From Candidatus Omnitrophota bacterium (lineage in GTDB: Bacteria > Omnitrophota > Gorgyraeia > Zapsychrales > JANLHA01), in the NCBI GenBank assembly GCA_963662715.1, contig OY759724.1, positions 332,670-396,669 of the forward strand: a DNA stretch of 64,000 bases, written 5' to 3'. Position numbers and translations under genes: made by a program. Shown here piece by piece: positions 1 to 64,000 of the stretch (its first letter is position 1; each line of letters opens with the position of its first letter). The notes below the pieces were generated by a model. The model was not told the DNA's origin, did not search any database, and saw only the letters and a list, made by a program, of their open reading frames with translations.

Positions 1-606
1 TCAAAAGAATTAAAATTTAATAAAGATAGGCGATATAGTGTAATGTCACATATCTCATCATAGTTAAAGCTGACAACGGCATCGCCTTGTTGAAGCTCCT
101 TAAACACAGACGAATGATAAGCACAATATCCACTTTTTATAGAGCGATAACACCATTCATATATTGCCCTCTGAATAAAAGTCATCAGGTTTCTGGGGTT
201 CCCTTCAATCATCAAATGCGGCTTTTCAATAAAATATTGAAATATTATTTTGGTAAGAGAAATATCTTCGGCGGAGGTTAAGTATTCTTTCAAGATAGGG
301 TCGGTTTCTGCTAAAACTTCGAGACTGTTGATAATTTTGCACCGATTTTCTAGGGAGGGGAAAACGACTTCTGGTTCGACAACTCGTGCGATATGCTCTA
401 CAGCACAGAGTAGTGTGTAAAATTTCTCTATATCGGTGGTTGTTTCTGTTCGTTGAATTAACTCAGTATAGGCAATGCGGACATTGTCAAGATTGCCGTA
501 ATTAAACAGGGTATAAAAATCTTTAAGTAATGGCGGCTTAAAAGAGGGATTGATTGTTGAGGCCCCATAAGTGGCCCCTGCTCCGATAATGATAATCTTT
601 CGCATG
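1..606 (-). CDS. SIR2-like (SIR2_2-type) protein, N-terminal 202 aa. The gene runs off the window edge and is not in the ORF track; ATG at 606..604.
   Basis: Hand translation of the reverse strand: MRKIIIIGAGATYGASTINPSFKPPLLKDFYTLFNYGNL...VVSFNYDEICDITLYR. The GAG motif near the N-terminus and a TTNYD-like 'SFNYDE' motif match the SIR2_2 pattern seen in ThsA and in the neighbouring 679-aa protein. The segment is AT-rich relative to the rest of the window. Confidence 0.5.
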
Positions 607-674
607 TTTAATAATTTTTAGTTTTCTCCATAAGAAATCCCTAAAACACTCACTTGGCGTTAAAATTCTAAACA

Positions 675-1622
675 TTAGTTTGTCACAACATTACGTTCAT
701 TTTTGCTTAAAAAATCAAGAGTTCTTAAATATTTATTCTTTATCCTTTCTTCAGTTTGGTTTCTTTGCATAGACAAAAGAGCCTTACGGCAAGGTTTTTG
801 CCCTTCTGTCGAGGGGCTATTCCCAATTATAAATGCAGGTAAGTTAATATAATCTGCCTCACTTTTAACTGTATATTTTTTAAGTGGAATTGGATAATAC
901 GCATAATTTAAACGTTCATCAGCAGGCAAACCAAGTTCACCCAATCTTTTAACGGCTGTTTCAGTTAACATAAAACCAATCCAATCTTGCAATTCGCTAA
1001 ACATATTAGCTTCATTTAGGGCTGCACCAAAGTACAAGCCACTTTCGTCGTCGGCGTAAAACTCTCCAAAGGACATGCTGCCTCGAACAGGAATCTTCTT
1101 TTTAATAAGTGACACAAAGAAATAACGGATAAATGAGTCTATTGCTCGATAGGCCAAATCAGTATCATCAATAGTGTAAATGATAAAAGAATCCGAGAAT
1201 GTTATCTTTTTGAGTAAATGGCTATCAAAAGAATCTTTCTTAAAATGGTCAATGCTGTCCGCATACACTTCAAATACTTTTGTCCAATATGATGTGTTAA
1301 TCAAATCTTTGATGCCTAATAAATCTAAATACGCAACCCAACGATTGATATTAACGTAAGATTTCAGAGCAACTCCTTCTAGGCCTTTTTTGCGCTTAGG
1401 GACAGACTCCCTTTTCATCCATAAATCAAACTCCTCGCTTGTTAACCCCATCCATTCTGCAATACTTTTCCCCATCCCATCTAAACCTTGTTGATACGCC
1501 AAGCGAAATGCTCCCCGGGCTTCGTCTTCATTCTTAAAATGCCCATTCTTTTGCCAGAATTTTGCTGTGCTAACACCCCATCCACCGATTTCGATATTTT
1601 GTTTCATTCCACGCTGGTTCAT
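675..1622 (-). CDS. Hypothetical protein, 315 aa, no recognisable motif. Lies between two SIR2-like genes.
   Basis: Long ORF co-oriented with both SIR2-like flanking genes, 69 bp and 230 bp away. AT-rich like the rest of the island. I see no family signature. Confidence 0.55.
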   Translation of the reverse strand: MNQRGMKQNIEIGGWGVSTAKFWQKNGHFKNEDEARGAFRLAYQQGLDGMGKSIAEWMGLTSEEFDLWMKRESVPKRKKGLEGVALKSYVNINRWVAYLDLLGIKDLINTSYWTKVFEVYADSIDHFKKDSFDSHLLKKITFSDSFIIYTIDDTDLAYRAIDSFIRYFFVSLIKKKIPVRGSMSFGEFYADDESGLYFGAALNEANMFSELQDWIGFMLTETAVKRLGELGLPADERLNYAYYPIPLKKYTVKSEADYINLPAFIIGNSPSTEGQKPCRKALLSMQRNQTEERIKNKYLRTLDFLSKNERNVVTN

Positions 1623-1851
1623 ATAGAAGGCCCGTAAATAGATTCACTTCCTCATTTTAGTTACTAAGAATGTATCTTCTCCAAAAACTCCCCCAAAGTC
1701 CTCAAATAGTGACCCCATCGGTCAGCCATAGGTTTTATAAGATGAGTTTTCATAGTAGACTGATTATACGTGAGATGGGTGGATAAATCAATAAGGAGGT
1801 CTTTAAGAAAAACAGGCAAATCCACCAATTATTCATTTTGAACTTACGGGA

Positions 1852-3891
1852 TTATTCAACAACATTCTTTATATTTTCTGCGCGATCCCAGCATTCTATC
1901 GCTTCGCGATTCTTGCCCAAAGCGTAGTAAGTATTTCCTAAATTCGTAAGCCACATTTTCTCACCAGTCCTATCATCAATATTCCTTACTACCCGTAATG
2001 CCTGTTCATAATATTCTATCGCTTCTGTATATTTACAAAGATCCTCACAGACAACTCCCAAATTACCAAGCCATGTCCCTTCAGTAGCCATATCGCCAAT
2101 ATCCCTTGCCATTTTTAATGCCTGCTTATAGCATTCTATAGCTTTATCATTCTCAGCAAGACTATTGTAGACAATCCCTAGACTACCAAGCCATATTGCT
2201 TCATTTGCTCTATCGCCAATATCTTTCGCTATTTTTAATGCCTGCTCATAGTATTCTATGGCGTCGTGGTACTTGCCCATACTATGGTAGACATTCCCCA
2301 AATTACCAAGTATCGCCCCTTCACTTGGTTTATTACCAATTTCCCGCATTATCTGTAATGCTTGTTCAAAATACTCTATTGCTTTGATAGACTCGTTAAG
2401 GCAATGACAAATTTTCCCCAGATTGCTAAGCTCTCTTCCTTCATTGACTTTATCACCAATCTTCCTGGATATTTTCAATCCCAGTTCATAATATTCCCTC
2501 GCTTTATGAAACTCGTTAAGTTCACAATAGGCATTTCCTAAATTGCTAAGTATCGCCCCTTCCTCAGGACAATGGCCAATCTTCTGTATTATTCGTAGTC
2601 CTCGGACATAATATTCTATAGCTTTGCGATATTCACTAAGACCAGAGTAGATAATTCCCAAATTACCAAGACACGACCCTTCTCCGGTCCTATCACCAAT
2701 ATCCCTTGCTATACGTAGTGCACGCTCGTAATAGATCATCGCTGACCTCAATTCTGAGATTGATATACAAATTGCTCCTAATATACACATTTTTTCAGCA
2801 GGAGATATCCGACTCACCCAACGTGTGATTTTATTCTTCCAAAGTATCTCCCGCTGGGCTATTTTTTTTTCATTAATTCCATCTAAATAAGACCCCTCAC
2901 AGTTAACATCATTCCAAAGCCGCGTAATCAACTCATTCGTGTTATATCCCAGTCTCACTCCTTCGAAATCTTTCAACGTGTTATGCACTTTATCAAAATG
3001 TTCCTCCCCCCTATGATTAACTCCCTGCAAACGCTCCGCTGATAATTTTTGAACCCAAGGAGCATCAGTTGTATGCTCCACATAAATCACTCTTTTAGCT
3101 TTTACTTTTACGGCTTGTATTTGTGGAACCAAATCAAAGGCGTCGGAGCAGCTATACCCGAGGATAAGAACGATTTTGTGTCCGCCAGTGGAGAACATCT
3201 GGTTGATAACGTGATTTCGTTGTACAGCTAACTTCTGACTAGCCACTTGCTTAAGTGTAATCGCAAGGTTCTTTTTATCATGAACACTGCCGTGAACTTT
3301 CACCAATTGGATGCCTTTACCATTCCACTCGATTCTTTCAAGATCGTCCTCTCTGAAATATAGTGCATACCCAATCCCATCTTTTATCGATTCAAGTGCA
3401 AGAGCTTTTTCAATCAATTGGTCAAAATTTGTTGTCACTACAACCGTTATCTTTTGCTCTTTTAACAATCTAGCCAAAAAAATATGATTGGCGTTAGGCG
3501 TGACCGCATTGGGCTTCGGCTCATCTGCGTCATAAACTGTGTAGAGCAATTCTGCGTTGCCTCCATCATTCAACTTTTCGACAAATAGTTCAAATGGCAT
3601 CTTGTGGAATATTTTTCTAATCACTACTTCAGACATTCCTGTCGCTGCACTAATTTGGGTGATTAATTCCAGCTCTCTTTGGGCAGAACTCTTCTTGCCT
3701 TGCGTCATTTGATTGATTTCATTTATTCTTTCATCAGAAACATCATTCAACCGCAACAACATATACGGAACGAATTGAGCTATTACTGGCAGACCAGAAT
3801 TAAAAGAAATTCCTGCCCCACAAAAGACAACCAGTTCCTTTTTCTTTATTGCCATCGCTATTTCTGTTATGATTCCTTCTGTCTCATTCAT
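1852..3891 (-). CDS. SIR2-domain protein fused to about 10 TPR-like 40-aa repeats (679 aa)
   Basis: N-terminal LVVFCGAGISFNSGLP, then VVTTNFDQLIE and KVHGSV, are classic SIR2/SIR2_2 motifs. The C-terminal half is a run of ...AIEYYEQAL(K/R)IARDIGDRxGEGxxLGNLG... repeats. These show on the DNA as a roughly 120-bp periodicity across 1900..2800. Confidence 0.75.
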   Translation of the reverse strand: MNETEGIITEIAMAIKKKELVVFCGAGISFNSGLPVIAQFVPYMLLRLNDVSDERINEINQMTQGKKSSAQRELELITQISAATGMSEVVIRKIFHKMPFELFVEKLNDGGNAELLYTVYDADEPKPNAVTPNANHIFLARLLKEQKITVVVTTNFDQLIEKALALESIKDGIGYALYFREDDLERIEWNGKGIQLVKVHGSVHDKKNLAITLKQVASQKLAVQRNHVINQMFSTGGHKIVLILGYSCSDAFDLVPQIQAVKVKAKRVIYVEHTTDAPWVQKLSAERLQGVNHRGEEHFDKVHNTLKDFEGVRLGYNTNELITRLWNDVNCEGSYLDGINEKKIAQREILWKNKITRWVSRISPAEKMCILGAICISISELRSAMIYYERALRIARDIGDRTGEGSCLGNLGIIYSGLSEYRKAIEYYVRGLRIIQKIGHCPEEGAILSNLGNAYCELNEFHKAREYYELGLKISRKIGDKVNEGRELSNLGKICHCLNESIKAIEYFEQALQIMREIGNKPSEGAILGNLGNVYHSMGKYHDAIEYYEQALKIAKDIGDRANEAIWLGSLGIVYNSLAENDKAIECYKQALKMARDIGDMATEGTWLGNLGVVCEDLCKYTEAIEYYEQALRVVRNIDDRTGEKMWLTNLGNTYYALGKNREAIECWDRAENIKNVVE

Positions 3892-4216
3892 TTATGCTTT
3901 CCTTTTTCTGGTAACATCGAAAACTTTTTCCGTCTATTCCAAAATTTTTAAACCAGTTACCCAATTTCAACAATCCGTTTTAAGACGCTTTCCGTAGTCC
4001 TCCTGTAGCGCGTCCATCGCCCAGCCTATGATCCTCTTTTCAAGAAAAAAAATTGTTTGTTTTTATTCAGGCATCACTCATCATATTCTTTTTCATTCTT
4101 AGTAGTCTTTAAATGTTTGTTCTACTTTTAATAAAATTTTCTAAGTCTTTTGGATAAATCCTCCACTTGCCAATCTTTATTGCATTTAACCGTTTTGTCT
4201 AGATAAGGTCTCTTAT

Positions 4217-4276
4217 CTAGTCTTCGGTGACGCAGAGTTTTTCAACCACTTCTTTAACAGTGAGGTAGTTACGCAT
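4217..4276 (-). pseudogene. Remnant of an AlpA/excisionase-type HTH gene: 19 codons, then a stop
   Basis: The reverse strand reads ATG CGT AAC TAC CTC ACT GTT AAA GAA GTG GTT GAA AAA CTC TGC GTC ACC GAA GAC TAG, giving MRNYLTVKEVVEKLCVTED*. This is the typical start of phage/ICE excisionase-type HTH proteins (M..LLTVKEVAELLGVS), truncated. The surrounding 3892..5244 has no intact ORF. Confidence 0.25.
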
Positions 4277-5235
4277 GTCTTACATTGAGTTGACCTCGTT
4301 TTTTTGACAAATTTATCAAATTACTATTTATTCCTATTAAATTTTATTGTATGCTCGTTACTCTTATAAAGTCAATGGAATTCAAGTACTATATTGTTTT
4401 ATCTCTTCAAATTCCTGCATGAATTCTCTGAACCGTGCCAGTTGCAGACGTTCTTCATCTAGTCGTACTATGCAGTGAGTTTGCGTAGCGATAAGAATCT
4501 AAGGCTGACTGGATCATTCTTATTGCTTTTAAAAGAATCTTTAATCTGTTCGGGGAGAGCTAGTGTTCCGAGAATTCTTGCTATGCATGACTAGTCTTCT
4601 CCAGTGTAACCGCAAGTTCTCTAACGACGCTGTTTATGCCGTGTGCTTCTTTAATCCTCACGTAATATTCTGTTTTCTCAAGGGAAAACTATTCTAGGAG
4701 TCTTATGTGGGTTTGATACATATTTCAGACTCTTTTTTGATTGTATCAATGTGGCCTAAGTCTTCAGAGGGGGGCAGAGACGACAACACTACTTATGATT
4801 TTTATTAACGATGTAAAAAAAAATTCAACCCAATAGGTGCGTGACTGTGTGAAGAAACTTTTTTTGAGGTGCTGGATGAATTCAATCATATCTGATGGAG
4901 AAAGGAGTATCTTCCCTCCATCAGAAAATTGCTTTCCGTTTTGCGAAAAAACGACTTGTGTTACACAAGTACGCTGGTTGCAAAACGGGCACAACTGGGG
5001 TTAATCACTTCAGTAGAAACCGCACAGTTCTGAGCCATAATTACATGCTCTTTAACTTTCCTTAACATCTTAAAATTTACAAAATCACGGGAGGGAATCT
5101 ATTTCTATTCCACCACATTTCCACCACATAAAATCGATTCAAATTGAAAAAACGCGAATGTCATGGCTGACCATGGCTTGCAGTAACTTGTAATGTAAAT
5201 CATTGATTTATATAGAGAAATGATATTTTTGGCAC

Positions 5236-5264
5236 AAAATAATGGGGTATCTTGCGATACCCCA
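5236..5264 (-). terminator. Rho-independent terminator of ssrA
   Basis: Immediately after the tmRNA 3' end the minus strand reads GGGGTATC-GCAA-GATACCCC followed by ATTATTTTG. Confidence 0.5.
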
Positions 5265-5274
5265 AAACATAAAG

Positions 5275-5664
5275 TGGAGGTGCGGGGAATCGAACCCCGG
5301 TCCTTCAGCTGCTTTCCGTAAGCCTCTACATGCTTAGTCTGCCGTTTACAATCACCTGAAAATCTCCGGCAAACAGGATATCCTCAGGCTATCCTTCTTA
5401 AGTTTCGCCGTGGCCCCGAAGGCCCTGGCCACAGCTAGCCTGCTGAATGTCCTCTTAACAGCCCACAGGCCTGACGGTTAAAAGGGCCTCTCTTTTTTAT
5501 TAAGCGAGGACTGGTTCGCCAGCAAAAATCGGTTCTACGATTTCGTTGGCTTTAGCGAGAATAGATTCGCCATTTGTGTGTGCCCGGATGATTAACGAGG
5601 CCAACCAGGCATCCTCGGCATGCCACTTACAGTCTCTCAACTGAAGTCGAGACCAATCACCCCC
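5275..5664 (-). ncRNA. ssrA: tmRNA (transfer-messenger RNA, SsrA)
   Basis: The reverse complement starts GGGGGTGATTGGTCTCGAC and ends ...GGACCGGGGTTCGATTCCCCGCACCTCCA. That gives a 7-bp acceptor stem with a G3:U70 pair, a T-arm GGTTCGATTCC and discriminator A. The internal tag reading frame is ...GCC AAC GAA ATC GTA GAA CCG ATT TTT GCT GGC GAA CCA GTC CTC GCT TAA TAA. smpB lies immediately upstream on the same strand. Confidence 0.9.
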
Positions 5665-5693
5665 AAATCATGAACAATTCGAAAGTGTCTTTT

Positions 5694-5721
5694 ATTATAC
5701 AACAAAATATTTTTGAAACAA
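5694..5721 (-). promoter_or_regulatory. Putative sigma70-like ssrA promoter (-35 TTGTTT, 16-nt spacer, -10 TATAAT)
   Basis: The minus strand reads TTGTTTcaaaaatattttgttgTATAAT about 30 nt upstream of the mature tmRNA 5' end. tmRNA is processed from a precursor, so the longer distance is acceptable. Confidence 0.35.
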
Positions 5722-5760
5722 AATATTTGCTGACTCCCCTAATGTCATCCCTTCTTTTCA

Positions 5761-6222
5761 TCAGGTCTTACGCTTGACCACCTTTAACGACTGCCGCAAG
5801 GCCCGGTCAATGTCCCGCTTTTTCATGGCTTCCCTTTTATCATAAAGCCTTTTTCCGGTCCCTAAAGCCAGTTCCACCTTGACCAGGCCGCGGTTATTCA
5901 TATAAATTTTCGTCGGCACCAGGACCTTGCCCCGCTCTATCACCATAGAAGAAATTTTCTTTATCTCCCGCTTGTGCATCAACAGCCTTCTGGCGCGGTC
6001 AGGCTCTTCGTTCATATAGCTTGCTTCTTTATAAGGGTTGATATGCAGGCTGTAAAGGATCACTTCCCCGTTTTCGATCTTCGCAAAACTGTCTTTGAAG
6101 TTCACAAAACCCGCACGGACAGACTTCACTTCGCCCCCCTTCAACTCAATCCCGCATTCCCATGTCTGGGACAGGAAATAGTTATGATAAGCTTTTTTAT
6201 TTGTCGCCACAGGTTTTGCCAT
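5761..6222 (-). CDS. smpB: SsrA-binding protein SmpB
   Basis: 153 aa with strong similarity to SmpB (MAKPV...KKAYHNY...GIELKGGEVKS...LLMHKREI). Adjacent to ssrA. Confidence 0.9.
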   Translation of the reverse strand: MAKPVATNKKAYHNYFLSQTWECGIELKGGEVKSVRAGFVNFKDSFAKIENGEVILYSLHINPYKEASYMNEEPDRARRLLMHKREIKKISSMVIERGKVLVPTKIYMNNRGLVKVELALGTGKRLYDKREAMKKRDIDRALRQSLKVVKRKT

Positions 6223-6224
6223 AA

Positions 6225-7181
6225 TTAAGAGGGCCCCGCCAAAAAATTATAGATTGTTAAAACAAACGGGATTGTCAGAACACTCATAACAGACCCCCAA
6301 AAGATCCCCTGATTAACCAATTCGGAATCCACCTTAAAATAACGGGTCATCATGGATAAGGAAACGGCGCTGGGGACCGCGGCTTCGATAACAACAAGAA
6401 AACCAAAGCTGTACCCTATATGAAAAATCTTAACAACAGCCAAGGCCAGCAGCGGCAATACGATCAGTTTCCCGACAATAAGAAGAGAGATGTCTGCCTT
6501 CCGCCGCAGCTGAAGTTTTGTCTTGGCCAAGTTCCCCCCGACAACGATCATGGCCAAAGGAAGCGTGCAGCCGGAAAACATCTCCACCGGTTTTAATACT
6601 GTCTGCGGAATCCACCGGTGCCCCCCCAAGAAAATCAGGATCAATGTGCATATCGTCGTAATAAACGGCGGGTTCAGCAGCCGGGACCAGTAAATCTTCT
6701 TGTCATGCTCACTGGTCAGGAGCCAGACGCCGAGGGACCAGACGGCGAAATCAAACCCCATGATCAATAAAAAAATATTAACCGTCAGCTGATGCTGCAT
6801 TTTCCCCTCAAATAAAGACGCCACCAGCATTAAGGGAAAATACCCGTAATTCGCGAAACTCATCAGGGCCGTAAAATGATTTTTATTAGAGCACTGCGGA
6901 TGGAAAAGCAGAATGCCGCGGCTGACAACCCACCCGCTGAGAACCATCGCCAGACTCAAGGCAGGATACGCCCACCAGTTTGCGTATTCCTTAAAATCAA
7001 AATGCTGCGTGAGATGAAAAAAAATCATCTGCGGCAGAAACAGCTTAACCAGCAAGTTCGAAAGCGTATCCAAGCCCTGATCATCCAGGATAGCCCGCTT
7101 GACCAAAAAAAACCCCACACCCGCCATAAAAAGAATTTGCAGGGTCGCCAACAGTGTCGCCTGAAAAGTATCCATTAACAT
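6225..7181 (-). CDS. AEC-family (auxin efflux carrier / malate permease-like) membrane transporter
   Basis: 318-aa polytopic membrane protein with about 10 TM helices. The N-terminus MLMDTFQATLLATLQILFMAGVGFFLVKR is typical of the AEC/MleP family. Confidence 0.7.
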   Translation of the reverse strand: MLMDTFQATLLATLQILFMAGVGFFLVKRAILDDQGLDTLSNLLVKLFLPQMIFFHLTQHFDFKEYANWWAYPALSLAMVLSGWVVSRGILLFHPQCSNKNHFTALMSFANYGYFPLMLVASLFEGKMQHQLTVNIFLLIMGFDFAVWSLGVWLLTSEHDKKIYWSRLLNPPFITTICTLILIFLGGHRWIPQTVLKPVEMFSGCTLPLAMIVVGGNLAKTKLQLRRKADISLLIVGKLIVLPLLALAVVKIFHIGYSFGFLVVIEAAVPSAVSLSMMTRYFKVDSELVNQGIFWGSVMSVLTIPFVLTIYNFLAGPS

Positions 7182-7415
7182 AGTAAAGGATTATAACAAC
7201 TTAACCTGTATTGAGCAACGGATTATTGGTAAGAGGCGATATTGGCAGCATTTTCCGGGTCCTTTCTCGGACCGCGCTTAAAAGAAGGGAAAATATTGAC
7301 ATAATATCCTTAAACCGCTATACTTTGAGCTACGATTTCACGCTGTGTTTTTTCGGACTTGATTCCGGCACGAGGGAATGTTGCCGCTCTTAAGGCATTT
7401 ATTTTGATAGACATT

Positions 7416-7499
7416 GCCGAAGTGGCGAAATTGGTAGACGCGCACGTTTCAGGGGCGTGTGGCCTTACGGCCATGTGGGTTCGAGTCCCACCTTCGGCA
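7416..7499 (+). tRNA. tRNA-Leu (anticodon CAG), class II with long variable arm
   Basis: Manual fold: acceptor GCCGAAG/CTTCGGC, anticodon stem CACGT/GCGTG, loop TTCAGGG (U33, anticodon CAG), variable-arm hairpin GGCC-TTAC-GGCC, T-arm GTGGG-TTCGAGT-CCCAC, discriminator A. Total 84 nt. Confidence 0.9.
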
Positions 7500-7509
7500 C
7501 TTTATTCTT

Positions 7510-7560
7510 AAGGACACAAAACTTAATAATTCCGCTATTAAGTATTGTGTCCTTTTATTT
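7510..7560 (+). terminator. Rho-independent terminator after tRNA-Leu
   Basis: Long hairpin AAGGACACAAAACTTAATA / TATTAAGTATTGTGTCCTT with an ATTCCGC loop, followed by TTATTT. Confidence 0.55.
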
Positions 7561-7756
7561 ATCCTCTGGTTTTTCCCTTGCTGTCCGAAATTTTACGTAA
7601 TAAAATGAGGACTAATTCTGCCAATATGGCAGAAGATAAAAACACGGTAAAATCGTGGGGGACAACATCATTGACGGAGCCGACCGGGCACGCTTCACGC
7701 GGTGGATCGCCGACGCTACAGAACAACCCTTTTTACTAGAATTGGACGGATAAACC

Positions 7757-9190
7757 ATGGACCATACTCAAACTCAACTTCTGATCATCGGGGCCGGCCC
7801 CGGCGGATATGTCGCTGCCTTTCACGCCGCTGATTCCGGCCTGAATGTTACTTTAATTGACCGCGAAAAAAATCCCGGAGGCGTTTGCCTCTTCCGCGGC
7901 TGCATCCCTTCCAAAGCTTTACTGCATGTGGCGCGCATCCTTTCCGACGCCAGGGACGCCAAAGCGTTTGGGGTAGAATTCCGCGAACCGGATATTCATC
8001 CGGAAATTGTCCGCAAATGGAAGAACAGCGTCGTTGATAAATTGACCGGGGGGCTGGGGCAGCTGTCCCGGCAGAGAAACATCAACTTTATCCAGGGAGA
8101 AGCTGCTTTTCTTGATTCTCAAAATGTCGAAGTCAAAACAGCTGACGGCACGTTGTCTCAAATCCATTTCGACCATGCTATCATCGCGACCGGGTCTCAG
8201 CCTGTCACCCTTCCCTTTGCCCCTGAGTCGCCGCGGGTCATGGACTCCACGGCGGCTTTGGAATTAGCTGAAATCCCGCCGAGACTTCTTGTTATCGGCG
8301 GAGGATATATCGGACTGGAACTGGGGTCGGTTTATGCCGAACTGGGCAGCACGGTATCTGTCGTAGAAATGACGCCGCAGCTCCTTCCGGGAGTCGATCC
8401 GGACTTAAGCATGATCCTGAAAAAAAGGCTCCGGCTGAAATTCGAGGCCATCAAATGTCATACCCGGGTCACAGGACTGCAGGACACGGGGTCGGCCGTC
8501 GAGGTGACTTTCGAAGACGCCAAGGGGCAGACAAATTCCGATTCATACGACAAAGTCCTTATCGCCATCGGCCGCAAACCGGACGCCTCCTCCCTGCGGC
8601 TGGAAAAAACAAAAGTCCGATTAACAGACCGCGGGTTTATTCAAATCAATGCCCAGCGCCGGACAGACGACCCCGCTATTTACGCGATCGGGGATGTCGC
8701 CGGGAACCCTATGCTGGCGCATAAAGCGTCTCACGAAGCCCGGGTGGCGGTGGACGCGATCCTCGGGAAGAACACCGCTTTCTCCCCGCAGGCCATCCCG
8801 GCCGTGGTCTTTACCGATCCGGAAATTGCCTGGTGCGGCCTAACGCAAGCCCAGGTGCAGGATCAAGGCCCGGACATCAAAATTCTAAAATTCCCCTGGG
8901 CGGCTTCCGGACGGGCTGTCACGTTAAACCGCACTGACGGGTTGACAAAGATTATGACAGACGCCCGGACAGGCCGCATCCTTGGTGTGGCTCTCGTTGG
9001 GACCGGGGTCGGAGAAATGATCGCGGAAGGGGTTCTGGCTGTCGAGATGGGAGCGGTTGCCGAAGATCTTATGCTGAGCATCCATCCCCATCCGACGCTA
9101 TCGGAAACGATGATGGAAGCCGCCGAAAGTTTTTTCGGGCAGAGCATGCATATTTACAAGCCGCCCCGGAAAAAGCAGGACCTCATTTAA
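7757..9190 (+). CDS. lpdA: Dihydrolipoyl dehydrogenase (E3 component)
   Basis: 477 aa. FAD-binding GAGPGGY, the redox disulfide region CLFRGCIPSK, the NAD-binding GGGYIG and a C-terminal dimerisation domain. Confidence 0.9.
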   Translation: MDHTQTQLLIIGAGPGGYVAAFHAADSGLNVTLIDREKNPGGVCLFRGCIPSKALLHVARILSDARDAKAFGVEFREPDIHPEIVRKWKNSVVDKLTGGLGQLSRQRNINFIQGEAAFLDSQNVEVKTADGTLSQIHFDHAIIATGSQPVTLPFAPESPRVMDSTAALELAEIPPRLLVIGGGYIGLELGSVYAELGSTVSVVEMTPQLLPGVDPDLSMILKKRLRLKFEAIKCHTRVTGLQDTGSAVEVTFEDAKGQTNSDSYDKVLIAIGRKPDASSLRLEKTKVRLTDRGFIQINAQRRTDDPAIYAIGDVAGNPMLAHKASHEARVAVDAILGKNTAFSPQAIPAVVFTDPEIAWCGLTQAQVQDQGPDIKILKFPWAASGRAVTLNRTDGLTKIMTDARTGRILGVALVGTGVGEMIAEGVLAVEMGAVAEDLMLSIHPHPTLSETMMEAAESFFGQSMHIYKPPRKKQDLI

Positions 9191-10188
9191 TTTTCTTCTA
9201 TCCGGGTTAATAATTGCTTCAATTCCGGGCCGAAAATTTTTGAAAACTCGATAGAACCCAGCTGGTTCAGATGCTGGGAATTATAGAAATACTTTTCCTG
9301 CCGCGCCATTTCTGCCGAAGAGTAATCCATAAAAACAATGTCCCGGCCGTCACTCAGTTTTCTATAGATGGCTCTCACTTCATCCAAATTGACAACAAAC
9401 TCGTTGAACTGATAATAAACCGGGGCATAAACAAAAAACAGCCGGATACGTTTCTGCCGGCACAGCTGAACAAGCTCATTCAGAGCGGCCTTCCCCTCCT
9501 CGGTCATTTGCCCTTTAAGGCCTTGCGGATAAAGCCTTTTAACGGTTTTGACATCTTCCTCCTTATTCCAGTCTATGTTCACCGGGCAATAACCTTTGTA
9601 ACAGTCAACCGTATCTTCCCGGCCGGTCAACCCCTGGACCGCATCGACCGTAAAGTCATGACTTAACAGGGCAAAGCTGTATAAAGGGAAATACCTGGCT
9701 AAGATAAAATGTTTCGAAATCCCGGAAAGGGTTTGATAAATCTCTTTTTCGTTCAAATAAGGGATAAACTGTCCCGGATTATACGCCCGGGGCTTACGAA
9801 GGGTATTGCGTCCCACCACCTGAACAATAGCTTCCGGCGGGCGGTTGTATTTCAGGTAGACTTTTAACCGGGCCACCTGCAGGGCCAGGGAATTTCCCAG
9901 CAGGGCGATATTATAGACATCTTTATTCAGGTCCTCTTCCAGCAGAGAAACGTCCATGCCGGCTTGCGCCCGGGAAGCTCCAGTTATCAGGATGTCGGCA
10001 TTAATTTCTCCCCGGACAATACGGTTCCATTCCCCGAAATCGCCGCTTCTCCTCGCGTAAAACCCTTCCATCAAATAAGCCTGGACAGCCAGACTGAGGA
10101 TGACAAATATAACGGGAAAAGCGATCATGTCTCTTGCATTCTGATTCATGGCGTTAAAATTGGAAATAAATAAATTCGATCCCTTCAA
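9187..10188 (-). CDS. DltD/AlgJ-like membrane-anchored protein, the probable partner of the adjacent MBOAT acyltransferase
   Basis: 333 aa with an N-terminal TM helix and an extracytoplasmic domain. It overlaps the MBOAT gene's 3' end by 35 nt, which suggests translational coupling. An alternative start at M14 (10149) lies 4 nt after the MBOAT stop. The family assignment rests on context and weak resemblance. Confidence 0.4.
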   Translation of the reverse strand: MKGSNLFISNFNAMNQNARDMIAFPVIFVILSLAVQAYLMEGFYARRSGDFGEWNRIVRGEINADILITGASRAQAGMDVSLLEEDLNKDVYNIALLGNSLALQVARLKVYLKYNRPPEAIVQVVGRNTLRKPRAYNPGQFIPYLNEKEIYQTLSGISKHFILARYFPLYSFALLSHDFTVDAVQGLTGREDTVDCYKGYCPVNIDWNKEEDVKTVKRLYPQGLKGQMTEEGKAALNELVQLCRQKRIRLFFVYAPVYYQFNEFVVNLDEVRAIYRKLSDGRDIVFMDYSSAEMARQEKYFYNSQHLNQLGSIEFSKIFGPELKQLLTRIEEN

Positions 10189-11587
10189 ATTTCCCCAGAA
10201 AAATAATGCTGAAAAGTACCGCGTAATAAAAAATCCAGCGTGCGAACTTAGGCATCCTTAACGTCAGGTCTCTCAGCCGCCAGCGGCTCTGCAGCAAATG
10301 CACGATAATGAGCAGAGCTATCAAGGCCAAAGATACGGTAAAATCAAAAGTTTTATACGGGAAAGCGTCGTTGCCCCCCGGGCTGAACATATTTATTATA
10401 AGAGTTTTCACATCACGCAGCGACTGGGCTCTAAAAAATATCCATGAAAAAAGCACCAGGTGGTACGTGATGGCGATCCGAAGCATTTTGTACAGGGCCG
10501 GGACTCTCTCCAAATTCAGGAAAGACACCGCCCGGCGGCGCCAGCCTTCCGTCCAGACAGAAAAAAGCATATAAAATCCGTGAAGCGCCCCCCAGACAAC
10601 AAACGTCCAGTTCGCGCCGTGCCAAAGACCGCTGATAACAAAAACGAAAATAAGATTAAGGTACCACCGCTGTACCGGGACGCGGTTGCCGCCGAGAGGA
10701 ATGTACAAATAGTCCCGGAACCAGGTCGACAAAGAAATATGCCAGCGCCTCCAGAACTCGGCAATGGATACGGCAAAATAAGGGCGCCGGAAATTCTCCA
10801 TGATTTCAAAGCCCATGATCCTGGCGGCTCCGATAGCAATATCCGAATAGCCGGAGAAATCGCAATAAATTTGAAAAGCAAAAAACGTCGTGGCGATGTA
10901 AACCGTCGCGCCATGCCATTGCGCGGGATGCCCGTAAACAAAATTCACAAAAAAGGCCAAGCGGTCCGCGATGACGATCTTTTTAAAGAATCCCCATAAC
11001 ATAAGTTTCAGGCCGTCGCACATCCTGGGATAGTCGAAATCATGTTTTTTAAAAAACTGCGGCAACAAGTGGCCGGCCCGCTCAATCGGGCCTGCGACCA
11101 GCTGCGGGAAGAAAGATACGTATAAGGCAAAAACCCCTAAATGCCTTTGAGGCTCCAGTCTTTTACGGTAGACATCAATCGTATAGCTTAGCGTCTGAAA
11201 CGTATAAAAGGATATCCCTAAAGGAAGCAGGACATTCAGATGAGGGAGATACGCGGACAAACCGAGGGTCTTGAACAAGGCGTTAAAACTGGACGAGAAG
11301 AAATTAAAATATTTAAAAACCGCCAGAATGCCCAAATTCGTCATAAGGCTCAGGACAAGAAACATCCGGCGTTTCACAGGGTTTTCCGTCCGCCCCATCT
11401 GCCATCCGGCAGTGTAATCCACCAAGGTTGAAACCACCAGTAAAAGAACATACGGGATGTTCCAGAACATATAAAACACGTAACTCGCCAGAAGAAGCCA
11501 GGCCCAGCGGAAACGGAAAGGGAAAAGGAAATAAAGGGTAACAACGACAGGAAAAAATATTAAAAATTCTAGAGAATTAAAAAGCAT
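10154..11587 (-). CDS. MBOAT-family membrane-bound O-acyltransferase (AlgI/DltB/PatA-like)
   Basis: 477 aa, polytopic. Conserved MBOAT histidine region WRRWHISLSTWFRDYLYIPLGGNR and the C-terminal ...GLWHGANW motif. Confidence 0.8.
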   Translation of the reverse strand: MLFNSLEFLIFFPVVVTLYFLFPFRFRWAWLLLASYVFYMFWNIPYVLLLVVSTLVDYTAGWQMGRTENPVKRRMFLVLSLMTNLGILAVFKYFNFFSSSFNALFKTLGLSAYLPHLNVLLPLGISFYTFQTLSYTIDVYRKRLEPQRHLGVFALYVSFFPQLVAGPIERAGHLLPQFFKKHDFDYPRMCDGLKLMLWGFFKKIVIADRLAFFVNFVYGHPAQWHGATVYIATTFFAFQIYCDFSGYSDIAIGAARIMGFEIMENFRRPYFAVSIAEFWRRWHISLSTWFRDYLYIPLGGNRVPVQRWYLNLIFVFVISGLWHGANWTFVVWGALHGFYMLFSVWTEGWRRRAVSFLNLERVPALYKMLRIAITYHLVLFSWIFFRAQSLRDVKTLIINMFSPGGNDAFPYKTFDFTVSLALIALLIIVHLLQSRWRLRDLTLRMPKFARWIFYYAVLFSIIFLGKFEGIEFIYFQF

Positions 11588-11687
11588 GTGCGGGCTTGAT
11601 TATTGGTATTAGGTGTTTTGCAGAAGTCTCTCTATTTAGAAAATTATACCTTTCCTTCCTTGATTGGGGAAGGACATTCTTGGCTTT

Positions 11688-11732
11688 AAAAAAACGGGAC
11701 AGCATCCTTTTATTATAAAAATGCTGTCCCGT
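11688..11732 (-). terminator. Rho-independent terminator of the giant gene
   Basis: Perfect 12-bp inverted repeat ACGGGACAGCAT...ATGCTGTCCCGT. On the minus strand it is followed by TTTTTTT, and it lies 24 nt after the stop at 11756. Confidence 0.6.
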
Positions 11733-11755
11733 ATCTCTAAACAAACCTGATGTTT

Positions 11756-14700
11756 TTAATTATAATTCAGCATGCTGAGCTTATCATGTTCGTCATCGAA
11801 AAAGAACTGAATATCCGACTCCGCCGGTTCCTGCTGAGGCTTCCGGTCTGCGCCTTTTTCCGCCTCTGTGCCCCGGCCCCGGGTTGTCCCTCGGGCCGGA
11901 ACCGCATCCTCGGCACTCATGCCCAGCAGCATCGGCAGGTTGGGAATCGGCGTAATGTTGATAATAACCGGCAAGAACCCTTCTATATTCATATTCTGAA
12001 TCGGCTGTTGCTGAACAGGTAAAGGAACACCGCTTCCGTCCCGTCTGATCTGCAGGTTCAAAAGCGCCGGATTAAGATCGATACCACCAAGCGGCGAAGA
12101 AGTCGCCGGCGCGGCTCCTATATTCGCTGCCAGCCGTTGAACGGTATTGATAACCTGGCCCACGCCGCCCTTACTGTTCTTTTCTGTTCTCATAAGTTTG
12201 CTGAGGTCACGTTTCGCCTGTTTGGTCGAGATGCTGCCATCAGCGACAGAGACCAGAAGCTCCCTTGTCCCTTTATTTTTCAGATTAAATTTCGTCATAG
12301 CCTTGTCAACGGCTTCGATCGGAGAAGAAACGGCCGCGCTGGCGAGTTCAATGACTTCCGCTGTTGCCAACAGGTTTTGCACGGCAGATTCTTCATTTAC
12401 CCTGTCAAGGACTTCCGTAATGTCCCGGTCGACCCAATCTCCAGGTAATGTCACAGCAACATCAATCCCGGCCTCCTGCCATTGAAAAGCGACACCGGTT
12501 TCATCGGCCCTTACCCCGTCATAACGCAAAACCAAGTTTGCGCCTTCGACAAAAAAGTAGGTCCTCTTCCAAGGGAGGTCCTCCCCTTCATCAAATTCCG
12601 GCAAATTGGTTTTTACGGTCAGCTGTTCAGACAGCTTAAAGGGCACGGACAAATCGGTCAAACGTGTCTCCAGCTGACTCATGGTGTTGATCACAGATTC
12701 TAAGCGCGTCGCCTCTTCGATCGGGATGTCCCGGGCTAATTCAATCTGCAGCTCTTTGGCCGGGAGAATCTCTCCGACCTGCCGTAGAACATCCGCGACC
12801 TGATTCCGGACTGTCTCTAGCCTGGCGCGGTCCTTTTCCACCTCTATTTCAACCTGGGCCAAAAGCTGTTCGGCCTGGGTTAACAAGTCAGCCACCTTTT
12901 CTTTTTCATTCGCGGCAAACTGAATAGGAGAAGAGGCCCCCAACGACATGAAGTCAATTAACGGGAACCGTTCCGGACGCCCGGCATCAAGCATGAGCAG
13001 CTGCAAATCCCGGTTCTCATCCTCCGTCACCCGGACAGCCTCATTAAACACCCGGGCGGCCATAACTAATATTCTCTCAGCCAGAGCCCTGTCAACACCG
13101 TCAATTTCCATTAATTTATTTTCAGCTTCTGTTCTCCGGTCAGCCTTCTCTAATTCTATCGCCTCCTGGATGGCCTGGTAAGCATCGGCCGTCACAAGGT
13201 TATAGCCTAAGGCCAAACTGGCCGGAAGCAGCCTGAACATGGCCTCTCCGACAGGGTAAGCTCCGTCCATCAGCTTGATGCTGAGGATATGGGCGGCTTT
13301 GGCCAAAGGAGGATTCTGTTCAATAAAGACGATCTGATTGGCCAATAAAGCCCGCATAGCGGCATGAATCCAGCCGTTCTGGGCCCCGTTGACCTGCTTA
13401 TCAATATCCACGATTTGATTAATAAGCTGTACGTTCTCTTCGGCTAACCCAATCGTTGAGAGTATCGGGGAAGACACGCCTAAATTCGTATAATCCAAGA
13501 ACTCGATATACTTCGCCTCAACCCCGGTAAGAGCTACGGCAAAAGGCCCGTCTGTAGGAGTCCAGGTTAACAAGACATCCTGAAGAGCAAAAGGATTAGC
13601 ATACTCAAAATCCCCTTGTATTTCCCGGGATACCAGCACAGTTGCATCATCCGGAGCCCTTAATTCCAGACGTGTTGTACTATCAGGCTCATGGACATTA
13701 ACATACAAAACATTTCCGTCATGCTTGAATAAGATCCTTCTTGAAGCGCCCTGATTATTGTCAAGGTTCCGTCCCTCGCTGACCAGAGGCTCTCCCAGCA
13801 CGGCAAAATTCCCCAGCTGGCTTGCTGCTTCATAATTCTCAACTTCGTTATATTTCGTTCTTGCCCGCATCACGGCCGCCTGCCATTCCCCTGCCGAAGC
13901 AGCCGTCTCCAAGGCCTCGGCCAGGACAAACGGACTCTCTGACATCCAGTCGCCGGAAAGGGTTAATTCTTTTATATCCGTCTTGTCGTCCCTGGCGCGT
14001 AAAACAAGCCGGGTCGTCCCTTGTGTATGGTCCCGGTGAGCATAAAGGATACGTCCGTCATGCCCGAACAGGGCTCTCAAAGACGGGCCGTCATTTTCTG
14101 CCCAATTCTGTCCTTCCCGGACCATTGTTTTAACCGGAGAAGCAGCCAACAACGACTCTCCGATATAGGGGTCATGCTGAGCATGCAGGTCTCTGCCTGC
14201 CTCCATATTAGGGATTCCATTCTCGTCTGTCCTCAGCAAGGCAGCTCCCAGACCGGTTCCAGGCCCGATATAAAGAATGCGGGCATTGTCGATTCTTTGC
14301 CCGGACAACTCATATAATGCTGTGGCCCCGGCAAAAGCATCGTTCATCCACACCACGTTATAAGGTTCTCCTAATAAACCCTGCAACGTGCTGGCAGGGT
14401 TCACACCGAAAAATTGCGGGCGGTTGGGCCAGCTTTCTTGAGCGATAGCGCCATCAGCCTCTTTTTTCCCCGGATGCCCGACCCCGATTTCAAAGGAAAC
14501 CTCGTATTGTTCAGTCTCTAATTCATTCCGTAAAGTATTAATAAGAGGAAGCAGTGCGCTGTAATATTCTTCCGGTTGAACTTGTGCGATATCACGGTCT
14601 AATACAAACCGCTGCATCCCTCCTACAAATTGCACAAAATTTCCGTTTTCATCAAACTGGATCCCCTGCATCTTGGCAGAGGTCCCGCCCACATCAACAC

Positions 14701-17700
14701 CGATCACAACCTTGTTCCGTCTAAGGTCTTGATCAACCAGCAATGCTGCTCCTAATATCCCTGCTTCTTCCGCAACCATTTGATTTTCAGCTGAAAGGAT
14801 CGGCAGTATCGTAACGCCGGTTCCCAACACGCTTCGGATCTTCTGTTCCAGGATATTGCGGATAAAAGGATTATTGCTAATAGCCCCGCCGATCTCAATA
14901 ACGTTAATGCCTTTCCACTCATCTTCGATGGCTCTTAAAGCTTCTCCATCCTGACTCCGCAAGGCCCCTTCCATCAGCAGAGACGCAAACTGCGCATAAA
15001 CACCCCCGACAAATTCCAGCACCTGAGTGATAACATCTGCGGCCTCGGAATCGGGATAAGTTTGCAAGACCCAGCCCATAAACCTGGTATCCAGATTCCC
15101 CTGATATTCGGCCAACAGGTCCGTAAACAGGTCCTTGTTTTCCTTAAGGAGCTGTTCATTCACCTGGGCGAACATCCGGTTAATCGCCGTAGTCGAAGAA
15201 AGGTTCTCCGTTGTTAATCTTTCTGTTGTAAAAGACACCAGCACTTCACGCCCGTCCCGCAGGGAAATGGCTACAGGGATGGCTTCTAACGGCGAAGAAC
15301 CCAAGTTATTTTTTAAAGCGACAATATCTTTCACGGAATAGGGCTTCATGAAAATATCCGTAAAAAGGCCGCCTTTTAAACCTGTCGCGGCATCAACCTG
15401 CTGAAGCTCCTCCAGATTCGGGGCAAAACCCGTCGTGAGGATGATGGGGAGATCTCTTACCGCCCGGATCTCTCTGGCAAGTTGTTCGCCGGTCATCTGA
15501 GGCATGACGAAATCTGTCACCACCAGATCAATATCCGGATTCTCGTTAAACACTCTCAAGCCTTCTTCTCCGTTATCGGCGCGAATGACTTCCGCTTCGC
15601 CGAAAACCGCACCGAAGAGCTGCGCAGCCACATCTCCGACCATCTCTTCATCGTCCACAACAAGAATTTTCTTGATGGGCGTCGAAACCACGGCAGCAGT
15701 GGTGGTGGTAATTTTATCTTTTAAAGCGGTTAACTGCTCAAACTCATAAGGTTTATCCAGGACTTCATCAAATAATCCGCCCTTTAAACCGGTCGCTTCA
15801 TCCACGGCCGTTAATGTGTCGTCTATCGTCCCTGACAACAAGACAACCGGGACATTGTTTCCTGCGGCCCTCAACTCACGGGTGAACTGATCTCCGGTCA
15901 TAACAGGCATTTGCAAATCCGTTACAACCAGGTCAAAATCCCCGGACTCCCGGAAGGTCTGAAGGGCTTCCTGCCCGTTGTCTGCGGTAACGACTTCCAC
16001 GTCCCCGAACACGTCTTTCAAATCTTCGCTCACCAGGAGCAAAATGGATTTTGAATCATCGACCAGGAGGATCTTCTGAATCGGAGAAGCCACCGGGGCC
16101 GCTCTCAAGGAAGACTCTACCTGCGAGATAAACGCCTGCAAGTCTTCTGAATATTTGTTCGCCTGAATGATTCCCGACAATATTTCACTGACTTCTGTCT
16201 CTGTCGCCTGCGCGGCGGCAACATAAGCCCCTTCTATCTCAAAGAATACTTCGGCCACGATTTCCCCTGTCCTCCCATCATATAATTTATGAGAAATCTG
16301 GTTGGCCCCAGCAACCTCTTCCCCGATAACCATTACAGGGTTATTATCCCGCATAACCAATATGGTACGGGCAAAGGATTGCGGATGATAAGTCCGGATG
16401 ATACCCGTCTGCCCCTGGGCCATGGTCAACAATTCCAGCCCCGTTGTATCGATGACCGGGGATGAAGCAGGCGGCGTTGTCCTTACGAGCTCTAAGGCTC
16501 TAGCCGCATCCTCTTCCGTAATTCCAATCAAATCATTACGGAAAGAAACCCCGGCGCTTCTTTCTGCATCTTCCAAGCTCCCTGCCGTAAAATTGAACTT
16601 CCGCAGATCCTCCAGCCGAAAAGTAAAATACTGCGATATTTGGGCCGCTGTCGGAACCCGCCCTTGACTTGCTTCTATATCCATCCATTGCCGAAACAAC
16701 TCAATATCATCCCTATCCACCTCATATTCGCCCGTTACCATTCTCTCTATGGCAGCCGGCAACCCCGTCATCCATCCCCGATATCTCGGATGACTCAAGA
16801 TATACTTCTCTACCCCTACGGGCAGAAACGTTATGTCTTTTTCCGGGTCGGAGGAAAAATGCTCCCGGATATTCGTGGAGGATGTCCCGAACAAATTAAT
16901 ATGTCCTATCGGCCTTATAAATCCTCTTGCCATGTATTCCTTCATTTGAGCCACTTCCACCGGCATAGGCAGACTTTCAAATAATTCCCTGAAGTTGAAG
17001 GCCAACATCATGTCGATATTATTTCTTTGAAGATGGTCGGCCAACTCCTCTTTCATCCGGTCCATCTTTAAGACCGTATCCGGCTGAGGATGATCCCCGT
17101 CCATTTTAGGAGTCCTGTACCCATCGGTATCCATGTCGCTTGACGGGGCATAAACATGCATATGGTCCCCGCCGACCGCTGTATAGACCCACGTTGTCTT
17201 TCCTGTTCTGCCCCCGTTGATTTCAATCAGTTTCTTGTACTTCGTTTCGCCATCCGCCTCTGAACCGTTCAAAACTTTTGACAAGACAAGAAGTCCGTCA
17301 AAAAGATCCACCCATTCCTGCGCCATTTCATCGCGCTCCTCAAAAGTCGGGTTCAGCCCCTTCTTCTGCTTGCGGTAATCAAAGGCATGGTTGACGACAC
17401 CAACCTGGGAAATTTTCAATTGCGCCATGGCCCGCAAAACCGGTTCGAACTGGCCGAAATGCAGAGGATTCAACGCTGAGGCATAAACACCGACGATCGT
17501 ATCCCCGGTATCTGTTTCCTGCCCCGTAAACTCCGCGTCCTGTTCACTCCAGCGCACCTGCTGCAATTGCATCTCCCCGTTCATCATATGGACGCCGATT
17601 TCCCATAAAGATTCCTTCACCTTTCGTGTCCATTCACCGGCCAATTGCTCGTTTCGACCCGGTTCCTGACGCAGACTCCGCCTCACAAGATTATCAAAGA

Positions 17701-20476
17701 CCTGTTCCACGTCCACCCGGATCTCTTTGTTCACGTTCGGAAAAATGCTTTTGGCATATTCATATTCCTTAACCCGGTTCTCTTCATGCGTCCCTTGATT
17801 CGCGGTGTAGACCAAAGAACGCTCAAGCATCCGGTAAGGGTTCCCTTTTTCCTCTATCATGCGCCTGAACCCGCTTTCCATAACGATCTTCTTCCGTCCC
17901 GCCTCGACAACAAGGGCCATACCAAACGTGACATCTGTCCCGCTGTCGATTTCCTCTACCGTGGTAATATCGATCTGGCGTCTTTCTTTATTTAAAAAGT
18001 ACGTACGGATTTCACTCAGTTCTGCCAACTGAACTTCCCGGCGTTCCTGCCCGGCCTGTTCATAAGCCCATACCTGATTCAGAACTTCTCCCATACCCAT
18101 CCGCTGATTGTAGCTGTTGCCGAACATCACTCCGTCCCGGTACGGGATCCCGTCCGGGTTGATTCCGTCCTCTAATTCAACTAAAATATCTCTCCAATCC
18201 CGTTTCGTTTCATCACCGGCCCTGGCTTTCATCATCATAATCGGCGTAATACCATACCCGAAAAACTCATGGCTCGTTGTGCCTTCAGCTTCAGAATAAA
18301 CGCTCACCAACTGAAACAGGTCATCAAAATTTATTGTTCTGGTCCTTCCTGTCTCCGTCTCCACAACATTATCCTCTTTGGCGTGGATAAAATTCGCCAA
18401 TGAATCTTCCCGGATACTCCGCGGCGCCCCCAGCGGTGAGGAGACGGCCGTCTGATCAAGCAGCATGAGCTCGTCTTCGTCAAGCTGCTGCAGCAGGGCC
18501 GTTTCCGCATCTGACAGGGCCTGGGAAACCTCCGGCCCCTTTTGAAGAAGCTGTGTGGCGGCCTCTATTAAAACGCCCAACTGTTCCGGCACCTTGGCGA
18601 AAGTGTCGTCCGGCAACGCGTCGCTTCTTATCAAATGCAGCAAACTTAAAATCTTCCGCTCTCTTCGCAGTTCACTCCTGGCCACAGCCCGGTTTTCATC
18701 AGCCAGAGCTGACCGGTCTCCGTAATTTTGGGCCGCTTTCTCCAACCCGGCGATATCCTCTTGGTATAACTGCATAATTTCATCGGGAATGGTAACCGCA
18801 CCCCCACGCGCCCTCACAATAGTTTCCAAAGCTTCAAACACGTTCATCGGCGCTACGCCTGTCATCAACTCTTCCAAACGCCCTTCTTCCTGCGGCGCTA
18901 AGGTTGATTTAAGAATATCGGACATAATAAGGGCGAGACGCTTTGTTCTGGTTCTGGTAAAGGTCTTGGAAGCATATTCCAGCAAACGCCGGCTCTCCTC
19001 GGTCAGGTTCTGGAAAGATTCTATTTTCACCAGGTCATTAAGAGATACTCCCGCCTGAATCTTTTCGGCAATATCCGCACTCACGCGGCCGATCAGGGCC
19101 AACCCGTCGTCAACGGTGATCCGCTGGGCCGCGGCTGATGTGACATACCCCAGATACTGGCGGGCTAACTGCGTGTTCTGTTCGATCACATCGGCAAAAT
19201 TCGATATAGGGGAAGCCACAATAGCGCTCTGCGCCGACAATGTTTCAGAAGGGTTCTCCGCCAGGATAGCCGCCACCTGCACCACCGGGCTTGAAACACT
19301 CATCCCGGCATCGATCCTTGCTCTTAAAGGAGACGACGGCGGGACATTACGCAGTTCGACGGACGTGATCGAGCTGGAGACCTCGGAAGCATCAACCCCG
19401 CCGGAAAAATATTTTCGCGGGATGACTTTTTTCGTCGACATATCATAATCTTCCCGGATATAGTCATAAACGCCTTTTTTAAATGCCGCCAGGTACTGTT
19501 CATAAATTTTCTGTTTAATTTCCTTGTCGTTAACGTCCACGCCTTTCACCTTGCCTTTGTTGACATAGACTTGTCCAAGGAGACTCGCTCTTAAATTCTC
19601 TTTATACCAGGTCGCTAAAATCAGGGAATTGAAAATCTGCCGCAGATTAGCAAAATTCTTGCCCTCATTGACTTCCTTTTCTATTTCCGGCAACAAAACT
19701 TCCCGGACAACATCCGAAGAAACCTTGCTAAGAGTCTTTACATAATCCTGGGTGATCTTTGTGGTTCCTAATTTTTTATTATCCAGGTTCCTTTCCAAAG
19801 CTAAGTAATCCTCTTCCAGCATAACTTTCAGATGACTGTCAACCACAAAAGCGCTGCCGTTATGCTCAACAACCAAGGCGTCTTCCGGGATAATCCATAT
19901 TTTGTTGAACGTATTGATCGGAATATTTGTCGTACCATATTCTTTTTGTGCGCGGTCATAGACTCTTTGCCAAAATTCCTGGCCGAGATCATCTTCCGGA
20001 TAGATCATCGAGGCCGTTAACTGCTTCAGCATATAGTCCTGAGCCAGGAGGTCGCGGCCCATTTCTGTCATGCTGAAACCTTCGGGAACAATACGGTCGC
20101 TTTCATAAGGAGAAAGGTTAACCCACAAATCTTTTTCCGGGATCGTCAGGGCGGCGAGAAAATATTTAATGAGTTTGCTGGATTCTGCTTCGAGTTCTTC
20201 TCCGGTCAATTGGTCGTTTCCGGAATCGATAATAAAATCGAATTTTAAAGGATTTTCCGGGTCGATCTTCACCCCCTTCAAACAGGCCGGGGCATAAATA
20301 TCGCTTTTCATAACCATGGCCCCGGGCATCGGCAGATCCAAAACCGTCGGGGCTGGATCAGCCGCGGATACCGGCGCGGGTGGAATGATGAGGCTTATCA
20401 GAAATGAATAACTGATAAACGAGACTAAAATACGATACGACCAATGATCACGACTATTCCGGAAATAGTTAAACAT
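11756..20476 (-). CDS. Giant (2906 aa) multidomain protein. It has an N-terminal signal peptide or anchor, a TagD-like cytidylyltransferase module, an ASKHA/ROK-like kinase module, two receiver domains, an internal duplication and recurrent SSP junction motifs.
   Basis: Uninterrupted 8.7-kb ORF with a strong RBS (AGGAGGG, 11 nt upstream of the ATG at 20476). N-terminus: MFNYFRNSRDHW-[ILVSFISYSFLISLII]-PPAPVSA|ADP. aa ~993-1050 GVYASALNPLHFGQF...VGVVNHAFDYRKQKKG aligns with TagD TYGTFDLLHWGH...VVAISTDEFNLQKQKK. aa ~1860-2100 carries IGGAISN...AGILGAALL, then VVIGVDVGGTSAK and ILYIGPGTGLGAALL (ROK/ASKHA motifs). aa 1466-1588 and 1601-1723 are two REC domains with the DD, D, T and K residues all present. 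Confidence 0.85.
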   Translation of the reverse strand: MFNYFRNSRDHWSYRILVSFISYSFLISLIIPPAPVSAADPAPTVLDLPMPGAMVMKSDIYAPACLKGVKIDPENPLKFDFIIDSGNDQLTGEELEAESSKLIKYFLAALTIPEKDLWVNLSPYESDRIVPEGFSMTEMGRDLLAQDYMLKQLTASMIYPEDDLGQEFWQRVYDRAQKEYGTTNIPINTFNKIWIIPEDALVVEHNGSAFVVDSHLKVMLEEDYLALERNLDNKKLGTTKITQDYVKTLSKVSSDVVREVLLPEIEKEVNEGKNFANLRQIFNSLILATWYKENLRASLLGQVYVNKGKVKGVDVNDKEIKQKIYEQYLAAFKKGVYDYIREDYDMSTKKVIPRKYFSGGVDASEVSSSITSVELRNVPPSSPLRARIDAGMSVSSPVVQVAAILAENPSETLSAQSAIVASPISNFADVIEQNTQLARQYLGYVTSAAAQRITVDDGLALIGRVSADIAEKIQAGVSLNDLVKIESFQNLTEESRRLLEYASKTFTRTRTKRLALIMSDILKSTLAPQEEGRLEELMTGVAPMNVFEALETIVRARGGAVTIPDEIMQLYQEDIAGLEKAAQNYGDRSALADENRAVARSELRRERKILSLLHLIRSDALPDDTFAKVPEQLGVLIEAATQLLQKGPEVSQALSDAETALLQQLDEDELMLLDQTAVSSPLGAPRSIREDSLANFIHAKEDNVVETETGRTRTINFDDLFQLVSVYSEAEGTTSHEFFGYGITPIMMMKARAGDETKRDWRDILVELEDGINPDGIPYRDGVMFGNSYNQRMGMGEVLNQVWAYEQAGQERREVQLAELSEIRTYFLNKERRQIDITTVEEIDSGTDVTFGMALVVEAGRKKIVMESGFRRMIEEKGNPYRMLERSLVYTANQGTHEENRVKEYEYAKSIFPNVNKEIRVDVEQVFDNLVRRSLRQEPGRNEQLAGEWTRKVKESLWEIGVHMMNGEMQLQQVRWSEQDAEFTGQETDTGDTIVGVYASALNPLHFGQFEPVLRAMAQLKISQVGVVNHAFDYRKQKKGLNPTFEERDEMAQEWVDLFDGLLVLSKVLNGSEADGETKYKKLIEINGGRTGKTTWVYTAVGGDHMHVYAPSSDMDTDGYRTPKMDGDHPQPDTVLKMDRMKEELADHLQRNNIDMMLAFNFRELFESLPMPVEVAQMKEYMARGFIRPIGHINLFGTSSTNIREHFSSDPEKDITFLPVGVEKYILSHPRYRGWMTGLPAAIERMVTGEYEVDRDDIELFRQWMDIEASQGRVPTAAQISQYFTFRLEDLRKFNFTAGSLEDAERSAGVSFRNDLIGITEEDAARALELVRTTPPASSPVIDTTGLELLTMAQGQTGIIRTYHPQSFARTILVMRDNNPVMVIGEEVAGANQISHKLYDGRTGEIVAEVFFEIEGAYVAAAQATETEVSEILSGIIQANKYSEDLQAFISQVESSLRAAPVASPIQKILLVDDSKSILLLVSEDLKDVFGDVEVVTADNGQEALQTFRESGDFDLVVTDLQMPVMTGDQFTRELRAAGNNVPVVLLSGTIDDTLTAVDEATGLKGGLFDEVLDKPYEFEQLTALKDKITTTTAAVVSTPIKKILVVDDEEMVGDVAAQLFGAVFGEAEVIRADNGEEGLRVFNENPDIDLVVTDFVMPQMTGEQLAREIRAVRDLPIILTTGFAPNLEELQQVDAATGLKGGLFTDIFMKPYSVKDIVALKNNLGSSPLEAIPVAISLRDGREVLVSFTTERLTTENLSSTTAINRMFAQVNEQLLKENKDLFTDLLAEYQGNLDTRFMGWVLQTYPDSEAADVITQVLEFVGGVYAQFASLLMEGALRSQDGEALRAIEDEWKGINVIEIGGAISNNPFIRNILEQKIRSVLGTGVTILPILSAENQMVAEEAGILGAALLVDQDLRRNKVVIGVDVGGTSAKMQGIQFDENGNFVQFVGGMQRFVLDRDIAQVQPEEYYSALLPLINTLRNELETEQYEVSFEIGVGHPGKKEADGAIAQESWPNRPQFFGVNPASTLQGLLGEPYNVVWMNDAFAGATALYELSGQRIDNARILYIGPGTGLGAALLRTDENGIPNMEAGRDLHAQHDPYIGESLLAASPVKTMVREGQNWAENDGPSLRALFGHDGRILYAHRDHTQGTTRLVLRARDDKTDIKELTLSGDWMSESPFVLAEALETAASAGEWQAAVMRARTKYNEVENYEAASQLGNFAVLGEPLVSEGRNLDNNQGASRRILFKHDGNVLYVNVHEPDSTTRLELRAPDDATVLVSREIQGDFEYANPFALQDVLLTWTPTDGPFAVALTGVEAKYIEFLDYTNLGVSSPILSTIGLAEENVQLINQIVDIDKQVNGAQNGWIHAAMRALLANQIVFIEQNPPLAKAAHILSIKLMDGAYPVGEAMFRLLPASLALGYNLVTADAYQAIQEAIELEKADRRTEAENKLMEIDGVDRALAERILVMAARVFNEAVRVTEDENRDLQLLMLDAGRPERFPLIDFMSLGASSPIQFAANEKEKVADLLTQAEQLLAQVEIEVEKDRARLETVRNQVADVLRQVGEILPAKELQIELARDIPIEEATRLESVINTMSQLETRLTDLSVPFKLSEQLTVKTNLPEFDEGEDLPWKRTYFFVEGANLVLRYDGVRADETGVAFQWQEAGIDVAVTLPGDWVDRDITEVLDRVNEESAVQNLLATAEVIELASAAVSSPIEAVDKAMTKFNLKNKGTRELLVSVADGSISTKQAKRDLSKLMRTEKNSKGGVGQVINTVQRLAANIGAAPATSSPLGGIDLNPALLNLQIRRDGSGVPLPVQQQPIQNMNIEGFLPVIINITPIPNLPMLLGMSAEDAVPARGTTRGRGTEAEKGADRKPQQEPAESDIQFFFDDEHDKLSMLNYN

Positions 20477-20701
20477 AATACAGTTCCCTCCTGGATTTTG
20501 GTAAAAAAATAGACTTTCTTATGAATTTACATAGAATTCTTGGGACAGGGAGATTTTTTGAAAGGGTATATAAAATATATCATGTATAAAGGGGAAACAC
20601 AAGAAAAGTTTATTATATAACATATTTATTTCCTTATATTTAAGAACTTGCCCAGGCCGTTTCCAAAAATTAGGGCACATAAAGGATAAAATAAGTCATA
20701 T

Positions 20702-21175
20702 TTACTGTGATTCCGGAGAAATATCCGTAATGTGAAATTCCGCTGTAAGCCCTTCCTCTAACTGATTTTGAGACGACTGTCCGGCATTAACCTCCAAAAC
20801 ATACAGGGCTTTTTGCGCAGGCGGGTAAACAGGACAGGGCGACGACTGGCACGGGGGGACGTTTTCTTCAATATGAACAATCCTCCGGTTATGATCCAGC
20901 CAGATGATATCTAGAGGAATATACGTATCTTTCATCCAGAAAGCATAGGCTCTTCGTTCCGGAAAAATAAAAAGCATCCCTTTCCCCGGCTCCAGGCTGG
21001 TGCGGAATTGCAGGCCTTGCGTCCTTTGTTCCTGAGTTAAAGCTAACTCGACTTCATAACACGTATCTGAGAAGCATACACTGTTGTTTTTGCTGACTTT
21101 TTTCTGACAGGAAGCAATAAAAAACAGCAGAAAAAAGGCCAGGCAGAAAAATCTGATATTTTTAGGCATCATCAC
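20702..21175 (-). CDS. DUF192-domain lipoprotein
   Basis: 157 aa. Lipoprotein-type signal FFIASC. The core ...QGLQFRTSLEPGKGMLFIF...AFWMKDTYIPLDIIWLD matches the DUF192 (COG1430) signature. Confidence 0.7.
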   Translation of the reverse strand: MMMPKNIRFFCLAFFLLFFIASCQKKVSKNNSVCFSDTCYEVELALTQEQRTQGLQFRTSLEPGKGMLFIFPERRAYAFWMKDTYIPLDIIWLDHNRRIVHIEENVPPCQSSPCPVYPPAQKALYVLEVNAGQSSQNQLEEGLTAEFHITDISPESQ

Positions 21176-21957
21176 AATTCATTTCCCGTGAGGTTCAAAT
21201 AATCCTTGAAGCGGAGCGCCCCGGTGATTTCCTTATGAACAATCCCCACGCGCTCGGAAAGATACGGATGCGTACGGAAATAATTGATCTGCTGGGCAGG
21301 TGCCCGGTCCTGTTCTTTTTTGAGGATATCCAGCATCGTTATCATTTCCTCGGCATCATAGCCTGCCTTCTTCATATATTTCACGGCCAGCCGGTCGGCT
21401 TCAAATTCATCACGCCGGGAATAGGCGAAAAAAACACTCGTATAGACGGCATTAACGCCCACAATGGCATCCGCATCCTGCGAGGCGATGGCCAAAGCCT
21501 GCAGAATGGTATACCCGTAAGCGCTCTGCATCCGTTTGATGCCGTGGCGGGCCGTAATATGGCCTAACTCATGCGCAATAACCCCGGCCAATTGATCATC
21601 ATTCTCCACCTTATCCATAAGGCCTTTAAAAACATAAATATACCCTCCGGGCAGACTCACGGCATTGATTTTATCCTCATCAATCACGCGGATCGTGTAA
21701 ACCACGTCTTTCCGGTCGACAACCGGAATTAAGCTCTCAAGAATTTTCTGAACCCGCGCATTGACATCGATGTCCTCGTTAATTTTATAGTTGCGTTCAA
21801 TTTGCCGGGCCACAGAATCCCCGATACGCACTTCTTTCTCCGTCCCGTAAATCAGCCGTTCCTCGCGCCCGGTCGCTAGATTATATTCCGAGGAACAGCC
21901 CCACAGGTTCAACAGGGACATCAGCATGACCAGCAAACAACCATGTCGCCTACTCAT
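21172..21957 (-). CDS. M48-family zinc metalloprotease (HtpX/BepA-like), lipoprotein. Start moved to M26 of the track ORF.
   Basis: HELGHITARH (HExxH) motif and an E-x-x-A-D-like downstream region. The ATG at 21957..21955 overlaps the maf stop as ATGA and yields an N-terminus MSRRHGCLLVMLMSLLNLWGCSS with a lipobox. The track ORF's 25-codon upstream extension (to 22032) runs inside maf. Confidence 0.75.
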   Translation of the reverse strand: MSRRHGCLLVMLMSLLNLWGCSSEYNLATGREERLIYGTEKEVRIGDSVARQIERNYKINEDIDVNARVQKILESLIPVVDRKDVVYTIRVIDEDKINAVSLPGGYIYVFKGLMDKVENDDQLAGVIAHELGHITARHGIKRMQSAYGYTILQALAIASQDADAIVGVNAVYTSVFFAYSRRDEFEADRLAVKYMKKAGYDAEEMITMLDILKKEQDRAPAQQINYFRTHPYLSERVGIVHKEITGALRFKDYLNLTGNEL

Positions 21958-22559
21958 AATACCGTTACTCCGCATTTCTTGAGCATGCCCCGTAACATGG
22001 CCAAAGGCAACCCGATGACGTTTGTGTAGCATCCTTCAACACGGTTAATAAACAGCGCGCCCCGGCCCTCAATATTATACCCGCCGGCTTTATCCAGAGG
22101 AAATATCTTACGATGATACCGCCGGATTTCCTGATCTGACAACGGCTGCATATAGACTTTGGTTTTTTCATAGCCGACAAATTCCCGGTTCCCGGCAACA
22201 TCAATGACAGCCACACCCGTGTAGACCCAGTGCGGATGCCGGCACAAGAATCTCAGGACACTTTCAGCTTCTTTAAGATTTCCGGGTTTGCCGATAAGAC
22301 CTTTATGCCGTTGGTAAACAACCGTATCCGCCGCAATGATACAGCCTTTCCGAAACCGGGCGGCCACATCTCTCGCTTTTAAACAGGCGTTGTGTTTAAC
22401 AAGCCTGCTGCAGGAATTTCTCACCTGATGGTCCTCCTGCACGGCGCTGGGACACACGGTAAACTTCAGCCCCAGTTGACGGAGAAGGGCTTTACGGCGT
22501 TGAGACGCCGAAGCTAGAATAATGGATGGCATTGTCGGCATGATGAAAAGATAGCCCAA
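21954..22559 (-). CDS. maf: Maf-like nucleoside-triphosphate pyrophosphatase (septum formation protein Maf)
   Basis: 201 aa. IILASASQRRKALLRQLGL...IIAADTVV... is typical of Maf. Confidence 0.85.
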   Translation of the reverse strand: MGYLFIMPTMPSIILASASQRRKALLRQLGLKFTVCPSAVQEDHQVRNSCSRLVKHNACLKARDVAARFRKGCIIAADTVVYQRHKGLIGKPGNLKEAESVLRFLCRHPHWVYTGVAVIDVAGNREFVGYEKTKVYMQPLSDQEIRRYHRKIFPLDKAGGYNIEGRGALFINRVEGCYTNVIGLPLAMLRGMLKKCGVTVL

Positions 22560-22572
22560 AAGAAAAAAACAA

Positions 22573-23139
22573 TCAGTTCGTCTTTAAAAAATCCTCGGCT
22601 GTAAAAATAGACACCAGATCACAGCCTCTGTCTGCGAGGGCTTCCCGGGCGCCTTCCTGGCGGTCAACGATACATACGGCCTTCACGGCCTTGAACCCTG
22701 ACCGAGACAATACATCCAAAGACTGTAAAAAGGCTTTTCCTGTTGTTGCGACATCGTCCACGAGCAGACAACGGGCGCCTTCCGGCAGCAACGGGCCTTC
22801 GATCTGCTGTTGTTTGCCATGCGACTTGGGGACTTTTCTGATGATAAATGTTTTAAGCGGTTTCTGGTCCTGGAAAGCCAGCACATTAAGGGCCCCGAGC
22901 AAAGGATCGGCACCTAAGGTGGGGCCGCCGATGGCATCAAAGGTTTCTTCCTGAGCCAAAGCCCAGATCACCCTGGCCGTATAATAGGCTCCGGCCGAAG
23001 AAAGCGTCACCCGCCTGGCATCAATGTAGTAATCACTTTCCTTCCCGGAAGATAAAATAATCTTTTCCCGGAAGAAAGCCTGGTCTTTAAGAATTTCAAA
23101 CAGCTTCTCCCGGTCTGTCTTTGTCGTGTTTATTGACAC
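22573..23139 (-). CDS. pyrE: Orotate phosphoribosyltransferase
   Basis: 188 aa. PRTase motif LLVDDVATTGKA and the OPRTase N-terminal hood region. Confidence 0.85.
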   Translation of the reverse strand: MSINTTKTDREKLFEILKDQAFFREKIILSSGKESDYYIDARRVTLSSAGAYYTARVIWALAQEETFDAIGGPTLGADPLLGALNVLAFQDQKPLKTFIIRKVPKSHGKQQQIEGPLLPEGARCLLVDDVATTGKAFLQSLDVLSRSGFKAVKAVCIVDRQEGAREALADRGCDLVSIFTAEDFLKTN

Positions 23140-23305
23140 ATTCCTGTCCTTTCCCTAAAAGATTAAGGATTTCCCGGCATCACGGCGAACCGATTTCCGG
23201 AACTTCCAAACGGCGCCGTCTGATTTCATTTTATACCTGACAACTTGAAAAACCGCTTATTCATAAAAACATGCCTTAAATAGCCTGCTCTGTTTTTTGC
23301 ACGGC

Positions 23306-23530
23306 ATCTGACCACACGATCTTTTTTCCTGCGAGATGAGCGCCCTGTTTTTTCAGGTGCGTCGATCTCAGCCCTTTCTTTGCTTTCTGCGGGATGACCG
23401 GGCACTTTTCAGAACTGCACGATCCTAGCTTTTTCCTGCGAGATAAGCACCCTCTTCTTCAGGTGCGTCAATCGCAGCTTTCTTTCTGCGAGATGAGCGC
23501 CCTGTTTTTTTAGGTGCGCTCAATCGCAGC
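23306..23530. repeat. Three tandem copies, plus one degenerate partial, of a ~45-bp imperfect hairpin element in the pyrE/comF divergent intergenic region
   Basis: Copies at 23328..23372 (cctgcgagatgagcgccctgttttttcaggtgcgtcgatctcagc), 23435..23478 (cctgcgagataagcaccctcttcttcaggtgcgtcaatcgcagc) and 23485..23530 (tctgcgagatgagcgccctgtttttttaggtgcgctcaatcgcagc). Each folds as CTGCGAGATGAGCGCCCTG-[T-rich loop]-CAGGTGCGCTCA(A)TCGCAG. Copies 2 and 3 abut each other. Copy 1 is separated from copy 2 by a degenerate partial copy. Confidence 0.6.
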
Positions 23531-23605
23531 AAATAGTTATTATACGTTGTTTCCCCCCTCTATTCAAGCCGATTCCCCTTTCAAAACACATCACCACACC
23601 CATCA

Positions 23606-24388
23606 ATGAGTGAACCTGTCCCCGCGTTTGACCGCAAAGCTCCCTTGTGCTACAATCGCCTCATGATCAGGGAGTTTTCTTCGGCCCTGCTTGATTTGAT
23701 TTTCCCCCCCGTCTGTATTCATTGCCGGTCTCCCCTTTCACCATCAAGCAGCACATTCCAGTTATGCCCTGTCTGCAGAGCACAGGTTCTGCTGACCCGG
23801 CCCCCTTTCTGTCTCCGATGTTCCCGGACCATCACCGATATATCTTCCGTATTTTGTCCTGTCTGCCGGAAACAAAAACATGATTTTGATCAGGCTGTCA
23901 GCTGTTGCCAATATAATGAAGTCATGAAAAATCTGCTCCACTTGTTTAAATATCATCATAAAACCGCGTTAAAACATTTTTTTTGCAGCTGCATATACCT
24001 TTTCCTGCAAAGGTATTCCATATCCCTGCAGACCTTCGACTGTATTGTTCCCGTGCCTTTACATCCGGCCCGCTTCAGAGAAAGAGGCTATAACCAATCT
24101 CTTCTTATCGCTCAAGAGCTTTCCCGGAATCACAACATTGTCCTGTCGGCCCACAATCTGCTCCGCACACGTAACACTAAGAGTCAAACAGCGTTAAGTA
24201 TAAAAGAACGCTGGACAAATATTCAGAGCGCCTTTACAATAAAATGTCCTTTTACGTATAAAGGCAAAAATGTGCTGATTATAGACGACCTGTTAACAAC
24301 CGGAGCCACGACATCAGAAATAGCGAAAACTCTCAAAAATGACGGGGCCAAGAAAGTGGCCGTTCTGACATTAGCCATTGCCTCTTAA
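23606..24388 (+). CDS. comF: ComF-family protein (double zinc ribbon + phosphoribosyltransferase domain)
   Basis: 260 aa. N-terminal Cys pairs (CIHC...CPVC, CLRC...CPVC) and a C-terminal PRTase motif LIIDDLLTTGAT. The true start may be M20 (MIREF...). Confidence 0.75.
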   Translation: MSEPVPAFDRKAPLCYNRLMIREFSSALLDLIFPPVCIHCRSPLSPSSSTFQLCPVCRAQVLLTRPPFCLRCSRTITDISSVFCPVCRKQKHDFDQAVSCCQYNEVMKNLLHLFKYHHKTALKHFFCSCIYLFLQRYSISLQTFDCIVPVPLHPARFRERGYNQSLLIAQELSRNHNIVLSAHNLLRTRNTKSQTALSIKERWTNIQSAFTIKCPFTYKGKNVLIIDDLLTTGATTSEIAKTLKNDGAKKVAVLTLAIAS

Positions 24389-24524
24389 GTGTTCTCCTGT
24401 TTCCTTTAATATATATTTTAACAAAAGGCCTGAAGGCAATTACAGCACTCTCAAGGAACATTGAACCGTATCCTAGAAAAGGCCAACTACCTCAATATTT
24501 ATTTAGCCAAGCTGGCCACCTCTC

Positions 24525-25616
24525 ATGAGAATATTAAGAAATTATGTCCTTAACGAATGCGTTGTCCCTTTTTTCCTGGCCCTGGGTGTGCTCACCTGCG
24601 TTTTTCTGCTGGGTAATCTCATTCAACTCACTCATCTGGTGATCAACAAAGGGGTAAGTCTTTTAACGGTCAGCCGCGTGTTCCTGCTGTATATCCCTGT
24701 TTTGTTAGGGTACACTCTTCCTATCGCCTGTCTGGTGGCTGTCATTCTGGGCTTCAGCCGCTTGTCCTCCGACAATGAAATTCTGGCGATGAGGGCCAGC
24801 GGGATAATTCTCAGACGGTTATTCATCCCGCTTTTCGTTGTCGGGGTGGTCCTTTCCCTCGTTATGTTTATTCTGAATGACCGCCTCATCCCTTATGCCC
24901 ACCATGAACAGCGGAAATTATTAAAAGACCTCGGGGCCAAAAATCCCACCGCCCTGCTCGAGCCGGGGGTGTTTATCCACGCTTTTGAAGGCCAGATTCT
25001 TTTCATTCATAAAATTGAAGACAACCGCCTTCACAATATAACCATTTATCAGCCGCAGCCGGACGGCAAACCGACCCGTACGATCATCGCCAGCCGGGGA
25101 GAATTCTCCCGCGTTCCGGGGAAAAAGCAGATTATCCTCAAGCTGGTCAACGGGACGTCAGACGAACCTGACATGAAAAATCCCAACAACTTCTATAAGC
25201 TTAATTTCAACACGCTTTTTGTTACTTTGGACATGGACCAGTCCGACCAGAAACTTGACAAAAAGGCCAAAAGCATGTCTTTGAAGGAACTGAAAGAGGA
25301 AGCGTACCGTTTGGAGAAATTGCTCGTTGACACATCACGCCTGAAAACAGAGTATTACGCTAAAATCACCTGGTCATTCGCTCCGCTCGTGTTCGTGACC
25401 CTGGGCTTTCCCCTGGCCGTTATAACGAATAAACGGGAAAAGTCCGCCAATGTTATTATTGCAATCCTGGCCGCCGCTGTTTATTACCTCATGACCTTAG
25501 GATGCGAGGCCTTAAGCATCGAGAATATTGTACCGCCCGGAATTATTATGTGGGTGCCGAACATTATCGGAGGAGCCGTTACGCTTGTCTTAAATTACCG
25601 GTTAGGAAAACTTTAA
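24525..25616 (+). CDS. lptF: LptF/LptG-family LPS export permease (YjgP/YjgQ)
   Basis: 363 aa with 6 TM helices and a central periplasmic beta-jellyroll domain. The N-terminus MRILRNYVLNE...FFLAL is typical. The paralog immediately downstream gives the usual lptFG pair. Confidence 0.7.
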   Translation: MRILRNYVLNECVVPFFLALGVLTCVFLLGNLIQLTHLVINKGVSLLTVSRVFLLYIPVLLGYTLPIACLVAVILGFSRLSSDNEILAMRASGIILRRLFIPLFVVGVVLSLVMFILNDRLIPYAHHEQRKLLKDLGAKNPTALLEPGVFIHAFEGQILFIHKIEDNRLHNITIYQPQPDGKPTRTIIASRGEFSRVPGKKQIILKLVNGTSDEPDMKNPNNFYKLNFNTLFVTLDMDQSDQKLDKKAKSMSLKELKEEAYRLEKLLVDTSRLKTEYYAKITWSFAPLVFVTLGFPLAVITNKREKSANVIIAILAAAVYYLMTLGCEALSIENIVPPGIIMWVPNIIGGAVTLVLNYRLGKL

Positions 25617-25637
25617 TATTCATTTTATTATTCCATT

Positions 25638-26753
25638 ATGCGCATTATCGACCGCTATATTATCAAATCTGTCATCTTTGTCTTCATCGTCACGTTTTTT
25701 ACTTTCGGCCTGCTTTTTGTCCTGATCGACTCTGCCAGCAACCTCGATGAATTCATCGAACAGCAGGTGCCGATTCAAATACTGTTCCAGTATTATCTGG
25801 CGTACCTTCCCGTGGTGCTCGTTCAAACAACACCCATGGCTTTATTAATTTCCGTTCTTTTGACGTACTCCGCGCTGAACAGCCATAATGAAATCGTCGT
25901 CCTGAGAACGAGCGGAATGAACTTTTGGCAGATCACAAAGCCTGTTCTGGCCTTTGTGCTCGTGATGGCGGCCGTTGTTTTCTTTATTAATGAACGCTAT
26001 ATCCCGCAGTCGGAAGAAAAAACGAAAAAAATCAAAAATGACAACCTCATCCTGGAAGTGGACCGGAAGAAGAAAAACTTTTCCAAGATTAAAAATCTGA
26101 CATTTTACGGCTTAAAAAACCGTCTCTACTTTATCGATACGTTTGATCCCGATCCGGACTCGTCGTATGAACTGGAAGGACTGACAATCATCGAGTATGA
26201 CCAGGACCAGAACATCGAAGAGAAAATCGTCGCTTTAAAAGGCTCCTGGACGGGGATAGCCTGGAAATGTTATCAGTGTCATATCACGCATTTTCCTAAA
26301 GATCCGCAAAGCACAATAAAAGTCAAAGTCTATGAAGACAAGCTGCTTGATATCAAAGAAACCCCGGAAGATTTTCTTAATCAACGGCTGACGATCAACG
26401 CCATGAACATTAAACAACTGACCGATTACGTGACGCGTTTTACAAACAGCGGGGCCAAGAGGGCTCTGAACAACTTAAAAGTGGACCTGTATCAGAAATA
26501 TTCCTTCCCGCTGACAAACGTTATCATCATCCTCGTCGGTCTGCCCTTTGCCCTTACGACAGGACGGCGGAAAGCCCAGACATTCACTTCTCTGGGGATT
26601 GCGATCGCTATAGGCTTTCTTTATTATGTGACAAACGCGGTCGGGCTGGCGCTGGGGAAGGGCGGATTGTTCCCGCCGATTGTGTCGGCCTGGCTGGCTC
26701 CCGTCCTCTTTACGGGGATCGCCTTTTATCTCATCAAGTACAAATTCCGTTGA
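25638..26753 (+). CDS. lptG: LptG/LptF-family LPS export permease
   Basis: 371 aa. MRIIDRYIIKSV... with the same topology as the upstream paralog. Confidence 0.7.
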   Translation: MRIIDRYIIKSVIFVFIVTFFTFGLLFVLIDSASNLDEFIEQQVPIQILFQYYLAYLPVVLVQTTPMALLISVLLTYSALNSHNEIVVLRTSGMNFWQITKPVLAFVLVMAAVVFFINERYIPQSEEKTKKIKNDNLILEVDRKKKNFSKIKNLTFYGLKNRLYFIDTFDPDPDSSYELEGLTIIEYDQDQNIEEKIVALKGSWTGIAWKCYQCHITHFPKDPQSTIKVKVYEDKLLDIKETPEDFLNQRLTINAMNIKQLTDYVTRFTNSGAKRALNNLKVDLYQKYSFPLTNVIIILVGLPFALTTGRRKAQTFTSLGIAIAIGFLYYVTNAVGLALGKGGLFPPIVSAWLAPVLFTGIAFYLIKYKFR

Positions 26754-26783
26754 CCTCTTCAACTCTTTTTAAGACAGCAAGGC

Positions 26784-27965
26784 TCAGTTCTTATAAACCC
26801 GGGGGAGCCGGTTGCCCAAACTGCAGACAATTTCATAATTGATCGTTCCGGCATGTTCCGCCAGCTCATCAGCCGAAATCATTTCTCTTTTATCTTTCCC
26901 TAAAATGACAACTTCCTGACCGACCTTGGCGGAAGGCACCCGGGAGATATCGACGACAATCTGGTCCATCGTAACGCGTCCCAGGATGGGGCATCTCCGG
27001 CCGTTCAGCAGGACCGAAGATTTATTGGACAAACTCCTTAGATATCCGTCGCTGTAACCGATCGGCAGCGTGGCGGCCAGCAGATCTTTCGGGGCAACAA
27101 AGGTGTGGCCGTAACTGATCCCCTGCCCCTTCATGATCTTCTTAAGGAAAATAATCCGGGCTTTCACGCTCATCGCCGGCTGCAGTCTGACTTTGTCCGC
27201 CAGGCGTTTATCCGAATACAGCCCGTACAACATAATGCCCGGTCGGACGAGATTAAAAATAACCGTCTGATAGTCGATCAGCCCCGCGCTGTTGGCGGCA
27301 TGGACGTACGGGACAACCAGCCCCTGCTGATCCAGCTTTTTGACAAGATCATATATCTGCTTGACCTGCAAAGTCGTATAATCAGCATTGCAGTCCGCCA
27401 AAGGGAAATGCGTATAAAGCCCCTTGACGGATACGTGGGACAACTTCATCACGTCCTTAATAAAACTTTCCGCGCCCCTGTGCCAGACCCCCAAACGCCC
27501 CATCCCCGTATCGACGGGGATATGGATATCCGCCTTCCGCCCGATGCGCTTTGCATAGGTATTCAAAGACGTCGCCAGGGAAAGCGTACAGACCGTGGGG
27601 GTCAAATTGTAATCCACAATATCCTTGACTTGCGACGGCAGAGACGTTTCCAACAAAAGGATCTTTTTCTTAATGCCGTTTTTCCGCAGACAGATGCCCT
27701 CCGCGACATCCGAAACCCCGAAAAATTCCACTTTAAGACGATTAAGAGTATTCGCCACCTTAATCATCCCGTGACCGTAAGCATCCGCTTTGATGACGGT
27801 CAAAACTTCCGGGAAGCGTATTTTCTTTCTTCCCTTTCGCGGATACGGAAGAAGCTCCACCTGCCGGGCCTGCACCATCTTGCTGATCTGCTGAAAATTA
27901 TAACGGATCGCTTTTAAATCTACTTCCACCCAGGACAAATAATTATGTGCTTTTCGGGGACTCAC
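26784..27965 (-). CDS. alr: Alanine racemase
   Basis: 393 aa. PLP-lysine motif VIKADAYGHG and a C-terminal beta domain. Confidence 0.9.
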   Translation of the reverse strand: MSPRKAHNYLSWVEVDLKAIRYNFQQISKMVQARQVELLPYPRKGRKKIRFPEVLTVIKADAYGHGMIKVANTLNRLKVEFFGVSDVAEGICLRKNGIKKKILLLETSLPSQVKDIVDYNLTPTVCTLSLATSLNTYAKRIGRKADIHIPVDTGMGRLGVWHRGAESFIKDVMKLSHVSVKGLYTHFPLADCNADYTTLQVKQIYDLVKKLDQQGLVVPYVHAANSAGLIDYQTVIFNLVRPGIMLYGLYSDKRLADKVRLQPAMSVKARIIFLKKIMKGQGISYGHTFVAPKDLLAATLPIGYSDGYLRSLSNKSSVLLNGRRCPILGRVTMDQIVVDISRVPSAKVGQEVVILGKDKREMISADELAEHAGTINYEIVCSLGNRLPRVYKN

Positions 27966-27968
27966 TGG

Positions 27969-28694
27969 TCACCTCCTCACTTGACAGTTCTCCGGATATA
28001 GATATAAAGGGACCAGCGCATTCAGGTTATCTCCTGGTCCCTGTTTTAACCGTTCCAGCGCCAAAGGCAGCATTTTCTCCGCACGGGGAGCCCAGAAACG
28101 TTCTTCAGCAAAATGGCATGCATAAGCATGTCGGGAGGAATCTTTGTTTCTCTTAAATTCTTTAATAGGATTTGCGTATAATTTTAAGCCGTCTCCGGTA
28201 AAAAGCGTTTCTCCTTTAAGACGAGATAAAAAATCGTCAATGGCCGTCAACCTGTAAGGAGACTGCCTTTTCATGCCGTCCGGGGTGATTTTATAAAGAC
28301 AGGCATAAACAAGACCCCGCCGGGCGTCCACAACTGTCGCGATATAAGGACATTGAGCGGCCTCCGCAACATTCATGGCGATGACATCCAGGCTCGGGAT
28401 CCCGATGACCGGTTTCCCGGTGGCAAAGCCGAAAGCTTTTATGGTCGCTAACCCGACCCTGAGGCTCGTGAAAGACCCCGGGCCTAAACCGACTCCGAAC
28501 CCGTCGATATCCTCAAAACGGACATCCGCCAGCCGGAGGATACGCTTCATACAAGGGATAATGGACGAAGAAAGGATTTTGTCAAGCTGCACATTGCGAT
28601 AGCGGATAATGCGTCCCGCACGGCTCACCGCCACGCTGAAAACTTTTGTCGACGTATCAATAAGCAATAAGTATTGAGATGTCATCATGCTCAC
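27969..28694 (-). CDS. tsaB: tRNA t6A37 biosynthesis protein TsaB (YeaZ)
   Basis: 241 aa. N-terminal LLIDTSTKVFSVAV... ASKHA fold, adjacent to tsaE. Confidence 0.85.
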   Translation of the reverse strand: MSMMTSQYLLLIDTSTKVFSVAVSRAGRIIRYRNVQLDKILSSSIIPCMKRILRLADVRFEDIDGFGVGLGPGSFTSLRVGLATIKAFGFATGKPVIGIPSLDVIAMNVAEAAQCPYIATVVDARRGLVYACLYKITPDGMKRQSPYRLTAIDDFLSRLKGETLFTGDGLKLYANPIKEFKRNKDSSRHAYACHFAEERFWAPRAEKMLPLALERLKQGPGDNLNALVPLYLYPENCQVRR

Positions 28695-29206
28695 ACCGGC
28701 CTCTGCCCGTTCGGACCGGGAACAGGCTTTCTCTTTTTACAAGAATTAAGGGCTTCCAGCACCCGGATATACGGGTCTTGTCCGGCCGAAAGGACAATAC
28801 GCCTTCGGTCCTTCCCCTGCACCTGAAAATCCAGACGCAGGAATTCCTGAGGCAAAAGAACGCCAAAGCGTTCGGACCATTCCACGACAGAAATGCCGGT
28901 CCCGTAAAGAAAATCATCATAGCCTATGGCCGCGATATCCTCAGGATGTTCCAGACGATAAAAATCAAAATGATACAAAGTCCGCTTCCCCTCATAAATA
29001 TTCAGCAAAACAAACGTGGGACTATGCACCTGCCGGGGATCAAGCCCCATGCCCCGGGCCAGCCCTTTCACAAAAGTTGTCTTGCCGCTGCCCAAATCCC
29101 CGAATAAACAGACAATGTTCCCGGGCTTTAATCTCGCAGCAAGTCTTTGCCCCAACTCTTGCGTCTCTTCCGGTGAGTAGGTCAACATGGTTACGGTTGT
29201 CTTCAT
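28691..29206 (-). CDS. tsaE: tRNA t6A37 biosynthesis ATPase TsaE (YjeE)
   Basis: 171 aa. Walker A LFGDLGSGKTTFVKGLARG. Overlaps tsaB by 4 nt. Confidence 0.85.
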   Translation of the reverse strand: MKTTVTMLTYSPEETQELGQRLAARLKPGNIVCLFGDLGSGKTTFVKGLARGMGLDPRQVHSPTFVLLNIYEGKRTLYHFDFYRLEHPEDIAAIGYDDFLYGTGISVVEWSERFGVLLPQEFLRLDFQVQGKDRRRIVLSAGQDPYIRVLEALNSCKKRKPVPGPNGQRPV

Positions 29207-29304
29207 GGCGTTAAAATCAGCTTCCGTTTGATACGCGCCCGGGCGTCCTTAAATATCTTTATCATCCTTCACCGGGACATTTTCGCGCATTCAGCCCGTT
29301 TCTG

Positions 29305-30213
29305 TCAAAAGTGCCGGAACCCGCCCGGCTTCACAGGTGTTTTCCGGCCTTTTCGATCCAGTAATGTGACTGTTCCCCGTCCGGGGACAATCTCTCCCAC
29401 AGGGAAGAACTGCAGCCCGCCCGTGCGCAGAGTTTTTAAGCGCCGGGCTTTGCCGGCCGGCAGAGTGAACAACAGTTCAAAGTCCTCCCCGTCGTACAAG
29501 GCATGACGCAGTTTCGCTTTTTCTGCTAAAGGGATACTCTCTTTCCATAAACAGGCACCGACCCGGCTTTGATGAAGAATATGGCTCAAATCGGCCATAA
29601 ACCCGTCTGATATGTCTATCATGGATGTGGGCTTCAATCCCTGCCGCAGCAGAAACTGCGCTTCGGCAAGCCGGGGGACAAAACAAAGGTCCTTGCCGCT
29701 TTTCCAGGCGCGGCCGAGCGGTCCGGTCACAAAAATAACATCCCCTTTCCCGGCCCCTTTGCGGCAGACAATGTCTTTCTTCCGTGCGGTGCCTAAAAGA
29801 GAAATGTTGATCACAAGCCGGCGACTTTTGACCGTATCTCCCCCCACGATACGGACATGAAACTTGTTCGCACTCTGGATGATGCCGCGGTACAGAGCGT
29901 CCATAAAGGCAACCGTCTTGCCGGGAGCAACCCCGAGTGAAACGAGGGCATACTGCGGCATACCGCCCATGGCCGCAATATCGCTGACATTACAGGCCAA
30001 GGCTTTGTATCCTATCCGCTGCGGCGGGGTCTGCGTCTTGAAATGGACGCCCTCCACAAACATATCTGTTGTCAAGAGGACCTGTTTCCCCCTGATCTCC
30101 CGGACAACCGCCGTATCATCTCCTATGGGAGTCAGCACAGATGCGTCCGGAGGGATCAGCCTTCTGATTCGGTCAATAAATTCAAATTCACCAAGGTCAC
30201 GTAATGGTTTCAT
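29305..30213 (-). CDS. thiL: Thiamine-monophosphate kinase. Start taken at M47 of the track ORF.
   Basis: ...LGEFEFIDRIRRL...IGDDTAVV... AIR-synthase-related fold. The track ORF extends 46 codons upstream into the mtnA 3' end. M47 (MKPLRDLGEFEFI) matches the canonical ThiL N-terminus and sits 17 nt after the mtnA stop. Confidence 0.8.
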   Translation of the reverse strand: MKPLRDLGEFEFIDRIRRLIPPDASVLTPIGDDTAVVREIRGKQVLLTTDMFVEGVHFKTQTPPQRIGYKALACNVSDIAAMGGMPQYALVSLGVAPGKTVAFMDALYRGIIQSANKFHVRIVGGDTVKSRRLVINISLLGTARKKDIVCRKGAGKGDVIFVTGPLGRAWKSGKDLCFVPRLAEAQFLLRQGLKPTSMIDISDGFMADLSHILHQSRVGACLWKESIPLAEKAKLRHALYDGEDFELLFTLPAGKARRLKTLRTGGLQFFPVGEIVPGRGTVTLLDRKGRKTPVKPGGFRHF

Positions 30214-30229
30214 GTCGGGTCTGACGGCA

Positions 30230-31291
30230 TTAAATTCCGCAGCCTGTGCGTTTTTTCCCTGAAATTCTTTTGATTTGACGCACAAAGGGCGGCCGGATAA
30301 CTCCGTGTTCTGTAATAATGGCGGAAATATGCTTGTGGTCCGTGACATCAAAAGCAGGGTTATAGACTTTGACCTGGCGGGGAGCGGTCAGCTGACCGTT
30401 AAATCCCAAGACCTCTGTTTTGTCGCGCTGTTCAATCGGGATCCCCCGGCCTGTCTTGAGGGACAGGTCAAATGTCGACTCAGGCGCCACAACATAAAAA
30501 GGGATTTTATGATAACGTGCTAAAACGGCAAGGCTGTAGGTCCCGATCTTGTTGGCCGTGTCCCCGTTCGCCGCGATCCGGTCGGCGCCGGTAAAGATGG
30601 CGGCAATCTTTTTATCCCGCATGACTGTGGCCGCCATGCTGTCACAGATCAGCGTCGTATCAATCTTTTCTTTCAAAAGCTCCCAGGTCGTTAAGCGGGC
30701 GCCCTGCAGAAGCGGCCGGGTCTCACAGGAGAAAACTTTAAATGTTTTCCCCTGCTCTTTCGCGGCGTAAAAAACGCCTAAAGCCGTACCGTAATCCACT
30801 GTGGCTAAAGCTCCCGCGTTGCAGATGGTCATGACAGACTGTCCGTCACGAATCAAAGCCGCCCCGTAATGCCCCATCCTTCGGCAGACCCGGCGGTCTT
30901 CCTCAAAAACACGGAACGCCTCCTCCTTCAGCCGTTTCTTCAGCTCATCAACAGAAGCCTCCGGATAATCGCTGACAATTTCTTTCATGCGGTCCAAAAC
31001 ATGAAAAAGGTTCACCGCCGTCGGGCGGGACGAGCCGATATAATCACTGATTTTATGAATATGCTGGACAAATTTATCTTTATCCTGCCCCCGATAGTCC
31101 GCGGTCCCCAGCAAGACGCCAAAACCCGCGGCAACACCCAAAGCCGGCGCCCCCCGGACGCTTAAACAGCGGATAGCGTTCCATAAAGTCTGCAGGTCAT
31201 GACAGTGAATATATTTAATGCGGTGAGGCAGCAATGTCTGATCGATCAACTGAATATGGTTTTTCGTCCACTTAATCGTTGCTATAGCCAT
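30230..31291 (-). CDS. mtnA: Methylthioribose-1-phosphate isomerase (eIF-2B alpha/beta/delta family)
   Basis: 353 aa. MAIATIKWTKNHIQLIDQTLLP...GAPALGVAAGFG matches MtnA. Confidence 0.8.
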   Translation of the reverse strand: MAIATIKWTKNHIQLIDQTLLPHRIKYIHCHDLQTLWNAIRCLSVRGAPALGVAAGFGVLLGTADYRGQDKDKFVQHIHKISDYIGSSRPTAVNLFHVLDRMKEIVSDYPEASVDELKKRLKEEAFRVFEEDRRVCRRMGHYGAALIRDGQSVMTICNAGALATVDYGTALGVFYAAKEQGKTFKVFSCETRPLLQGARLTTWELLKEKIDTTLICDSMAATVMRDKKIAAIFTGADRIAANGDTANKIGTYSLAVLARYHKIPFYVVAPESTFDLSLKTGRGIPIEQRDKTEVLGFNGQLTAPRQVKVYNPAFDVTDHKHISAIITEHGVIRPPFVRQIKRISGKKRTGCGI

Positions 31292-31337
31292 GTGTTCTCC
31301 TTACGTCTGTACATCAGCAATATTGACGGACAAAAGA

Positions 31338-32852
31338 TTATTGCTCTGATGACGGGGTCTCTATCCTCGGGAATAAAGCTGCGTGTTCTTTTAATTCCGT
31401 ACCGGGGGTAAGACTCCCCCACGAAAGGGGTGCCTCACGGGCATTCAGAATATCGAGAATCTGTTCAGACTTGGTAGGGATAACCGGCCGCAGTAGAACC
31501 GCAGAAAACCGTAACGCTTCCGTCGCTGTATAAAGAACCGTCCCGGCCTTGGCCTTATCCGTCTTAGCGACTTTCCAGGGAGCCGAGGCTTCCAGGTATT
31601 TGTTGACCTGCCGGATAAGTTTCAGGATCTCCTCGATAGCCTCATGGATTTTTAACTGATTCACGGATACTGTGACCTGTTCCGGGAGCCGGACAGCCGT
31701 GTCTTTCACCGCATTTTCCTCCGGACCCGGATCGCAATATTCCGGCACGCGTCTGTCGAAGTGTTTTCCCAGCAGACCGCTGACCCGGTTCAGAAGATTC
31801 CCGAAATCATTGGCCAGGTCGCTGTTATACCTTTTCATAAAAGAATCAAACGTGAAGTTCGCATCCTGGCCCAGGACCATTTCCCGCATAAGGTAATATC
31901 TCACGGCATCCACGCCGTACTGCTCTATAAGGTCCAGGGGGTTGACGATATTCCCCAGGGACTTGCTCATTTTGGTCTCGCCCATCAGCCACCAGCCATG
32001 GGCTAAAATCGTTTTGGGCAGAGGAAGATTAAGGGAAAAAAGCATAGTCGACCAGTAGACAGCATGCGTTGTAATGATATCCTTCCCGATCAGGTGAAGA
32101 TCGGCCGGCCACCAGGACTGGAACCGCTCTTCCCGGTCGCCGTACCCCGGGGCCGTGACATAATTCAGCAGCGCATCAAACCAGACATACGTCACATAAT
32201 CCTTGTCAAACGGAAGTTCGATCCCCCAGCTTAACCTTGTTTTCGGACGCGAAATGCACAGGTCGCCGAGGGGCTGACGCAAAAATCCCAGGATTTCGTT
32301 CTTCCGTGATTCCGGCTGAATGAACTCCGGATGCTCCGCGATGTAATCGACAAGCTGCTGCTGGTATTTTCCCATACGGAAAAACCAGTTGCGCTCCTTG
32401 AGTTTCTTGACGTCACGGAAAGCTCCGGAATCCTTCTCGGATTCCGTGATGAATCTTTCCTCGGAGACTGAATACCACCCTTCGTATTCATCCATATAAA
32501 TATCCCCGGAATCATAGACCTTCCGCAGGACATCCTGAACAACCTTAACATGTCTTTCCTGCGTCGTACGGATAAAATCATCGAATTGAATGTTTAATTT
32601 CTCCCATAGCTGAAGAAACCGGGGGGCCAAATCATCGCAGTGGTCCTGGGGAAGGAATTCCCGGGCTTCCGCGGCCTGCTGGACTTTCTGTCCGTGTTCA
32701 TCCAGGCCTGTCAGAAAGAAAACATCATGGCCCTGGGCGCGATGAAACCGGGCCAAGACATCAGCCAAAATCGTCGTATAAGCATGCCCGATATGCGGCT
32801 TATCATTCACATAATATATGGGTGTTGTTAAGTAGAACTTATTCCTGTTCAT
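31338..32852 (-). CDS. metG: Methionyl-tRNA synthetase (short form)
   Basis: 504 aa. HIGH motif (PHIGHAYT) and KMSKS (KMSKSLGN). Confidence 0.9.
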   Translation of the reverse strand: MNRNKFYLTTPIYYVNDKPHIGHAYTTILADVLARFHRAQGHDVFFLTGLDEHGQKVQQAAEAREFLPQDHCDDLAPRFLQLWEKLNIQFDDFIRTTQERHVKVVQDVLRKVYDSGDIYMDEYEGWYSVSEERFITESEKDSGAFRDVKKLKERNWFFRMGKYQQQLVDYIAEHPEFIQPESRKNEILGFLRQPLGDLCISRPKTRLSWGIELPFDKDYVTYVWFDALLNYVTAPGYGDREERFQSWWPADLHLIGKDIITTHAVYWSTMLFSLNLPLPKTILAHGWWLMGETKMSKSLGNIVNPLDLIEQYGVDAVRYYLMREMVLGQDANFTFDSFMKRYNSDLANDFGNLLNRVSGLLGKHFDRRVPEYCDPGPEENAVKDTAVRLPEQVTVSVNQLKIHEAIEEILKLIRQVNKYLEASAPWKVAKTDKAKAGTVLYTATEALRFSAVLLRPVIPTKSEQILDILNAREAPLSWGSLTPGTELKEHAALFPRIETPSSEQ

Positions 32853-33636
32853 TATTATAAACGACCTTGGTAAACTTTCCCTCTCCCAGATCCACCAGGA
32901 CGGTCCGTTTGAGGATATTCACGTCTTTCACCTTGCCTTTGCCTTCCGGAGTGGTCACCTTTTCTCCGAGATGAGGAAGGTTCTTCACAAGTTCCCGGTA
33001 CACGATAAACTCATAGGCCATACAGCATTTAATACGGCCGCAGACTCCCGAAATACGCGAAGGGTTCAGAGGCAAAGCCTGCTCCTTAGCCATTTTGATG
33101 GACAACGGATGAAACCACCGCATATAAGACGAACAGCATAAGGCCCGGCCGCAAACGCCGTAACCGCCGACCATCTTAGCCCGGTCCCTGACCCCGATCT
33201 GCTTCAGTTCAATACGGACCCGGAAAATCTTCGCCAAGTCCTTGACCAAACCCCGGAAGTCAACCCGCCCCTCTGCCGTGAAGAAGAAAATAATCTTGCT
33301 GCAGTCGAACGTATACTCGGCATTAACCAGCTGCATATCGAGCCTCCGTTCATTGATCTTGCGGATACAGGAATTTAAAGCGTCTTTGACCTTAATACGG
33401 TTGTTCTTAATCTGATTCTGGTCCCCTTCCGTGACTTTCCGGATAATTTTACCGGAGACCGGTTCGTTCTTATGCCCCCTCTTGCCCGGTTCCAGCAGGC
33501 AGACAACCTTCCCGAACTCCGTGCCTCTTTCCACTTCAACGATAATATAATCTCCTCTTTGACAATCCATATTATTCCGGTCAAAATAAAACACTGACCG
33601 GAAATCACCGACAATAACTTCAACTATTTGATCCAT
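32839..33636 (-). CDS. ricT: PSP1 C-terminal domain protein (RicT/YaaT-like)
   Basis: 265 aa. The Cys-rich ...GYGVCGRALCCSSY...GVCGRIKCCMAYE is typical of YaaT/PSP1. The holB-ricT-metG synteny matches the Bacillus-type arrangement. Confidence 0.75.
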   Translation of the reverse strand: MDQIVEVIVGDFRSVFYFDRNNMDCQRGDYIIVEVERGTEFGKVVCLLEPGKRGHKNEPVSGKIIRKVTEGDQNQIKNNRIKVKDALNSCIRKINERRLDMQLVNAEYTFDCSKIIFFFTAEGRVDFRGLVKDLAKIFRVRIELKQIGVRDRAKMVGGYGVCGRALCCSSYMRWFHPLSIKMAKEQALPLNPSRISGVCGRIKCCMAYEFIVYRELVKNLPHLGEKVTTPEGKGKVKDVNILKRTVLVDLGEGKFTKVVYNNEQE

Positions 33637-34598
33637 ATTTTATCCCTCAGTAGGTTAAAAGCGATTTTCACATTCAAATTCTCATTCAACAGCCTCTTTG
33701 TCTGCACAATTTCATCAATAATAGCAAATAACTGATCAAATGTATACTCTTGTTTCACCCGCTCTAAATCCTCAATCCGGTCTACATGCGCCACGCGCGC
33801 AGCTTCGACCCCCTGTTTGACCAAAACCAGGTCACGGAACCAGCTTAAGAGGACATCCAAGGACTCATGAATCCGGTCTTTATCTGATAATAAATTCTTC
33901 ATGTAAGGCTCGTTATGCCTCACAAAGATAATGTTATCAATCACGTCATTTTTCGTCTGCAGAAACCCCTGTTCCTGCAGTATCCTGGCTTTACCGGCAC
34001 AGCCTTCACTATAAAAAGCCAAAAAATGGGCAGATTCTTCGTCATGATCGTCATGGTCTATGAGGTCCCGGGCCAGGGAGGTCTGGGAAAGAGGGGAAAA
34101 ATTCATCATGTGGCAGCGGGACTTCACCGTGCTTAAAAGTCGCTCGGGGACGGCTGACGTTAAAATAAACAGGCTGTCCGAAGCCGGTTCCTCCAAGGTT
34201 TTTAAAACAGCATTGCTTCCTTCTATACTCAGAAGTTCGACATCTTTGATAATATAAACCTTTTTCTTGGCCTCAAAAGGCCTGAGCTGACTTCTGGCGA
34301 TCATGTCACGGATCTGGGCAATCTTCATAGCTTGCCTGTTATCGGAGGAAAGGGTTGTGACATCCGGGTGATTGCCGGTATTGATCTTATGGCAGGCCGG
34401 ACAGTTTTCACAGGGGGCAGAATCTTCTTCGGCCCGATGTTCACAGTTAATATATTTGGCCACTGTCAAAGCTGTCTCAACTTTCCCGGAGGCATGCGGG
34501 CCGACAAAAAGATACGCATGAGCCAAACGTTTTCTTTGAGACAGCTGTATGAACCGCTGAAGGATTGTCTGATTAACAAAAACTTGCTGAAGACTCAT
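33624..34598 (-). CDS. holB: DNA polymerase III delta' subunit
   Basis: 324 aa. LAHAYLFVGPHASGK AAA+ region and a CxxC zinc module (CENCPAC). Confidence 0.8.
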   Translation of the reverse strand: MSLQQVFVNQTILQRFIQLSQRKRLAHAYLFVGPHASGKVETALTVAKYINCEHRAEEDSAPCENCPACHKINTGNHPDVTTLSSDNRQAMKIAQIRDMIARSQLRPFEAKKKVYIIKDVELLSIEGSNAVLKTLEEPASDSLFILTSAVPERLLSTVKSRCHMMNFSPLSQTSLARDLIDHDDHDEESAHFLAFYSEGCAGKARILQEQGFLQTKNDVIDNIIFVRHNEPYMKNLLSDKDRIHESLDVLLSWFRDLVLVKQGVEAARVAHVDRIEDLERVKQEYTFDQLFAIIDEIVQTKRLLNENLNVKIAFNLLRDKIWIK

Positions 34599-34700
34599 AA
34601 TTTTTTAGGGTAGTGAACCAGGCCACCGCTGAATCCGTCCGAGATGTCCATTCTGATATAAATCCAGGTTTTATTCGACGGCAAGCAAAAAGGAAGGGGG

Positions 34701-35330
34701 TTAAAGTCCTAACAATTGCTCCACATCTTTTCTGACTAAAGAATATATTTCTTCTTTTGTTTTAGTGACCTTAATGACCTTGATTCTATGACTTTCTTCC
34801 TGTGCTATTTTTAAATAACCTCTCCGGACCCGGTTGTGATAATTCAACGACCGCAGTTCGATCCGGTCCTTATTCCGGCCTGTTCGTGCCAAGCCTTTCT
34901 CTGTTTCAATATCAAATAAAAACGTTAAATTCGGCTGCAGGCCCTGGGTGGCGACCCGGCCGACGTCTTTGATAAAATCAATATCCACGCCGTACCCGTA
35001 CCCCTGATAAGCCAGCGTTGAATCCAGGAACCGGTCACAGAGGACAATCGTCCCCTGCTTCAGAGCCGGAAGGATCACCTCTTCTACGAGTTGGGAGCGG
35101 GCAGCCATATACAGCAGGGTCTCGCATTCTTTCGTCATCCGCGTATTCCGGACATCAAGCAGAATGCGCCGGATGGCTTCACTGATCTTAACGCCTCCGG
35201 GTTCCCGAAGATGCAGGACATTTTTATTTTTCTCCTGTAAATACTTGCAGATCAGCGCGGCCTGGGTGCTTTTTCCGGAACCTTCCGAGCCCTCAAAGGT
35301 AATAAACACGCCTTTCATTCTCTTCTCCAC
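34701..35330 (-). CDS. tmk: Thymidylate kinase
   Basis: 209 aa. P-loop ITFEGSEGSGKSTQ and a DRF-like DRFLDSTLAYQG motif. Confidence 0.9.
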   Translation of the reverse strand: MEKRMKGVFITFEGSEGSGKSTQAALICKYLQEKNKNVLHLREPGGVKISEAIRRILLDVRNTRMTKECETLLYMAARSQLVEEVILPALKQGTIVLCDRFLDSTLAYQGYGYGVDIDFIKDVGRVATQGLQPNLTFLFDIETEKGLARTGRNKDRIELRSLNYHNRVRRGYLKIAQEESHRIKVIKVTKTKEEIYSLVRKDVEQLLGL

Positions 35331-36712
35331 CGTTGTCCTTGAGGGGTATCTTCGACAATGATCCCTTTTTGCTTTAATATGTCACGAATCTCGTCTGACC
35401 GCCTGAAATCCTTTTTCTGCCGCGCGGTTTCCCGCTCCGTCAAGTATTGCTGAATTTCCGCATCGGTCTGCCCGGAAGATTGCGACGGCTCGGACAAACC
35501 GAAAACCTCCCGGCAAAAATGCCTGATGAGTTGATCGGCATGATACAGCATGAAAGAAGCCGTCCTCCGGTCCTTGTGCTTGTTGGCCTCCGTGACCAGT
35601 TCAAACAAGCAGCCCAAGGCTTTGGGGGTGTTAAAATCATCATCCATAGCCTGGATAAACGATTGTCTATACTGATCAAGAATATCCTGCGTATCAGGGT
35701 TGCCCTCCAGTCCGGACGGATCAATGCTCCCGGCTTCCTGCGCCAGGATGGCGAATCTCTGCAGAGATTTGTGGGCGTCCTGAAGCTTATCGTCAGAGAA
35801 ATCAATCGGACTGGCATAATGAGACGACAGGAAAAACAGTTTTAAATCATCGGGAGCATATTTCCGCACAGCTTCCTGCACCGTAATAAAGTTCCCAAGG
35901 GACTTGGCCATCTTCTGGCCGTTAATCGTTAACAGGCCGTGATGAATCCAGTATTTCGCAAAAGGCTGCCGGGTCAGAGCCTCTGCCTGGGCGATCTCAT
36001 TCTCATGATGAGGGAAGATCAAATCCCGCCCCCCGGCATGAATATCCAAAGTTTTACAGTTTAAATGCTTCAGACTCATACAGGAACATTCGATATGCCA
36101 TCCCGGCCGGCCGTCTCCCCACGGACTGCTCCAGGAAGGTTCTCCTTCTTTCGAGCGTTTCCATAAGGCAAAATCCAACGGGTCCTGTTTCTTATCGTCT
36201 TTCTCGATCCTCACCCCTTCCAGCATCTTTTCAACGCTTTGGCCGGAAAGTTTTCCGTATGCGCTAAATTTTCTTACGGAAAAGTAGACGTCGCCTTCAA
36301 CCGTATAGGCAAACCCCTTCTCCATAAGCCCTTGAATGTGCTGAATCATCTCCGGGATATTCTCCGTGGCTTTGGGCTCCATATCCGCCCGGCCGACACC
36401 CAAAACATCCAAATCCCGGTAATATTTCCCGATGTTCTCCTCGGATACCCGTTGACTGGAGACCCCCAACTCATTGGCCTTGCGGATGATCTTGTCATCT
36501 ATATCCGTGATATTACGGACGAAACGAACATCGTATCCCCTATACTTTAAATAGCGGCGGATAACGTCAAAAACATATAAACTCCGGGCATGGCCGATAT
36601 GGCACTGATCATAAACCGTGACACCGCAGGAGTACATCCGGATGATTTTATCCTCCAAAGGGATCAGCGGCTCTTTCTTCTTAGTCAACGAATTATATAT
36701 TTGAATACTCAT
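35315..36712 (-). CDS. cysS: Cysteinyl-tRNA synthetase
   Basis: 465 aa. HIGH (CHIGHARS) and KMSKS (KMAKSLGN), with Zn-binding Cys residues. Confidence 0.9.
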   Translation of the reverse strand: MSIQIYNSLTKKKEPLIPLEDKIIRMYSCGVTVYDQCHIGHARSLYVFDVIRRYLKYRGYDVRFVRNITDIDDKIIRKANELGVSSQRVSEENIGKYYRDLDVLGVGRADMEPKATENIPEMIQHIQGLMEKGFAYTVEGDVYFSVRKFSAYGKLSGQSVEKMLEGVRIEKDDKKQDPLDFALWKRSKEGEPSWSSPWGDGRPGWHIECSCMSLKHLNCKTLDIHAGGRDLIFPHHENEIAQAEALTRQPFAKYWIHHGLLTINGQKMAKSLGNFITVQEAVRKYAPDDLKLFFLSSHYASPIDFSDDKLQDAHKSLQRFAILAQEAGSIDPSGLEGNPDTQDILDQYRQSFIQAMDDDFNTPKALGCLFELVTEANKHKDRRTASFMLYHADQLIRHFCREVFGLSEPSQSSGQTDAEIQQYLTERETARQKKDFRRSDEIRDILKQKGIIVEDTPQGQRWRRE

Positions 36713-36771
36713 GGTCTGTCCTGATAAAAATAAATGGTTAACTTTTTCCTGACAAGCAAACCTGGCGGTCG

Positions 36772-37476
36772 TCAGGCATCCTTTTGGGTTTTGGAAGAAG
36801 AATTTTGCTTCTCCAAAGACTTTAATCTCTTCTCCAAATGATTGACCTGCTGCATGACTGGGTCCAGAATGTGTATATGATCCATCATATTATCAATCTT
36901 TTTTCCGTCCTGTTTGGTAATGCGCCCCGGGACGCCGACAATCGTCGTGTTGGGCGGAACATCTTTGATGACGACGGCATTGGCGCCGACATAAGCATTG
37001 GAGCCCACGCGGATATTCCCCAGCACTTTGGCACCGGCTCCGATGACGATGTTGTCCCCCAAGGTCGGATGCCGCTTCCCGGTTTCTTTCCCGGTCCCGC
37101 CCAAGGTCACACCTTGAAATAAAGTCACATTATTGCCGATAATCGTTGTCTCTCCGATGACCACCCCCATCCCGTGATCAATAAAAAGCCCCTGGCCGAT
37201 CTTAGCTCCCGGATGGATCTCAATGCCGGTCAGACTCCGGCCTATCTGGGAAAGCAGTCTCGGAAATAAAGGCACGCCTTTGGTCCAAAGCCAGCGCGAT
37301 ATGCGGTAAATCATCACCGCATGCAGGCCGGGATAAAGCAGAAGAATTTCCAGCGTGCTTTTCGCGGCCGGGTCACGTTCCTTGCTGGCCTGGATTTCTT
37401 TGGAGAAAAAAACAGACAGCAGTAAAAACACCGAAAAGACAAAAAGAACTATCATTATAAGTATCATATTGGGCAC
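36772..37476 (-). CDS. cysE: Serine O-acetyltransferase (with an unusual hydrophobic N-terminal extension)
   Basis: 234 aa. [32 protein letters not shown], then a hexapeptide-repeat LbH domain. The first ~25 residues, [24 protein letters not shown], look like a TM helix. Confidence 0.8.
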
Positions 37477-37566
37477 CTGTTCATACGTTCACGATGATGA
37501 CACCAGTCCGGGTCTTTTTCCCCGTCCAGGAACAACAGGATCAATCCGTCCTGTTCCTTTATCTCG

Positions 37567-38061
37567 TTATTTTTGTATAAGTTCCGGCTTCATTAACAGC
37601 ACTGTGGCAAAAGCCGCTATCCCTTCCTTACGGCCCATAGGCCCCATACCTTCATGGGTCGTCGCTTTGATGTTCACGGCCGGCACCGCAACATCAAGAA
37701 CCGATGCTATGCCGGCCTTCATTTCTTCTTTATAATTTTTCAGTTTAGGTTCCTCCGCGATAACCACCGCGTCAACATTGCCGACAACATATCCCTCTTC
37801 CTGCACAAGGGCGCAAACCTGCCGCAATAATTTCAAGCTGGAAATGCCTTTATACTGCGGGTCCGTGTCAGGGAAATGTTCCCCGATATCCCCTTTTCCT
37901 AACGCCCCCAGAAGAGCGTCACAGAGGGCATGCAGGAGCACGTCAGCGTCAGAGTGTCCTTCCAATCCCAAGGTGTACGGAATTTCGACGCCGCCCAGGA
38001 ACAGAGGCCTCCCGTCCGCAAAACGATGGACATCATACCCCAATCCTGTCTTATAATTCAT
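37567..38061 (-). CDS. ispF: 2-C-methyl-D-erythritol 2,4-cyclodiphosphate synthase
   Basis: 164 aa. GLGYDVHRF...HSDADV... are the signature motifs. Confidence 0.9.
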   Translation of the reverse strand: MNYKTGLGYDVHRFADGRPLFLGGVEIPYTLGLEGHSDADVLLHALCDALLGALGKGDIGEHFPDTDPQYKGISSLKLLRQVCALVQEEGYVVGNVDAVVIAEEPKLKNYKEEMKAGIASVLDVAVPAVNIKATTHEGMGPMGRKEGIAAFATVLLMKPELIQK

Positions 38062-38116
38062 CGGTCATCCTATCTTATCCCTGCAAAAACAAGGCATCAA
38101 TCTTCTCATCAAAACT

Positions 38117-38800
38117 CTAATGAACCTGCTTCAACAAAAGCTCCCCCAGCAAAAGGTCTTCCGGGGAAGTAATTTTAATATTAGAATAATCACCGCGCAC
38201 GACTTTTACTTTAATGCCGTAACGCTCAACCAGGGAGGCATCATCCGTGACACACAAATCATCCGTCTGGGCATGGGCTTTCACGATAATATCCTTTGAA
38301 AAGACCTGCGGAGTCTGCACCTCCCATAGCTGTGACCGATCCAGCGTCTCCTCCACCGTGAGATCCTTCATTCTCACTTTTTTTATCGTCGGCTTGACCG
38401 GAACGCCCACAATCACAGCCTGCTCATCATAGCAAATACGCAGGCATTCTTCAACTAACCGTTGCGTGATCAGGGGCCTGGCCGCATCATGGATCAGGAC
38501 GAACCTGGTGTCCTCATCGATCTCCCGGATCCCCTTCTTAACGGATTCGCACCGGGTTTTTCCTCCGGGAACAACTATGGACACTTTTTTCAGGCCGCTC
38601 TTTTTGACCAGATCCCGGCATCTTTCAACCCAGTCGGCTCTGGTCAAAATAATAACACTGTCAACAAAAGAAGACCTTTCAAAGACCTCCAGAGAATACA
38701 GCAATAAAGGTTTATCCTGCAAACGCACAAAAGGCTTGGGAATATCCGTTTTTAAACGCACACCGTCTCCGGCCGCGGCGAGAATAACTTGTGTTTTCAT
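38117..38800 (-). CDS. ispD: 2-C-methyl-D-erythritol 4-phosphate cytidylyltransferase
   Basis: 227 aa. ILAAAGDGVRL (GxG nucleotidyltransferase) and LIHDAARP. Confidence 0.85.
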   Translation of the reverse strand: MKTQVILAAAGDGVRLKTDIPKPFVRLQDKPLLLYSLEVFERSSFVDSVIILTRADWVERCRDLVKKSGLKKVSIVVPGGKTRCESVKKGIREIDEDTRFVLIHDAARPLITQRLVEECLRICYDEQAVIVGVPVKPTIKKVRMKDLTVEETLDRSQLWEVQTPQVFSKDIIVKAHAQTDDLCVTDDASLVERYGIKVKVVRGDYSNIKITSPEDLLLGELLLKQVH

Positions 38801-38830
38801 ACAGTCTTTAAACAGTTTCCTATGTGAATT

Positions 38831-39826
38831 CTAGTTCATCTTTGCAAAAATCATCCGGCCGCTTTGCGTCTGCAGAACCGACGTCACCTGAACAGTCACG
38901 ACTTTCCCGATCAGTTTCCGGGCCTCGCTGACAACGATCATCACGCCTTCTTCCGTATAGGCGACCGCCTGATCAGGCTCTTTTCCTTCCCGGATAAGAC
39001 GGACCTGCAGTTCATCGCCGGGGAAAACAACCGGTTTGATCGCATGAACAAGTTCATGCAGGTTCAAAGTGATAACCCCCTGAATGGCGGCCATACGGCT
39101 GAGGTTATAATCTGTCGTGCATATCTTGGCATCCAGGATCTTGGCCAAACGGACAATTTTGGAATCAACGTCTTCTTCCTGAGGCACGTCTTCCTCATGA
39201 ATGATCAGGCCGAAAGAAGAGTCCTTTTGTATGCTGCGCAAAATCTCCAAGCCGCGGCGTCCCCGTTTATGTTTCAGGGGATCCTGAGAGTCGGCCACGC
39301 GGTGCAGTTCCTGCAGGACAAAACGTGGGACGACGATCCTGCCGACAAAAAAATTCGTTTTATAAATCTCTTTAATCCTGCCGTCGATAATGGCGCTTGT
39401 ATCCAGCAAGACGATCCGCTCTTCCATATCCTGCCGTTTAAACCGCACGTAAGGGATAATAAGGTTGAATTCGTCTTTTCCCCGGAGGGCCATGACAGCC
39501 CCTAAATAGGAAAAAATCAAAGTAAAGGCCACCCGGGACACAGACTGAACAAACTCCCCTAAAGGCAGAAGGGAAAGGATATCGGAAACCAGCTTGGCCA
39601 TAAAGACCCCTAACAGCAAGCCGAACACCATGCTGGACAGGCCCCTGACCGAGACCCGGCGCAGGCTGATCTCCAATAAAATTAATGCCAGGCCCGTGCC
39701 AAACCCCAGACAGACCCCCCAGAAGGGATAGAAAGCGATAGACCCGATATAGAAACCAATTAATGTGCTGATAATCAGAAAAAAGACGCGAATGAATAGT
39801 AGAGTCATATTGTCTCCTTCAAACAA
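38831..39826 (-). CDS. yacL: PIN + TRAM domain membrane protein (YacL-like)
   Basis: 331 aa. Four N-terminal TM helices, a central PIN domain (VLLDTSAIIDGRI) and a C-terminal TRAM-like beta domain. Its position between radA and ispD is as in Bacillus. Confidence 0.75.
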   Translation of the reverse strand: MFEGDNMTLLFIRVFFLIISTLIGFYIGSIAFYPFWGVCLGFGTGLALILLEISLRRVSVRGLSSMVFGLLLGVFMAKLVSDILSLLPLGEFVQSVSRVAFTLIFSYLGAVMALRGKDEFNLIIPYVRFKRQDMEERIVLLDTSAIIDGRIKEIYKTNFFVGRIVVPRFVLQELHRVADSQDPLKHKRGRRGLEILRSIQKDSSFGLIIHEEDVPQEEDVDSKIVRLAKILDAKICTTDYNLSRMAAIQGVITLNLHELVHAIKPVVFPGDELQVRLIREGKEPDQAVAYTEEGVMIVVSEARKLIGKVVTVQVTSVLQTQSGRMIFAKMN

Positions 39827-39839
39827 CGGACATGTCTAT

Positions 39840-41213
39840 TTATGAAATAGTTTCCAGTACGTCTAAAGCATCTTTAACATAACTGACGGGAAGCAAAGTC
39901 ATATCCTGACTTATCGTCCCGGCCCCTGCTTGTATATTCGTCCGCGGGAGGACGCACTTCTTAAAGCCCAGCTTCTCCGCCTCTTTCACGCGCAAAACAA
40001 CCTGCGAAATACTCCTTACCTCCGAAGATAATCCGACTTCTCCCAAAACAACAGTATCCGCAGGAACCCGTTTATCCGTCAGCGCCGAAGCCACGGCCAA
40101 AACCACGCCTAAATCGGCCGCGGGATCCATGATTTTAAAACCCCCGGCAATATTTAAAAAAATATCCTTATCCTGCAGATTCAGGCCCAAACGTTTATCC
40201 AAGACCGCGACCAGCAAAGCCAAACGGTTCGTGTCGAAACCATGGGTCTTATGGCGGACAACGCCGAAATTCGACCGGCTGACCAGTCCCTGAACTTCGA
40301 TTAAAAACGGCCGGGTTCCTTCCAGGACCGAGACAACCACCGAACCGGAAGCGTGGGATGGACGCTCCGACAAAAAGATCTCTGACGGGTTCATCACCTC
40401 CTTTAACCCTTGTGATGTCATTTCAAAGACACCCAGCTCATTGGTTGAACCGAAACGGTTCTTAACGGTTCGCAACACCCGGTAGGTCATATACCGCTCC
40501 CCTTCGAAATAAAGAACCGTGTCGACAATATGCTCCAGAACCCGGGGCCCGGCAATCGTGCCTTCTTTTGTAACATGTCCGATGATAAATAACGCCATTC
40601 CCAAAGATTTTGCCAGATGCGTCAATATCGATGCACATTCCCTGACCTGGGCAACACTGCCCGGGCTCGAACCCAGTTCGGGGGAATACATCACCTGAAT
40701 CGAATCTATGACCAGGACCTGCGGTTTCAATGTTTTGACATGCCCCTTAATCTGATCCAGGTCAATCTGGTTAACAATATAAACGGATTCCGGGACAGTT
40801 TCCCCTAAACGGTCTGCCCGCATCTTGGTCTGTTTAATGGATTCCTCTCCGGAGACATACAAAACTTTGAATCCCTTCTGCCCCAAATGACACATAACCT
40901 GTAATGTCAGCGTGGACTTTCCGATGCCCGGGTCTCCGCCGATCAGGGTGACCGCCCCCGGGACAAGCCCTCCGCCTAAGACCCGGTCGAATTCCGGAAG
41001 CCCGGTGACCCAGCGGGGGTCCTGTTCGGACTGGACATCCTTTAAAAGCACCGGGGTCTCCGACAAGACCGGCCTGTCCCGGCCCGCCGGGGCCGAAGCA
41101 GGCACAAACTCTTCAACGTAGGAATTCCAACTTTGGCATGCCGGACATTTCCCCATCCAGCGCGGTGACTGGGCACCGCAATCCTGGCAAATGTATGTTG
41201 TCTTAGTTTTCAT
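39840..41213 (-). CDS. radA: DNA repair protein RadA (Sms)
   Basis: 457 aa. N-terminal C4 zinc finger (CQDCGAQ...CPACQ), a RecA-like ATPase (GGDPGIGKST) and a Lon-like C-terminal domain. Confidence 0.9.
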   Translation of the reverse strand: MKTKTTYICQDCGAQSPRWMGKCPACQSWNSYVEEFVPASAPAGRDRPVLSETPVLLKDVQSEQDPRWVTGLPEFDRVLGGGLVPGAVTLIGGDPGIGKSTLTLQVMCHLGQKGFKVLYVSGEESIKQTKMRADRLGETVPESVYIVNQIDLDQIKGHVKTLKPQVLVIDSIQVMYSPELGSSPGSVAQVRECASILTHLAKSLGMALFIIGHVTKEGTIAGPRVLEHIVDTVLYFEGERYMTYRVLRTVKNRFGSTNELGVFEMTSQGLKEVMNPSEIFLSERPSHASGSVVVSVLEGTRPFLIEVQGLVSRSNFGVVRHKTHGFDTNRLALLVAVLDKRLGLNLQDKDIFLNIAGGFKIMDPAADLGVVLAVASALTDKRVPADTVVLGEVGLSSEVRSISQVVLRVKEAEKLGFKKCVLPRTNIQAGAGTISQDMTLLPVSYVKDALDVLETIS

Positions 41214-41304
41214 AGATAATAAGAAAGGAACGTCGTTTCACTTTTATCAAGCAAAAGACTCCCGGCACAGGTGTTGAATCCTATCTTATGAAGGCGAGCT
41301 GCAT

Positions 41305-43731
41305 TTATGAAGCTGACTCAAAATGAAGATAATCGTTATTCCGAAGGACTTTAATTTTACTGCCTTCTTTGAATTGACCGGCAATAATCTCTTCCGCGAG
41401 AGGATCTTCCAGGTAACGCTGAATCGTTCTTTTCAAAGGTCTCGCTCCGAAGACCGGATCAAACCCTTTTTCGATCAGAAAGTTCGTGGCATCCTTGGTC
41501 AACTCTATGGCAATCCCCTGCTCGTCCAGACGTTTAGCCACCTCATGAATTTCGATCTCTACGATTTCAACCAGGTTTTCCTTGGTCAATTGTCGGAAAA
41601 CAATAATGTCATCTATGCGGTTCAGGAATTCCGGTTTAAAGACCCTTTTGACCTCTTCCAGCAAACGGGCCTTCATATCTTCATAGGATGCGTTCTCTGT
41701 TTGGGCCAGGAAACCGAGAGCGCCTTTGGAACGCAACATATCAGCCCCCACATTCGACGTCATAATAATAATCGTGTTCCGGAAATCGACTTTCCGCCCC
41801 AGGCTGTCCGTCAGACGGCCTTCCTCGAAGACCTGAAGCAGAATATTAAAGACATCCGGATGGGCCTTCTCAATTTCATCAAGCAGAATAACAGAGTACG
41901 GTTTCCGGCGGACTTTCTCGGTCAGCTGCCCCCCCTCTTCATATCCCACATATCCCGGAGGAGCTCCGATAAGCCGGGACACGTTAAACTTGTCCATGTA
42001 TTCCGACATATCTATCTGGATCAGGGCATCGGCATCGCCGAACATATATTCTGTCAGAACGCGCGCCAAATGCGTCTTGCCGACTCCGGTGGGGCCGAGA
42101 AAAACAAACGACCCGATCGGCCGGCGGGGGTTCTTGATTCCGGCCCGGGACCGGCGGACGGCCCGGGAAATAGCTCCGATCGCTTCTTCCTGTCCGACAA
42201 CAAATTTCTTGATCTGGCTGTCCATGCTCAGCAGCTTTTCGCTCTCCTTCTGCTCAAGCCTCACCAGAGGAATCTTCGTCCACTGGGAAATGACTTTCGC
42301 GATATCCTCTTCCCCTAACGTGATCGTCACATTATCCCTTTTCTGGGACCATTCGGCCCGCACCTTATCCAGATTTTCCCTGACATTCCGTTCCTGGTCC
42401 CGCATATGAGCAGCTTTTTCAAAATCCTGGCTCTTGATAAACGCTTCTTTTTCTTTTCTTAACTGTTCGATCTGAGACTCCAGCTCTTTGATGTCAGCCG
42501 GGACTTCCATCGCATGCAGCCGCGCCCGCGCCCCGGCTTCGTCCAGGATATCAACCGCTTTGTCCGGAAGGGCCCGGCCGGAGATATAACGTTCGGATAA
42601 ACGGACCGCCGCCTCCAGGGCCTCATCGGAAAATTTCACCCGGTGATGAGCCTCATATTTATCCCGCAAGCCCTGCAGAATCAGAATCGCTTCGTCCACC
42701 GAGGGGGGGTTAACGATAATCGTCTGAAAACGCCGCTCCAACGCCGCGTCTTTTTCGATATGTTTACGGTATTCATCCAGAGTCGTCGCTCCGATACACT
42801 GTATCTCTCCCCGGGCCAAAGCCGGTTTAAGAATATTCGCGGCGTCAATGGCGCCTTCCGCGGCACCTGCTCCCACCAAAGTATGAAGTTCGTCCACAAA
42901 AAGGATAATCTTCCCGGAACGCTTAATCTCATCCATGATCGCTTTAATGCGTTCTTCAAACTGTCCCCGGTACTTCGTGCCGGCAATCATCAAAGCCAGA
43001 TCCAGGACCACGATATTTTTATCCCGCAAAATTTCCGGGACATCCCCGGCGACAATCAGCTGGGCAAGGCCTTCGACAATCGCGGTCTTTCCGACCCCCG
43101 CTTCTCCCAGCAGGACCGGGTTGTTTTTCGTGCGGCGGCTTAAAATCTGCACGATGCGCTCGATTTCTTCCGACCGGCCGATGACCGGATCCAGTTTCCC
43201 CTCTTTGGCTAACTTGTTTAAGTTACGGCCATAGGCATCAATGGCCGGGGTCTTGCCGGTCTTGCCCTGCTCCTGCACGCTGAACCCCGGGATCCCGGAG
43301 CCGAGAAGCTCCATGACTTCGTTGCGTAATTTGCTCAAATCCAAGCCCAGGTTCAGGAGAACGCGGTAAGCCATCCCTTCGCCTTCCTTGACCAGCCCCA
43401 GCAACAAATGTTCTGTCCCGATATAATTATGTCCTAAAGCCCGCGCTTCTTCGGCGGAAAGCTCCAAAGCCTTTTTGGACCTGGGGGTGAAAGGGATGTC
43501 CCCCAGCACCTGCGTCTGGGGACCGGGCTGCACCAGTTTTTCAACTTCAATACGGATGGTTTCAAGATCCAGGCCGAGTTTCTGCAATACGGCCGCAGCC
43601 ACCCCCTCCCCTTCCCGGATAAGGCCTAATAATAAATGCTCCGTCCCGATGTAATCATGATTAAACCGTCGGGCTTCTTCTTTTGCATAAACAATGACTT
43701 TCCTGGCTCTTTCAGTAAATCTATTAAACAT
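41305..43731 (-). CDS. clpC: ATP-dependent Clp protease ATP-binding subunit ClpC
   Basis: 808 aa. Duplicated Clp_N repeats, two AAA+ modules ([15 protein letters not shown]; [12 protein letters not shown]) and a UVR-type linker. Confidence 0.9.
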
Positions 43732-44784
43732 CTAAACTCCTCCCAATTTTTCTCTAATTAAACTGGCTCTACGGATATCTCTTGCCGATGCTGATAATTT
43801 CCGCCCTTCGATCTTCTGCAGATGGGCGGGTTGAATAAGAATAAGCAACTCATTCATCGTGCAGCGGTCAATATTCTTGACCAATCCCAGGTCTATCCCC
43901 AGCCGTACCAGCGACAGCAGTTCAATCGTTTCCTGGCTGGAAATAATGTGGGCATTCTTTAATACCCCCAAAGACCGGAAAATTTTATCTTCCAGCATAG
44001 GTTTGTTTTGCAGAATCAAAGCCTGCCGGGCCTGCTCTTCCTGTTCGATAACCTGGCGGATCAGGCCGTTAATATTTTGAATAATGTCCACCTCGCTGTG
44101 CCCCAGGGAAACCTGATTGGAGATCTGATAAAAGTTACCCCTGGCCTGAGTCCCTTCTCCGTAAAAACCCCGGGAAGCAAAACTCAGCTTAGCAATAGCC
44201 GTTAAAACTTTATTAATCTGCTTGGTCATAACGAGCGCCGGGAGATGCAGCATGACGGACCCCCGCATGGCGGTTCCCGTGTTGGTCGGACACGCTGTCA
44301 AATACCCCCAATGCTGCAGAAACGCAAACGGCAAAATCTTCGACAAGTTGTCGTCGATCATGTCGATAATCTTCCACGTCTCATGCAAGTTCAGCCCCGA
44401 CTGCATGACCTGGATACGCAGGTGGTCCTCCTCATTAATCATCACAGACAAAATTTCCTCCTGCGAGATGATAAGGGCCTTCCCTTCGGTGTTAGAAGAA
44501 TGTTCATGACTCATGAGATGCCGCTCAATCAGGAACTGCCGGTCAATATTGTCCAGCTCGTTCATCTGAAATAATGTCGATTTCTTGAAATAGTCGATTT
44601 TCTTCGTGGCCTCCTGGACAGAAGACAACACATTGACCAAATCCTTTTTATGCGCTTTATTCGGGAAGGGAACGCTTAATAAATTGCGGGCTAACCGTAT
44701 CCGGGAAGACATGACAATGTTTGAATACGGCCCCGTACCTTTAAGCCACTGACCGCTCTGGTAAATCAAATCATTTAATTTCAT
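43732..44784 (-). CDS. mcsB: Protein arginine kinase McsB
   Basis: 350 aa. ATP:guanido phosphotransferase core ...CPTNTGTAMRGSVMLHLPAL.... Adjacent to mcsA and clpC. Confidence 0.85.
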   Translation of the reverse strand: MKLNDLIYQSGQWLKGTGPYSNIVMSSRIRLARNLLSVPFPNKAHKKDLVNVLSSVQEATKKIDYFKKSTLFQMNELDNIDRQFLIERHLMSHEHSSNTEGKALIISQEEILSVMINEEDHLRIQVMQSGLNLHETWKIIDMIDDNLSKILPFAFLQHWGYLTACPTNTGTAMRGSVMLHLPALVMTKQINKVLTAIAKLSFASRGFYGEGTQARGNFYQISNQVSLGHSEVDIIQNINGLIRQVIEQEEQARQALILQNKPMLEDKIFRSLGVLKNAHIISSQETIELLSLVRLGIDLGLVKNIDRCTMNELLILIQPAHLQKIEGRKLSASARDIRRASLIREKLGGV

Positions 44785-45290
44785 TTATTATCTTCTTTCC
44801 TTTTCGTCTCTAAAGCACGGATCTTGTCCCTTAATTCTGCGGCCTGTTCAAAATGCTCCTGTTCAATCGCCTGCTGTAACTGCTGTTTAAGATCCTGGAT
44901 GTTCTCCGTCTTCTTGACGCTTTTAACCTGAACGTTTCCCGGGCTCTTGCCGTGATGACGGTTGGAGCCGTGAATCCTTTTCAGCAGACCGCCCAGCTGG
45001 TCCTGAAAGGCCGTATAACACTCGCTGCACCCCAGTCGGCCGAATTTCTTAAAATCCTCATAACTCAACTGGCACGAGGGGCAGACCGACTTGACCTTTT
45101 CATAGTCCTTGACCTGTTTGCCAAAATCGGCCAATCCTGCCAGCAGGTCAGATAGGCCGAACTGTTGCTCCATCTGCACGCTTTTCTCGCGGGCGCATTC
45201 CTCGCACAAGTGCATCTCGAGCATTTGTTCATCAACGATCTCCGTCAAATGGACCGTCGCTTTTTTCTTTCCGCATAAATCACAGATCAT
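44781..45290 (-). CDS. mcsA: McsA (protein arginine kinase activator; zinc-ribbon + UVR motif)
   Basis: 169 aa. Two CxxC pairs at the N-terminus (CDLCGKKKA...CEEC), a second zinc module (CPSCQ...CSECY) and a C-terminal UVR-like helix (...QAAELRDKIRALE). Confidence 0.8.
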   Translation of the reverse strand: MICDLCGKKKATVHLTEIVDEQMLEMHLCEECAREKSVQMEQQFGLSDLLAGLADFGKQVKDYEKVKSVCPSCQLSYEDFKKFGRLGCSECYTAFQDQLGGLLKRIHGSNRHHGKSPGNVQVKSVKKTENIQDLKQQLQQAIEQEHFEQAAELRDKIRALETKRKEDNK

Positions 45291-45347
45291 AATTCATCCT
45301 CGATTATAAATTTTCGTATTCCTCTGCTATGGACAGGAAATATATTG

Positions 45348-46211
45348 TTAATATTTTACGCCGTCCTGCGCCGTTGCCTGCTTAAACTGCTGAATGAGAT
45401 TCCGGGTAAACTGCCCCGGGGTTCCGCTGGCTATCGAGCGGCCGTCAACTTTGACAATGGGAATAATCTCCGCGGCCGTGCCTGTCAGGAAGCATTCGTC
45501 GGCATTATAAATTTCATGCCGGGTCAGGAAACCCTCCCGCGTTTTCACACTGTTTTTTTCTGCCAGCTCCAGGACCACATCCCGGGTAATTCCTTTTAAA
45601 CGTCCGGTCGACGGGGTGGATAACACTCCGTTTTTAACGATAAAAATATTGTCCCCCGTACATTCGGCCACATACCCCTGGTTATCCAGCATAATGGCCT
45701 CACAGAATCCTGCCGTATTCGCCTCAATCTTAGCGAGAATGTTATTAAGATAATTCAACGACTTGAGTTGCGGATTAAGCGCCTCGGGATGGTTCCGCAA
45801 AGTCGGCACCGTAATGATAGCCATTCCGTTGGCGTACAGCTCATCGGGATATAAGGTGATTTTATCCGTAATGATAATCACGCCCGGGGTTCCGAAACAT
45901 TTCTTAGGATCCAGCCCGAGGTCCCCTTCTCCCCGGGTAATAATGACGCGGATATAGGCATCGTCGAGTTTGTTCTGATTAAGCGTATCCACAATGGCCT
46001 GGATCATCTCTTCCTTTGTCAAAGGGATGTCAATCAACAAAGTGTGCGCCGTTTCATACAAACGATCGATGTGCTCCTGCAGGCGGAAGACCAGCCTCTT
46101 GTAGGAGCGGATACCTTCAAAAGCGCCGTCACCGTAAAGGAAACCGTGGTCAAACACAGAAACCTTCGCTTCCTCCTTATTCACAAAACGTCCATTAAGA
46201 TAAATTTTCAT
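45348..46211 (-). CDS. ilvE: Branched-chain amino acid aminotransferase (class IV PLP enzyme)
   Basis: 287 aa. ...EAKVSVFDHGFLYGDGAFEGIRSY..., AYIRVIITRG and FLTGTAAEIIPIVKVDG parallel E. coli IlvE. Confidence 0.8.
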   Translation of the reverse strand: MKIYLNGRFVNKEEAKVSVFDHGFLYGDGAFEGIRSYKRLVFRLQEHIDRLYETAHTLLIDIPLTKEEMIQAIVDTLNQNKLDDAYIRVIITRGEGDLGLDPKKCFGTPGVIIITDKITLYPDELYANGMAIITVPTLRNHPEALNPQLKSLNYLNNILAKIEANTAGFCEAIMLDNQGYVAECTGDNIFIVKNGVLSTPSTGRLKGITRDVVLELAEKNSVKTREGFLTRHEIYNADECFLTGTAAEIIPIVKVDGRSIASGTPGQFTRNLIQQFKQATAQDGVKY

Positions 46212-46256
46212 TTTTGTTTCACCTCGTCATTGCATTGGATCATTAATTAGAAAACT

Positions 46257-46934
46257 CTATGTATCTATAAACCGGCCGTCCCGCATGGACAGAACCTTGC
46301 GGGAACGCGAAGCGATCTGCGAATCGTGGGTCACGATAATCAGTGTAAGTTTTTTTTGTTTATTAAACTCTTCCAGCAAACGGATAATTTCCGCTCCGCT
46401 TTCTGAATCCAGATTGCCCGTGGGCTCATCGCATAAAAGGATTCTAGGGGCGTTCATAAGGGATCTCGCGATAGCCACCCGCTGCTGCTCCCCCCCTGAC
46501 AATTCATTGGGACGGTGCTCCAGACGATGCGCCAACCCGACCCGTTCCAGGAGATCCTGGCCGCGGGTTCTTAAAGATGCCATGTCACGGGATGCCTTCA
46601 GGACCATAGCCGGCAATATGACGTTCTCCAAAGCAGAGAATTCCGGCAACAGATGATAAAACTGAAAAATAAATCCGACCTTTTGATTCCTTATTTTGGC
46701 CCGGGCCTTGTCATTCAAACGATAGATATCCTCTCCATCGATGATCACTTCGCCGCTGCTGGGCTTGTCCAGCCCTCCCAGGATATGAAGCAATGTGGAC
46801 TTCCCTGCCCCCGATGGGCCAACAATGGCCAGAAAATCGCCTTCCTGGACACTTAAGGTTACCCCTTTAAGAACGGTCAGGCTGCTGGACGGCTGTTCGT
46901 ACTGCTTCCGGACATTGTTGACATGAAGTATCAT
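46257..46934 (-). CDS. lolD: Lipoprotein-release ABC transporter ATP-binding protein
   Basis: 225 aa. Walker A GPSGAGKST, ABC signature LSGGEQQRVAIAR, Walker B LLCDEPTG. Paired with an FtsX/MacB-type permease. Confidence 0.75.
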   Translation of the reverse strand: MILHVNNVRKQYEQPSSSLTVLKGVTLSVQEGDFLAIVGPSGAGKSTLLHILGGLDKPSSGEVIIDGEDIYRLNDKARAKIRNQKVGFIFQFYHLLPEFSALENVILPAMVLKASRDMASLRTRGQDLLERVGLAHRLEHRPNELSGGEQQRVAIARSLMNAPRILLCDEPTGNLDSESGAEIIRLLEEFNKQKKLTLIIVTHDSQIASRSRKVLSMRDGRFIDT

Positions 46935-46986
46935 TTAATTATAACGATCTTTCTCGGAATCCGCTATTTGAATATTGAAATATTTA

Positions 46987-48180
46987 TTACTCATAACGCA
47001 GGGCTTCCACAGGCTGCAATTTGGCCGCCTTCGCTGACGGATAAATCGAGGCAAAATAACTGATCAGCTGGGCCGCCACAACAATCGCGAGAATATCAAA
47101 AAGCTGCAGCTCCACCGGGACATGATCAATAGAATAAATATCGGCCGGCACCTTGATGTACGTCCGCAAAATATAGCTCACGGCACATCCACCCACGAGC
47201 CCTAAAAAAGTGCCTGTCGTGCCGATATAAACCCCCATTTTCGTGAATATCTGCCGGATACTCTTCTTAGGAACACCGATGGACTGCAAAATACCGATAT
47301 CATGAATCTTGCTCATCACGGTCACAATGAGCGTACTGATAATATTAAACGACGCCACCAGGACCATTAAAGTGAGAACAATGAAAAGGCCCCATTTCTC
47401 AAGGAAAAGCGCCTCAAAAAGGTTGCGGTTCAGATCAATCCAGGTCTTCACAATAAAACTATAGCCGAGCTTTTCATAAATCGCTTTTTGCACCTCTTCT
47501 GCCTTATGAGGGTTGTCCAGTCTGAGCCCGAGCCCGCTGATCTTATTTTCCGGGAAATTAAAAATCGTCTGAGCCTTTTTTAAATGCACCAGGACCAGGT
47601 TCATATCATAATCCACCATACCCGTATCAAAAATCCCGGCAATCGTCAGCTCATATTTCCAGCCCTGTCCGGCGATACCTGACCCCGGGGCGATCAGGCT
47701 CAATTTATCACCGATAGAATACCCCGCGTACCGGGCCAGTTCGCGGCCGATAATAATCCCGTCCTCGTTCAGCTGGGACAAACGCCCCTCTTTCAAATAC
47801 TCTTCAACTTTTGTGACCTGCCCTTCGTTCTCGGGAGAGATGCCCCGGATAACAAGCCCGATAGCGTTGCCTTCCAGGTCGAGAAAAACATTTCCCTGGA
47901 TATAAGGAGCAACCCCTTTAACCCCCTCAATCGAAACCAGCCGGTCGATATATTGCTCGTAATTCTTGATCCCGGTTTCCCGCTCAACGGCAATGTGCGG
48001 GGATGACCCGATGATCTTTTCCCGCAGATTATTGCCAAACCCTGTCATCACACCCGTGACCACGATCAAAGCCATCACGCCCAAAGCCACACCCGCAATA
48101 GAGATAAACGTCAAAAAGGAGAGGAATCCTCCCTTGCGGCGCATTAAATAGCGGTAACTGATCCAGCTGACATAATTCAT
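46987..48180 (-). CDS. lolE: Lipoprotein-release permease LolC/LolE (FtsX-like with MacB-type periplasmic domain)
   Basis: 397 aa. MNYVSWISYRYLMRRKGGFLSF... Four TM helices and a large periplasmic loop. Confidence 0.75.
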   Translation of the reverse strand: MNYVSWISYRYLMRRKGGFLSFLTFISIAGVALGVMALIVVTGVMTGFGNNLREKIIGSSPHIAVERETGIKNYEQYIDRLVSIEGVKGVAPYIQGNVFLDLEGNAIGLVIRGISPENEGQVTKVEEYLKEGRLSQLNEDGIIIGRELARYAGYSIGDKLSLIAPGSGIAGQGWKYELTIAGIFDTGMVDYDMNLVLVHLKKAQTIFNFPENKISGLGLRLDNPHKAEEVQKAIYEKLGYSFIVKTWIDLNRNLFEALFLEKWGLFIVLTLMVLVASFNIISTLIVTVMSKIHDIGILQSIGVPKKSIRQIFTKMGVYIGTTGTFLGLVGGCAVSYILRTYIKVPADIYSIDHVPVELQLFDILAIVVAAQLISYFASIYPSAKAAKLQPVEALRYE

Positions 48181-48223
48181 AATTTTAATAATCCTGTATT
48201 CTTATGCCCACGGCAGAGCCTGT

Positions 48224-49753
48224 TCAAGAATCCTTTTCCAGAGCTCGATCCTGTTTTGCGCATTCTTCTCCGCCGGATTCTCCGGGTTCCTTTTCTGCGC
48301 AGGCGACAGGCTTCAGCAGCGGGAACAAGATAACGTCTCTGATCGAGGGCGCGTCCGTTAAAAGCATCACCAGCCGGTCCACGCCGATACCCAGCCCTCC
48401 GGCCGGCGGCATACCGTACTCAAGAGCTTGAATGAAATCATCATCGATACACCGCAGTCCTGTTTCGACATCATCGTCCAAATCCGCCAGTAATCTTCTC
48501 TTCTGTTCCTGGGGATCATTCAGCTCGGAATAGGCGTTCCCAACCTCCAGGCCGGCGATAAAACATTCAAACCGCTGGGATATTTCCGGCTTGTCAGGAC
48601 ATGTCTTGGCCAAAGGACAAAGAAACGTAAAGTAATCCGTAAAAAACACCGGATTCATGGTCGCATCTTCTTCCAGGAGATCTTCCACAATCTTCATAAC
48701 CGCGGAACGGGTCAGGACCTGAATCTTGAGTTTATCGCCTTTGACGGTTTTGACTTTCTCCAGCATCGTCTGGGCGTCGTCTTTGGGGTCAATGTCAAAC
48801 TTCTTCTTAACGATGTCAGCGAAGGACCGTCTTTCCCACGGTGGGGTAAAATCAATATCTTTGCCCTGATAGACGATGCGGTAGGACCCGCAGACTTCTT
48901 TGACCAGACCGGACACCAAGTCCTCCATCAAGGCCATCATGTCGGTATAATCAGCGTAAGACTGATAGACTTCCAGCATCGTAAACTCCGGGTTATGACG
49001 GGTCGAAATCCCTTCATTGCGGAAATTGCGGTTTATTTCGTAGACACGCTCCAGGCCGCCGACCAGCAAACGCTTCAAATAAAGCTCCGGGGCGATTCGC
49101 AAAAACACTTCCATATCATAAGTGTTGTGCTTGCTTTTAAAAGGGCGCCCACGCGCTCCTCCGGCGAGAGGCTGCAGCATCGGGGTTTCCACTTCCAGGA
49201 ATCCGCGCTGATCCAGATAAGCCCGGATAAAACTGACGATGAAACTCCTTTTAATAAACAGTTCGCGTACAGGCTGGTTGACGATGAGATCGACATACCT
49301 TTGCCGATAGCGTATCTCGGTATCTTTTAACCCGTGCCATTTCTCCGGCAGGGACATAATGGATTTGGATAAAACCGTCAAGGTTTTAATTCGGACGCTT
49401 TTTTCTCCGGTTTTTGTAAGAAACAGCGTTCCGGTAACTCCGATGATATCCCCGATATCCAACAGCTTGGCGACTTCAAATGCCTCCGGGCCGATATGAT
49501 CCGCCTTGACAAAAAGCTGGATCTTTCCGCTCTGATCCATCAGGTCCGCGAACATGACTTTTCCATGCTTGCGTTTGGCCATAAGACGTCCTGCTAAAAG
49601 AACGTCCTTCTCCTCGGTAAAACTATCCAGAACAGGCTGGATTTTCTGGACTGCCGCAAACCGCTCTCCATAAGGGACGACTTTTAACTCATTCATTTTA
49701 TTAAGCTTGTCAATTCTTACCTTTTTGATCTCTTCAATTTCCATGACAGACAT
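48224..49753 (-). CDS. lysS: Lysyl-tRNA synthetase (class II)
   Basis: 509 aa. An N-terminal OB anticodon-binding domain and class II motifs (...FRNEGISTRHNPEFTMLE..., GGLGIGVDRLVM). Confidence 0.9.
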   Translation of the reverse strand: MSVMEIEEIKKVRIDKLNKMNELKVVPYGERFAAVQKIQPVLDSFTEEKDVLLAGRLMAKRKHGKVMFADLMDQSGKIQLFVKADHIGPEAFEVAKLLDIGDIIGVTGTLFLTKTGEKSVRIKTLTVLSKSIMSLPEKWHGLKDTEIRYRQRYVDLIVNQPVRELFIKRSFIVSFIRAYLDQRGFLEVETPMLQPLAGGARGRPFKSKHNTYDMEVFLRIAPELYLKRLLVGGLERVYEINRNFRNEGISTRHNPEFTMLEVYQSYADYTDMMALMEDLVSGLVKEVCGSYRIVYQGKDIDFTPPWERRSFADIVKKKFDIDPKDDAQTMLEKVKTVKGDKLKIQVLTRSAVMKIVEDLLEEDATMNPVFFTDYFTFLCPLAKTCPDKPEISQRFECFIAGLEVGNAYSELNDPQEQKRRLLADLDDDVETGLRCIDDDFIQALEYGMPPAGGLGIGVDRLVMLLTDAPSIRDVILFPLLKPVACAEKEPGESGGEECAKQDRALEKDS

Positions 49754-49970
49754 GCCCTTTCTTTATAAATAATATGAAAATTATATAGAAAATAAATATC
49801 AGTGTCAATCAAAAGGCTCGAATACCTGAGGGCCTTGATGTCTCCAACAGTCCTTAACCTTGCGGGAGCAAAAAAATGCTCCAGGACCAAAAGAGGGAAC
49901 CTTAAAATGATCTTCAGAATATCTCTTAGGCGCCCGGACAGAATTGAGCCTAAAGAATCAACGGGAAGAA

Positions 49971-50789
49971 TTATGGGGTCGCTACGATACAGACTTCCGA
50001 TTTATTGGCTAATTGAACGGTTTTCAATTGATCAATAATGATGGTTTTATGCGCTTCCACAGCCAAGCATTTTGCTTTAACCTGGCTCATGTGCTTGATC
50101 GTTCTGGGGCCGATAACAGGCACATCAAAACGGAAATCCTGTTCGGGCTTGCTCATTTTAACGACAACGGCCCCCTCTTTTGCGATCCGCCCGCCCCTGA
50201 GGATGCACTGATCGGTGCCTTCCATGGCCTCTATGGCGACAATGGCTTTATCTTTGATAACGACCGTCTGCCCGACGTCCAATCCCCCCATGGATTTGGC
50301 AATATTTTTTCCGAAAGAAATATCATCCAGCTCATTCAGGGTCGGGCCTCTGCGCGTTAACGTCCCCTTCGGGGCCAGATATTTCTTCAACAAAAATGTT
50401 GAATCCATCAGTTCCAGTCCTTTCTGATGGAGTTTCTCCGCCACGGCAGAAAAAATCGTATCCGCTTTTCTGTCATGAATGGCCTGGAATATCTCCTGGA
50501 ACTCCTGATCCAACTGGAGGCTCGAATCGAACAGATTCTTCGGATGAACTTGTCCGGCCATAATAATGTTTTTGACTCCCTGGGCCACAAAATAATCAAA
50601 TAAAGCCGCTAATTGGCCGGCGTGAAACCACTGCAGTTTCGAAACCAGAAAGGGCAGAAGCCACGTGGTGTCTCCCTTGATGCCTGCCGCAATCACTTCA
50701 ATATCCTGATCCCTGGCCGCCCGGGCAAAAAGCAACGGGAAACGGCCGTTACCGGCAATAAGTCCTATTTTATGAATTTTATCTGGCAT
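49971..50789 (-). CDS. lpxI: UDP-2,3-diacylglucosamine hydrolase LpxI (DUF1009)
   Basis: 272 aa. KIGLIAGNGRFPLLFARAARD at the N-terminus and ...FDVPVIGPRTIKHM...LAVEA... at the C-terminus resemble Caulobacter-type LpxI. It lies directly downstream of lpxA. Confidence 0.6.
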   Translation of the reverse strand: MPDKIHKIGLIAGNGRFPLLFARAARDQDIEVIAAGIKGDTTWLLPFLVSKLQWFHAGQLAALFDYFVAQGVKNIIMAGQVHPKNLFDSSLQLDQEFQEIFQAIHDRKADTIFSAVAEKLHQKGLELMDSTFLLKKYLAPKGTLTRRGPTLNELDDISFGKNIAKSMGGLDVGQTVVIKDKAIVAIEAMEGTDQCILRGGRIAKEGAVVVKMSKPEQDFRFDVPVIGPRTIKHMSQVKAKCLAVEAHKTIIIDQLKTVQLANKSEVCIVATP

Positions 50790-50856
50790 GAAAAAAGCGT
50801 TAATTAGATGACACGCGTTCTCTTTTCGCTTGCGAGAGACAATACCCGTCTGTTCT

Positions 50857-51642
50857 TCAACTGCACAATCCGCGTTTTGTCGTCTTGGCGAAAAAAATCA
50901 AGTGTTCCAGCTCCGGTGAAGGCGGAAAATCTTTCTCAATTTGTTCGATCGCGTGTGTCTTCGTTAACCCGGAGCGAAAAAGGCATTTGAACACTTTCTT
51001 CAAGACTTTAATCACATCAGGAGAGACATTAGCCCGTCTTAAACCGACAAGGTTAACATTAAAAACTCTGGCTGGATGACCGTCACACATAGAAAACGGG
51101 GGGATATCCTGGACAACCTTTGAGCATCCGCCGATGATAGAAAGGCGTCCCAGGCGGACGAATTGATGCACAGCACTTAAACCGCCGACGACAGCGTTAT
51201 CTTCCAACGTGACATGCCCGGCCAAAGTCCCGGCGTTGGCCATGACACAGTTATTACCCACCACACAGTCATGGGCCACGTGTGAGTAGGCCATAAACAA
51301 ATTGTTGTTTCCGATAATCGTTTGTCCGCCCCCCTCGACTGTCCCGGGGTTAATCGTCACATACTCACGGATCGTGTTATTATTGCCTATAAGCAAGGAG
51401 ACATCATCGGTGTCCTTAAATTTCTTATCCTGCGGAGGACTTCCCACCACGGCACCGGAAAAAACATGGCACTCCTGGCCGATGGTTGTTTGCCCGTCCA
51501 AAATAGCATGAGCCTCTATTCTGGTTCTGTCCCCCACGACAACTTTCGGGCCAATGACAACATATGGCCCGACGGAAACATCTTCTCCTATTTTAGCATT
51601 CGGATGAATAACAGCTGTTTTATGCACCTTTGTATGATCCAT
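50857..51642 (-). CDS. lpxA: Acyl-ACP--UDP-GlcNAc O-acyltransferase
   Basis: 261 aa. Left-handed beta-helix hexapeptide repeats throughout and a C-terminal LpxA helical domain (...RVFNVNLVGLRRANVSPD...). Confidence 0.9.
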   Translation of the reverse strand: MDHTKVHKTAVIHPNAKIGEDVSVGPYVVIGPKVVVGDRTRIEAHAILDGQTTIGQECHVFSGAVVGSPPQDKKFKDTDDVSLLIGNNNTIREYVTINPGTVEGGGQTIIGNNNLFMAYSHVAHDCVVGNNCVMANAGTLAGHVTLEDNAVVGGLSAVHQFVRLGRLSIIGGCSKVVQDIPPFSMCDGHPARVFNVNLVGLRRANVSPDVIKVLKKVFKCLFRSGLTKTHAIEQIEKDFPPSPELEHLIFFAKTTKRGLCS

Positions 51643-51802
51643 ACCTTTAATAACCTATTCCGTATTTCATGAGTTAAACCTAAAAATTTTTACTCACATG
51701 CATTGTTTATCTTAAAGCACCGGCCTCACACTTCGCAGGCCTCCAAGCTTCCCCAAATCTATCGCACAAAGTCAAATCCACCTTTTTATAATAAAGCTTA
51801 AT

Positions 51803-53161
51803 TCAGGACACTGCTCCGGCAAGAAGAAACTTCTCATCCAAGAATGAAAAAATCATCTCTGCTTCCGCAACAACTTCACTCCCGACTTTTGTGACACCGC
51901 GTAAAGCAGCCGTTCGGGAACGGTCTCTGATAACCTCAATTTCCATGCGGAGCTGGTCCCCCGGATTCACAAGCTTACGAAATTTAACTTTGTCTGTCGC
52001 CATAAACAAGGCGACTTTGCCGCGGTGCATCTCGTTGGTCATCATCAAGATACCCCCGACCTGGGCCATGGCTTCGATCATCAGAACACCCGGCATAACA
52101 GGACGGGTCGGAAAATGCCCCGTGAAGAAATTATCGTTGATAGTCACATTTTTGATGCCGACGGCCCGCCGGCCGCTCTGCAGTTCGACAATACGGTCGA
52201 CCAGCAGGAAAGGATACCGGTGCGGGAGGATTTTTAAAATAGCCTGGATATCCAGTTCTGACTGAGAGCCGAATTGCGTCAACGGGGCCGCGCCCCCTGT
52301 TTTGGCGTACCTGATATGCTGCTTACTGATCTTCCGGAGCAATTCCACGTTCAGGGTATGGCCGCTGCGCATCGCAAAAACATGCCCCTTGACGGGCCTC
52401 CCGAGAAGATACAAGTCGCCGATCAAATCCAGGACTTTATGCCTGGCGAATTCGTCCTGAAAACGCACCTCGTTCTGAATAACACCTTTCTTCCCCACGA
52501 CAAGGGTATTATCATAGTTGGCCCCTTTCCCCAAGCCGCTCGCCTGCAGTTCAGAGGCCTCATCCTCCAGACAAAATGTGCGCGACGGGGCGATATCCTT
52601 CTCAAACGTATCGCGGTTGATCACCCTGCTGAAAAACTGCGCCTGTAAAAGAGGATGATCATAATTAAGCGCGTAGGAAATTTTCAGTTCATCGGCCGGA
52701 ACGATTAAAATGGAAGCCCCGTTATTGCTAACGTTCAAAGGTTCTTTTACTGCAATATACTCCCGCGGCTCCTCTTGGACATCGACTCCGACACGTTTAA
52801 TCTCTTCCAAGAAGTCAATGCCACTGCCGTCTAGGCCGGGCAATTCATTCCCGTTGATCTCAATCAAAATATTATCGATTTCATAACCGAACAACGCGGC
52901 CATGAAATGCTCCACCGTGTGTATGACAACATCATTTCTCCGGATGGACGTGCACCGCGGCACCGTATTATCGATAAACACATTTTCCAGGGCCGGCAGA
53001 ATCACCGGCTGTCCCGGCAAATCCGTGCGTTTAAACATGATCCCGCTATTAACGTCGGCAGGCCGGAGACGGGCCTTCACGTGATTTCCCGTATGCAGCC
53101 CTCGCCCCTCTAAAACAATCTCGTTTTTAAGTGTCTTCTGTTTTGGACTCATTCTGATCAT
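51803..53161 (-). CDS. lpxC-fabZ: Bifunctional UDP-3-O-acyl-GlcNAc deacetylase / 3-hydroxyacyl-ACP dehydratase (LpxC-FabZ fusion)
   Basis: N-terminal LpxC (...KQKTLKNEIVLEGRGLHTGNHV..., HTLNVELL) runs directly into a FabZ hot-dog domain (...LPHRYPFLLVDRIVEL...GHFP..PVMPGVLMIEAMAQ). The track ORF starts at 53218. M20 (53161) or M23 (53152) fits the LpxC N-terminus and clears the lpxD stop. Confidence 0.85.
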   Translation of the reverse strand: MIRMSPKQKTLKNEIVLEGRGLHTGNHVKARLRPADVNSGIMFKRTDLPGQPVILPALENVFIDNTVPRCTSIRRNDVVIHTVEHFMAALFGYEIDNILIEINGNELPGLDGSGIDFLEEIKRVGVDVQEEPREYIAVKEPLNVSNNGASILIVPADELKISYALNYDHPLLQAQFFSRVINRDTFEKDIAPSRTFCLEDEASELQASGLGKGANYDNTLVVGKKGVIQNEVRFQDEFARHKVLDLIGDLYLLGRPVKGHVFAMRSGHTLNVELLRKISKQHIRYAKTGGAAPLTQFGSQSELDIQAILKILPHRYPFLLVDRIVELQSGRRAVGIKNVTINDNFFTGHFPTRPVMPGVLMIEAMAQVGGILMMTNEMHRGKVALFMATDKVKFRKLVNPGDQLRMEIEVIRDRSRTAALRGVTKVGSEVVAEAEMIFSFLDEKFLLAGAVS

Positions 53162-54230
53162 CTCTTGATGGACATTCCTTCCCTTCCTTTCGTTCGGACA
53201 GGGAGAGAATCTGTTCACTTAATTTTTCAATTTTATTCTGCAATTCATTTATTCTTTTAATATAAACCGGCAAACGCTGCACATAGGCATTGATACGCTT
53301 TGCCGTTTGATGCGGCTTAGCGGGGTAACCGGAGACGACCGTATGAGGAGGGACAGAGCCCACAACACCCGCCTGGGCGGCGACAACGGCTCCTTCGCCG
53401 ATTGTCAAATGCCCTGCCAGGCCGGCCTGTCCGGCCAACACAACACGATCCTCGATAATATCGCTTCCCGAGATGCCGACTTGAGCAATGATGATACAGT
53501 TTTCCCCGATACGGACATTATGCGCTATCTGGACGAGGTTATCAATCTTCGTCCCCTTACCGATGACCGTTTTATCAAACCGCGCCCTGTCTATTGTCAC
53601 GTTGGAGCCGATTTCGACATCATCGCAAATTTCCACGATCCCTATTTGCGGGATCTTTTCATGCCGTCCCTCAATGTTCACAAAGCCAAAACCATCAGAT
53701 CCGATGACTGTCCCGCAATGAATAATAACCCGATGCCCGATCACCACCCGCTCCCGGACAGAGACATGGGCATAAAGGCAGCAGTCCTGCCCTATAACGC
53801 TATGGTGTCCGATAAAGCAATGGCTGCCGATTATTGTGTTGGCTTCGATCTTCACGCCGTTTTCCACGACAGCATAAGGTCCGATACTGACATTTCCTCC
53901 CAGAGAGACATCCTCGGCGATAATCGCCGTCGGATGAATCCCGGTCTGAACCTGAGGCTGTTCCGGGATAAACAGAGGAACGATCCTGGAAAAAGCCAGA
54001 GAAGGATTGGAGGTATGAATCAGAGTTTTACCTTCTGCCTCAAACCCTTCCGGGCAGATAATCGCCGAAGCCTTGGTCTTGGCCACAAGTGAGGAATATT
54101 TCGAATTGGCAACGAACGTTATGTCTCCGGGCTGTGCTTCTTTAATACCCGAGAGACTTTTAATTTCAGTGTTTCCGTCTCCGGAAATTCTCCCTTGTAT
54201 CTCTTCTGCTATTTCATATACTGTGATCAT
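53127..54230 (-). CDS. lpxD: UDP-3-O-acylglucosamine N-acyltransferase
   Basis: 367 aa. N-terminal MITVYEIAEEIQGRI..., an extended LbH hexapeptide-repeat region and a C-terminal coiled coil. Confidence 0.9.
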   Translation of the reverse strand: MITVYEIAEEIQGRISGDGNTEIKSLSGIKEAQPGDITFVANSKYSSLVAKTKASAIICPEGFEAEGKTLIHTSNPSLAFSRIVPLFIPEQPQVQTGIHPTAIIAEDVSLGGNVSIGPYAVVENGVKIEANTIIGSHCFIGHHSVIGQDCCLYAHVSVRERVVIGHRVIIHCGTVIGSDGFGFVNIEGRHEKIPQIGIVEICDDVEIGSNVTIDRARFDKTVIGKGTKIDNLVQIAHNVRIGENCIIIAQVGISGSDIIEDRVVLAGQAGLAGHLTIGEGAVVAAQAGVVGSVPPHTVVSGYPAKPHQTAKRINAYVQRLPVYIKRINELQNKIEKLSEQILSLSERKEGKECPSRDDQNESKTEDT

Positions 54231-54431
54231 CTACGCCCCGTCAACCCACTTCGTCATTTTAATCAAACAAATGGAACCTTCCAAAACCCCTCGGCAGCAT
54301 GCTGCGGGGTATCCGGGCAGGGCTTGCAAGCCCTCTGAGTATTTTCAACCTAAACCCAGCAAGCTGGGCGTATTGACTCCCAGAGAATAAATACGCTGCG
54401 CCGCCCCGCACCCTATTTCTCAAAAACAACC

Positions 54432-54953
54432 CTATTCTTTGCCCTGATAGTTTTCATTAAGAATCGTCAGAACCTGCTCGGTAATATCAAGGGTCTCGTC
54501 ACCGTAAATAAGAACACGGTCATTCAAGATCAGGTCGTATTTTTCTTTCTTGGCAAAATCGCTTACAGTTTTTTCAATCTCCAACAGTATTTCACGGATT
54601 TTTTCATCCCGTTGTTTGGCCAGATCCGTTCTCTTGGATTGATCAAATTCCAGGAGGTCTCTTTTCATGTCTTCTATCTCTGCCTGAAGTTTTTCCTTCT
54701 CCTCCGCCTTCATCAAAGCCAATTTACTCGTAGATTCCTGAATCTTCGTCAATTTCTGCTCCCGAATCTCCTCGTACCCTTTATGATCTTTTTCTAAAAC
54801 AGCATCATACTCTTTTGTTTTTTCGTAACTGTCGAAAAGCTTACTCAAGTCCAAAAAGGCCACTTTACGTTCAATTCCCTGTGCTTGCGCAGACAAACTT
54901 AAAAAGAAAACACATGTCAAAGTTAGCACAAAATACTTTATCCTCTTCATCAT
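54432..54953 (-). CDS. skp: Periplasmic chaperone Skp/OmpH
   Basis: 173 aa. A signal peptide, then a coiled-coil-rich OmpH-like sequence (KVAFLDLSKLFDSYEKTKEY...). Located between bamA and lpxD as usual. Confidence 0.75.
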   Translation of the reverse strand: MMKRIKYFVLTLTCVFFLSLSAQAQGIERKVAFLDLSKLFDSYEKTKEYDAVLEKDHKGYEEIREQKLTKIQESTSKLALMKAEEKEKLQAEIEDMKRDLLEFDQSKRTDLAKQRDEKIREILLEIEKTVSDFAKKEKYDLILNDRVLIYGDETLDITEQVLTILNENYQGKE

Positions 54954-55023
54954 TTACCTCCTTAGTATTCCTGGTTCATGCCCAAAGATTAATACAGCTG
55001 TTGATATTAATTCTTTCGTCCTT

Positions 55024-57426
55024 CTAAAAACCTCGACTCACGCTGAAATAAAATTTTCCGGAACGCTTTTCTTCTCCCGGTTCAGAGTTCAAAGGATAAC
55101 CGTAATCCAAATTGATCGGCCCCACCGGCGTCTTGACTCTTAATCCCATTCCGGTCCCGGATTTAAATCCCCCGGAAGCAAAATCCTGCACTTTAGGCCA
55201 TACATTGCCGATGTCGAAAAACACAGCCAATTTAACAAAGTCGATAACCGGGATGACATATTCAACATTTCCGACGAGCAGACTTTCTCCTCCGATGGGA
55301 TCATTGGTCAAAGAATCAATCGGCCCGACCTTTCTTTCATCGTAACCCCGAATGCTCCGGGATCCTCCCGCAAAAAACCGTTCAAAAATCGGCACGCTGC
55401 CGGAGCCCCCATAAGCCTCGACCATTCCGGCCCGCACCCGGAACTCCACCACAGATTTGAATGACAAAGGGATATAATAACTCCCCCGGGACACGAAACG
55501 ATAAAAATCCTTTGTCCCCCCCAGAATGCCCCCGGCGACATCGGCAGACTGGCTCAGGAACCAGCCGCTTGTAGGGCTGAAAACGTTATCCCGTCTGTCA
55601 TAGGAAACGGTTGTCCCCATACTGCTGACCGTATTTTCTCCTTCCTCGGCCAGCAAATCAGCGGACACGTCTTCATCAAAATTATCAATCGTGATCTTTT
55701 CTCTCTTATACGTAACATTTCCGCTGAGATATTCCGTCAGCTGTTTGCCCAAGCGGACATCCCCCCCTATTCTCTTTTCGTCGTAAGCATACCCGACATC
55801 TCTTTCGCGGTCCCGTTCCGTCCTGTAAGCGTCAAATCCCGCCGAAATCGGATGATTAAAAAGCCAGGGCTCGGTAAAACTCAGGCGCGTATTGCTGCGG
55901 GTCGATCCTGTTTCGGCCCGCAAGGAAAGATGTTGTCCTCCTCCGGTAAAAGTGGGCCATTCCGTAAAATCAAAATTCTTTTGTTCTATTTCAACAAAAC
56001 CGACAAACTGATCGACCGTGCTGTATCCCCCGCCAAAACTTAAAGATCCGGTCTTGGCTTCTTTAACCTGAACAACCAAATTTTTCTCTTCCGGCAGAAC
56101 CGTATCTTCAATGTCATAATTCACTTCTTCAAAATATCCCAAGTTCGACAATCGCTGCTTGCTGCGTCTCAGTTTTGTCCCGTCAAACTGATCTCCCGGG
56201 AAAAGACGGAGTTCCCGGCGGATCACGACGTCTCTCGTCCGTTCATTTCCCTGAATCTTTATTTCCTTGACGTAGGCCAACGCCCCTTCATCCACATCCA
56301 ACCTGATTTCAACCTTTCCTGATATCGGATTAAGGGAAGAGGACTCCTTAACACTGGCAAAGATATATCCGGCGTCAAAATACTTAATTCTGATATTTGA
56401 CAAATCGACCGACAACTTTTCCCGGCTGAAAACACCGCCGATCTGTATTTCCGTCATACTGTCTAAAAGTTCCTCGCTCGTAAGAATGCTGTTGCCGGAG
56501 AACATGACATCCTCGACAAAATACTGTTTTCCTTCCTCAATATCGATCCTCACCACGAGCAGAGACTCATCAATCTTAATATATTCAAACTTGGCGGTTG
56601 CATCAATAAAACCTTCCTTCTCATAGAAAGCTTTGATCCTTTCTAAATCCTCTTCCAGGACATCCTCTTTCAAATAGCCGGAAGTAAACAGCGAATCCGG
56701 ACGGGATTTTATGACCTTCATAATCCGCTTATCAGGATAATACCGGTTTCCCTGGATCAATATCTTCTTAATCTTCACGCGCGTCCCCTCTTTAATAATA
56801 AAATGAAGGGTCGCCTTGTTTGTTAATTCATCGACCTTTGTCTCAGTATCTATCGAGACACTGGTCAACCCCTTTTTGATGTAGAGGTCTTCCACCAGCC
56901 GAATATCGTCATTTAACGTCTTCCGGTCCAAAAATTTCCCTTCCTGAGTCCGCATTTTTTTCACAAGAGCTTTGGGCTTGAAATATTTCAGCCGGGAAAA
57001 CGTGACTTTTTCTATAATGGGCTTTTCTTGTACGTAGAAGACAACTTTAAATCCGCCCCGATAATCCTGTTTATCAACACTTACATCAGAAAAATATCCT
57101 GTATTATAGAGCCTTTTCAGATCATCGCTGATGATATGCTGACTGTACTCCTCATCAACGCGGGATTTAATCTTAAAAAGAATCGTCGTAGTGCTTATTG
57201 TCTTATTACCCTTAATTTCAATGCCTTTTATCACCTTTTTCTTGCTCTTTAATAAAGAGGAATCCGATGAGGAAGGGCCCGATTCCCAGTGCTCCATTAA
57301 GTCATCGGCAGCAAAGAGTTGAGTCCCTGGCAGGCAACTGCAGAAAATACAGACAGCTGATAATAATACTACTAAAAATACTCTATACATGCCCTTGATT
57401 ATAGGGGGTAAGCTTTTCTGTGTCAA
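55024..57426 (-). CDS. bamA: Outer membrane protein assembly factor BamA
   Basis: 800 aa. A signal peptide, five POTRA-like repeats and a C-terminal 16-strand barrel ending ...FYFSVSRGF. Confidence 0.9.
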   Translation of the reverse strand: MTQKSLPPIIKGMYRVFLVVLLSAVCIFCSCLPGTQLFAADDLMEHWESGPSSSDSSLLKSKKKVIKGIEIKGNKTISTTTILFKIKSRVDEEYSQHIISDDLKRLYNTGYFSDVSVDKQDYRGGFKVVFYVQEKPIIEKVTFSRLKYFKPKALVKKMRTQEGKFLDRKTLNDDIRLVEDLYIKKGLTSVSIDTETKVDELTNKATLHFIIKEGTRVKIKKILIQGNRYYPDKRIMKVIKSRPDSLFTSGYLKEDVLEEDLERIKAFYEKEGFIDATAKFEYIKIDESLLVVRIDIEEGKQYFVEDVMFSGNSILTSEELLDSMTEIQIGGVFSREKLSVDLSNIRIKYFDAGYIFASVKESSSLNPISGKVEIRLDVDEGALAYVKEIKIQGNERTRDVVIRRELRLFPGDQFDGTKLRRSKQRLSNLGYFEEVNYDIEDTVLPEEKNLVVQVKEAKTGSLSFGGGYSTVDQFVGFVEIEQKNFDFTEWPTFTGGGQHLSLRAETGSTRSNTRLSFTEPWLFNHPISAGFDAYRTERDRERDVGYAYDEKRIGGDVRLGKQLTEYLSGNVTYKREKITIDNFDEDVSADLLAEEGENTVSSMGTTVSYDRRDNVFSPTSGWFLSQSADVAGGILGGTKDFYRFVSRGSYYIPLSFKSVVEFRVRAGMVEAYGGSGSVPIFERFFAGGSRSIRGYDERKVGPIDSLTNDPIGGESLLVGNVEYVIPVIDFVKLAVFFDIGNVWPKVQDFASGGFKSGTGMGLRVKTPVGPINLDYGYPLNSEPGEEKRSGKFYFSVSRGF

Positions 57427-58754
57427 TCAACATATGCAAGATTTTCGAATCTCATATATTCTTTTATAAAAGAAAGCTTTATGGTGCCGACCGGTCCATT
57501 GCGTTGCTTGGCAATGATAACCTCAGCAACCCCTCTATTCTCCTCTGTAGGATTATAATACTCCTCACGCATTAAAAGACACACCAAATCAGCGTCCTGT
57601 TCTATCGCCCCTGATTCTCTCAGGTCGGACAATTGCGGCCGATGATCCTGCCGGCTTTCGACAGCCCGCGACAGCTGGCTTAAAGCGATAATGGGAACTC
57701 CCAGCTCCCGTGCCAGCGCTTTGATAGATCTGGATATTTCAGAAATTTCTTGTTGCCGGCTTTCGGTTTTCATCGTGCCCCGCATCAACTGCAAATAATC
57801 TACGATAATCAGCTGAATATCATGATGGGACTTCAGCCTTCTTGCCTTCGCCCGTAATTCCAGGGCTGAAATAGCCGGCGTGTCGTCAATGAATATTTTA
57901 GAAGTGGACAGTTTTCCCGCGGCAGACGTCAATTTCGGCCAGTCAGAGGGTGATAAAAACCCTGACCGGACCTTATGAGCATCGACCCGGGCCTGGGAAC
58001 AAAGCATACGCTGCACCAGCTGTTCTTTGGACATTTCCAGGCTAAAAAAGGCAACACCTTTCTTCTGATCAATACCGATATGCTCCATAATGGAGGCGGC
58101 CAAAGCACTTTTCCCCATGGAAGGCCTGCCGGCCATAATGATCAGATCCGCCGGCTGCAAGCCGGATGTCATGCGGTCAAATTCCGTGAAGGCTGTCGGC
58201 AATCCTGTGACATGCTCTTTTCTTTGATAAAGACTGTCAATCTTCTCAATGCTGGATTTTACGAGTTCTTTAATATGCACCGACTGCTGCCGGTGCTTTA
58301 AGTCTGAAATTTCAAAGATAAGTTGTTCCGCCTTGTCGACGATCTGGCCCACATTCCCTTTGTTCTCATAACAATAATTAACGATCTGGGTGGCATTCTT
58401 GATAAGCTGACGTAAAATACCCCGCTCTTTGACGATCTGGGCATAGTGTTCGACATTCGCGGCCGTGGGAACCATATCAATCAGCATGGACAGATACGGA
58501 ATACCCCCGACGGAATCAATGACACCGTCATTTTTAAGCTTATCCGAAAGAGTTACGAGGTCGACGTTCTTGCGGTTATTGTATAAATCAAGAATGGCGG
58601 AATAAATCTGGCTGTGGGTGTTTTCGTAGAACCAGGATTCGTCCAGAATCTCTAAAGCCGTACCGATGGCCTCATCGTCTATCATCATAGCACCCAGAAC
58701 CGATTTTTCGGCCTCGAGATTTTGGGGAGGGATCATTATTTCTTCGCTACCCAT
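57423..58754 (-). CDS. dnaB: Replicative DNA helicase DnaB
   Basis: 443 aa. An N-terminal DnaB domain (PPQNLEAEKSVLGAMM), Walker A GRPSMGKSA and an arginine-finger region. Confidence 0.9.
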   Translation of the reverse strand: MGSEEIMIPPQNLEAEKSVLGAMMIDDEAIGTALEILDESWFYENTHSQIYSAILDLYNNRKNVDLVTLSDKLKNDGVIDSVGGIPYLSMLIDMVPTAANVEHYAQIVKERGILRQLIKNATQIVNYCYENKGNVGQIVDKAEQLIFEISDLKHRQQSVHIKELVKSSIEKIDSLYQRKEHVTGLPTAFTEFDRMTSGLQPADLIIMAGRPSMGKSALAASIMEHIGIDQKKGVAFFSLEMSKEQLVQRMLCSQARVDAHKVRSGFLSPSDWPKLTSAAGKLSTSKIFIDDTPAISALELRAKARRLKSHHDIQLIIVDYLQLMRGTMKTESRQQEISEISRSIKALARELGVPIIALSQLSRAVESRQDHRPQLSDLRESGAIEQDADLVCLLMREEYYNPTEENRGVAEVIIAKQRNGPVGTIKLSFIKEYMRFENLAYVD

Positions 58755-59179
58755 ACGCGTATCTTCGCCGTTACCTGTGGATGCAGTTTAATCCCGACTT
58801 CGTAAATACCGAGATCTTCGATAGCCTGCTCAATGATGATTTTCTTTTTGTCAATATCAAATCCTTCCACATCCAAGGCCCGGACAATATCTATTTCCGT
58901 AACAGAGCCGTACAATTTATCTAAATCATTGACTTCGACCGTAACCGTGCAGGACACTTTGCTCAACTTCTCGGCCAATGCCTCGGCTTCCCGGAGGGCC
59001 CGTTCATTCTCAGCTTCTTGTTTAGCTTTTTGTTTTTCTATTCTCTTCAAATTAGCAGCCGTTGCCACATAAGCGATCTTTTGCGGAATCAAAAAATTCC
59101 GGGCATAACCATCCTTAACGTTAACGACGTCTCCGATTTTTCCAAGTTTACGCACATCTTGACATAATATCACTTCCAT
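58736..59179 (-). CDS. rplI: 50S ribosomal protein L9. Start taken at M16 of the track ORF.
   Basis: MEVILCQDVRKLGKIGDVVNVKDGYARNFLIPQ is the canonical L9 N-terminus, preceded by GAGAGGG. The 15-codon upstream extension in the track ORF is probably spurious. Confidence 0.85.
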   Translation of the reverse strand: MEVILCQDVRKLGKIGDVVNVKDGYARNFLIPQKIAYVATAANLKRIEKQKAKQEAENERALREAEALAEKLSKVSCTVTVEVNDLDKLYGSVTEIDIVRALDVEGFDIDKKKIIIEQAIEDLGIYEVGIKLHPQVTAKIRVWVAKK

Positions 59180-59242
59180 GGATTTACCCTCTCTTCGTTT
59201 AAACTTTAACCGGCCCGAAAACACAAAAACATCGTTTCGAAA

Positions 59243-59497
59243 TTATCGTCTCTTCGAACTGCCGACCGATATTAACCCTAAATATCTTGCCCGTTTGACA
59301 GCTTGGGTCAGATCCCGCTGATCCTTACCTTTAATACCGGTAATCCGCCGGGAAAGGAGCTTCCCTCGGTCTGTCAGATACCTCTGCAACAGTGATAAAT
59401 TTTTATAATCGATCTTTGCATCTTTGGGCAGGACATATTTCGATGTCCGTTTCTTCAGCGTCCTTTTGGGACCCATTCTAGTCATTCTTCGCTTCAA
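59243..59497 (-). CDS. rpsR: 30S ribosomal protein S18
   Basis: 84 aa. ...IDYKNLSLLQRYLTDRGKLLSRRITGI... Confidence 0.9.
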   Translation of the reverse strand: MKRRMTRMGPKRTLKKRTSKYVLPKDAKIDYKNLSLLQRYLTDRGKLLSRRITGIKGKDQRDLTQAVKRARYLGLISVGSSKRR

Positions 59498-59655
59498 TTG
59501 ATACCTCCCTTATAACCTTTATTCTTGTTAATGCCCCACATGACGATCCCCGGGCAACAACCTAAAAACACTCCCTGCCAAAACCGCACAAGAAACAGTA
59601 CGGATGTTATTCCTCCCGCAACACATCAACAAACGGCATAATCGCTCATAATCCA

Positions 59656-60111
59656 TTACTCATCCCAGGCGATATCTTCCGGACTGATGCTGTCATCAAA
59701 CGCCGCCCCCGTTGATGCGGCAAGTCCTTCCATCGCCCGCACAGGTTCGGCCTCTCCTGTCGCATCCACCCGCCCCGGGGAAAATTTCCCCAAGAACTGC
59801 ACTCTTTCAGCCCGCACGTCGATGGTGCTGCGTTTCTGTCCATCTGTCGTCTCCCAGGAACGAGATTGCAGAACCCCTTCAACAAAAATCGGACTGCCTT
59901 TCTGCAAATATTGACAGCAGGCCTCTGCCTGTTTATCCCAAACAGTGACGGTCAAAAAACAAACATCTTCTTTCAACTCTCCTGACTTATCACGAAACCG
60001 GCGATTCACAGCGACACCCAAGTTAGCCACAGCTACCCCGGCAGGAGTATACCTTAATTCCGGATCTCGAGTTAAGTTCCCAATTAAGAAGACCTTGTTC
60101 AAATTCGCCAT
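59656..60111 (-). CDS. ssb: Single-stranded DNA-binding protein
   Basis: 151 aa. MANLNKVFLIGNLTRDPELRYTPAGVAVANL OB fold, an acidic C-terminal tail DDSISPEDIAWDE, and a position between rpsF and rpsR. Confidence 0.9.
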   Translation of the reverse strand: MANLNKVFLIGNLTRDPELRYTPAGVAVANLGVAVNRRFRDKSGELKEDVCFLTVTVWDKQAEACCQYLQKGSPIFVEGVLQSRSWETTDGQKRSTIDVRAERVQFLGKFSPGRVDATGEAEPVRAMEGLAASTGAAFDDSISPEDIAWDE

Positions 60112-60182
60112 TTCACCCTCCTCAACAATAGTGTTTAACGTTAACCATAAAATTTACTCAACACTGACTCCGCGCTCCTCTC

Positions 60183-60467
60183 CTAAACTTTAACAATGAG
60201 AGAACGCAGAACTTTTTCGTTAATTTTTAAAAGTTGTCTTATTTTGACGAGAGAGGATCGGGGACTTTCAAAATTTATTAAATAATACGTCCCTTCGGTC
60301 CGTTTCTTCATACGAAATGAAAATTTCTGTTTATCCAGCCAGACCTGACTGTTAATAACCTGTCCGTCGCATTTCCCTATCGTATCACAGACTTCCTTAT
60401 TGACTTTTTCTTTTTCTTCCTGTAGAAGTGTAGCATCAACAATCACCACGAGTTCGTATTTATCCAT
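60183..60467 (-). CDS. rpsF: 30S ribosomal protein S6
   Basis: 94 aa. MDKYELVVIVDATL... Confidence 0.9.
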   Translation of the reverse strand: MDKYELVVIVDATLLQEEKEKVNKEVCDTIGKCDGQVINSQVWLDKQKFSFRMKKRTEGTYYLINFESPRSSLVKIRQLLKINEKVLRSLIVKV

Positions 60468-61086
60468 TTCCTTTCCTTTTGTTAAATTGACTCATAACCT
60501 TGCTTATATCTTCTTTTAACCATAATTCACAGCATGCGATTCCTTTTTTAACAAATATCTCCAGATCTTTTTTCTCCTCCTGGCTAAACTCTGACAGGAC
60601 ATAATCGGCGGCTTCCCAACCTGCCGGCGGGGCTCCGACCCCCATCCTTAACCTGACAAAAGCCTCAGAACTCAAGTGCTGGATAACAGAAGAAAGCCCG
60701 TTGTGCCCGCCGTCGCTCCCCTGGGGTCTTAAACGGCATTGTCCGAACGGCAGATGAAAATCATCACACACAATTAAAATCCGCTCCGAAGGGACCTGAT
60801 AATAAGACGACAGGCTCTTTACGGCTACGCCCGACTGATTCATAAAAGTCAGCGGCATGAGCAATAGACATTTCTTGTCAAAAACCGCCCCCTCAGCCAC
60901 CAGACCTTTACAGACCCGGCTCGGTTTAAACGTCATATGATGATCACGGGCCAAAGCCTCTAAAACCATGAATCCCAGATTATGCCGCGTCCTGGAATAC
61001 TCTGCTCCGGGGTTCCCTAATCCAACAATAATCATACGATGATCTTCAGTCAATCCTTTATACGTCCGTAATGGGTCTTCAGACAA
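60460..61086 (-). CDS. pth: Peptidyl-tRNA hydrolase
   Basis: ...MIIVGLGNPGAEYSRTRHNLGF... The true start may be M18 (61035), giving the canonical MIIVGLGNPG N-terminus. Confidence 0.85.
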   Translation of the reverse strand: MSEDPLRTYKGLTEDHRMIIVGLGNPGAEYSRTRHNLGFMVLEALARDHHMTFKPSRVCKGLVAEGAVFDKKCLLLMPLTFMNQSGVAVKSLSSYYQVPSERILIVCDDFHLPFGQCRLRPQGSDGGHNGLSSVIQHLSSEAFVRLRMGVGAPPAGWEAADYVLSEFSQEEKKDLEIFVKKGIACCELWLKEDISKVMSQFNKRKGNG

Positions 61087-61100
61087 AAAATTATTTTCAA

Positions 61101-61784
61101 TTAGGACTTATCCGAGGCCGCATCCTTGCCTTCTGCCGGTTCGGCTTTCTTCTCCTTGATAACTTCCGGCTCTGTCTGTTCTGCGCCAGCCTCCCCTTCT
61201 TCTGCCTCCTCTTTCATCGGAGGCACAACGGTACAGACAATCGCTTCCGGGTCATGTTCTGTCCGAACCCCTTCCGGCAGGACAACATCTTTGACATAAA
61301 TGCTGTCACTGATTCCTAAGGCCGAGACATCAATATCAATATGCTGAGGGATATTCATGGGCAAACAGATAACATCCAGTTCCCACAGGTGATGTTCCAA
61401 AGAGCCGTGATCTTTCTTAACCCCGGGAGCTTCCCCTTTGGTTTGAATCCCCACCTTAACTTCTATTTCCTGGGTCAAAGAAATGATATTGAAATCCACA
61501 TGCAGGATCTCATCGGAAACAGGGTCCCGCTGCTCCTCCTTGATAATGGCTGGATAGTCTTTCACAGCCGTATCGCCGTCAAAAATATTCAAGTGAAAAA
61601 CAACGCTCTCCCCGGCGTGGGAACGGAGAATTTTCTCAAATATTTTCTTATCCATTTTTACAGGCAGAGGTTCTGCGTCCTTACCATAAATGATTGCGGG
61701 GATACATGCCTGTCTGCGGACCTGCTTAATATGCTGTCCGCCGATTTCCTTGCGGGCTTGAACATCTAATTTAATCTCTTCCAT
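61101..61784 (-). CDS. rplY: 50S ribosomal protein L25 / general stress protein Ctc
   Basis: 227 aa. An L25 beta-barrel N-terminal domain, a Ctc-type C-terminal domain and an acidic tail. Confidence 0.85.
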   Translation of the reverse strand: MEEIKLDVQARKEIGGQHIKQVRRQACIPAIIYGKDAEPLPVKMDKKIFEKILRSHAGESVVFHLNIFDGDTAVKDYPAIIKEEQRDPVSDEILHVDFNIISLTQEIEVKVGIQTKGEAPGVKKDHGSLEHHLWELDVICLPMNIPQHIDIDVSALGISDSIYVKDVVLPEGVRTEHDPEAIVCTVVPPMKEEAEEGEAGAEQTEPEVIKEKKAEPAEGKDAASDKS

Positions 61785-61835
61785 TTTACTTGACCTGCCT
61801 TTTCTTGATTATTATTCTTTAAAACCTCAACATTT

Positions 61836-62789
61836 TTAATGCCGGGTATGTTCAAACAAACAACTCACCGACTCTTCATTATGAATCCGCTGTATGGCTT
61901 CAGCCAATAACGGAGCAATGGTTATAACTTTAATCTTCGGATTCTCCGCCGTCTTCTTGAACGGGATGCTGTCGGTAATAAGAACCTCCTCCAGGACATC
62001 GCATTGCTGAATCCTCTGCAAGGCGTTCCCCGAAAGCACGCCATGGCTGATGGCCGCGCAAACGCTCAGGACGCCCTTTTTTTTCAGAGCCTCCGCCGCC
62101 TCAACCAGGGATCCTGCCGTGGCCACAATGTCATCCACGAGAATAGCAACTCTGTCTTTCACTGATCCCAGAATATGCATCACTTCGGTCTTCTCCGGAC
62201 TCGTACGTCTCTTATCGATTACGGCCAAACCCGCGTTAAGGTTTTTCGCATAGGCCCGGGCCATCTTCAAACTCCCGACATCAGGAGACACAACGACAAT
62301 TTTATGATCCGACTTCTTTTTCTGAATAGTGTCGCACAAGGTATTAATGGCATATAAATGGTCCACGGGAATATCAAAAAAACCCTGAATCTGGCTCGCA
62401 TGCAAATCCATGGACAAAACCCGGTTCGCCCCGGCCGCATTCAGCAGATTCGCGACCAACTTGGCCGTAATAGGCACCCGCGGCTGATCTTTTCTGTCCT
62501 GGCGGGCATACCCGTAATACGGCATCACGGCGGTGATCCTTTTCGCCGAAGCCCGACGGGCAGCATCCATCATGACGAGCAACTCCATTAAATTATCATT
62601 TGTCGGAGGACATGTCGGCTGGATAATAAAAACATCCTTGCCCCGGACATTGTCCTTAATCTGAATCCGGACCTCTCCTTCACTGAAACGGCCGACGAAG
62701 ACATCCGCCAAAGGGGCTTTCAGACATTTACAGATTGCTTTTGCAAGTTCGGGATTGGCGTTGCCGCTAAAGACCGCCATGCCGTTCAT
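61836..62789 (-). CDS. prs: Ribose-phosphate pyrophosphokinase
   Basis: 317 aa. MAVFSGNANPELAK..., PRPP-binding VLSVCAAISHGV..DDIVATAGS. Confidence 0.9.
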   Translation of the reverse strand: MNGMAVFSGNANPELAKAICKCLKAPLADVFVGRFSEGEVRIQIKDNVRGKDVFIIQPTCPPTNDNLMELLVMMDAARRASAKRITAVMPYYGYARQDRKDQPRVPITAKLVANLLNAAGANRVLSMDLHASQIQGFFDIPVDHLYAINTLCDTIQKKKSDHKIVVVSPDVGSLKMARAYAKNLNAGLAVIDKRRTSPEKTEVMHILGSVKDRVAILVDDIVATAGSLVEAAEALKKKGVLSVCAAISHGVLSGNALQRIQQCDVLEEVLITDSIPFKKTAENPKIKVITIAPLLAEAIQRIHNEESVSCLFEHTRH

Positions 62790-62821
62790 AAAGTTCTCCT
62801 CTCATTGTAAAAAGACACCGG

Positions 62822-64000
62822 TTATCCTTTCTTCTTATTGACAATCCGCCCCGGGACTCCCACGACGACACTCTTCGGGGGGATTTTTTTCCCTCGGGTT
62901 ACAACACACCCGGCGCCGGTCATCGCCTTTGCGCCAAGCTGAACAGGTGCCACCAGAATGGAATCCGATCCCACAAAAGCATGATTCCCCACATAAGTTT
63001 TGTTTTTGTTTTTCCCGTCATAGTTGGCGGTAACGACCCCGGCTCCGATATTGACATGATGGCCGATTCTGGCGTCCCCGAGAAAACTGAAATGTTTCAT
63101 AAAACAATGCTCTCCCAGGACAGAACGGGAAACCTCCGCAAAATTTCCGATCTCGACATTCTTCCCGATTCTTGTTCCCGGACGTATTCTTGCAAAAGGG
63201 CCAATAACGCAGCCGGAACCTATCGAAACATTTTCTTCAATGAATGTGCAGGGCCGGATGACCGTATCTTTTCCGATCCGGACATCAGCGTTAATATACG
63301 TCGTCCGGGGATCAACAATCGTCACCCCGGAAGCCATGAGTTTCTTTAAAATCCGCTGACGTAATATCGCCCCGGCCACAGCCATATCTTCCCGGGAATT
63401 AATGCCCAATCCTTCTGAGGGTTCCGGAGTCTCAACGGTTTCTATGCCGGCGCCCTGTCCCGATAAAATAGCAATGACATCCGTCAAATAATATTCTTTC
63501 TTGCGTTTATTCAAAGATACTTTTCGAATGGCCTGGAAAAGGATGTCCTTCTTAAAACAATATACCCCGACATTGATTTCTCCTATGGCTTTTTCGGCAG
63601 GCGTGGCGTCCTTTTCTTCTCTGATGGCCACCACTTTCCCGCGGTCGTCACGGATAATCCGGCCATAGCCAAAACTGTTTCCGACCTTCGCCGTCAGGAA
63701 CGTACAGTCCGCTTTTTGGGCCTGATGCCGGCGCACCAACCTTTTAACCGTATCCCGCCGGAGCAGAGGAGTATCCCCGCAGAGGATCAGGATGTCGCCA
63801 TGATAATTCCGGAAAAAACGTTCCCCCTGCCGCACAGCGTCCGCTGTCCCCAAAAGCTTCTTCTGTTCGTAAACACCGATATCCTCACCCAACGTTTTCT
63901 GGATCCGGGGCATTTGATGACCTAAAACGACATAAGTTTTCAAAGAACCTATCGCTTTGACGATATCGAGGACATATTGAATAAGGGGTTTCCCGCATAA
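62822..64000 (-). CDS. glmU: Bifunctional GlmU (GlcNAc-1-P uridyltransferase / GlcN-1-P acetyltransferase), N-terminus beyond the window edge
   Basis: The reading frame stays open upstream of the track's TTG 'start' at 63943 through to position 64000 (...CGKPLIQYVLDIVKAIGSLKTYVVLGHQ...), aligning with GlmU LAGKPMVQHVID.... The C-terminal LbH acetyltransferase domain is present. Confidence 0.85.
   Translation of the reverse strand, partial: LCGKPLIQYVLDIVKAIGSLKTYVVLGHQMPRIQKTLGEDIGVYEQKKLLGTADAVRQGERFFRNYHGDILILCGDTPLLRRDTVKRLVRRHQAQKADCTFLTAKVGNSFGYGRIIRDDRGKVVAIREEKDATPAEKAIGEINVGVYCFKKDILFQAIRKVSLNKRKKEYYLTDVIAILSGQGAGIETVETPEPSEGLGINSREDMAVAGAILRQRILKKLMASGVTIVDPRTTYINADVRIGKDTVIRPCTFIEENVSIGSGCVIGPFARIRPGTRIGKNVEIGNFAEVSRSVLGEHCFMKHFSFLGDARIGHHVNIGAGVVTANYDGKNKNKTYVGNHAFVGSDSILVAPVQLGAKAMTGAGCVVTRGKKIPPKSVVVGVPGRIVNKKKG

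Follow-up and report, generated by a model that had tools for sequence, protein, structure and literature searches.

The Omnitrophota are widespread, uncultivated and probably predatory or parasitic nanobacteria, and their very large proteins are a recognised puzzle. Such giant proteins have been proposed to be cleaved, at points that the available part of that study states to be unknown (West-Roberts et al., 10.1101/2023.11.21.568195), and a multi-enzyme metabolic cluster class has been described among them (10.64898/2026.06.07.730766); in their available parts, the two studies deal with proteins from 10,000 aa upwards, or with ORFs longer than 20 kb. Cutting at short recurring inter-module sites is known from the MARTX and clostridial toxins, with sites such as EGSL|GED and LEGL|SGT (PMC2900308), and the accessible portions of the literature place the MARTX cut after Leu, as in LEGL|SGT (PMC2900308, PMC5218395). 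The protein described here belongs to an undescribed family of very large, cysteine-poor multi-enzyme proteins, predicted to be exported, in which a four-residue motif, SSP[VIL], does mark, to judge by sequence comparison, the boundaries between complete enzyme-sized modules. No description of either the family or the motif was found in the literature searched.

The window, that is, the whole stretch of 64,000 nucleotides of Omnitrophota DNA analysed, encodes on its minus strand a protein of 2906 residues, with a single cysteine, which is identical to the library protein P0121. Its features are given below from the N- to the C-terminus, together with their counterparts in two syntenic orthologues (L001 and L002) and in other members of the family (L009, L015 and P0123).

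11756..20476, minus strand: giant ORF, 2906 aa, containing all 13 motif sites
20363..20476, minus strand: predicted Sec-type signal peptide, aa 1-38, with a basic n-region, a hydrophobic helix and PAPVSA|AD, as read from the sequence
19397..20362, minus strand: conserved N-domain, aa 39-360, with YFSGG at its end; marker of the family
19325..19336, minus strand: site 1, SSPL, aa 381-384, kept in L001 and L002, in a low-pLDDT linker (AF2)
19283..19294, minus strand: site 2, SSPV, aa 395-398, kept in L001, L002 and P0123
19205..19216, minus strand: site 3, ASPI, aa 421-424; counterparts ASPI in P0123 and ASPV in L001 and L002
18431..18442, minus strand: site 4, SSPL, aa 679-682, opening a 659-aa module; aligned with L009 SSPV 1026 and L001 SSPI 554
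16466..18442, minus strand: 659-aa module, aa 679-1337, with a weak nucleotidyltransferase (NMNAT-like) signal (NCBIfam TIGR00482, E 0.008)
16454..16465, minus strand: site 5, SSPV, aa 1338-1341; aligned with L009 SSPV 1680
16079..16090, minus strand: site 6, ASPI, aa 1463-1466, 6 residues upstream of strand beta1 of REC domain 1; SSPV/SSPI in L001/L002
15725..16072, minus strand: REC domain 1, aa 1469-1584 (Pfam PF00072, E 4.9e-29)
15674..15685, minus strand: site 7, STPI, aa 1598-1601, 6 residues upstream of strand beta1 of REC domain 2; counterparts SSPL/SSPI in L001/L002, SSPV in P0123 and DNAM in L015
15317..15670, minus strand: REC domain 2, aa about 1603-1720 (second Pfam stretch; NCBIfam matches over 1601-1725)
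15287..15298, minus strand: site 8, SSPL, aa 1727-1730; aligned with P0123 SSPI 2143
14144..15298, minus strand: sugar-kinase-like (ROK/glucokinase) module, aa 1727-2111, with weak NCBIfam and Pfam matches
14132..14143, minus strand: site 9, ASPV, aa 2112-2115; aligned with P0123 SSPL 2530
13463..13474, minus strand: site 10, SSPI, aa 2335-2338; homology to L001 1571-1842 begins at L001 SSPV 1574
12923..12934, minus strand: site 11, SSPI, aa 2515-2518; aligned with L001 SSPL 1754, L002 TAPI and P0123 SSPL
12317..12328, minus strand: site 12, SSPI, aa 2717-2720; aligned with L001 SSPV 1860
12089..12100, minus strand: site 13, SSPL, aa 2793-2796, immediately N-terminal of the C-terminal element
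11921..12088, minus strand: conserved C-terminal element, aa 2797-2852 (56 aa), alignable with most of the complete family members

In the AF2 model the signal-peptide region forms a helix at residues 12-30, and A38 is nearly invariant, with AxA|Q sites in the homologues. The REC assignment is firm (101 bits for PF00072 against a cut-off of 30.2), and the acidic pocket, the phospho-acceptor Asp, the Thr/Ser and the Lys can be read in the sequence (DD, the D of 'VVTDLQMP', 'LLSG' and 'DKP'). Searches with Pfam and NCBIfam, made for each inter-motif segment of the window protein, gave just weak kinase and nucleotidyltransferase hints. For the module at aa 1727-2111 these are the polyphosphate-glucose phosphotransferase of NCBIfam (E 3.7e-4) and the Glucokinase family of Pfam (E 0.005), with PDB glucokinases reached by sequence search at E about 0.2; the module at aa 679-1337 found no match in the PDB, and nothing significant came from the PDB sequence search with these two modules. 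The C-terminal element follows the pattern GGIDLNP..L.LQI.RDG.GVPLP..QQPI..M.IEGFLPVIINITPI.NLP.LLG.

An earlier note on this DNA had pointed to 13 sites in the giant protein, and all of them are present at the residues claimed (381, 395, 421, 679, 1338, 1463, 1598, 1727, 2112, 2335, 2515, 2717 and 2793), spanning positions 12089-19336 of the window. The comparison with shuffled sequence that the same note had proposed bears out the enrichment: the 13 occurrences of [AS][ST]P[ILV] stand against 0.46 expected from composition (Poisson P 4.8e-15), 2000 shuffles of the protein gave a mean of 0.44 and a maximum of 4 sites, and a single match was found in all the remaining ORFs of 150 aa or more of the window taken together. 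Strict SSP[VIL] accounts for nine of the sites, ASP[IV] for three and STPI for one. As to the residue in front, [AVG] at -1 holds within the window protein (11 observed, 0.11 expected) and fails as a rule of the family, where small residues are weakly preferred (0.8 bit); the core of the motif is S-S-P-[VIL].

The enrichment is a property of the family. Over 78 family loci, SSP[VIL] was observed 62 times for 3.8 expected, SSP followed by any residue other than V, I or L being at chance level, and 137 independent representatives gave 103 occurrences for 6.0 expected, whereas 543 non-family neighbour proteins contained 5 for 6.1 expected. Fewer than two copies of either this motif or the second one described below were found in 79 of the 137 representatives, which indicates that the signal is not obligatory or that more variants are yet to be recognised. 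The codons differ among the 13 sites of the window, and the flanks of the motif carry almost no information in the family alignment of sites, both of which point to selection on the protein. A repeat or recombination site at the DNA level was considered and rejected, given the varied codons and a strong serine codon bias confined to the window gene.

The family itself was delimited by its N-domain, which recovered at least 8062 representative clusters, in Omnitrophota, and 1571 database matches at 50-86% identity. Its members share a predicted Sec-type signal peptide, the 320-aa N-domain, a variable cargo and the 56-aa C-terminal 'GGIDLN...PVIINITP' element, the latter found by pattern in 82 of 138 representatives. 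Neither terminal cap has a Pfam or NCBIfam model; the N-domain is modelled by AF2 with a pLDDT of 72 and its fold found no match in the PDB and BFVD, and the C-terminal element shows no compact fold in AF2 (pTM 0.20). Lengths range from 0.4 to 5.3 thousand aa (at least 5312 aa among the members listed), with dozens of paralogues per genome, whose content is shuffled, and up to 17 junctions per protein. At 0.07% of residues versus 1.16% in the neighbours, cysteine is depleted about 16-fold in the family, and the PGI, PGK, PGM, malate synthase, aldolase and SNF2 modules contain none.

The cargo consists of complete enzymes and regulators, such as PGI, PGK, PGM, enolase, TIM, aldolase and REC, each within one inter-motif segment (median inter-motif distance, 209 aa). 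Among the Pfam-defined modules, PGM, PGI, PGK, UDPGP, SNF2, malate synthase, ICL and aldolase each occupy a single segment, and the enzymes of the relatives also include enolase, TIM and PPDK. Homologous modules sit at differing positions in different proteins, with alignments that begin and end at the motif. Thus, residues 679-1337 of the window protein are 66% identical to L009 1026-1684, a module flanked by SSP on either side in each of the two proteins but placed differently along the chain, and the same module is 53% identical to L065 369-1058; the kinase-like module 1727-2111 is 68% identical to P0123 2143-2529, and the PGI module of L026 (782-1368) matches L055 1071-1652. The two syntenic orthologues differ from the window protein by whole modules at motif sites. 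Each of the 13 sites has an aligned counterpart bearing the motif in at least one of L001/L002, L009 and P0123, so that neither of the outcomes named in the earlier note as refuting its proposal (a frequency no higher than chance, sites not conserved) was obtained. The proposal that the motif stands directly before each REC domain proved correct for the window protein, where both start 6 residues after a site, and also for the relatives, all stringently defined REC starts having a junction motif 6-8 residues upstream. Likewise, the last site does adjoin the conserved GGIDLN element, and 'SSPL-GGI[DN]LN' recurs in L001, L002, P0123 and several representatives. The junctions that follow the N-domain are flexible in the AF2 model (pLDDT 37-62). 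Altogether, the idea of conserved inter-module junctions is strongly supported, since alignments start and stop at the motif and whole modules are gained, lost and moved there.

In other Omnitrophota genomes, these boundaries of homologous modules are occupied by a second motif, D-x-A-M-[LVIM]-[AGST]. D-x-A-M occurs 166 times, with 38 DAAM for 0.97 expected, and both motifs are at chance in non-family proteins. The equivalence of the two can be followed module by module: the UDPGP-like module is flanked on either side by SSPV in L043 and by DRAM in L015, the PGM module likewise by SSP in L009 and by DxAM in L057, and both motifs are found before REC domains and before the C-terminal element. 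Among members lacking both, the search for a third strong motif gave only local variants (NPAML, [DE]xLMLG, DxAVL, DxSM[LI]), the first three being rarer forms of the junction. Internal translation starts, an idea raised by the invariant Met of DxAM, were rejected on the codons of the SSP lineages, in which the equivalent position is occupied by TTA, GTC, GTT and CTT as well as by possible start codons.

The two motifs hardly mix. Counts of SSP and DxAM per genome are 14/0, 10/0, 9/0 and 6/0 in one set of genomes and 1/39, 0/24, 0/21, 0/16 and 0/11 in another, and in a tree of the N-domain the SSP and DxAM types are interspersed, so that the motif type appears to follow the genome and not the paralogue, an assignment based on MAG bins and on a neighbour-joining tree of this one domain. 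Moreover, 120 database homologues comprise 16 with SSP only, 36 with DxAM only and none with both, and the exclusivity in the representatives gives a P of 0.008 by Fisher's test. A single ancient switch of motif followed by inheritance may account for this distribution, but it would still need a concerted change at many junctions. On the other hand, P0127 presents both motifs in tandem in one linker ('SSPI-x6-DGAMM'), twice, which fits two different signals better than two interchangeable ones. That paralogues of one genome share the same version points to a reading factor encoded elsewhere in that genome, and the whole pattern suggests a lineage-specific punctuation signal, of which SSP[VIL] would be one of several versions.

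The explanation ranked first, to which not quite an even chance is given, is that SSP[VIL] acts as protein-level punctuation between autonomous modules. The factor that reads it would be specific to the lineage and most likely a protease, in which case these proteins would be polyproteins. The product of the gene would be an exported modular protein formed by a signal peptide, the N-domain, a variable string of modules and the C-terminal peptide element, the string of the window protein comprising two REC domains, probably a sugar-kinase-like and a nucleotidyltransferase-like module, and several unassigned ones. The motif stands 2-60 residues ahead of the first structured element of each module, with D-x-A-M-[LVIM]-[AGST] as the code of other lineages and one version shared by the paralogues of a genome. 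The chain would cross at least one membrane unfolded, as the near-absence of cysteine suggests, and processing would then take place outside the cytoplasm, where an endopeptidase would cut at the junctions and release the modules as separate proteins, in analogy with the MARTX toxin protease, which frees effectors by cutting at short sequences that recur between them. Most endopeptidases tolerate poorly a proline adjoining the scissile bond, which counts against cleavage. Processing sites and docking motifs, both named in the earlier note, are both candidates, the former being ranked first. The fullest form of the proposal, in which cysteine-free exported polyproteins of central-metabolism enzymes and signalling domains are cut outside the cytoplasm, at a lineage-specific code and by a co-evolving protease, so that a working enzyme set would reach the periplasm, the surface of the cell or the inside of a host or prey cell, is speculative and seems unlikely as a whole.

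The candidate reader was sought around and within the family proteins. No conserved gene neighbour, such as a protease, emerged over 78 loci; genes for an M48 peptidase, a DUF192 protein and an MBOAT protein adjoin the window gene and recur only in the two syntenic orthologous loci (L001 and L002). Of the 40 Pfam families with matches in 19 members, the 25 commonest include no peptidase, and none was matched by Pfam in the window protein. The N-domain was also considered as a reader in cis and discarded, since none of its alignment columns segregates with the type of motif (best normalised mutual information 0.41); its model found no protease-like fold in the PDB and BFVD.

These searches weigh in favour of the strongest competing explanation, considered somewhat unlikely, in which the junction signal is not cut and is read by a binding partner or machine instead of a protease. 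The reader could be a chaperone or a component of the translocon that deals with the unfolded chain one module at a time during export, or the motif could be a docking site through which tethered enzymes are assembled as a metabolon at the surface or the membrane. Evidence from sequence that the signal is read serves this explanation as well as cleavage, the conserved caps at the N- and C-termini of every member hint at a chain handled whole, as one unit, and the extreme depletion of cysteine fits unfolded translocation. In addition, the pathways served by the cargo (glucokinase-like, PGM, UDPGP, PGI, aldolase, TIM, PGK and enolase) are connected, which would suit substrate channelling. However, PGI, class-I aldolase and ICL normally act as dimers or tetramers, which is awkward within a chain of 2-5 thousand residues, no partner was found either, and four residues with information-free flanks offer a small docking surface.

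Another explanation regards the motif as a historical or mechanistic scar of module shuffling, a linker copied along with the modules from paralogue to paralogue, homogenised within each genome by gene conversion and read by nothing. Modules do move between paralogues with their flanking motifs, and polymorphic toxins like CdiA keep a short junction motif, VENN, that may promote recombination. Common descent is hinted at by the serine codons of the window sites, 21 of 22 being TCN versus 64% gene-wide, but this bias is weak in the other members (76% vs 65%, P 0.03). The codons of the sites differ, 12 degenerate bases cannot drive homologous recombination, and the flanks are unconserved even between copies. 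Furthermore, the same four residues recur at modules that are not homologous to each other, in 10 or more ancient paralogues per genome, and homologous modules elsewhere carry a different motif at the same place, a pattern that needs selection and not drift and makes a scar improbable.

The possibility of a sequon for O-glycosylation or phosphorylation, raised in the earlier note, is judged very improbable. A pair of invariant serines with proline after them, situated in an accessible linker and in a protein that has a predicted signal peptide, would suit the modification of an exported protein, and bacterial general O-glycosylation uses short sequons in such proteins, that of the Bacteroidota being D-(S/T)-(A/I/L/V/M/T). 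Nevertheless, the equivalent D-x-A-M-[LVIM]-[AGST] offers neither Ser nor Thr at its invariant positions, a strict placement at module boundaries rather than in any exposed loop would be unexpected, and no linked glycosyltransferase or kinase was found near the family loci. Finally, there is next to no room for the recurrence being a chance or compositional artefact of a long protein containing Ser and Pro, as no shuffle went beyond 4 sites for the 13 observed (Poisson P about 5e-15), SSP with another fourth residue remains at chance, and the enrichment was replicated in two independent sets with neighbour proteins at chance.

If the fullest form of the proposal, with cleavage outside the cytoplasm, is true, the motif would provide the missing list of cleavage points for the giant proteins of the phylum, and a four-residue boundary code with lineage alternatives makes that question testable. 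Were it only a linker convention, it would still be a practical rule for parsing these proteins into modules. Beyond what the earlier note had noticed, the motif appears as one of several lineage-specific alternatives, and a huge family with conserved terminal caps, of at least 8062 clusters and without a curated model, has been exposed. A last question concerns where enzymes such as PGI, PGK, enolase and aldolase work when they are placed behind a predicted signal peptide and nearly devoid of cysteines.

Several known systems share part of this architecture. Cargo proteins with a type IX CTD and autotransporters also have both a Sec signal peptide and a conserved element at the C-terminus, and cysteine is scarce in autotransporter passengers, but the element of the family has about 56 aa, is without a Pfam match and does not fold by itself in the prediction, and neither a beta-barrel nor a type IX CTD was detected in the family. 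In polymorphic toxins, a short motif (VENN in CdiA, PxxxxDPxGL in Rhs) marks exchangeable modules, with one junction per protein, conserved DNA around it and a downstream immunity gene, whereas the family has up to 17 junctions, varied codons and no conserved downstream gene over 78 loci. Viral polyproteins and gingipain precursors likewise encode several complete proteins in one ORF with a short motif at every boundary; however, the family sits on a cellular chromosome, with dozens of paralogues per genome, and no cognate protease was found in or beside its ORFs.

The MARTX toxins resemble the family in being very large secreted proteins (export is predicted for the family) with conserved termini, interchangeable central modules and short junction sequences, and the D-x-A-M-L-[AGS] variant resembles their Leu|small-residue pattern. 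They differ in that the window protein, searched whole or as N- and C-terminal pieces, has no RTX or hemolysin-type repeat (Pfam, E up to 1) and no C80 cysteine protease domain (Pfam), and in that the family has a Sec signal peptide instead of type-1 secretion and a cargo of housekeeping enzymes and regulators instead of known toxins. Its junction code is also distinct and switches between lineages, and its cleavage is putative. As for the giant proteins of the Omnitrophota, the available parts of the two studies describe no conserved N-domain, C-terminal element or junction motif (10.64898/2026.06.07.730766, 10.1101/2023.11.21.568195), and their class begins at 10,000 aa, whereas the family is shorter (2906 aa in the window, at least 5312 aa among the members listed). 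In any case, as far as those parts of the studies go, both share the phylum, enzyme Pfams tiling one polypeptide, a content of REC domains and ROK kinases, and common signal peptides.

The giant gene of the window encodes a protein along which a short motif recurs, and its main features and closest neighbours are as follows:

11756-20476, minus strand: giant ORF, 2906 aa
19397-20362, minus strand: N-domain (aa 39-360), strongly conserved, 320 residues, ending in YFSGG
aa 1469-1584: first REC domain, Pfam
aa about 1603-1720: second REC domain, Pfam
20702-22559, minus strand: DUF192, M48 peptidase and Maf, upstream of the giant gene
9187-11587, minus strand: MBOAT acyltransferase and an unknown 333-aa ORF, downstream of the giant gene

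The earlier note had listed about 13 recurrences of this motif at apparent module boundaries. Counting [AS][ST]P[ILV] returns 13 matches at the same residues (nine SSP[VIL], three ASP[IV] and one STPI), against 0.46 expected from composition (Poisson P 4.8e-15) and a maximum of 4 in 2000 shuffles, while all other window ORFs of at least 150 aa hold a single match in total. Alignment of homologues gave each of the 13 sites a motif-bearing counterpart in some relative. Codons differ among the 13 sites, which indicates a constraint on the protein and not on the DNA. Internal translation starts at sites of the SSP type were excluded, the hydrophobic position being TTA, GTC, GTT or CTT at several of them. 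The first three sites lie in linkers with a pLDDT of 37-62, flexible in the AF2 model.

The N-terminus of the protein reads as a predicted Sec-type signal peptide (basic n-region, hydrophobic helix, VSA|AD), with AxA|Q at the corresponding position in homologues. The N-domain that follows defines the family: a database search with it gave 1571 matches at 50-67% identity, nearly all labelled Candidatus Omnitrophota/Omnitrophica, and when 1.84 billion representatives (clusters at 50% identity) were searched exhaustively with HMMER, at least 8062 clusters were reached at E <=1e-3. Among the 150 matches listed, lengths run from 420 to 5312 aa. The N-domain has no model in Pfam or NCBIfam, and neither PDB nor BFVD contains a fold that significantly matches its AF2 model (pLDDT 72, pTM 0.66). 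Its invariant polar residues include S122, D147, K151, E268, N270, R279, Q280 and K292, and invariant His or Cys are absent. Most complete members close with a C-terminal element of ~56 residues, GGI[DN]LNP..L.LQIKRDG.GVPLP..QQPI..M.I.GF.PVIINITP..NLP.LLG, for which AF2 gives no fold by itself.

Family ORFs were extracted from 78 loci of species-representative genomes. In their cargo regions, between the N-domain and the C-terminal element, the core of the motif is S-S-P-[VIL], seen 62 times against 3.8 expected, and SSP followed by any other residue occurs at chance level. Position -1 shows a weak preference for small residues across the family, the remaining flanks being information-free. 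The excess was replicated in 120 database homologues (24 seen, 0.74 expected) and in 137 independent representatives (103 seen, 6.0 expected), 79 of which carry fewer than two copies of either this motif or the second one described below. As for the 543 non-family proteins encoded beside family genes (180,890 aa), they contain five copies against 6.1 expected, that is, chance; the few motif-rich "neighbours" are extra family members clipped at the locus edge.

The claim that the sites mark module boundaries was borne out, as alignment blocks start and stop at motif sites and Pfam enzymes fall within single inter-motif segments. The syntenic orthologues of the window gene, L001 and L002, have 11 and 10 sites respectively and are shorter (2042 and 2049 aa vs 2906 aa) in that whole modules differ, the alignment blocks being bounded at both ends by motif sites. 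Module aa 679-1337 (659 aa) has a 66% identical counterpart at residues 1026-1684 of the family member L009; SSP sites enclose the module on either side in each protein, and its place along the chain differs between the two. The kinase-like module 1727-2111 matches residues 2143-2529 of the database protein P0123 at 68% identity and is motif-flanked on both sides. In the window protein Pfam recognises just the two REC (receiver) domains, and a junction motif does sit before each, as one does 6-8 residues upstream of all stringently defined REC starts in the family set; scanning of the inter-motif segments one by one added a weak sugar-kinase signal in aa 1727-2111 and a weak nucleotidyltransferase signal within module 679-1337. 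Module aa 2112-2334 (13475-14143, minus strand) shows by eye an apparent internal duplication (LRALFGHDGRILYAHRDHTQGTTRLVLRARDDKTDIKELTLSGDW and RRILFKHDGNVLYVNVHEPDSTTRLELRAPDDATVLVSREIQGDF), with a possible third copy near aa 2640-2690; a BLAST self-search for the duplication returned the identity match alone. Motifs are a median of 209 aa apart (interquartile range 125-436). In relatives, Pfam scans identify the cargo as complete enzymes, each within a single inter-motif segment:

Cargo enzymes of family members (Pfam span; inter-motif module)
Phosphoglucomutase (L009): 486-898; 470-1025
Phosphoglucose isomerase (L026, E 2.6e-189): 840-1330; 782-1368
Phosphoglycerate kinase (L043): 1110-1523; 1096-1565
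SNF2 helicase (L013): 1482-1960; 1017-2482
Malate synthase (L019): 861-1089; 627-1280
Isocitrate lyase (L019): 2282-2473; 2114-3078
Class-I aldolase (L019): 3247-3546; 3180-3589

Nineteen more members contribute enolase, TIM, transaldolase, PPDK, enoyl-CoA hydratase and acyl-AMP ligase, together with SDR, histidine-kinase ATPase, HTH and GNAT domains.

When 4-mers were scanned without bias across the cargo regions, a second over-represented set emerged, DAAM (38 vs 0.97 expected), DSAM, DRAM, DQAM, AMLS and AMLA, with the logo D-x-A-M-[LVIMT]-[AGSTV]. This DxAM motif has 166 copies in the 78 loci (carriers include L006, L019, L057, L063, L067, L027 and L015), with at most 14 per protein there and 16-17 in an incomplete member found among the neighbours at a locus edge. 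Both motifs occupy the same positions, right after the N-domain, right before REC domains and right before the C-terminal element (DSAM-LAKKKKILIVDD; DNAM-VTRRVLVVDD vs ASPI-QKILLVDD), and both can bound homologous modules: the UDPGP-like module is enclosed by SSPV on either side in L043 and by DRAM on either side in L015, and the PGM module lies between two SSP sites in L009 and, in L057, between DxAM at 2949 and at 3485. One protein almost never has both. Motif type is consistent inside a genome (SSP/DxAM counts of 14/0, 10/0, 9/0 and 6/0 in SSP genomes vs 1/39, 0/24, 0/21, 0/16 and 0/11 in DxAM genomes) and is interspersed across the N-domain tree without clade consistency. Local variants also occur, namely NPAML (L017, L058), [DE]xLMLG (L044), DxAVL (L059, L025, L070) and DxSM[LI]; the first three are lineage-specific and were seen both in the linker that follows the N-domain and ahead of the C-terminal element. 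In the database protein P0127, SSP and DxAM meet six residues apart in a composite junction, PPQTSSPI(S/P)PEE(F/S)SDGAMMSEE, found at residues 419-433 and again at 985-999; aa 2717-2728 of the window protein (SSPIEAVDKAMT) are similar. In the family members L022 and L023 (~383-420), a second hydrophobic stretch, signal-peptide-like or transmembrane-like, comes after the first junction (DGAML): SWRAKG(L/V)GIA(A/S)AAL...

Cysteine is depleted ~16-fold in the family (98 in 140,295 aa, 0.07%, vs 1.16% in the 543 neighbouring non-family proteins). Of the window protein's 2906 residues, one is a cysteine. The ICL module retains two, and the modules for PGI, PGK, PGM, malate synthase, aldolase and SNF2 lack cysteine altogether. 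This scarcity and the predicted signal peptide point to export in an unfolded state. Such predicted export poses a paradox, the cargo being ATP- and phosphate-dependent cytoplasmic enzymes and apparently intact receiver domains; exported modules might work in the periplasm, at the surface, or in a host or prey cell.

The surroundings of the giant gene are those of an ordinary diderm chromosome, with BamA, LptFG, LpxC-FabZ, tRNA synthetases, DnaB and ClpB-like proteins; LpxC and FabZ/FabA-like domains are fused in one 471-aa ORF (51803-53218, minus strand). Positions 1-6000 have a G+C of 0.37-0.41 vs about 0.5 elsewhere in the window, encode a 679-aa SIR2-like and TPR protein (1852-3891, minus strand) and could represent an island of acquired or defence-related genes. 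The order PRT-Maf-M48-DUF192-[gene]-MBOAT-unknown is kept in L001, where a pyridine-nucleotide oxidoreductase was recovered too, and in L002; it is absent at other family loci, and no functional link is therefore drawn.

A sequence of 4-6 residues with information-free flanks that bounds unrelated modules across many ancient paralogues, and is swapped as a set in other genomes, fits the behaviour of a short linear motif whose reading factor would differ from lineage to lineage. Proteolytic processing at the junctions ranks first among the possible readings, because each module is a whole enzyme of stand-alone size, some being of types that normally oligomerise, and because MARTX toxins offer a close precedent. 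No protease candidate for such processing appeared in cis, in conserved neighbourhoods across the 78 loci or by fold. The main rival is an uncleaved signal for a chaperone, a translocon or a docking partner. The O-glycosylation or phosphorylation sequon also proposed earlier is unlikely, since the fixed positions of the equivalent DxAM motif include no Ser or Thr.

Two studies of giant Omnitrophota proteins describe multi-enzyme architectures with suspected cleavage (10.1101/2023.11.21.568195; 10.64898/2026.06.07.730766), the former calling the cleavage points unknown. In term searches of both texts, neither the N-domain family nor a junction motif of any kind turned up, and wider literature searches gave nothing closer. 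We file the family among modular secreted proteins or polyproteins that carry a junction code. It does not belong to the MARTX, polymorphic-toxin or type IX/autotransporter cargo families, tests for features that define them having been negative. In MARTX toxins, which have conserved ends and interchangeable central modules, cleavage falls at short sites that recur, LEGL|SGT among them (PMC2900308); the family described here shares the conserved ends, the interchangeable central modules and short recurring junction sequences, at which cutting is proposed.

Follow-up and report, generated by a model that had tools for sequence, protein, structure and literature searches.

Receiver (REC) domains are usually a marker of cytoplasmic signalling. 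In the Omnitrophota, a phylum inferred to be host-dependent or predatory (PMC10066038), they have been described within very large proteins, namely the giants of the "multi-enzyme metabolic cluster" type (10.64898/2026.06.07.730766) and the Archaeovorins (10.1101/2023.11.21.568195). According to the accessible text of these two papers, signal peptides are frequent among the giants, and it is recognised as a puzzle that prediction puts cytoplasm-type enzymes outside the cell (10.64898/2026.06.07.730766; 10.1101/2023.11.21.568195). The receiver pair described here is found in the same phylum and likewise shares one polypeptide with ROK and sugar-metabolism domains; however, the giants surveyed in those papers start at 10,000-30,000 aa and have many transmembrane helices, whereas the open reading frame (ORF) studied here encodes 2.9 kaa and has none. 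At 2,906 aa, with no internal transmembrane segment and no C39- or SecA-type domain, the ORF lacks the features that define Archaeovorins and the other giants. Term searches of the accessible text returned no mention of linkers in either paper and none of cysteine or cleavage in the 2026 preprint, and no description of the terminal domains termed N-cap and C-cap below was found there.

The receiver pair is located mid-chain in the giant ORF, and the features of this ORF and its surroundings are collected in Table 1, with positions given in the window, i.e., the whole 64-kb stretch of DNA that was analysed. The N-terminus comprises a 15-aa n-region (three basic residues, one acidic), the h-region ILVSFISYSFLISLII, and then PPAPVSA/A, the slash marking the AxA-type site. 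The signal peptide is a predicted one, assigned by rule-based inspection; the same layout is common to 98 of the 101 family proteins that could be scored. The N-terminal segment is the sole strongly hydrophobic one, inspection of the 2,906-aa sequence revealed no internal transmembrane segment, and a weak hydrophobic stretch at the C-terminus would give at most an N-in/bulk-out/C-in arrangement. A positive n-region, a hydrophobic segment, Pro-Pro and an AxA-type site form the signature of a cleavable Sec signal, which predicts that the chain is sent outward; a cytoplasmic location, though possible, would run counter to this prediction. The signal-peptide-like start reported by the initial annotation is thus real, as is the paradox of receivers placed behind it, and the paradox extends to the whole family.

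Table 1. Positions, strands and supporting evidence for the giant ORF, its modules and other features of the window.
Feature	Position in window	Strand	Basis and remarks
Giant ORF, 2,906 aa: signal peptide, N-cap, 11 cassettes, C-cap	11756..20476	(-)	ORF call; identical protein P0001 on a 3.36-Mb NCBI/ENA contig
Extended Sec-type signal peptide (aa 1-38)	20363..20476	(-)	Rule-based inspection; basic n-region, h-region, PP, VSA/A
N-cap (aa 39-375), family-defining domain	19352..20362	(-)	Alignment; 8,268 representative matches
NadD-like nucleotidyltransferase half of cassette M3 (aa 953-1316)	16529..17620	(-)	Weak profile matches; HFGQ replacing HxGH, SSTNIR motif
Junction VASPI (aa 1462-1466), directly upstream of REC1	16079..16093	(-)	Motif scan
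REC1 cassette (aa 1467-1596)	15689..16078	(-)	Pfam, solved receivers, CheY alignment; D1473 D1474 / D1520 / S1548 / K1575-P1576
Junction VSTPI (aa 1597-1601), between REC1 and REC2	15674..15688	(-)	Motif scan
REC2 cassette (aa 1602-1725)	15302..15673	(-)	Pfam, solved receivers, CheY alignment; D1608 D1609 / D1655 / T1682 / K1711-P1712
Junction GSSPL (aa 1726-1730), downstream of REC2	15287..15301	(-)	Motif scan
Cassette M7 (aa 1731-2110), divergent ROK/ASKHA-type sugar-kinase-like module (VIGVDVGGTSAK)	14147..15286	(-)	Weak, mutually consistent matches
C-cap (aa 2797-2865), GGIDLNPALLNLQIRRDGSGVPLPVQQQPIQNMNIEGFLPVIINITPIPNLPMLLG...	11882..12088	(-)	Regular expression and alignment
MBOAT acyltransferase, downstream of giant ORF	10154-11587	(-)	Syntenic in ortholog locus
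Unknown 333-aa gene, downstream of giant ORF	9187-10188	(-)	Syntenic in ortholog locus
Omp85 protein	55024-57426		

A Pfam search of the 2,906-aa ORF matched PF00072 (Response_reg) over two stretches with 101.2 bits (E = 4.9e-29; curated cut-off, 30.2 bits), and both halves were also matched by NCBIfam response-regulator models and by the solved receivers RR468, CheY, PhoP and YycF (E of about 1e-10 to 1e-11), confirming the two tandem receivers first reported inside this giant protein. The initial annotation had placed them at 15308-16081, which corresponds to aa 1466-1723 of the ORF; the REC strings that it quoted are exact, but its residue numbers are off by about two. When REC1 was aligned to E. 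coli CheY, D1473/D1474 corresponded to D12/D13, D1520 to D57, S1548 to T87 and K1575-P1576 to K109-P110, and the equivalents in REC2 were D1608/D1609, D1655, T1682 and K1711-P1712. The canonical pocket residues claimed for both receivers are accordingly all present and none is misaligned. Among the REC cassettes of 12 family proteins, the acidic pair, the acceptor Asp and the Ser/Thr are retained in 18 of 19, and in the clade P0001-P0006 the Lys-Pro is retained throughout, at a mere 45-56% identity, with a clade-specific insertion, D(E/A)xxGLK(G/S)G(L/I)F, ahead of the REC Lys. By these alignments both cassettes are shown to be true receivers whose phospho-acceptor pocket is intact, and the pattern of conservation indicates that phosphorylation chemistry is under purifying selection. 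Pseudo-receivers with a structural role, proposed earlier as one way out of the paradox, are a poor fit because the catalytic residues are retained across the family. In a word-indexed search with the RECs only, the nearest non-family relatives were small tandem-REC proteins about 30% identical, and this same search also missed P0001-P0006.

The receivers are accompanied in the ORF by a NadD-like cassette, a ROK-like kinase and several cassettes in which Pfam revealed no recognisable family. Neither M3 nor M7 has a direct sequence match in the PDB, and the assignments come from weak profile matches: for M3, to NadD structures (1kam, E = 0.013; 1yul, E = 0.13) and to NCBIfam TIGR00482 (E = 0.0075); for M7, to Glucokinase and Hydantoinase_A in Pfam, where the ROK-like module stays under the threshold, and to gluconokinase, polyphosphate-glucose phosphotransferase and allose kinase in NCBIfam (E = 3e-4 to 2e-3). 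M3 also occurs in P0007-P0010, P0012, P0014, P0025 and P0038. Elsewhere in the family the cassettes include PGK, enolase, GAPDH, GPI, PGM, UGPase, PEP synthase, GGDEF and others, and positional orthologs differ by cassette shuffling and duplication.

Cassettes are bordered by short junction peptides. The xSSP[ILV] type was observed 13 times in the ORF, against 0.25 copies expected from shuffles, and not once in 16,234 aa of other window ORFs. REC modules are 125-131 aa long with this peptide at both ends, and in 15 of the 19 family REC cassettes the junction stops 4-12 residues ahead of strand beta-1. A protein with SSP-type junctions almost never carries D-x-A-M-type ones, and vice versa, and the types are lineage-specific; ESPDAAV and DPAAIG are further junction types in the family. 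SSP-type junctions were considered as internal translation starts, but this was rejected: the codons after the Pro include GTC, GTT, TTA, CTT, ATA, ATC and further ones, among them many non-start codons. They were also considered as DNA-level recombination repeats and rejected, as codons vary between copies; conservation is therefore at the peptide level.

The protein belongs to a family defined by its ends. The N-cap, of about 330 aa, follows the conserved signal peptide, as it does in this ORF, and all of its representative matches fall at residues ~30-365. No relative was found in Pfam (E up to 1), NCBIfam or the PDB; its AF2 model (pLDDT 67, pTM 0.68) had no Foldseek match in PDB or BFVD, the best non-significant one being to ClyA-family pore formers (TM 0.17). 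The C-cap, about 57 aa near the C-terminus with the consensus GGI(D/N)LN...GFxPVIINxTP...LPxLLG, is present here and was found by a simple regular expression in 116 of 120 family proteins. Modelled by itself with AF2, it gave a pTM of 0.21 and nearly no secondary structure, a prediction showing that it does not fold on its own. The family is confined to Omnitrophota, where clustering at 50% identity leaves over 8,000 clusters and single genomes carry many paralogs. Judged by these matches, a fixed layout of signal peptide, N-cap, shuffled cassettes and C-cap is shown to be common to thousands of Omnitrophota proteins. Short N-cap proteins (420-673 aa) were considered as minimal members, but they have no C-cap and look truncated; likewise, stand-alone C-cap proteins, considered as evidence of a general sorting tag, turned out to be pieces of giant genes broken by frameshifts in long-read assemblies. 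In the searchable literature, neither the caps nor the junction motifs nor the cysteine depletion of this family were found to be described, and we regard this undescribed family of host proteins as a larger finding than the REC pair itself.

Exported proteins are known to be marked by the exclusion of cysteine (PMC2823432). The ORF holds one Cys (C65) in 2,906 aa, compared with 1.33% in neighbouring genes (P = 5e-16), and across the family the mature chains contain ~0.03% Cys versus 1.6% in the first 45 residues. The surviving cysteines that were inspected lie mostly in the catalytic motifs of GAPDH, isocitrate lyase and PPDK. This depletion, ~50-fold and limited to the mature chain, points to a probable extracytoplasmic passage. 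An N-in/C-in anchor with the bulk of the protein in the cytoplasm, as suggested initially, fits poorly with this depletion and with a lone N-terminal segment that looks cleavable.

The gene neighbourhood was also inspected. HisKA, HATPase_c and HPt were absent from every ORF of at least 150 aa in the window and from the ortholog locus, so the statement that no histidine kinase or HPt gene is adjacent holds across all 64 kb. P0004 is the positional ortholog of P0001 and is flanked by the same neighbours. The MBOAT and 333-aa genes are absent beside distant family members, and an M48 peptidase is syntenic in this ortholog group only. Among the loci compared, no secretion-system, TpsB-like, protease or kinase partner is conserved beside family genes, and the search for an operon partner conserved in the family yielded none outside this ortholog group.

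Altogether, our tentative preference, held at somewhat short of an even chance, is that the protein is exported by Sec with its cargo, including the REC pair, in active form, possibly into attached host or prey cells. Under this reading the chain would be cysteine-free because of an oxidising extracytoplasmic route that it has to cross or fold in; the caps would serve targeting, anchoring or translocation, and the junction peptides would be recognition or cleavage sites that differ by lineage. The cargo would be active where ATP and phosphodonors occur, and for a lineage inferred to be an epibiotic predator or parasite the likeliest such site would be the cytoplasm of the attached cell. There the REC pair could be phosphorylated by host kinases or from acetyl phosphate, and its role could be that of a phosphate sink or decoy or of a switch for adjacent cargo modules. 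Delivery into another cell is purely what we infer, and we consider the fullest version distinctly unlikely: that Omnitrophota export and deliver strings of active enzymes and signalling modules into host or prey, with the caps as a translocation or anchoring device, the junctions (xSSP[ILV], D-x-A-M, ESPDAAV, DPAAIG) cleaved to free the cassettes, and the REC pair serving as a sink or decoy for the victim's two-component signalling or as a host-activated switch. To our knowledge, there is no established precedent for the export of ATP-, NTP- or CoA-dependent enzymes or of receivers. Against the export reading stand the lack, at the loci compared, of a conserved partner of the secretion-system, TpsB-like or protease kind, an N-cap without a detectable structural relative, and a cargo mix of sequential sugar-phosphate and glycogen enzymes that would be physiologically sensible as a cytoplasmic metabolon.

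A serious rival, although in our judgement a doubtful one, is a membrane-tethered cytoplasmic scaffold, in which the N-terminal segment is uncleaved or unused and the cassettes form a metabolon and signalling hub in the producer's own cytoplasm. The RECs would then be phosphorylated by orphan kinases that the 3.36-Mb genome encodes at other loci, or by the kinase modules of other giants, and would regulate their NadD-like and ROK-like neighbours. Every recognisable cargo requires ATP, NTP, CoA or phosphodonors, the REC pocket appears to be under selection, and joining the successive enzymes of a pathway in one chain is a classic means of channelling. Furthermore, the accessible text of the 2026 preprint places the REC and sugar-metabolism content of signal-peptide-less Omnitrophota giants on the cytoplasmic face and counts HATPase_c in 136 long proteins; it also concedes that giants with a signal peptide and transmembrane helices contradict the intracellular reading (10.64898/2026.06.07.730766). 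However, the positive n-region, single hydrophobic segment and AxA site point outward with no second transmembrane segment for a return, and a scaffold leaves a cysteine depletion that spares the signal peptide unexplained.

It is unlikely, in our estimate, that the protein is instead a polyprotein precursor whose junctions are cut by a lineage-specific protease, freeing the cassettes singly and turning the RECs into CheY-like single-domain regulators; such processing could work in either compartment and overlaps both the export and the scaffold readings. The junctions are short, conserved as peptides and located exactly at domain borders, and the change of type from lineage to lineage looks like co-evolution with a recogniser. 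Earlier work proposed that Omnitrophota giants are cleaved after translation, with no cleavage points known (10.1101/2023.11.21.568195). Nevertheless, no protease is conserved in cis or adjacent, the M48 peptidase being restricted to one ortholog group, and docking, modification or a plain linker role would account for the motifs equally well.

We consider it improbable that the RECs and other cassettes are catalytically idle folds, used as surface or periplasmic building blocks or as ligand binders. In favour of this, the NadD-like module carries HFGQ rather than HxGH, the ROK-like module falls under its Pfam threshold and several cassettes could be assigned to no family. Against it, the P0001-P0006 clade shows no variation in the REC catalytic residues, and catalytic cysteines survive a near-total purge, which argues that catalysis is selected. 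Finally, an assembly or gene-calling artefact fusing separate genes is hardly credible, for although these are metagenome data and long-read assemblies do fragment family genes, the frame is open over 8.7 kb, the protein is identical in NCBI and ENA, syntenic orthologs exist in independent assemblies and thousands of relatives have the same layout.

Taken together, intact and apparently selected REC cassettes occur in exported-looking, cysteine-purged proteins, alongside glycolytic and other ATP-dependent enzymes. Either a phylum-wide family defies the usual rules of topology prediction, or ultra-small predatory or parasitic bacteria ship working metabolic and signalling modules outward. Both outcomes would alter the reading of Omnitrophota genomes, because such cassettes are now counted as ordinary cytoplasmic enzymes in metabolic reconstructions. 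The junction peptides, moreover, are concrete candidate processing sites for Omnitrophota multi-domain proteins, the information that earlier work found missing, and they make the processing question testable with existing metaproteomes.

With respect to known systems, the REC pair resembles CheY-like receivers (PF00072), including tandem-REC proteins, in sequence family, in the five pocket residues, in KP(Y/F) and in a length of about 125 aa; it differs in its mid-chain position in a 2,906-aa signal-peptide protein and in having no classical output domain. The nearby cognate kinase or HPt of a classical two-component response regulator is likewise lacking in the 64-kb window and at the ortholog locus. 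Viral and bacterial polyproteins also have short conserved junction peptides between domains, but no protease cassette was found here and cleavage is a candidate only. Two-partner-secretion exoproteins, CdiA and polymorphic toxins begin with an extended, conserved signal peptide and a conserved N-terminal domain; the passenger is very long and poor in cysteine, and short conserved peptides such as VENN delimit its exchangeable modules. The plan is similar, except that the cargo here is metabolic and signalling rather than toxic; the ORF has no TPS (Haemagg_act) domain, no beta-helix prediction and no adjacent Omp85/ShlB-type gene, and the Omp85 protein of the window is five-POTRA, BamA-like and 35 kb from the ORF. 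In MARTX toxins, a mosaic of toxin effectors that varies from strain to strain lies between conserved N- and C-terminal regions and is freed by inter-domain processing after delivery into the target cell; these proteins use type I secretion without a Sec signal, and they have glycine-rich repeats and a cysteine protease domain within the chain. No Pfam or NCBIfam match to such elements was found in the ORF, which carries a Sec-type signal and a single Cys in its mature chain. The two are dissimilar in sequence and fold, and their likeness lies in the working plan, in which caps enclose a variable domain mosaic.

The receiver pair lies within one uninterrupted ORF encoding a giant protein (Table), in which PF00072 (Response_reg) was the sole significant Pfam family, scoring 101.2 bits (E 4.9e-29) over two stretches. 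Both halves were also matched by NCBIfam response-regulator models, and the solved receivers RR468, CheY, PhoP and YycF matched the pair with E values of about 1e-10 to 1e-11. Pocket residues, assigned from a MAFFT sequence alignment with E. coli CheY, were D1473/D1474, D1520, S1548 and K1575-P1576 in REC1 and D1608/D1609, D1655, T1682 and K1711-P1712 in REC2. All five pocket positions are therefore in place in each domain with no catalytic residue misaligned, as expected from the initial annotation of two intact receivers mid-protein; the sequence strings quoted there were exact, but its residue numbers were off by about two. With an HMM derived from CheY plus both giant-protein receivers, 120 family proteins gave 21 matches in 12 of them, and the 19 matches above 20 bits were analysed. 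The acidic pair, acceptor Asp and Ser/Thr were retained in 18 of the 19, and the Lys in most. Receivers of the P0001-P0006 clade (P0001 being the database entry identical to the giant protein) share a private insertion, D(E/A)xxGLK(G/S)G(L/I)F, and because their pocket residues and KP(Y/F) are invariant despite only 45-56% identity to the giant protein's receivers, the phosphorylation chemistry appears to be under purifying selection; this conservation contradicts the proposal that these are pseudo-receivers serving as structural modules.

The absence of an adjacent histidine kinase or HPt gene was confirmed and extended: a Pfam scan covering every window ORF of at least 150 aa found no HisKA, HATPase_c or HPt domain in the 64 kb. 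The gene content is ordinary diderm housekeeping, including BamA, Skp, LpxA/C/D/I, LptF/G, ClpC-McsB, RadA, DnaB, tRNA synthetases and ribosomal proteins. Within this set, LpxC is fused to a FabA/FabZ-like dehydratase in a single ORF that adjoins LpxI, LpxA-like and LpxD genes. RadA, ClpC, McsB (ATP:guanido phosphotransferase) and a McsA-like UVR-motif protein (4.7% Cys) are clustered in this diderm organism; such an arrangement of arginine kinase and Clp is known above all from Firmicutes. One end of the window is a low-GC block (0.37-0.41 vs about 0.49 in the rest), a candidate defence island inserted at the tmRNA gene.

Features of the window discussed in the text
Feature	Position	Strand	Remark
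315-aa ORF without assigned function	675-1622	minus	within low-GC block
SIR2-like + TPR protein	1852-3891	minus	within low-GC block; matches PADLOC ThsA/SIR2 defence models, E about 1e-10
tmRNA	5272-5664	minus	adjoins low-GC block
SmpB	5761-6222	minus	adjoins low-GC block
Low-GC block	1-6300		
MBOAT acyltransferase and ~330-aa gene	9187-11587		directly follow giant gene
Giant ORF, uninterrupted, 2,906 aa	11756-20476	minus	contains the receiver coordinates of the initial annotation (15308-16081)
RadA-ClpC-McsB-UVR-motif cluster	39840-45290		
LpxI	49971-50789		
LpxC-FabA/FabZ-like fusion, 471 aa	51803-53218		

A database search with the giant protein found an identical entry on a 3.36-Mb contig, together with more than 1,800 relatives, the named ones all from Omnitrophota, which cover just 12-18% of its length. 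In the 120 relatives inspected the layout is fixed, with a conserved N-terminal region of ~375 residues, a variable middle and, near the C-terminus, a conserved peptide (GGI(D/N)LNPxxLxLQIKRDGNGxPLPxxQPIxxMxIxGFxPVIINxTPxxxLPxLLG), after which comes an acidic tail that varies. Cytoplasm-type enzymes and domains of many sorts occur among the relatives: glycolytic and sugar enzymes (PGK, GPI, enolase, TPI, GAPDH, PGM/PMM, UGPase, glycogen enzymes), PEP synthase/PPDK, isocitrate lyase, malate synthase and PEPCK, and signalling domains (GGDEF, RelA/SpoT-type HD, REC). A profile of the N-terminal region (N-cap; window 19352-20362 in the giant gene) matched 8,268 representatives at 50% identity (6,622 of them with E up to 1e-30), always at residues ~30-365. 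At least 581 loci were found in species-representative genomes, every one of them an Omnitrophota MAG or a MAG wrongly labelled 'Planctomycetales'; among the best 80 matches, a single MAG contributed as many as eight paralogs. Searches of Pfam, NCBIfam and PDB sequences gave no match to either cap. AF2 modelled the N-cap (m4472d7120570) with moderate quality (pLDDT 67, pTM 0.68), and the model contains a long beta-hairpin and long helices; Foldseek against PDB and BFVD gave no significant match. The top non-significant PDB matches include four ClyA-family alpha-pore-forming toxins (MakA, MakE, SmhA and ClyA; E 0.3-3, TM about 0.13-0.17), which makes a membrane-active role a lead, not evidence. 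The C-terminal peptide (C-cap) did not fold when predicted alone (pTM 0.21, almost no secondary structure), which points to a peptide for docking or sorting, not a domain. In long-read metagenome assemblies (loci L086 and L087) the giant genes are split into numerous short ORFs on the same strand, yielding spurious 'small C-cap proteins', one of which seems to carry its own signal peptide; family censuses should therefore be read with caution.

Between the caps, module borders are marked by a junction peptide, [AVGTSP][SAT][ST]P[ILV] (mostly xSSP[ILV]), present in 13 copies in the giant protein vs 0.25 in shuffles and absent from the 16,234 aa of protein that the rest of the window encodes. 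Its codons differ from copy to copy, which excludes DNA repeats, and include non-start codons, which excludes internal initiation sites; selection therefore acts on the peptide. Each receiver makes up exactly one cassette, with 131 (REC1) and 125 aa (REC2) between junctions and strand beta-1 beginning four residues after the motif, and the same bracketing holds for 15 of the 19 family receivers. The junction is lineage-specific, with D-x-A-M-[LTVMA], ESPDA[AV]V or DPAA[IV]G in other family members; hardly any protein combines the two main types, SSP and xAM, as if each lineage might have its own recognition factor. The positional ortholog P0004 (2,049 aa), which occupies the same neighbourhood (PRTase-Maf-M48-DUF192-giant-MBOAT-unknown), retains the receiver pair, but cassettes M3, M7 and M8 are missing from it; P0002 has the M7/M9 order inverted; ~600-aa cassettes are exactly duplicated in P0002 (nucleotidyltransferase-like) and P0003 (UGPase module), which shows very recent duplication within these genes; and M3 recurs in distant xAM-type members. 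From these comparisons, cassettes are evidently shuffled among family members. The other recognisable cargo of the giant protein, indicated by weak matches, is a possible NadD-like nucleotidyltransferase (HFGQ, SSTNIR motifs) and a possible ROK/ASKHA-like sugar-kinase module. The MBOAT gene and the ~330-aa gene, which has no assigned function, also accompany the positional ortholog (locus L001, 14378-16792), and no MBOAT neighbour was found beside distant family members. The acceptors that MBOATs acylate are extracytoplasmic, and in eukaryotes the MBOAT GOAT modifies the Ser of GSSF, a sequence similar to the [GA]xSSP[ILV] junctions; any link to the MBOAT neighbour would be speculation only.

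The signal-peptide-like N-terminus previously remarked upon was recovered by rule-based inspection, and the same layout was present in 98 of 101 scorable family proteins: an n-region of ~15 aa whose net charge has a median of +3, an h-region some 16 residues long that ends before Pro-Pro, an AxA-type site (xYAQ, xSAQ; VSA|A in the giant protein) and, six to ten residues further, an invariant LNLPxPG. The n-region is unusually conserved in both length and sequence, recalling the extended signal peptides found on very large proteins that leave the cell by type V secretion. Residues 16-34 are the only strong hydrophobic segment of the giant protein, and no internal TM segment able to return the chain to the cytoplasm was found in it. 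Furthermore, the giant protein has a single Cys in 2,906 aa vs 1.33% across the other 49 ORFs of the window (P = 5e-16, binomial test). The 120 relatives contain 172 Cys in 297,399 residues, of which residues 1-45 account for 85 (1.6%, as is normal) and the other ~292,000 residues for 87 (0.03%), so that the proteins' own signal peptides serve as an internal control. In the five proteins inspected, the surviving Cys mostly belong to catalytic motifs (SCTTN of GAPDH, KxCGH of isocitrate lyase, CGN of PPDK), and their retention argues for active cargo. Selective exclusion of cysteine is a recognised trait of exported proteins (PMC2823432).

Taken together, the most apt description of the pair is that of a receiver cassette within a predicted exported, capped, modular cargo protein. 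We tentatively favour delivery of this cargo, the receivers included, into another cell, chiefly on account of the cysteine signature and of a conserved signal of the cleavable type; such delivery would fit the epibiotic, predatory or parasitic lifestyle inferred for the phylum (PMC10066038). If the topology prediction is wrong, the giant protein could instead be a membrane-tethered cytoplasmic scaffold, a serious rival that is only somewhat less probable, as the cysteine signature and the signal point the other way and the chain lacks an internal TM segment for its return. Cleavage at the junction peptides, making the product a polyprotein, would be compatible with delivery or a scaffold and is weighed separately. 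A periplasmic or extracellular workplace is implausible, because kinases, nucleotidyltransferases, glycolytic enzymes and receivers need ATP or phosphodonors.

Receivers in long Omnitrophota proteins are already known at catalogue level. A preprint of June 2026, which covers Omnitrophota proteins of 10 kaa or more, describes a 'multi-enzyme metabolic' class where REC (105 proteins) is found together with ROK kinases and domains of sugar metabolism, 94% of those proteins having signal peptides or TM helices (bioRxiv 10.64898/2026.06.07.730766), and a 2023 preprint notes glycolytic domains with a predicted place outside the cell and proposes cleavage, stating the cleavage points to be unknown (bioRxiv 10.1101/2023.11.21.568195). 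Term searches of these texts gave no mention of linkers in either, or of cysteine or cleavage in the 2026 preprint, and the literature searched gave no description of the caps, junction peptides or cysteine depletion; the cassette layout that explains the receiver pair, and the compartment evidence, thus appear to be new. By its predicted domains the giant protein falls outside both the CdiA-type and MARTX families on every membership test: unlike CdiA-type/TPS exoproteins it has neither a TPS domain nor a TpsB gene, and unlike MARTX toxins, which use type I secretion, it has a predicted Sec signal and lacks RTX-type repeats and a cysteine protease domain. In function, however, it would resemble MARTX toxins and CdiA-type polymorphic exoproteins, in which conserved ends likewise enclose a mosaic interior and short motifs mark borders.
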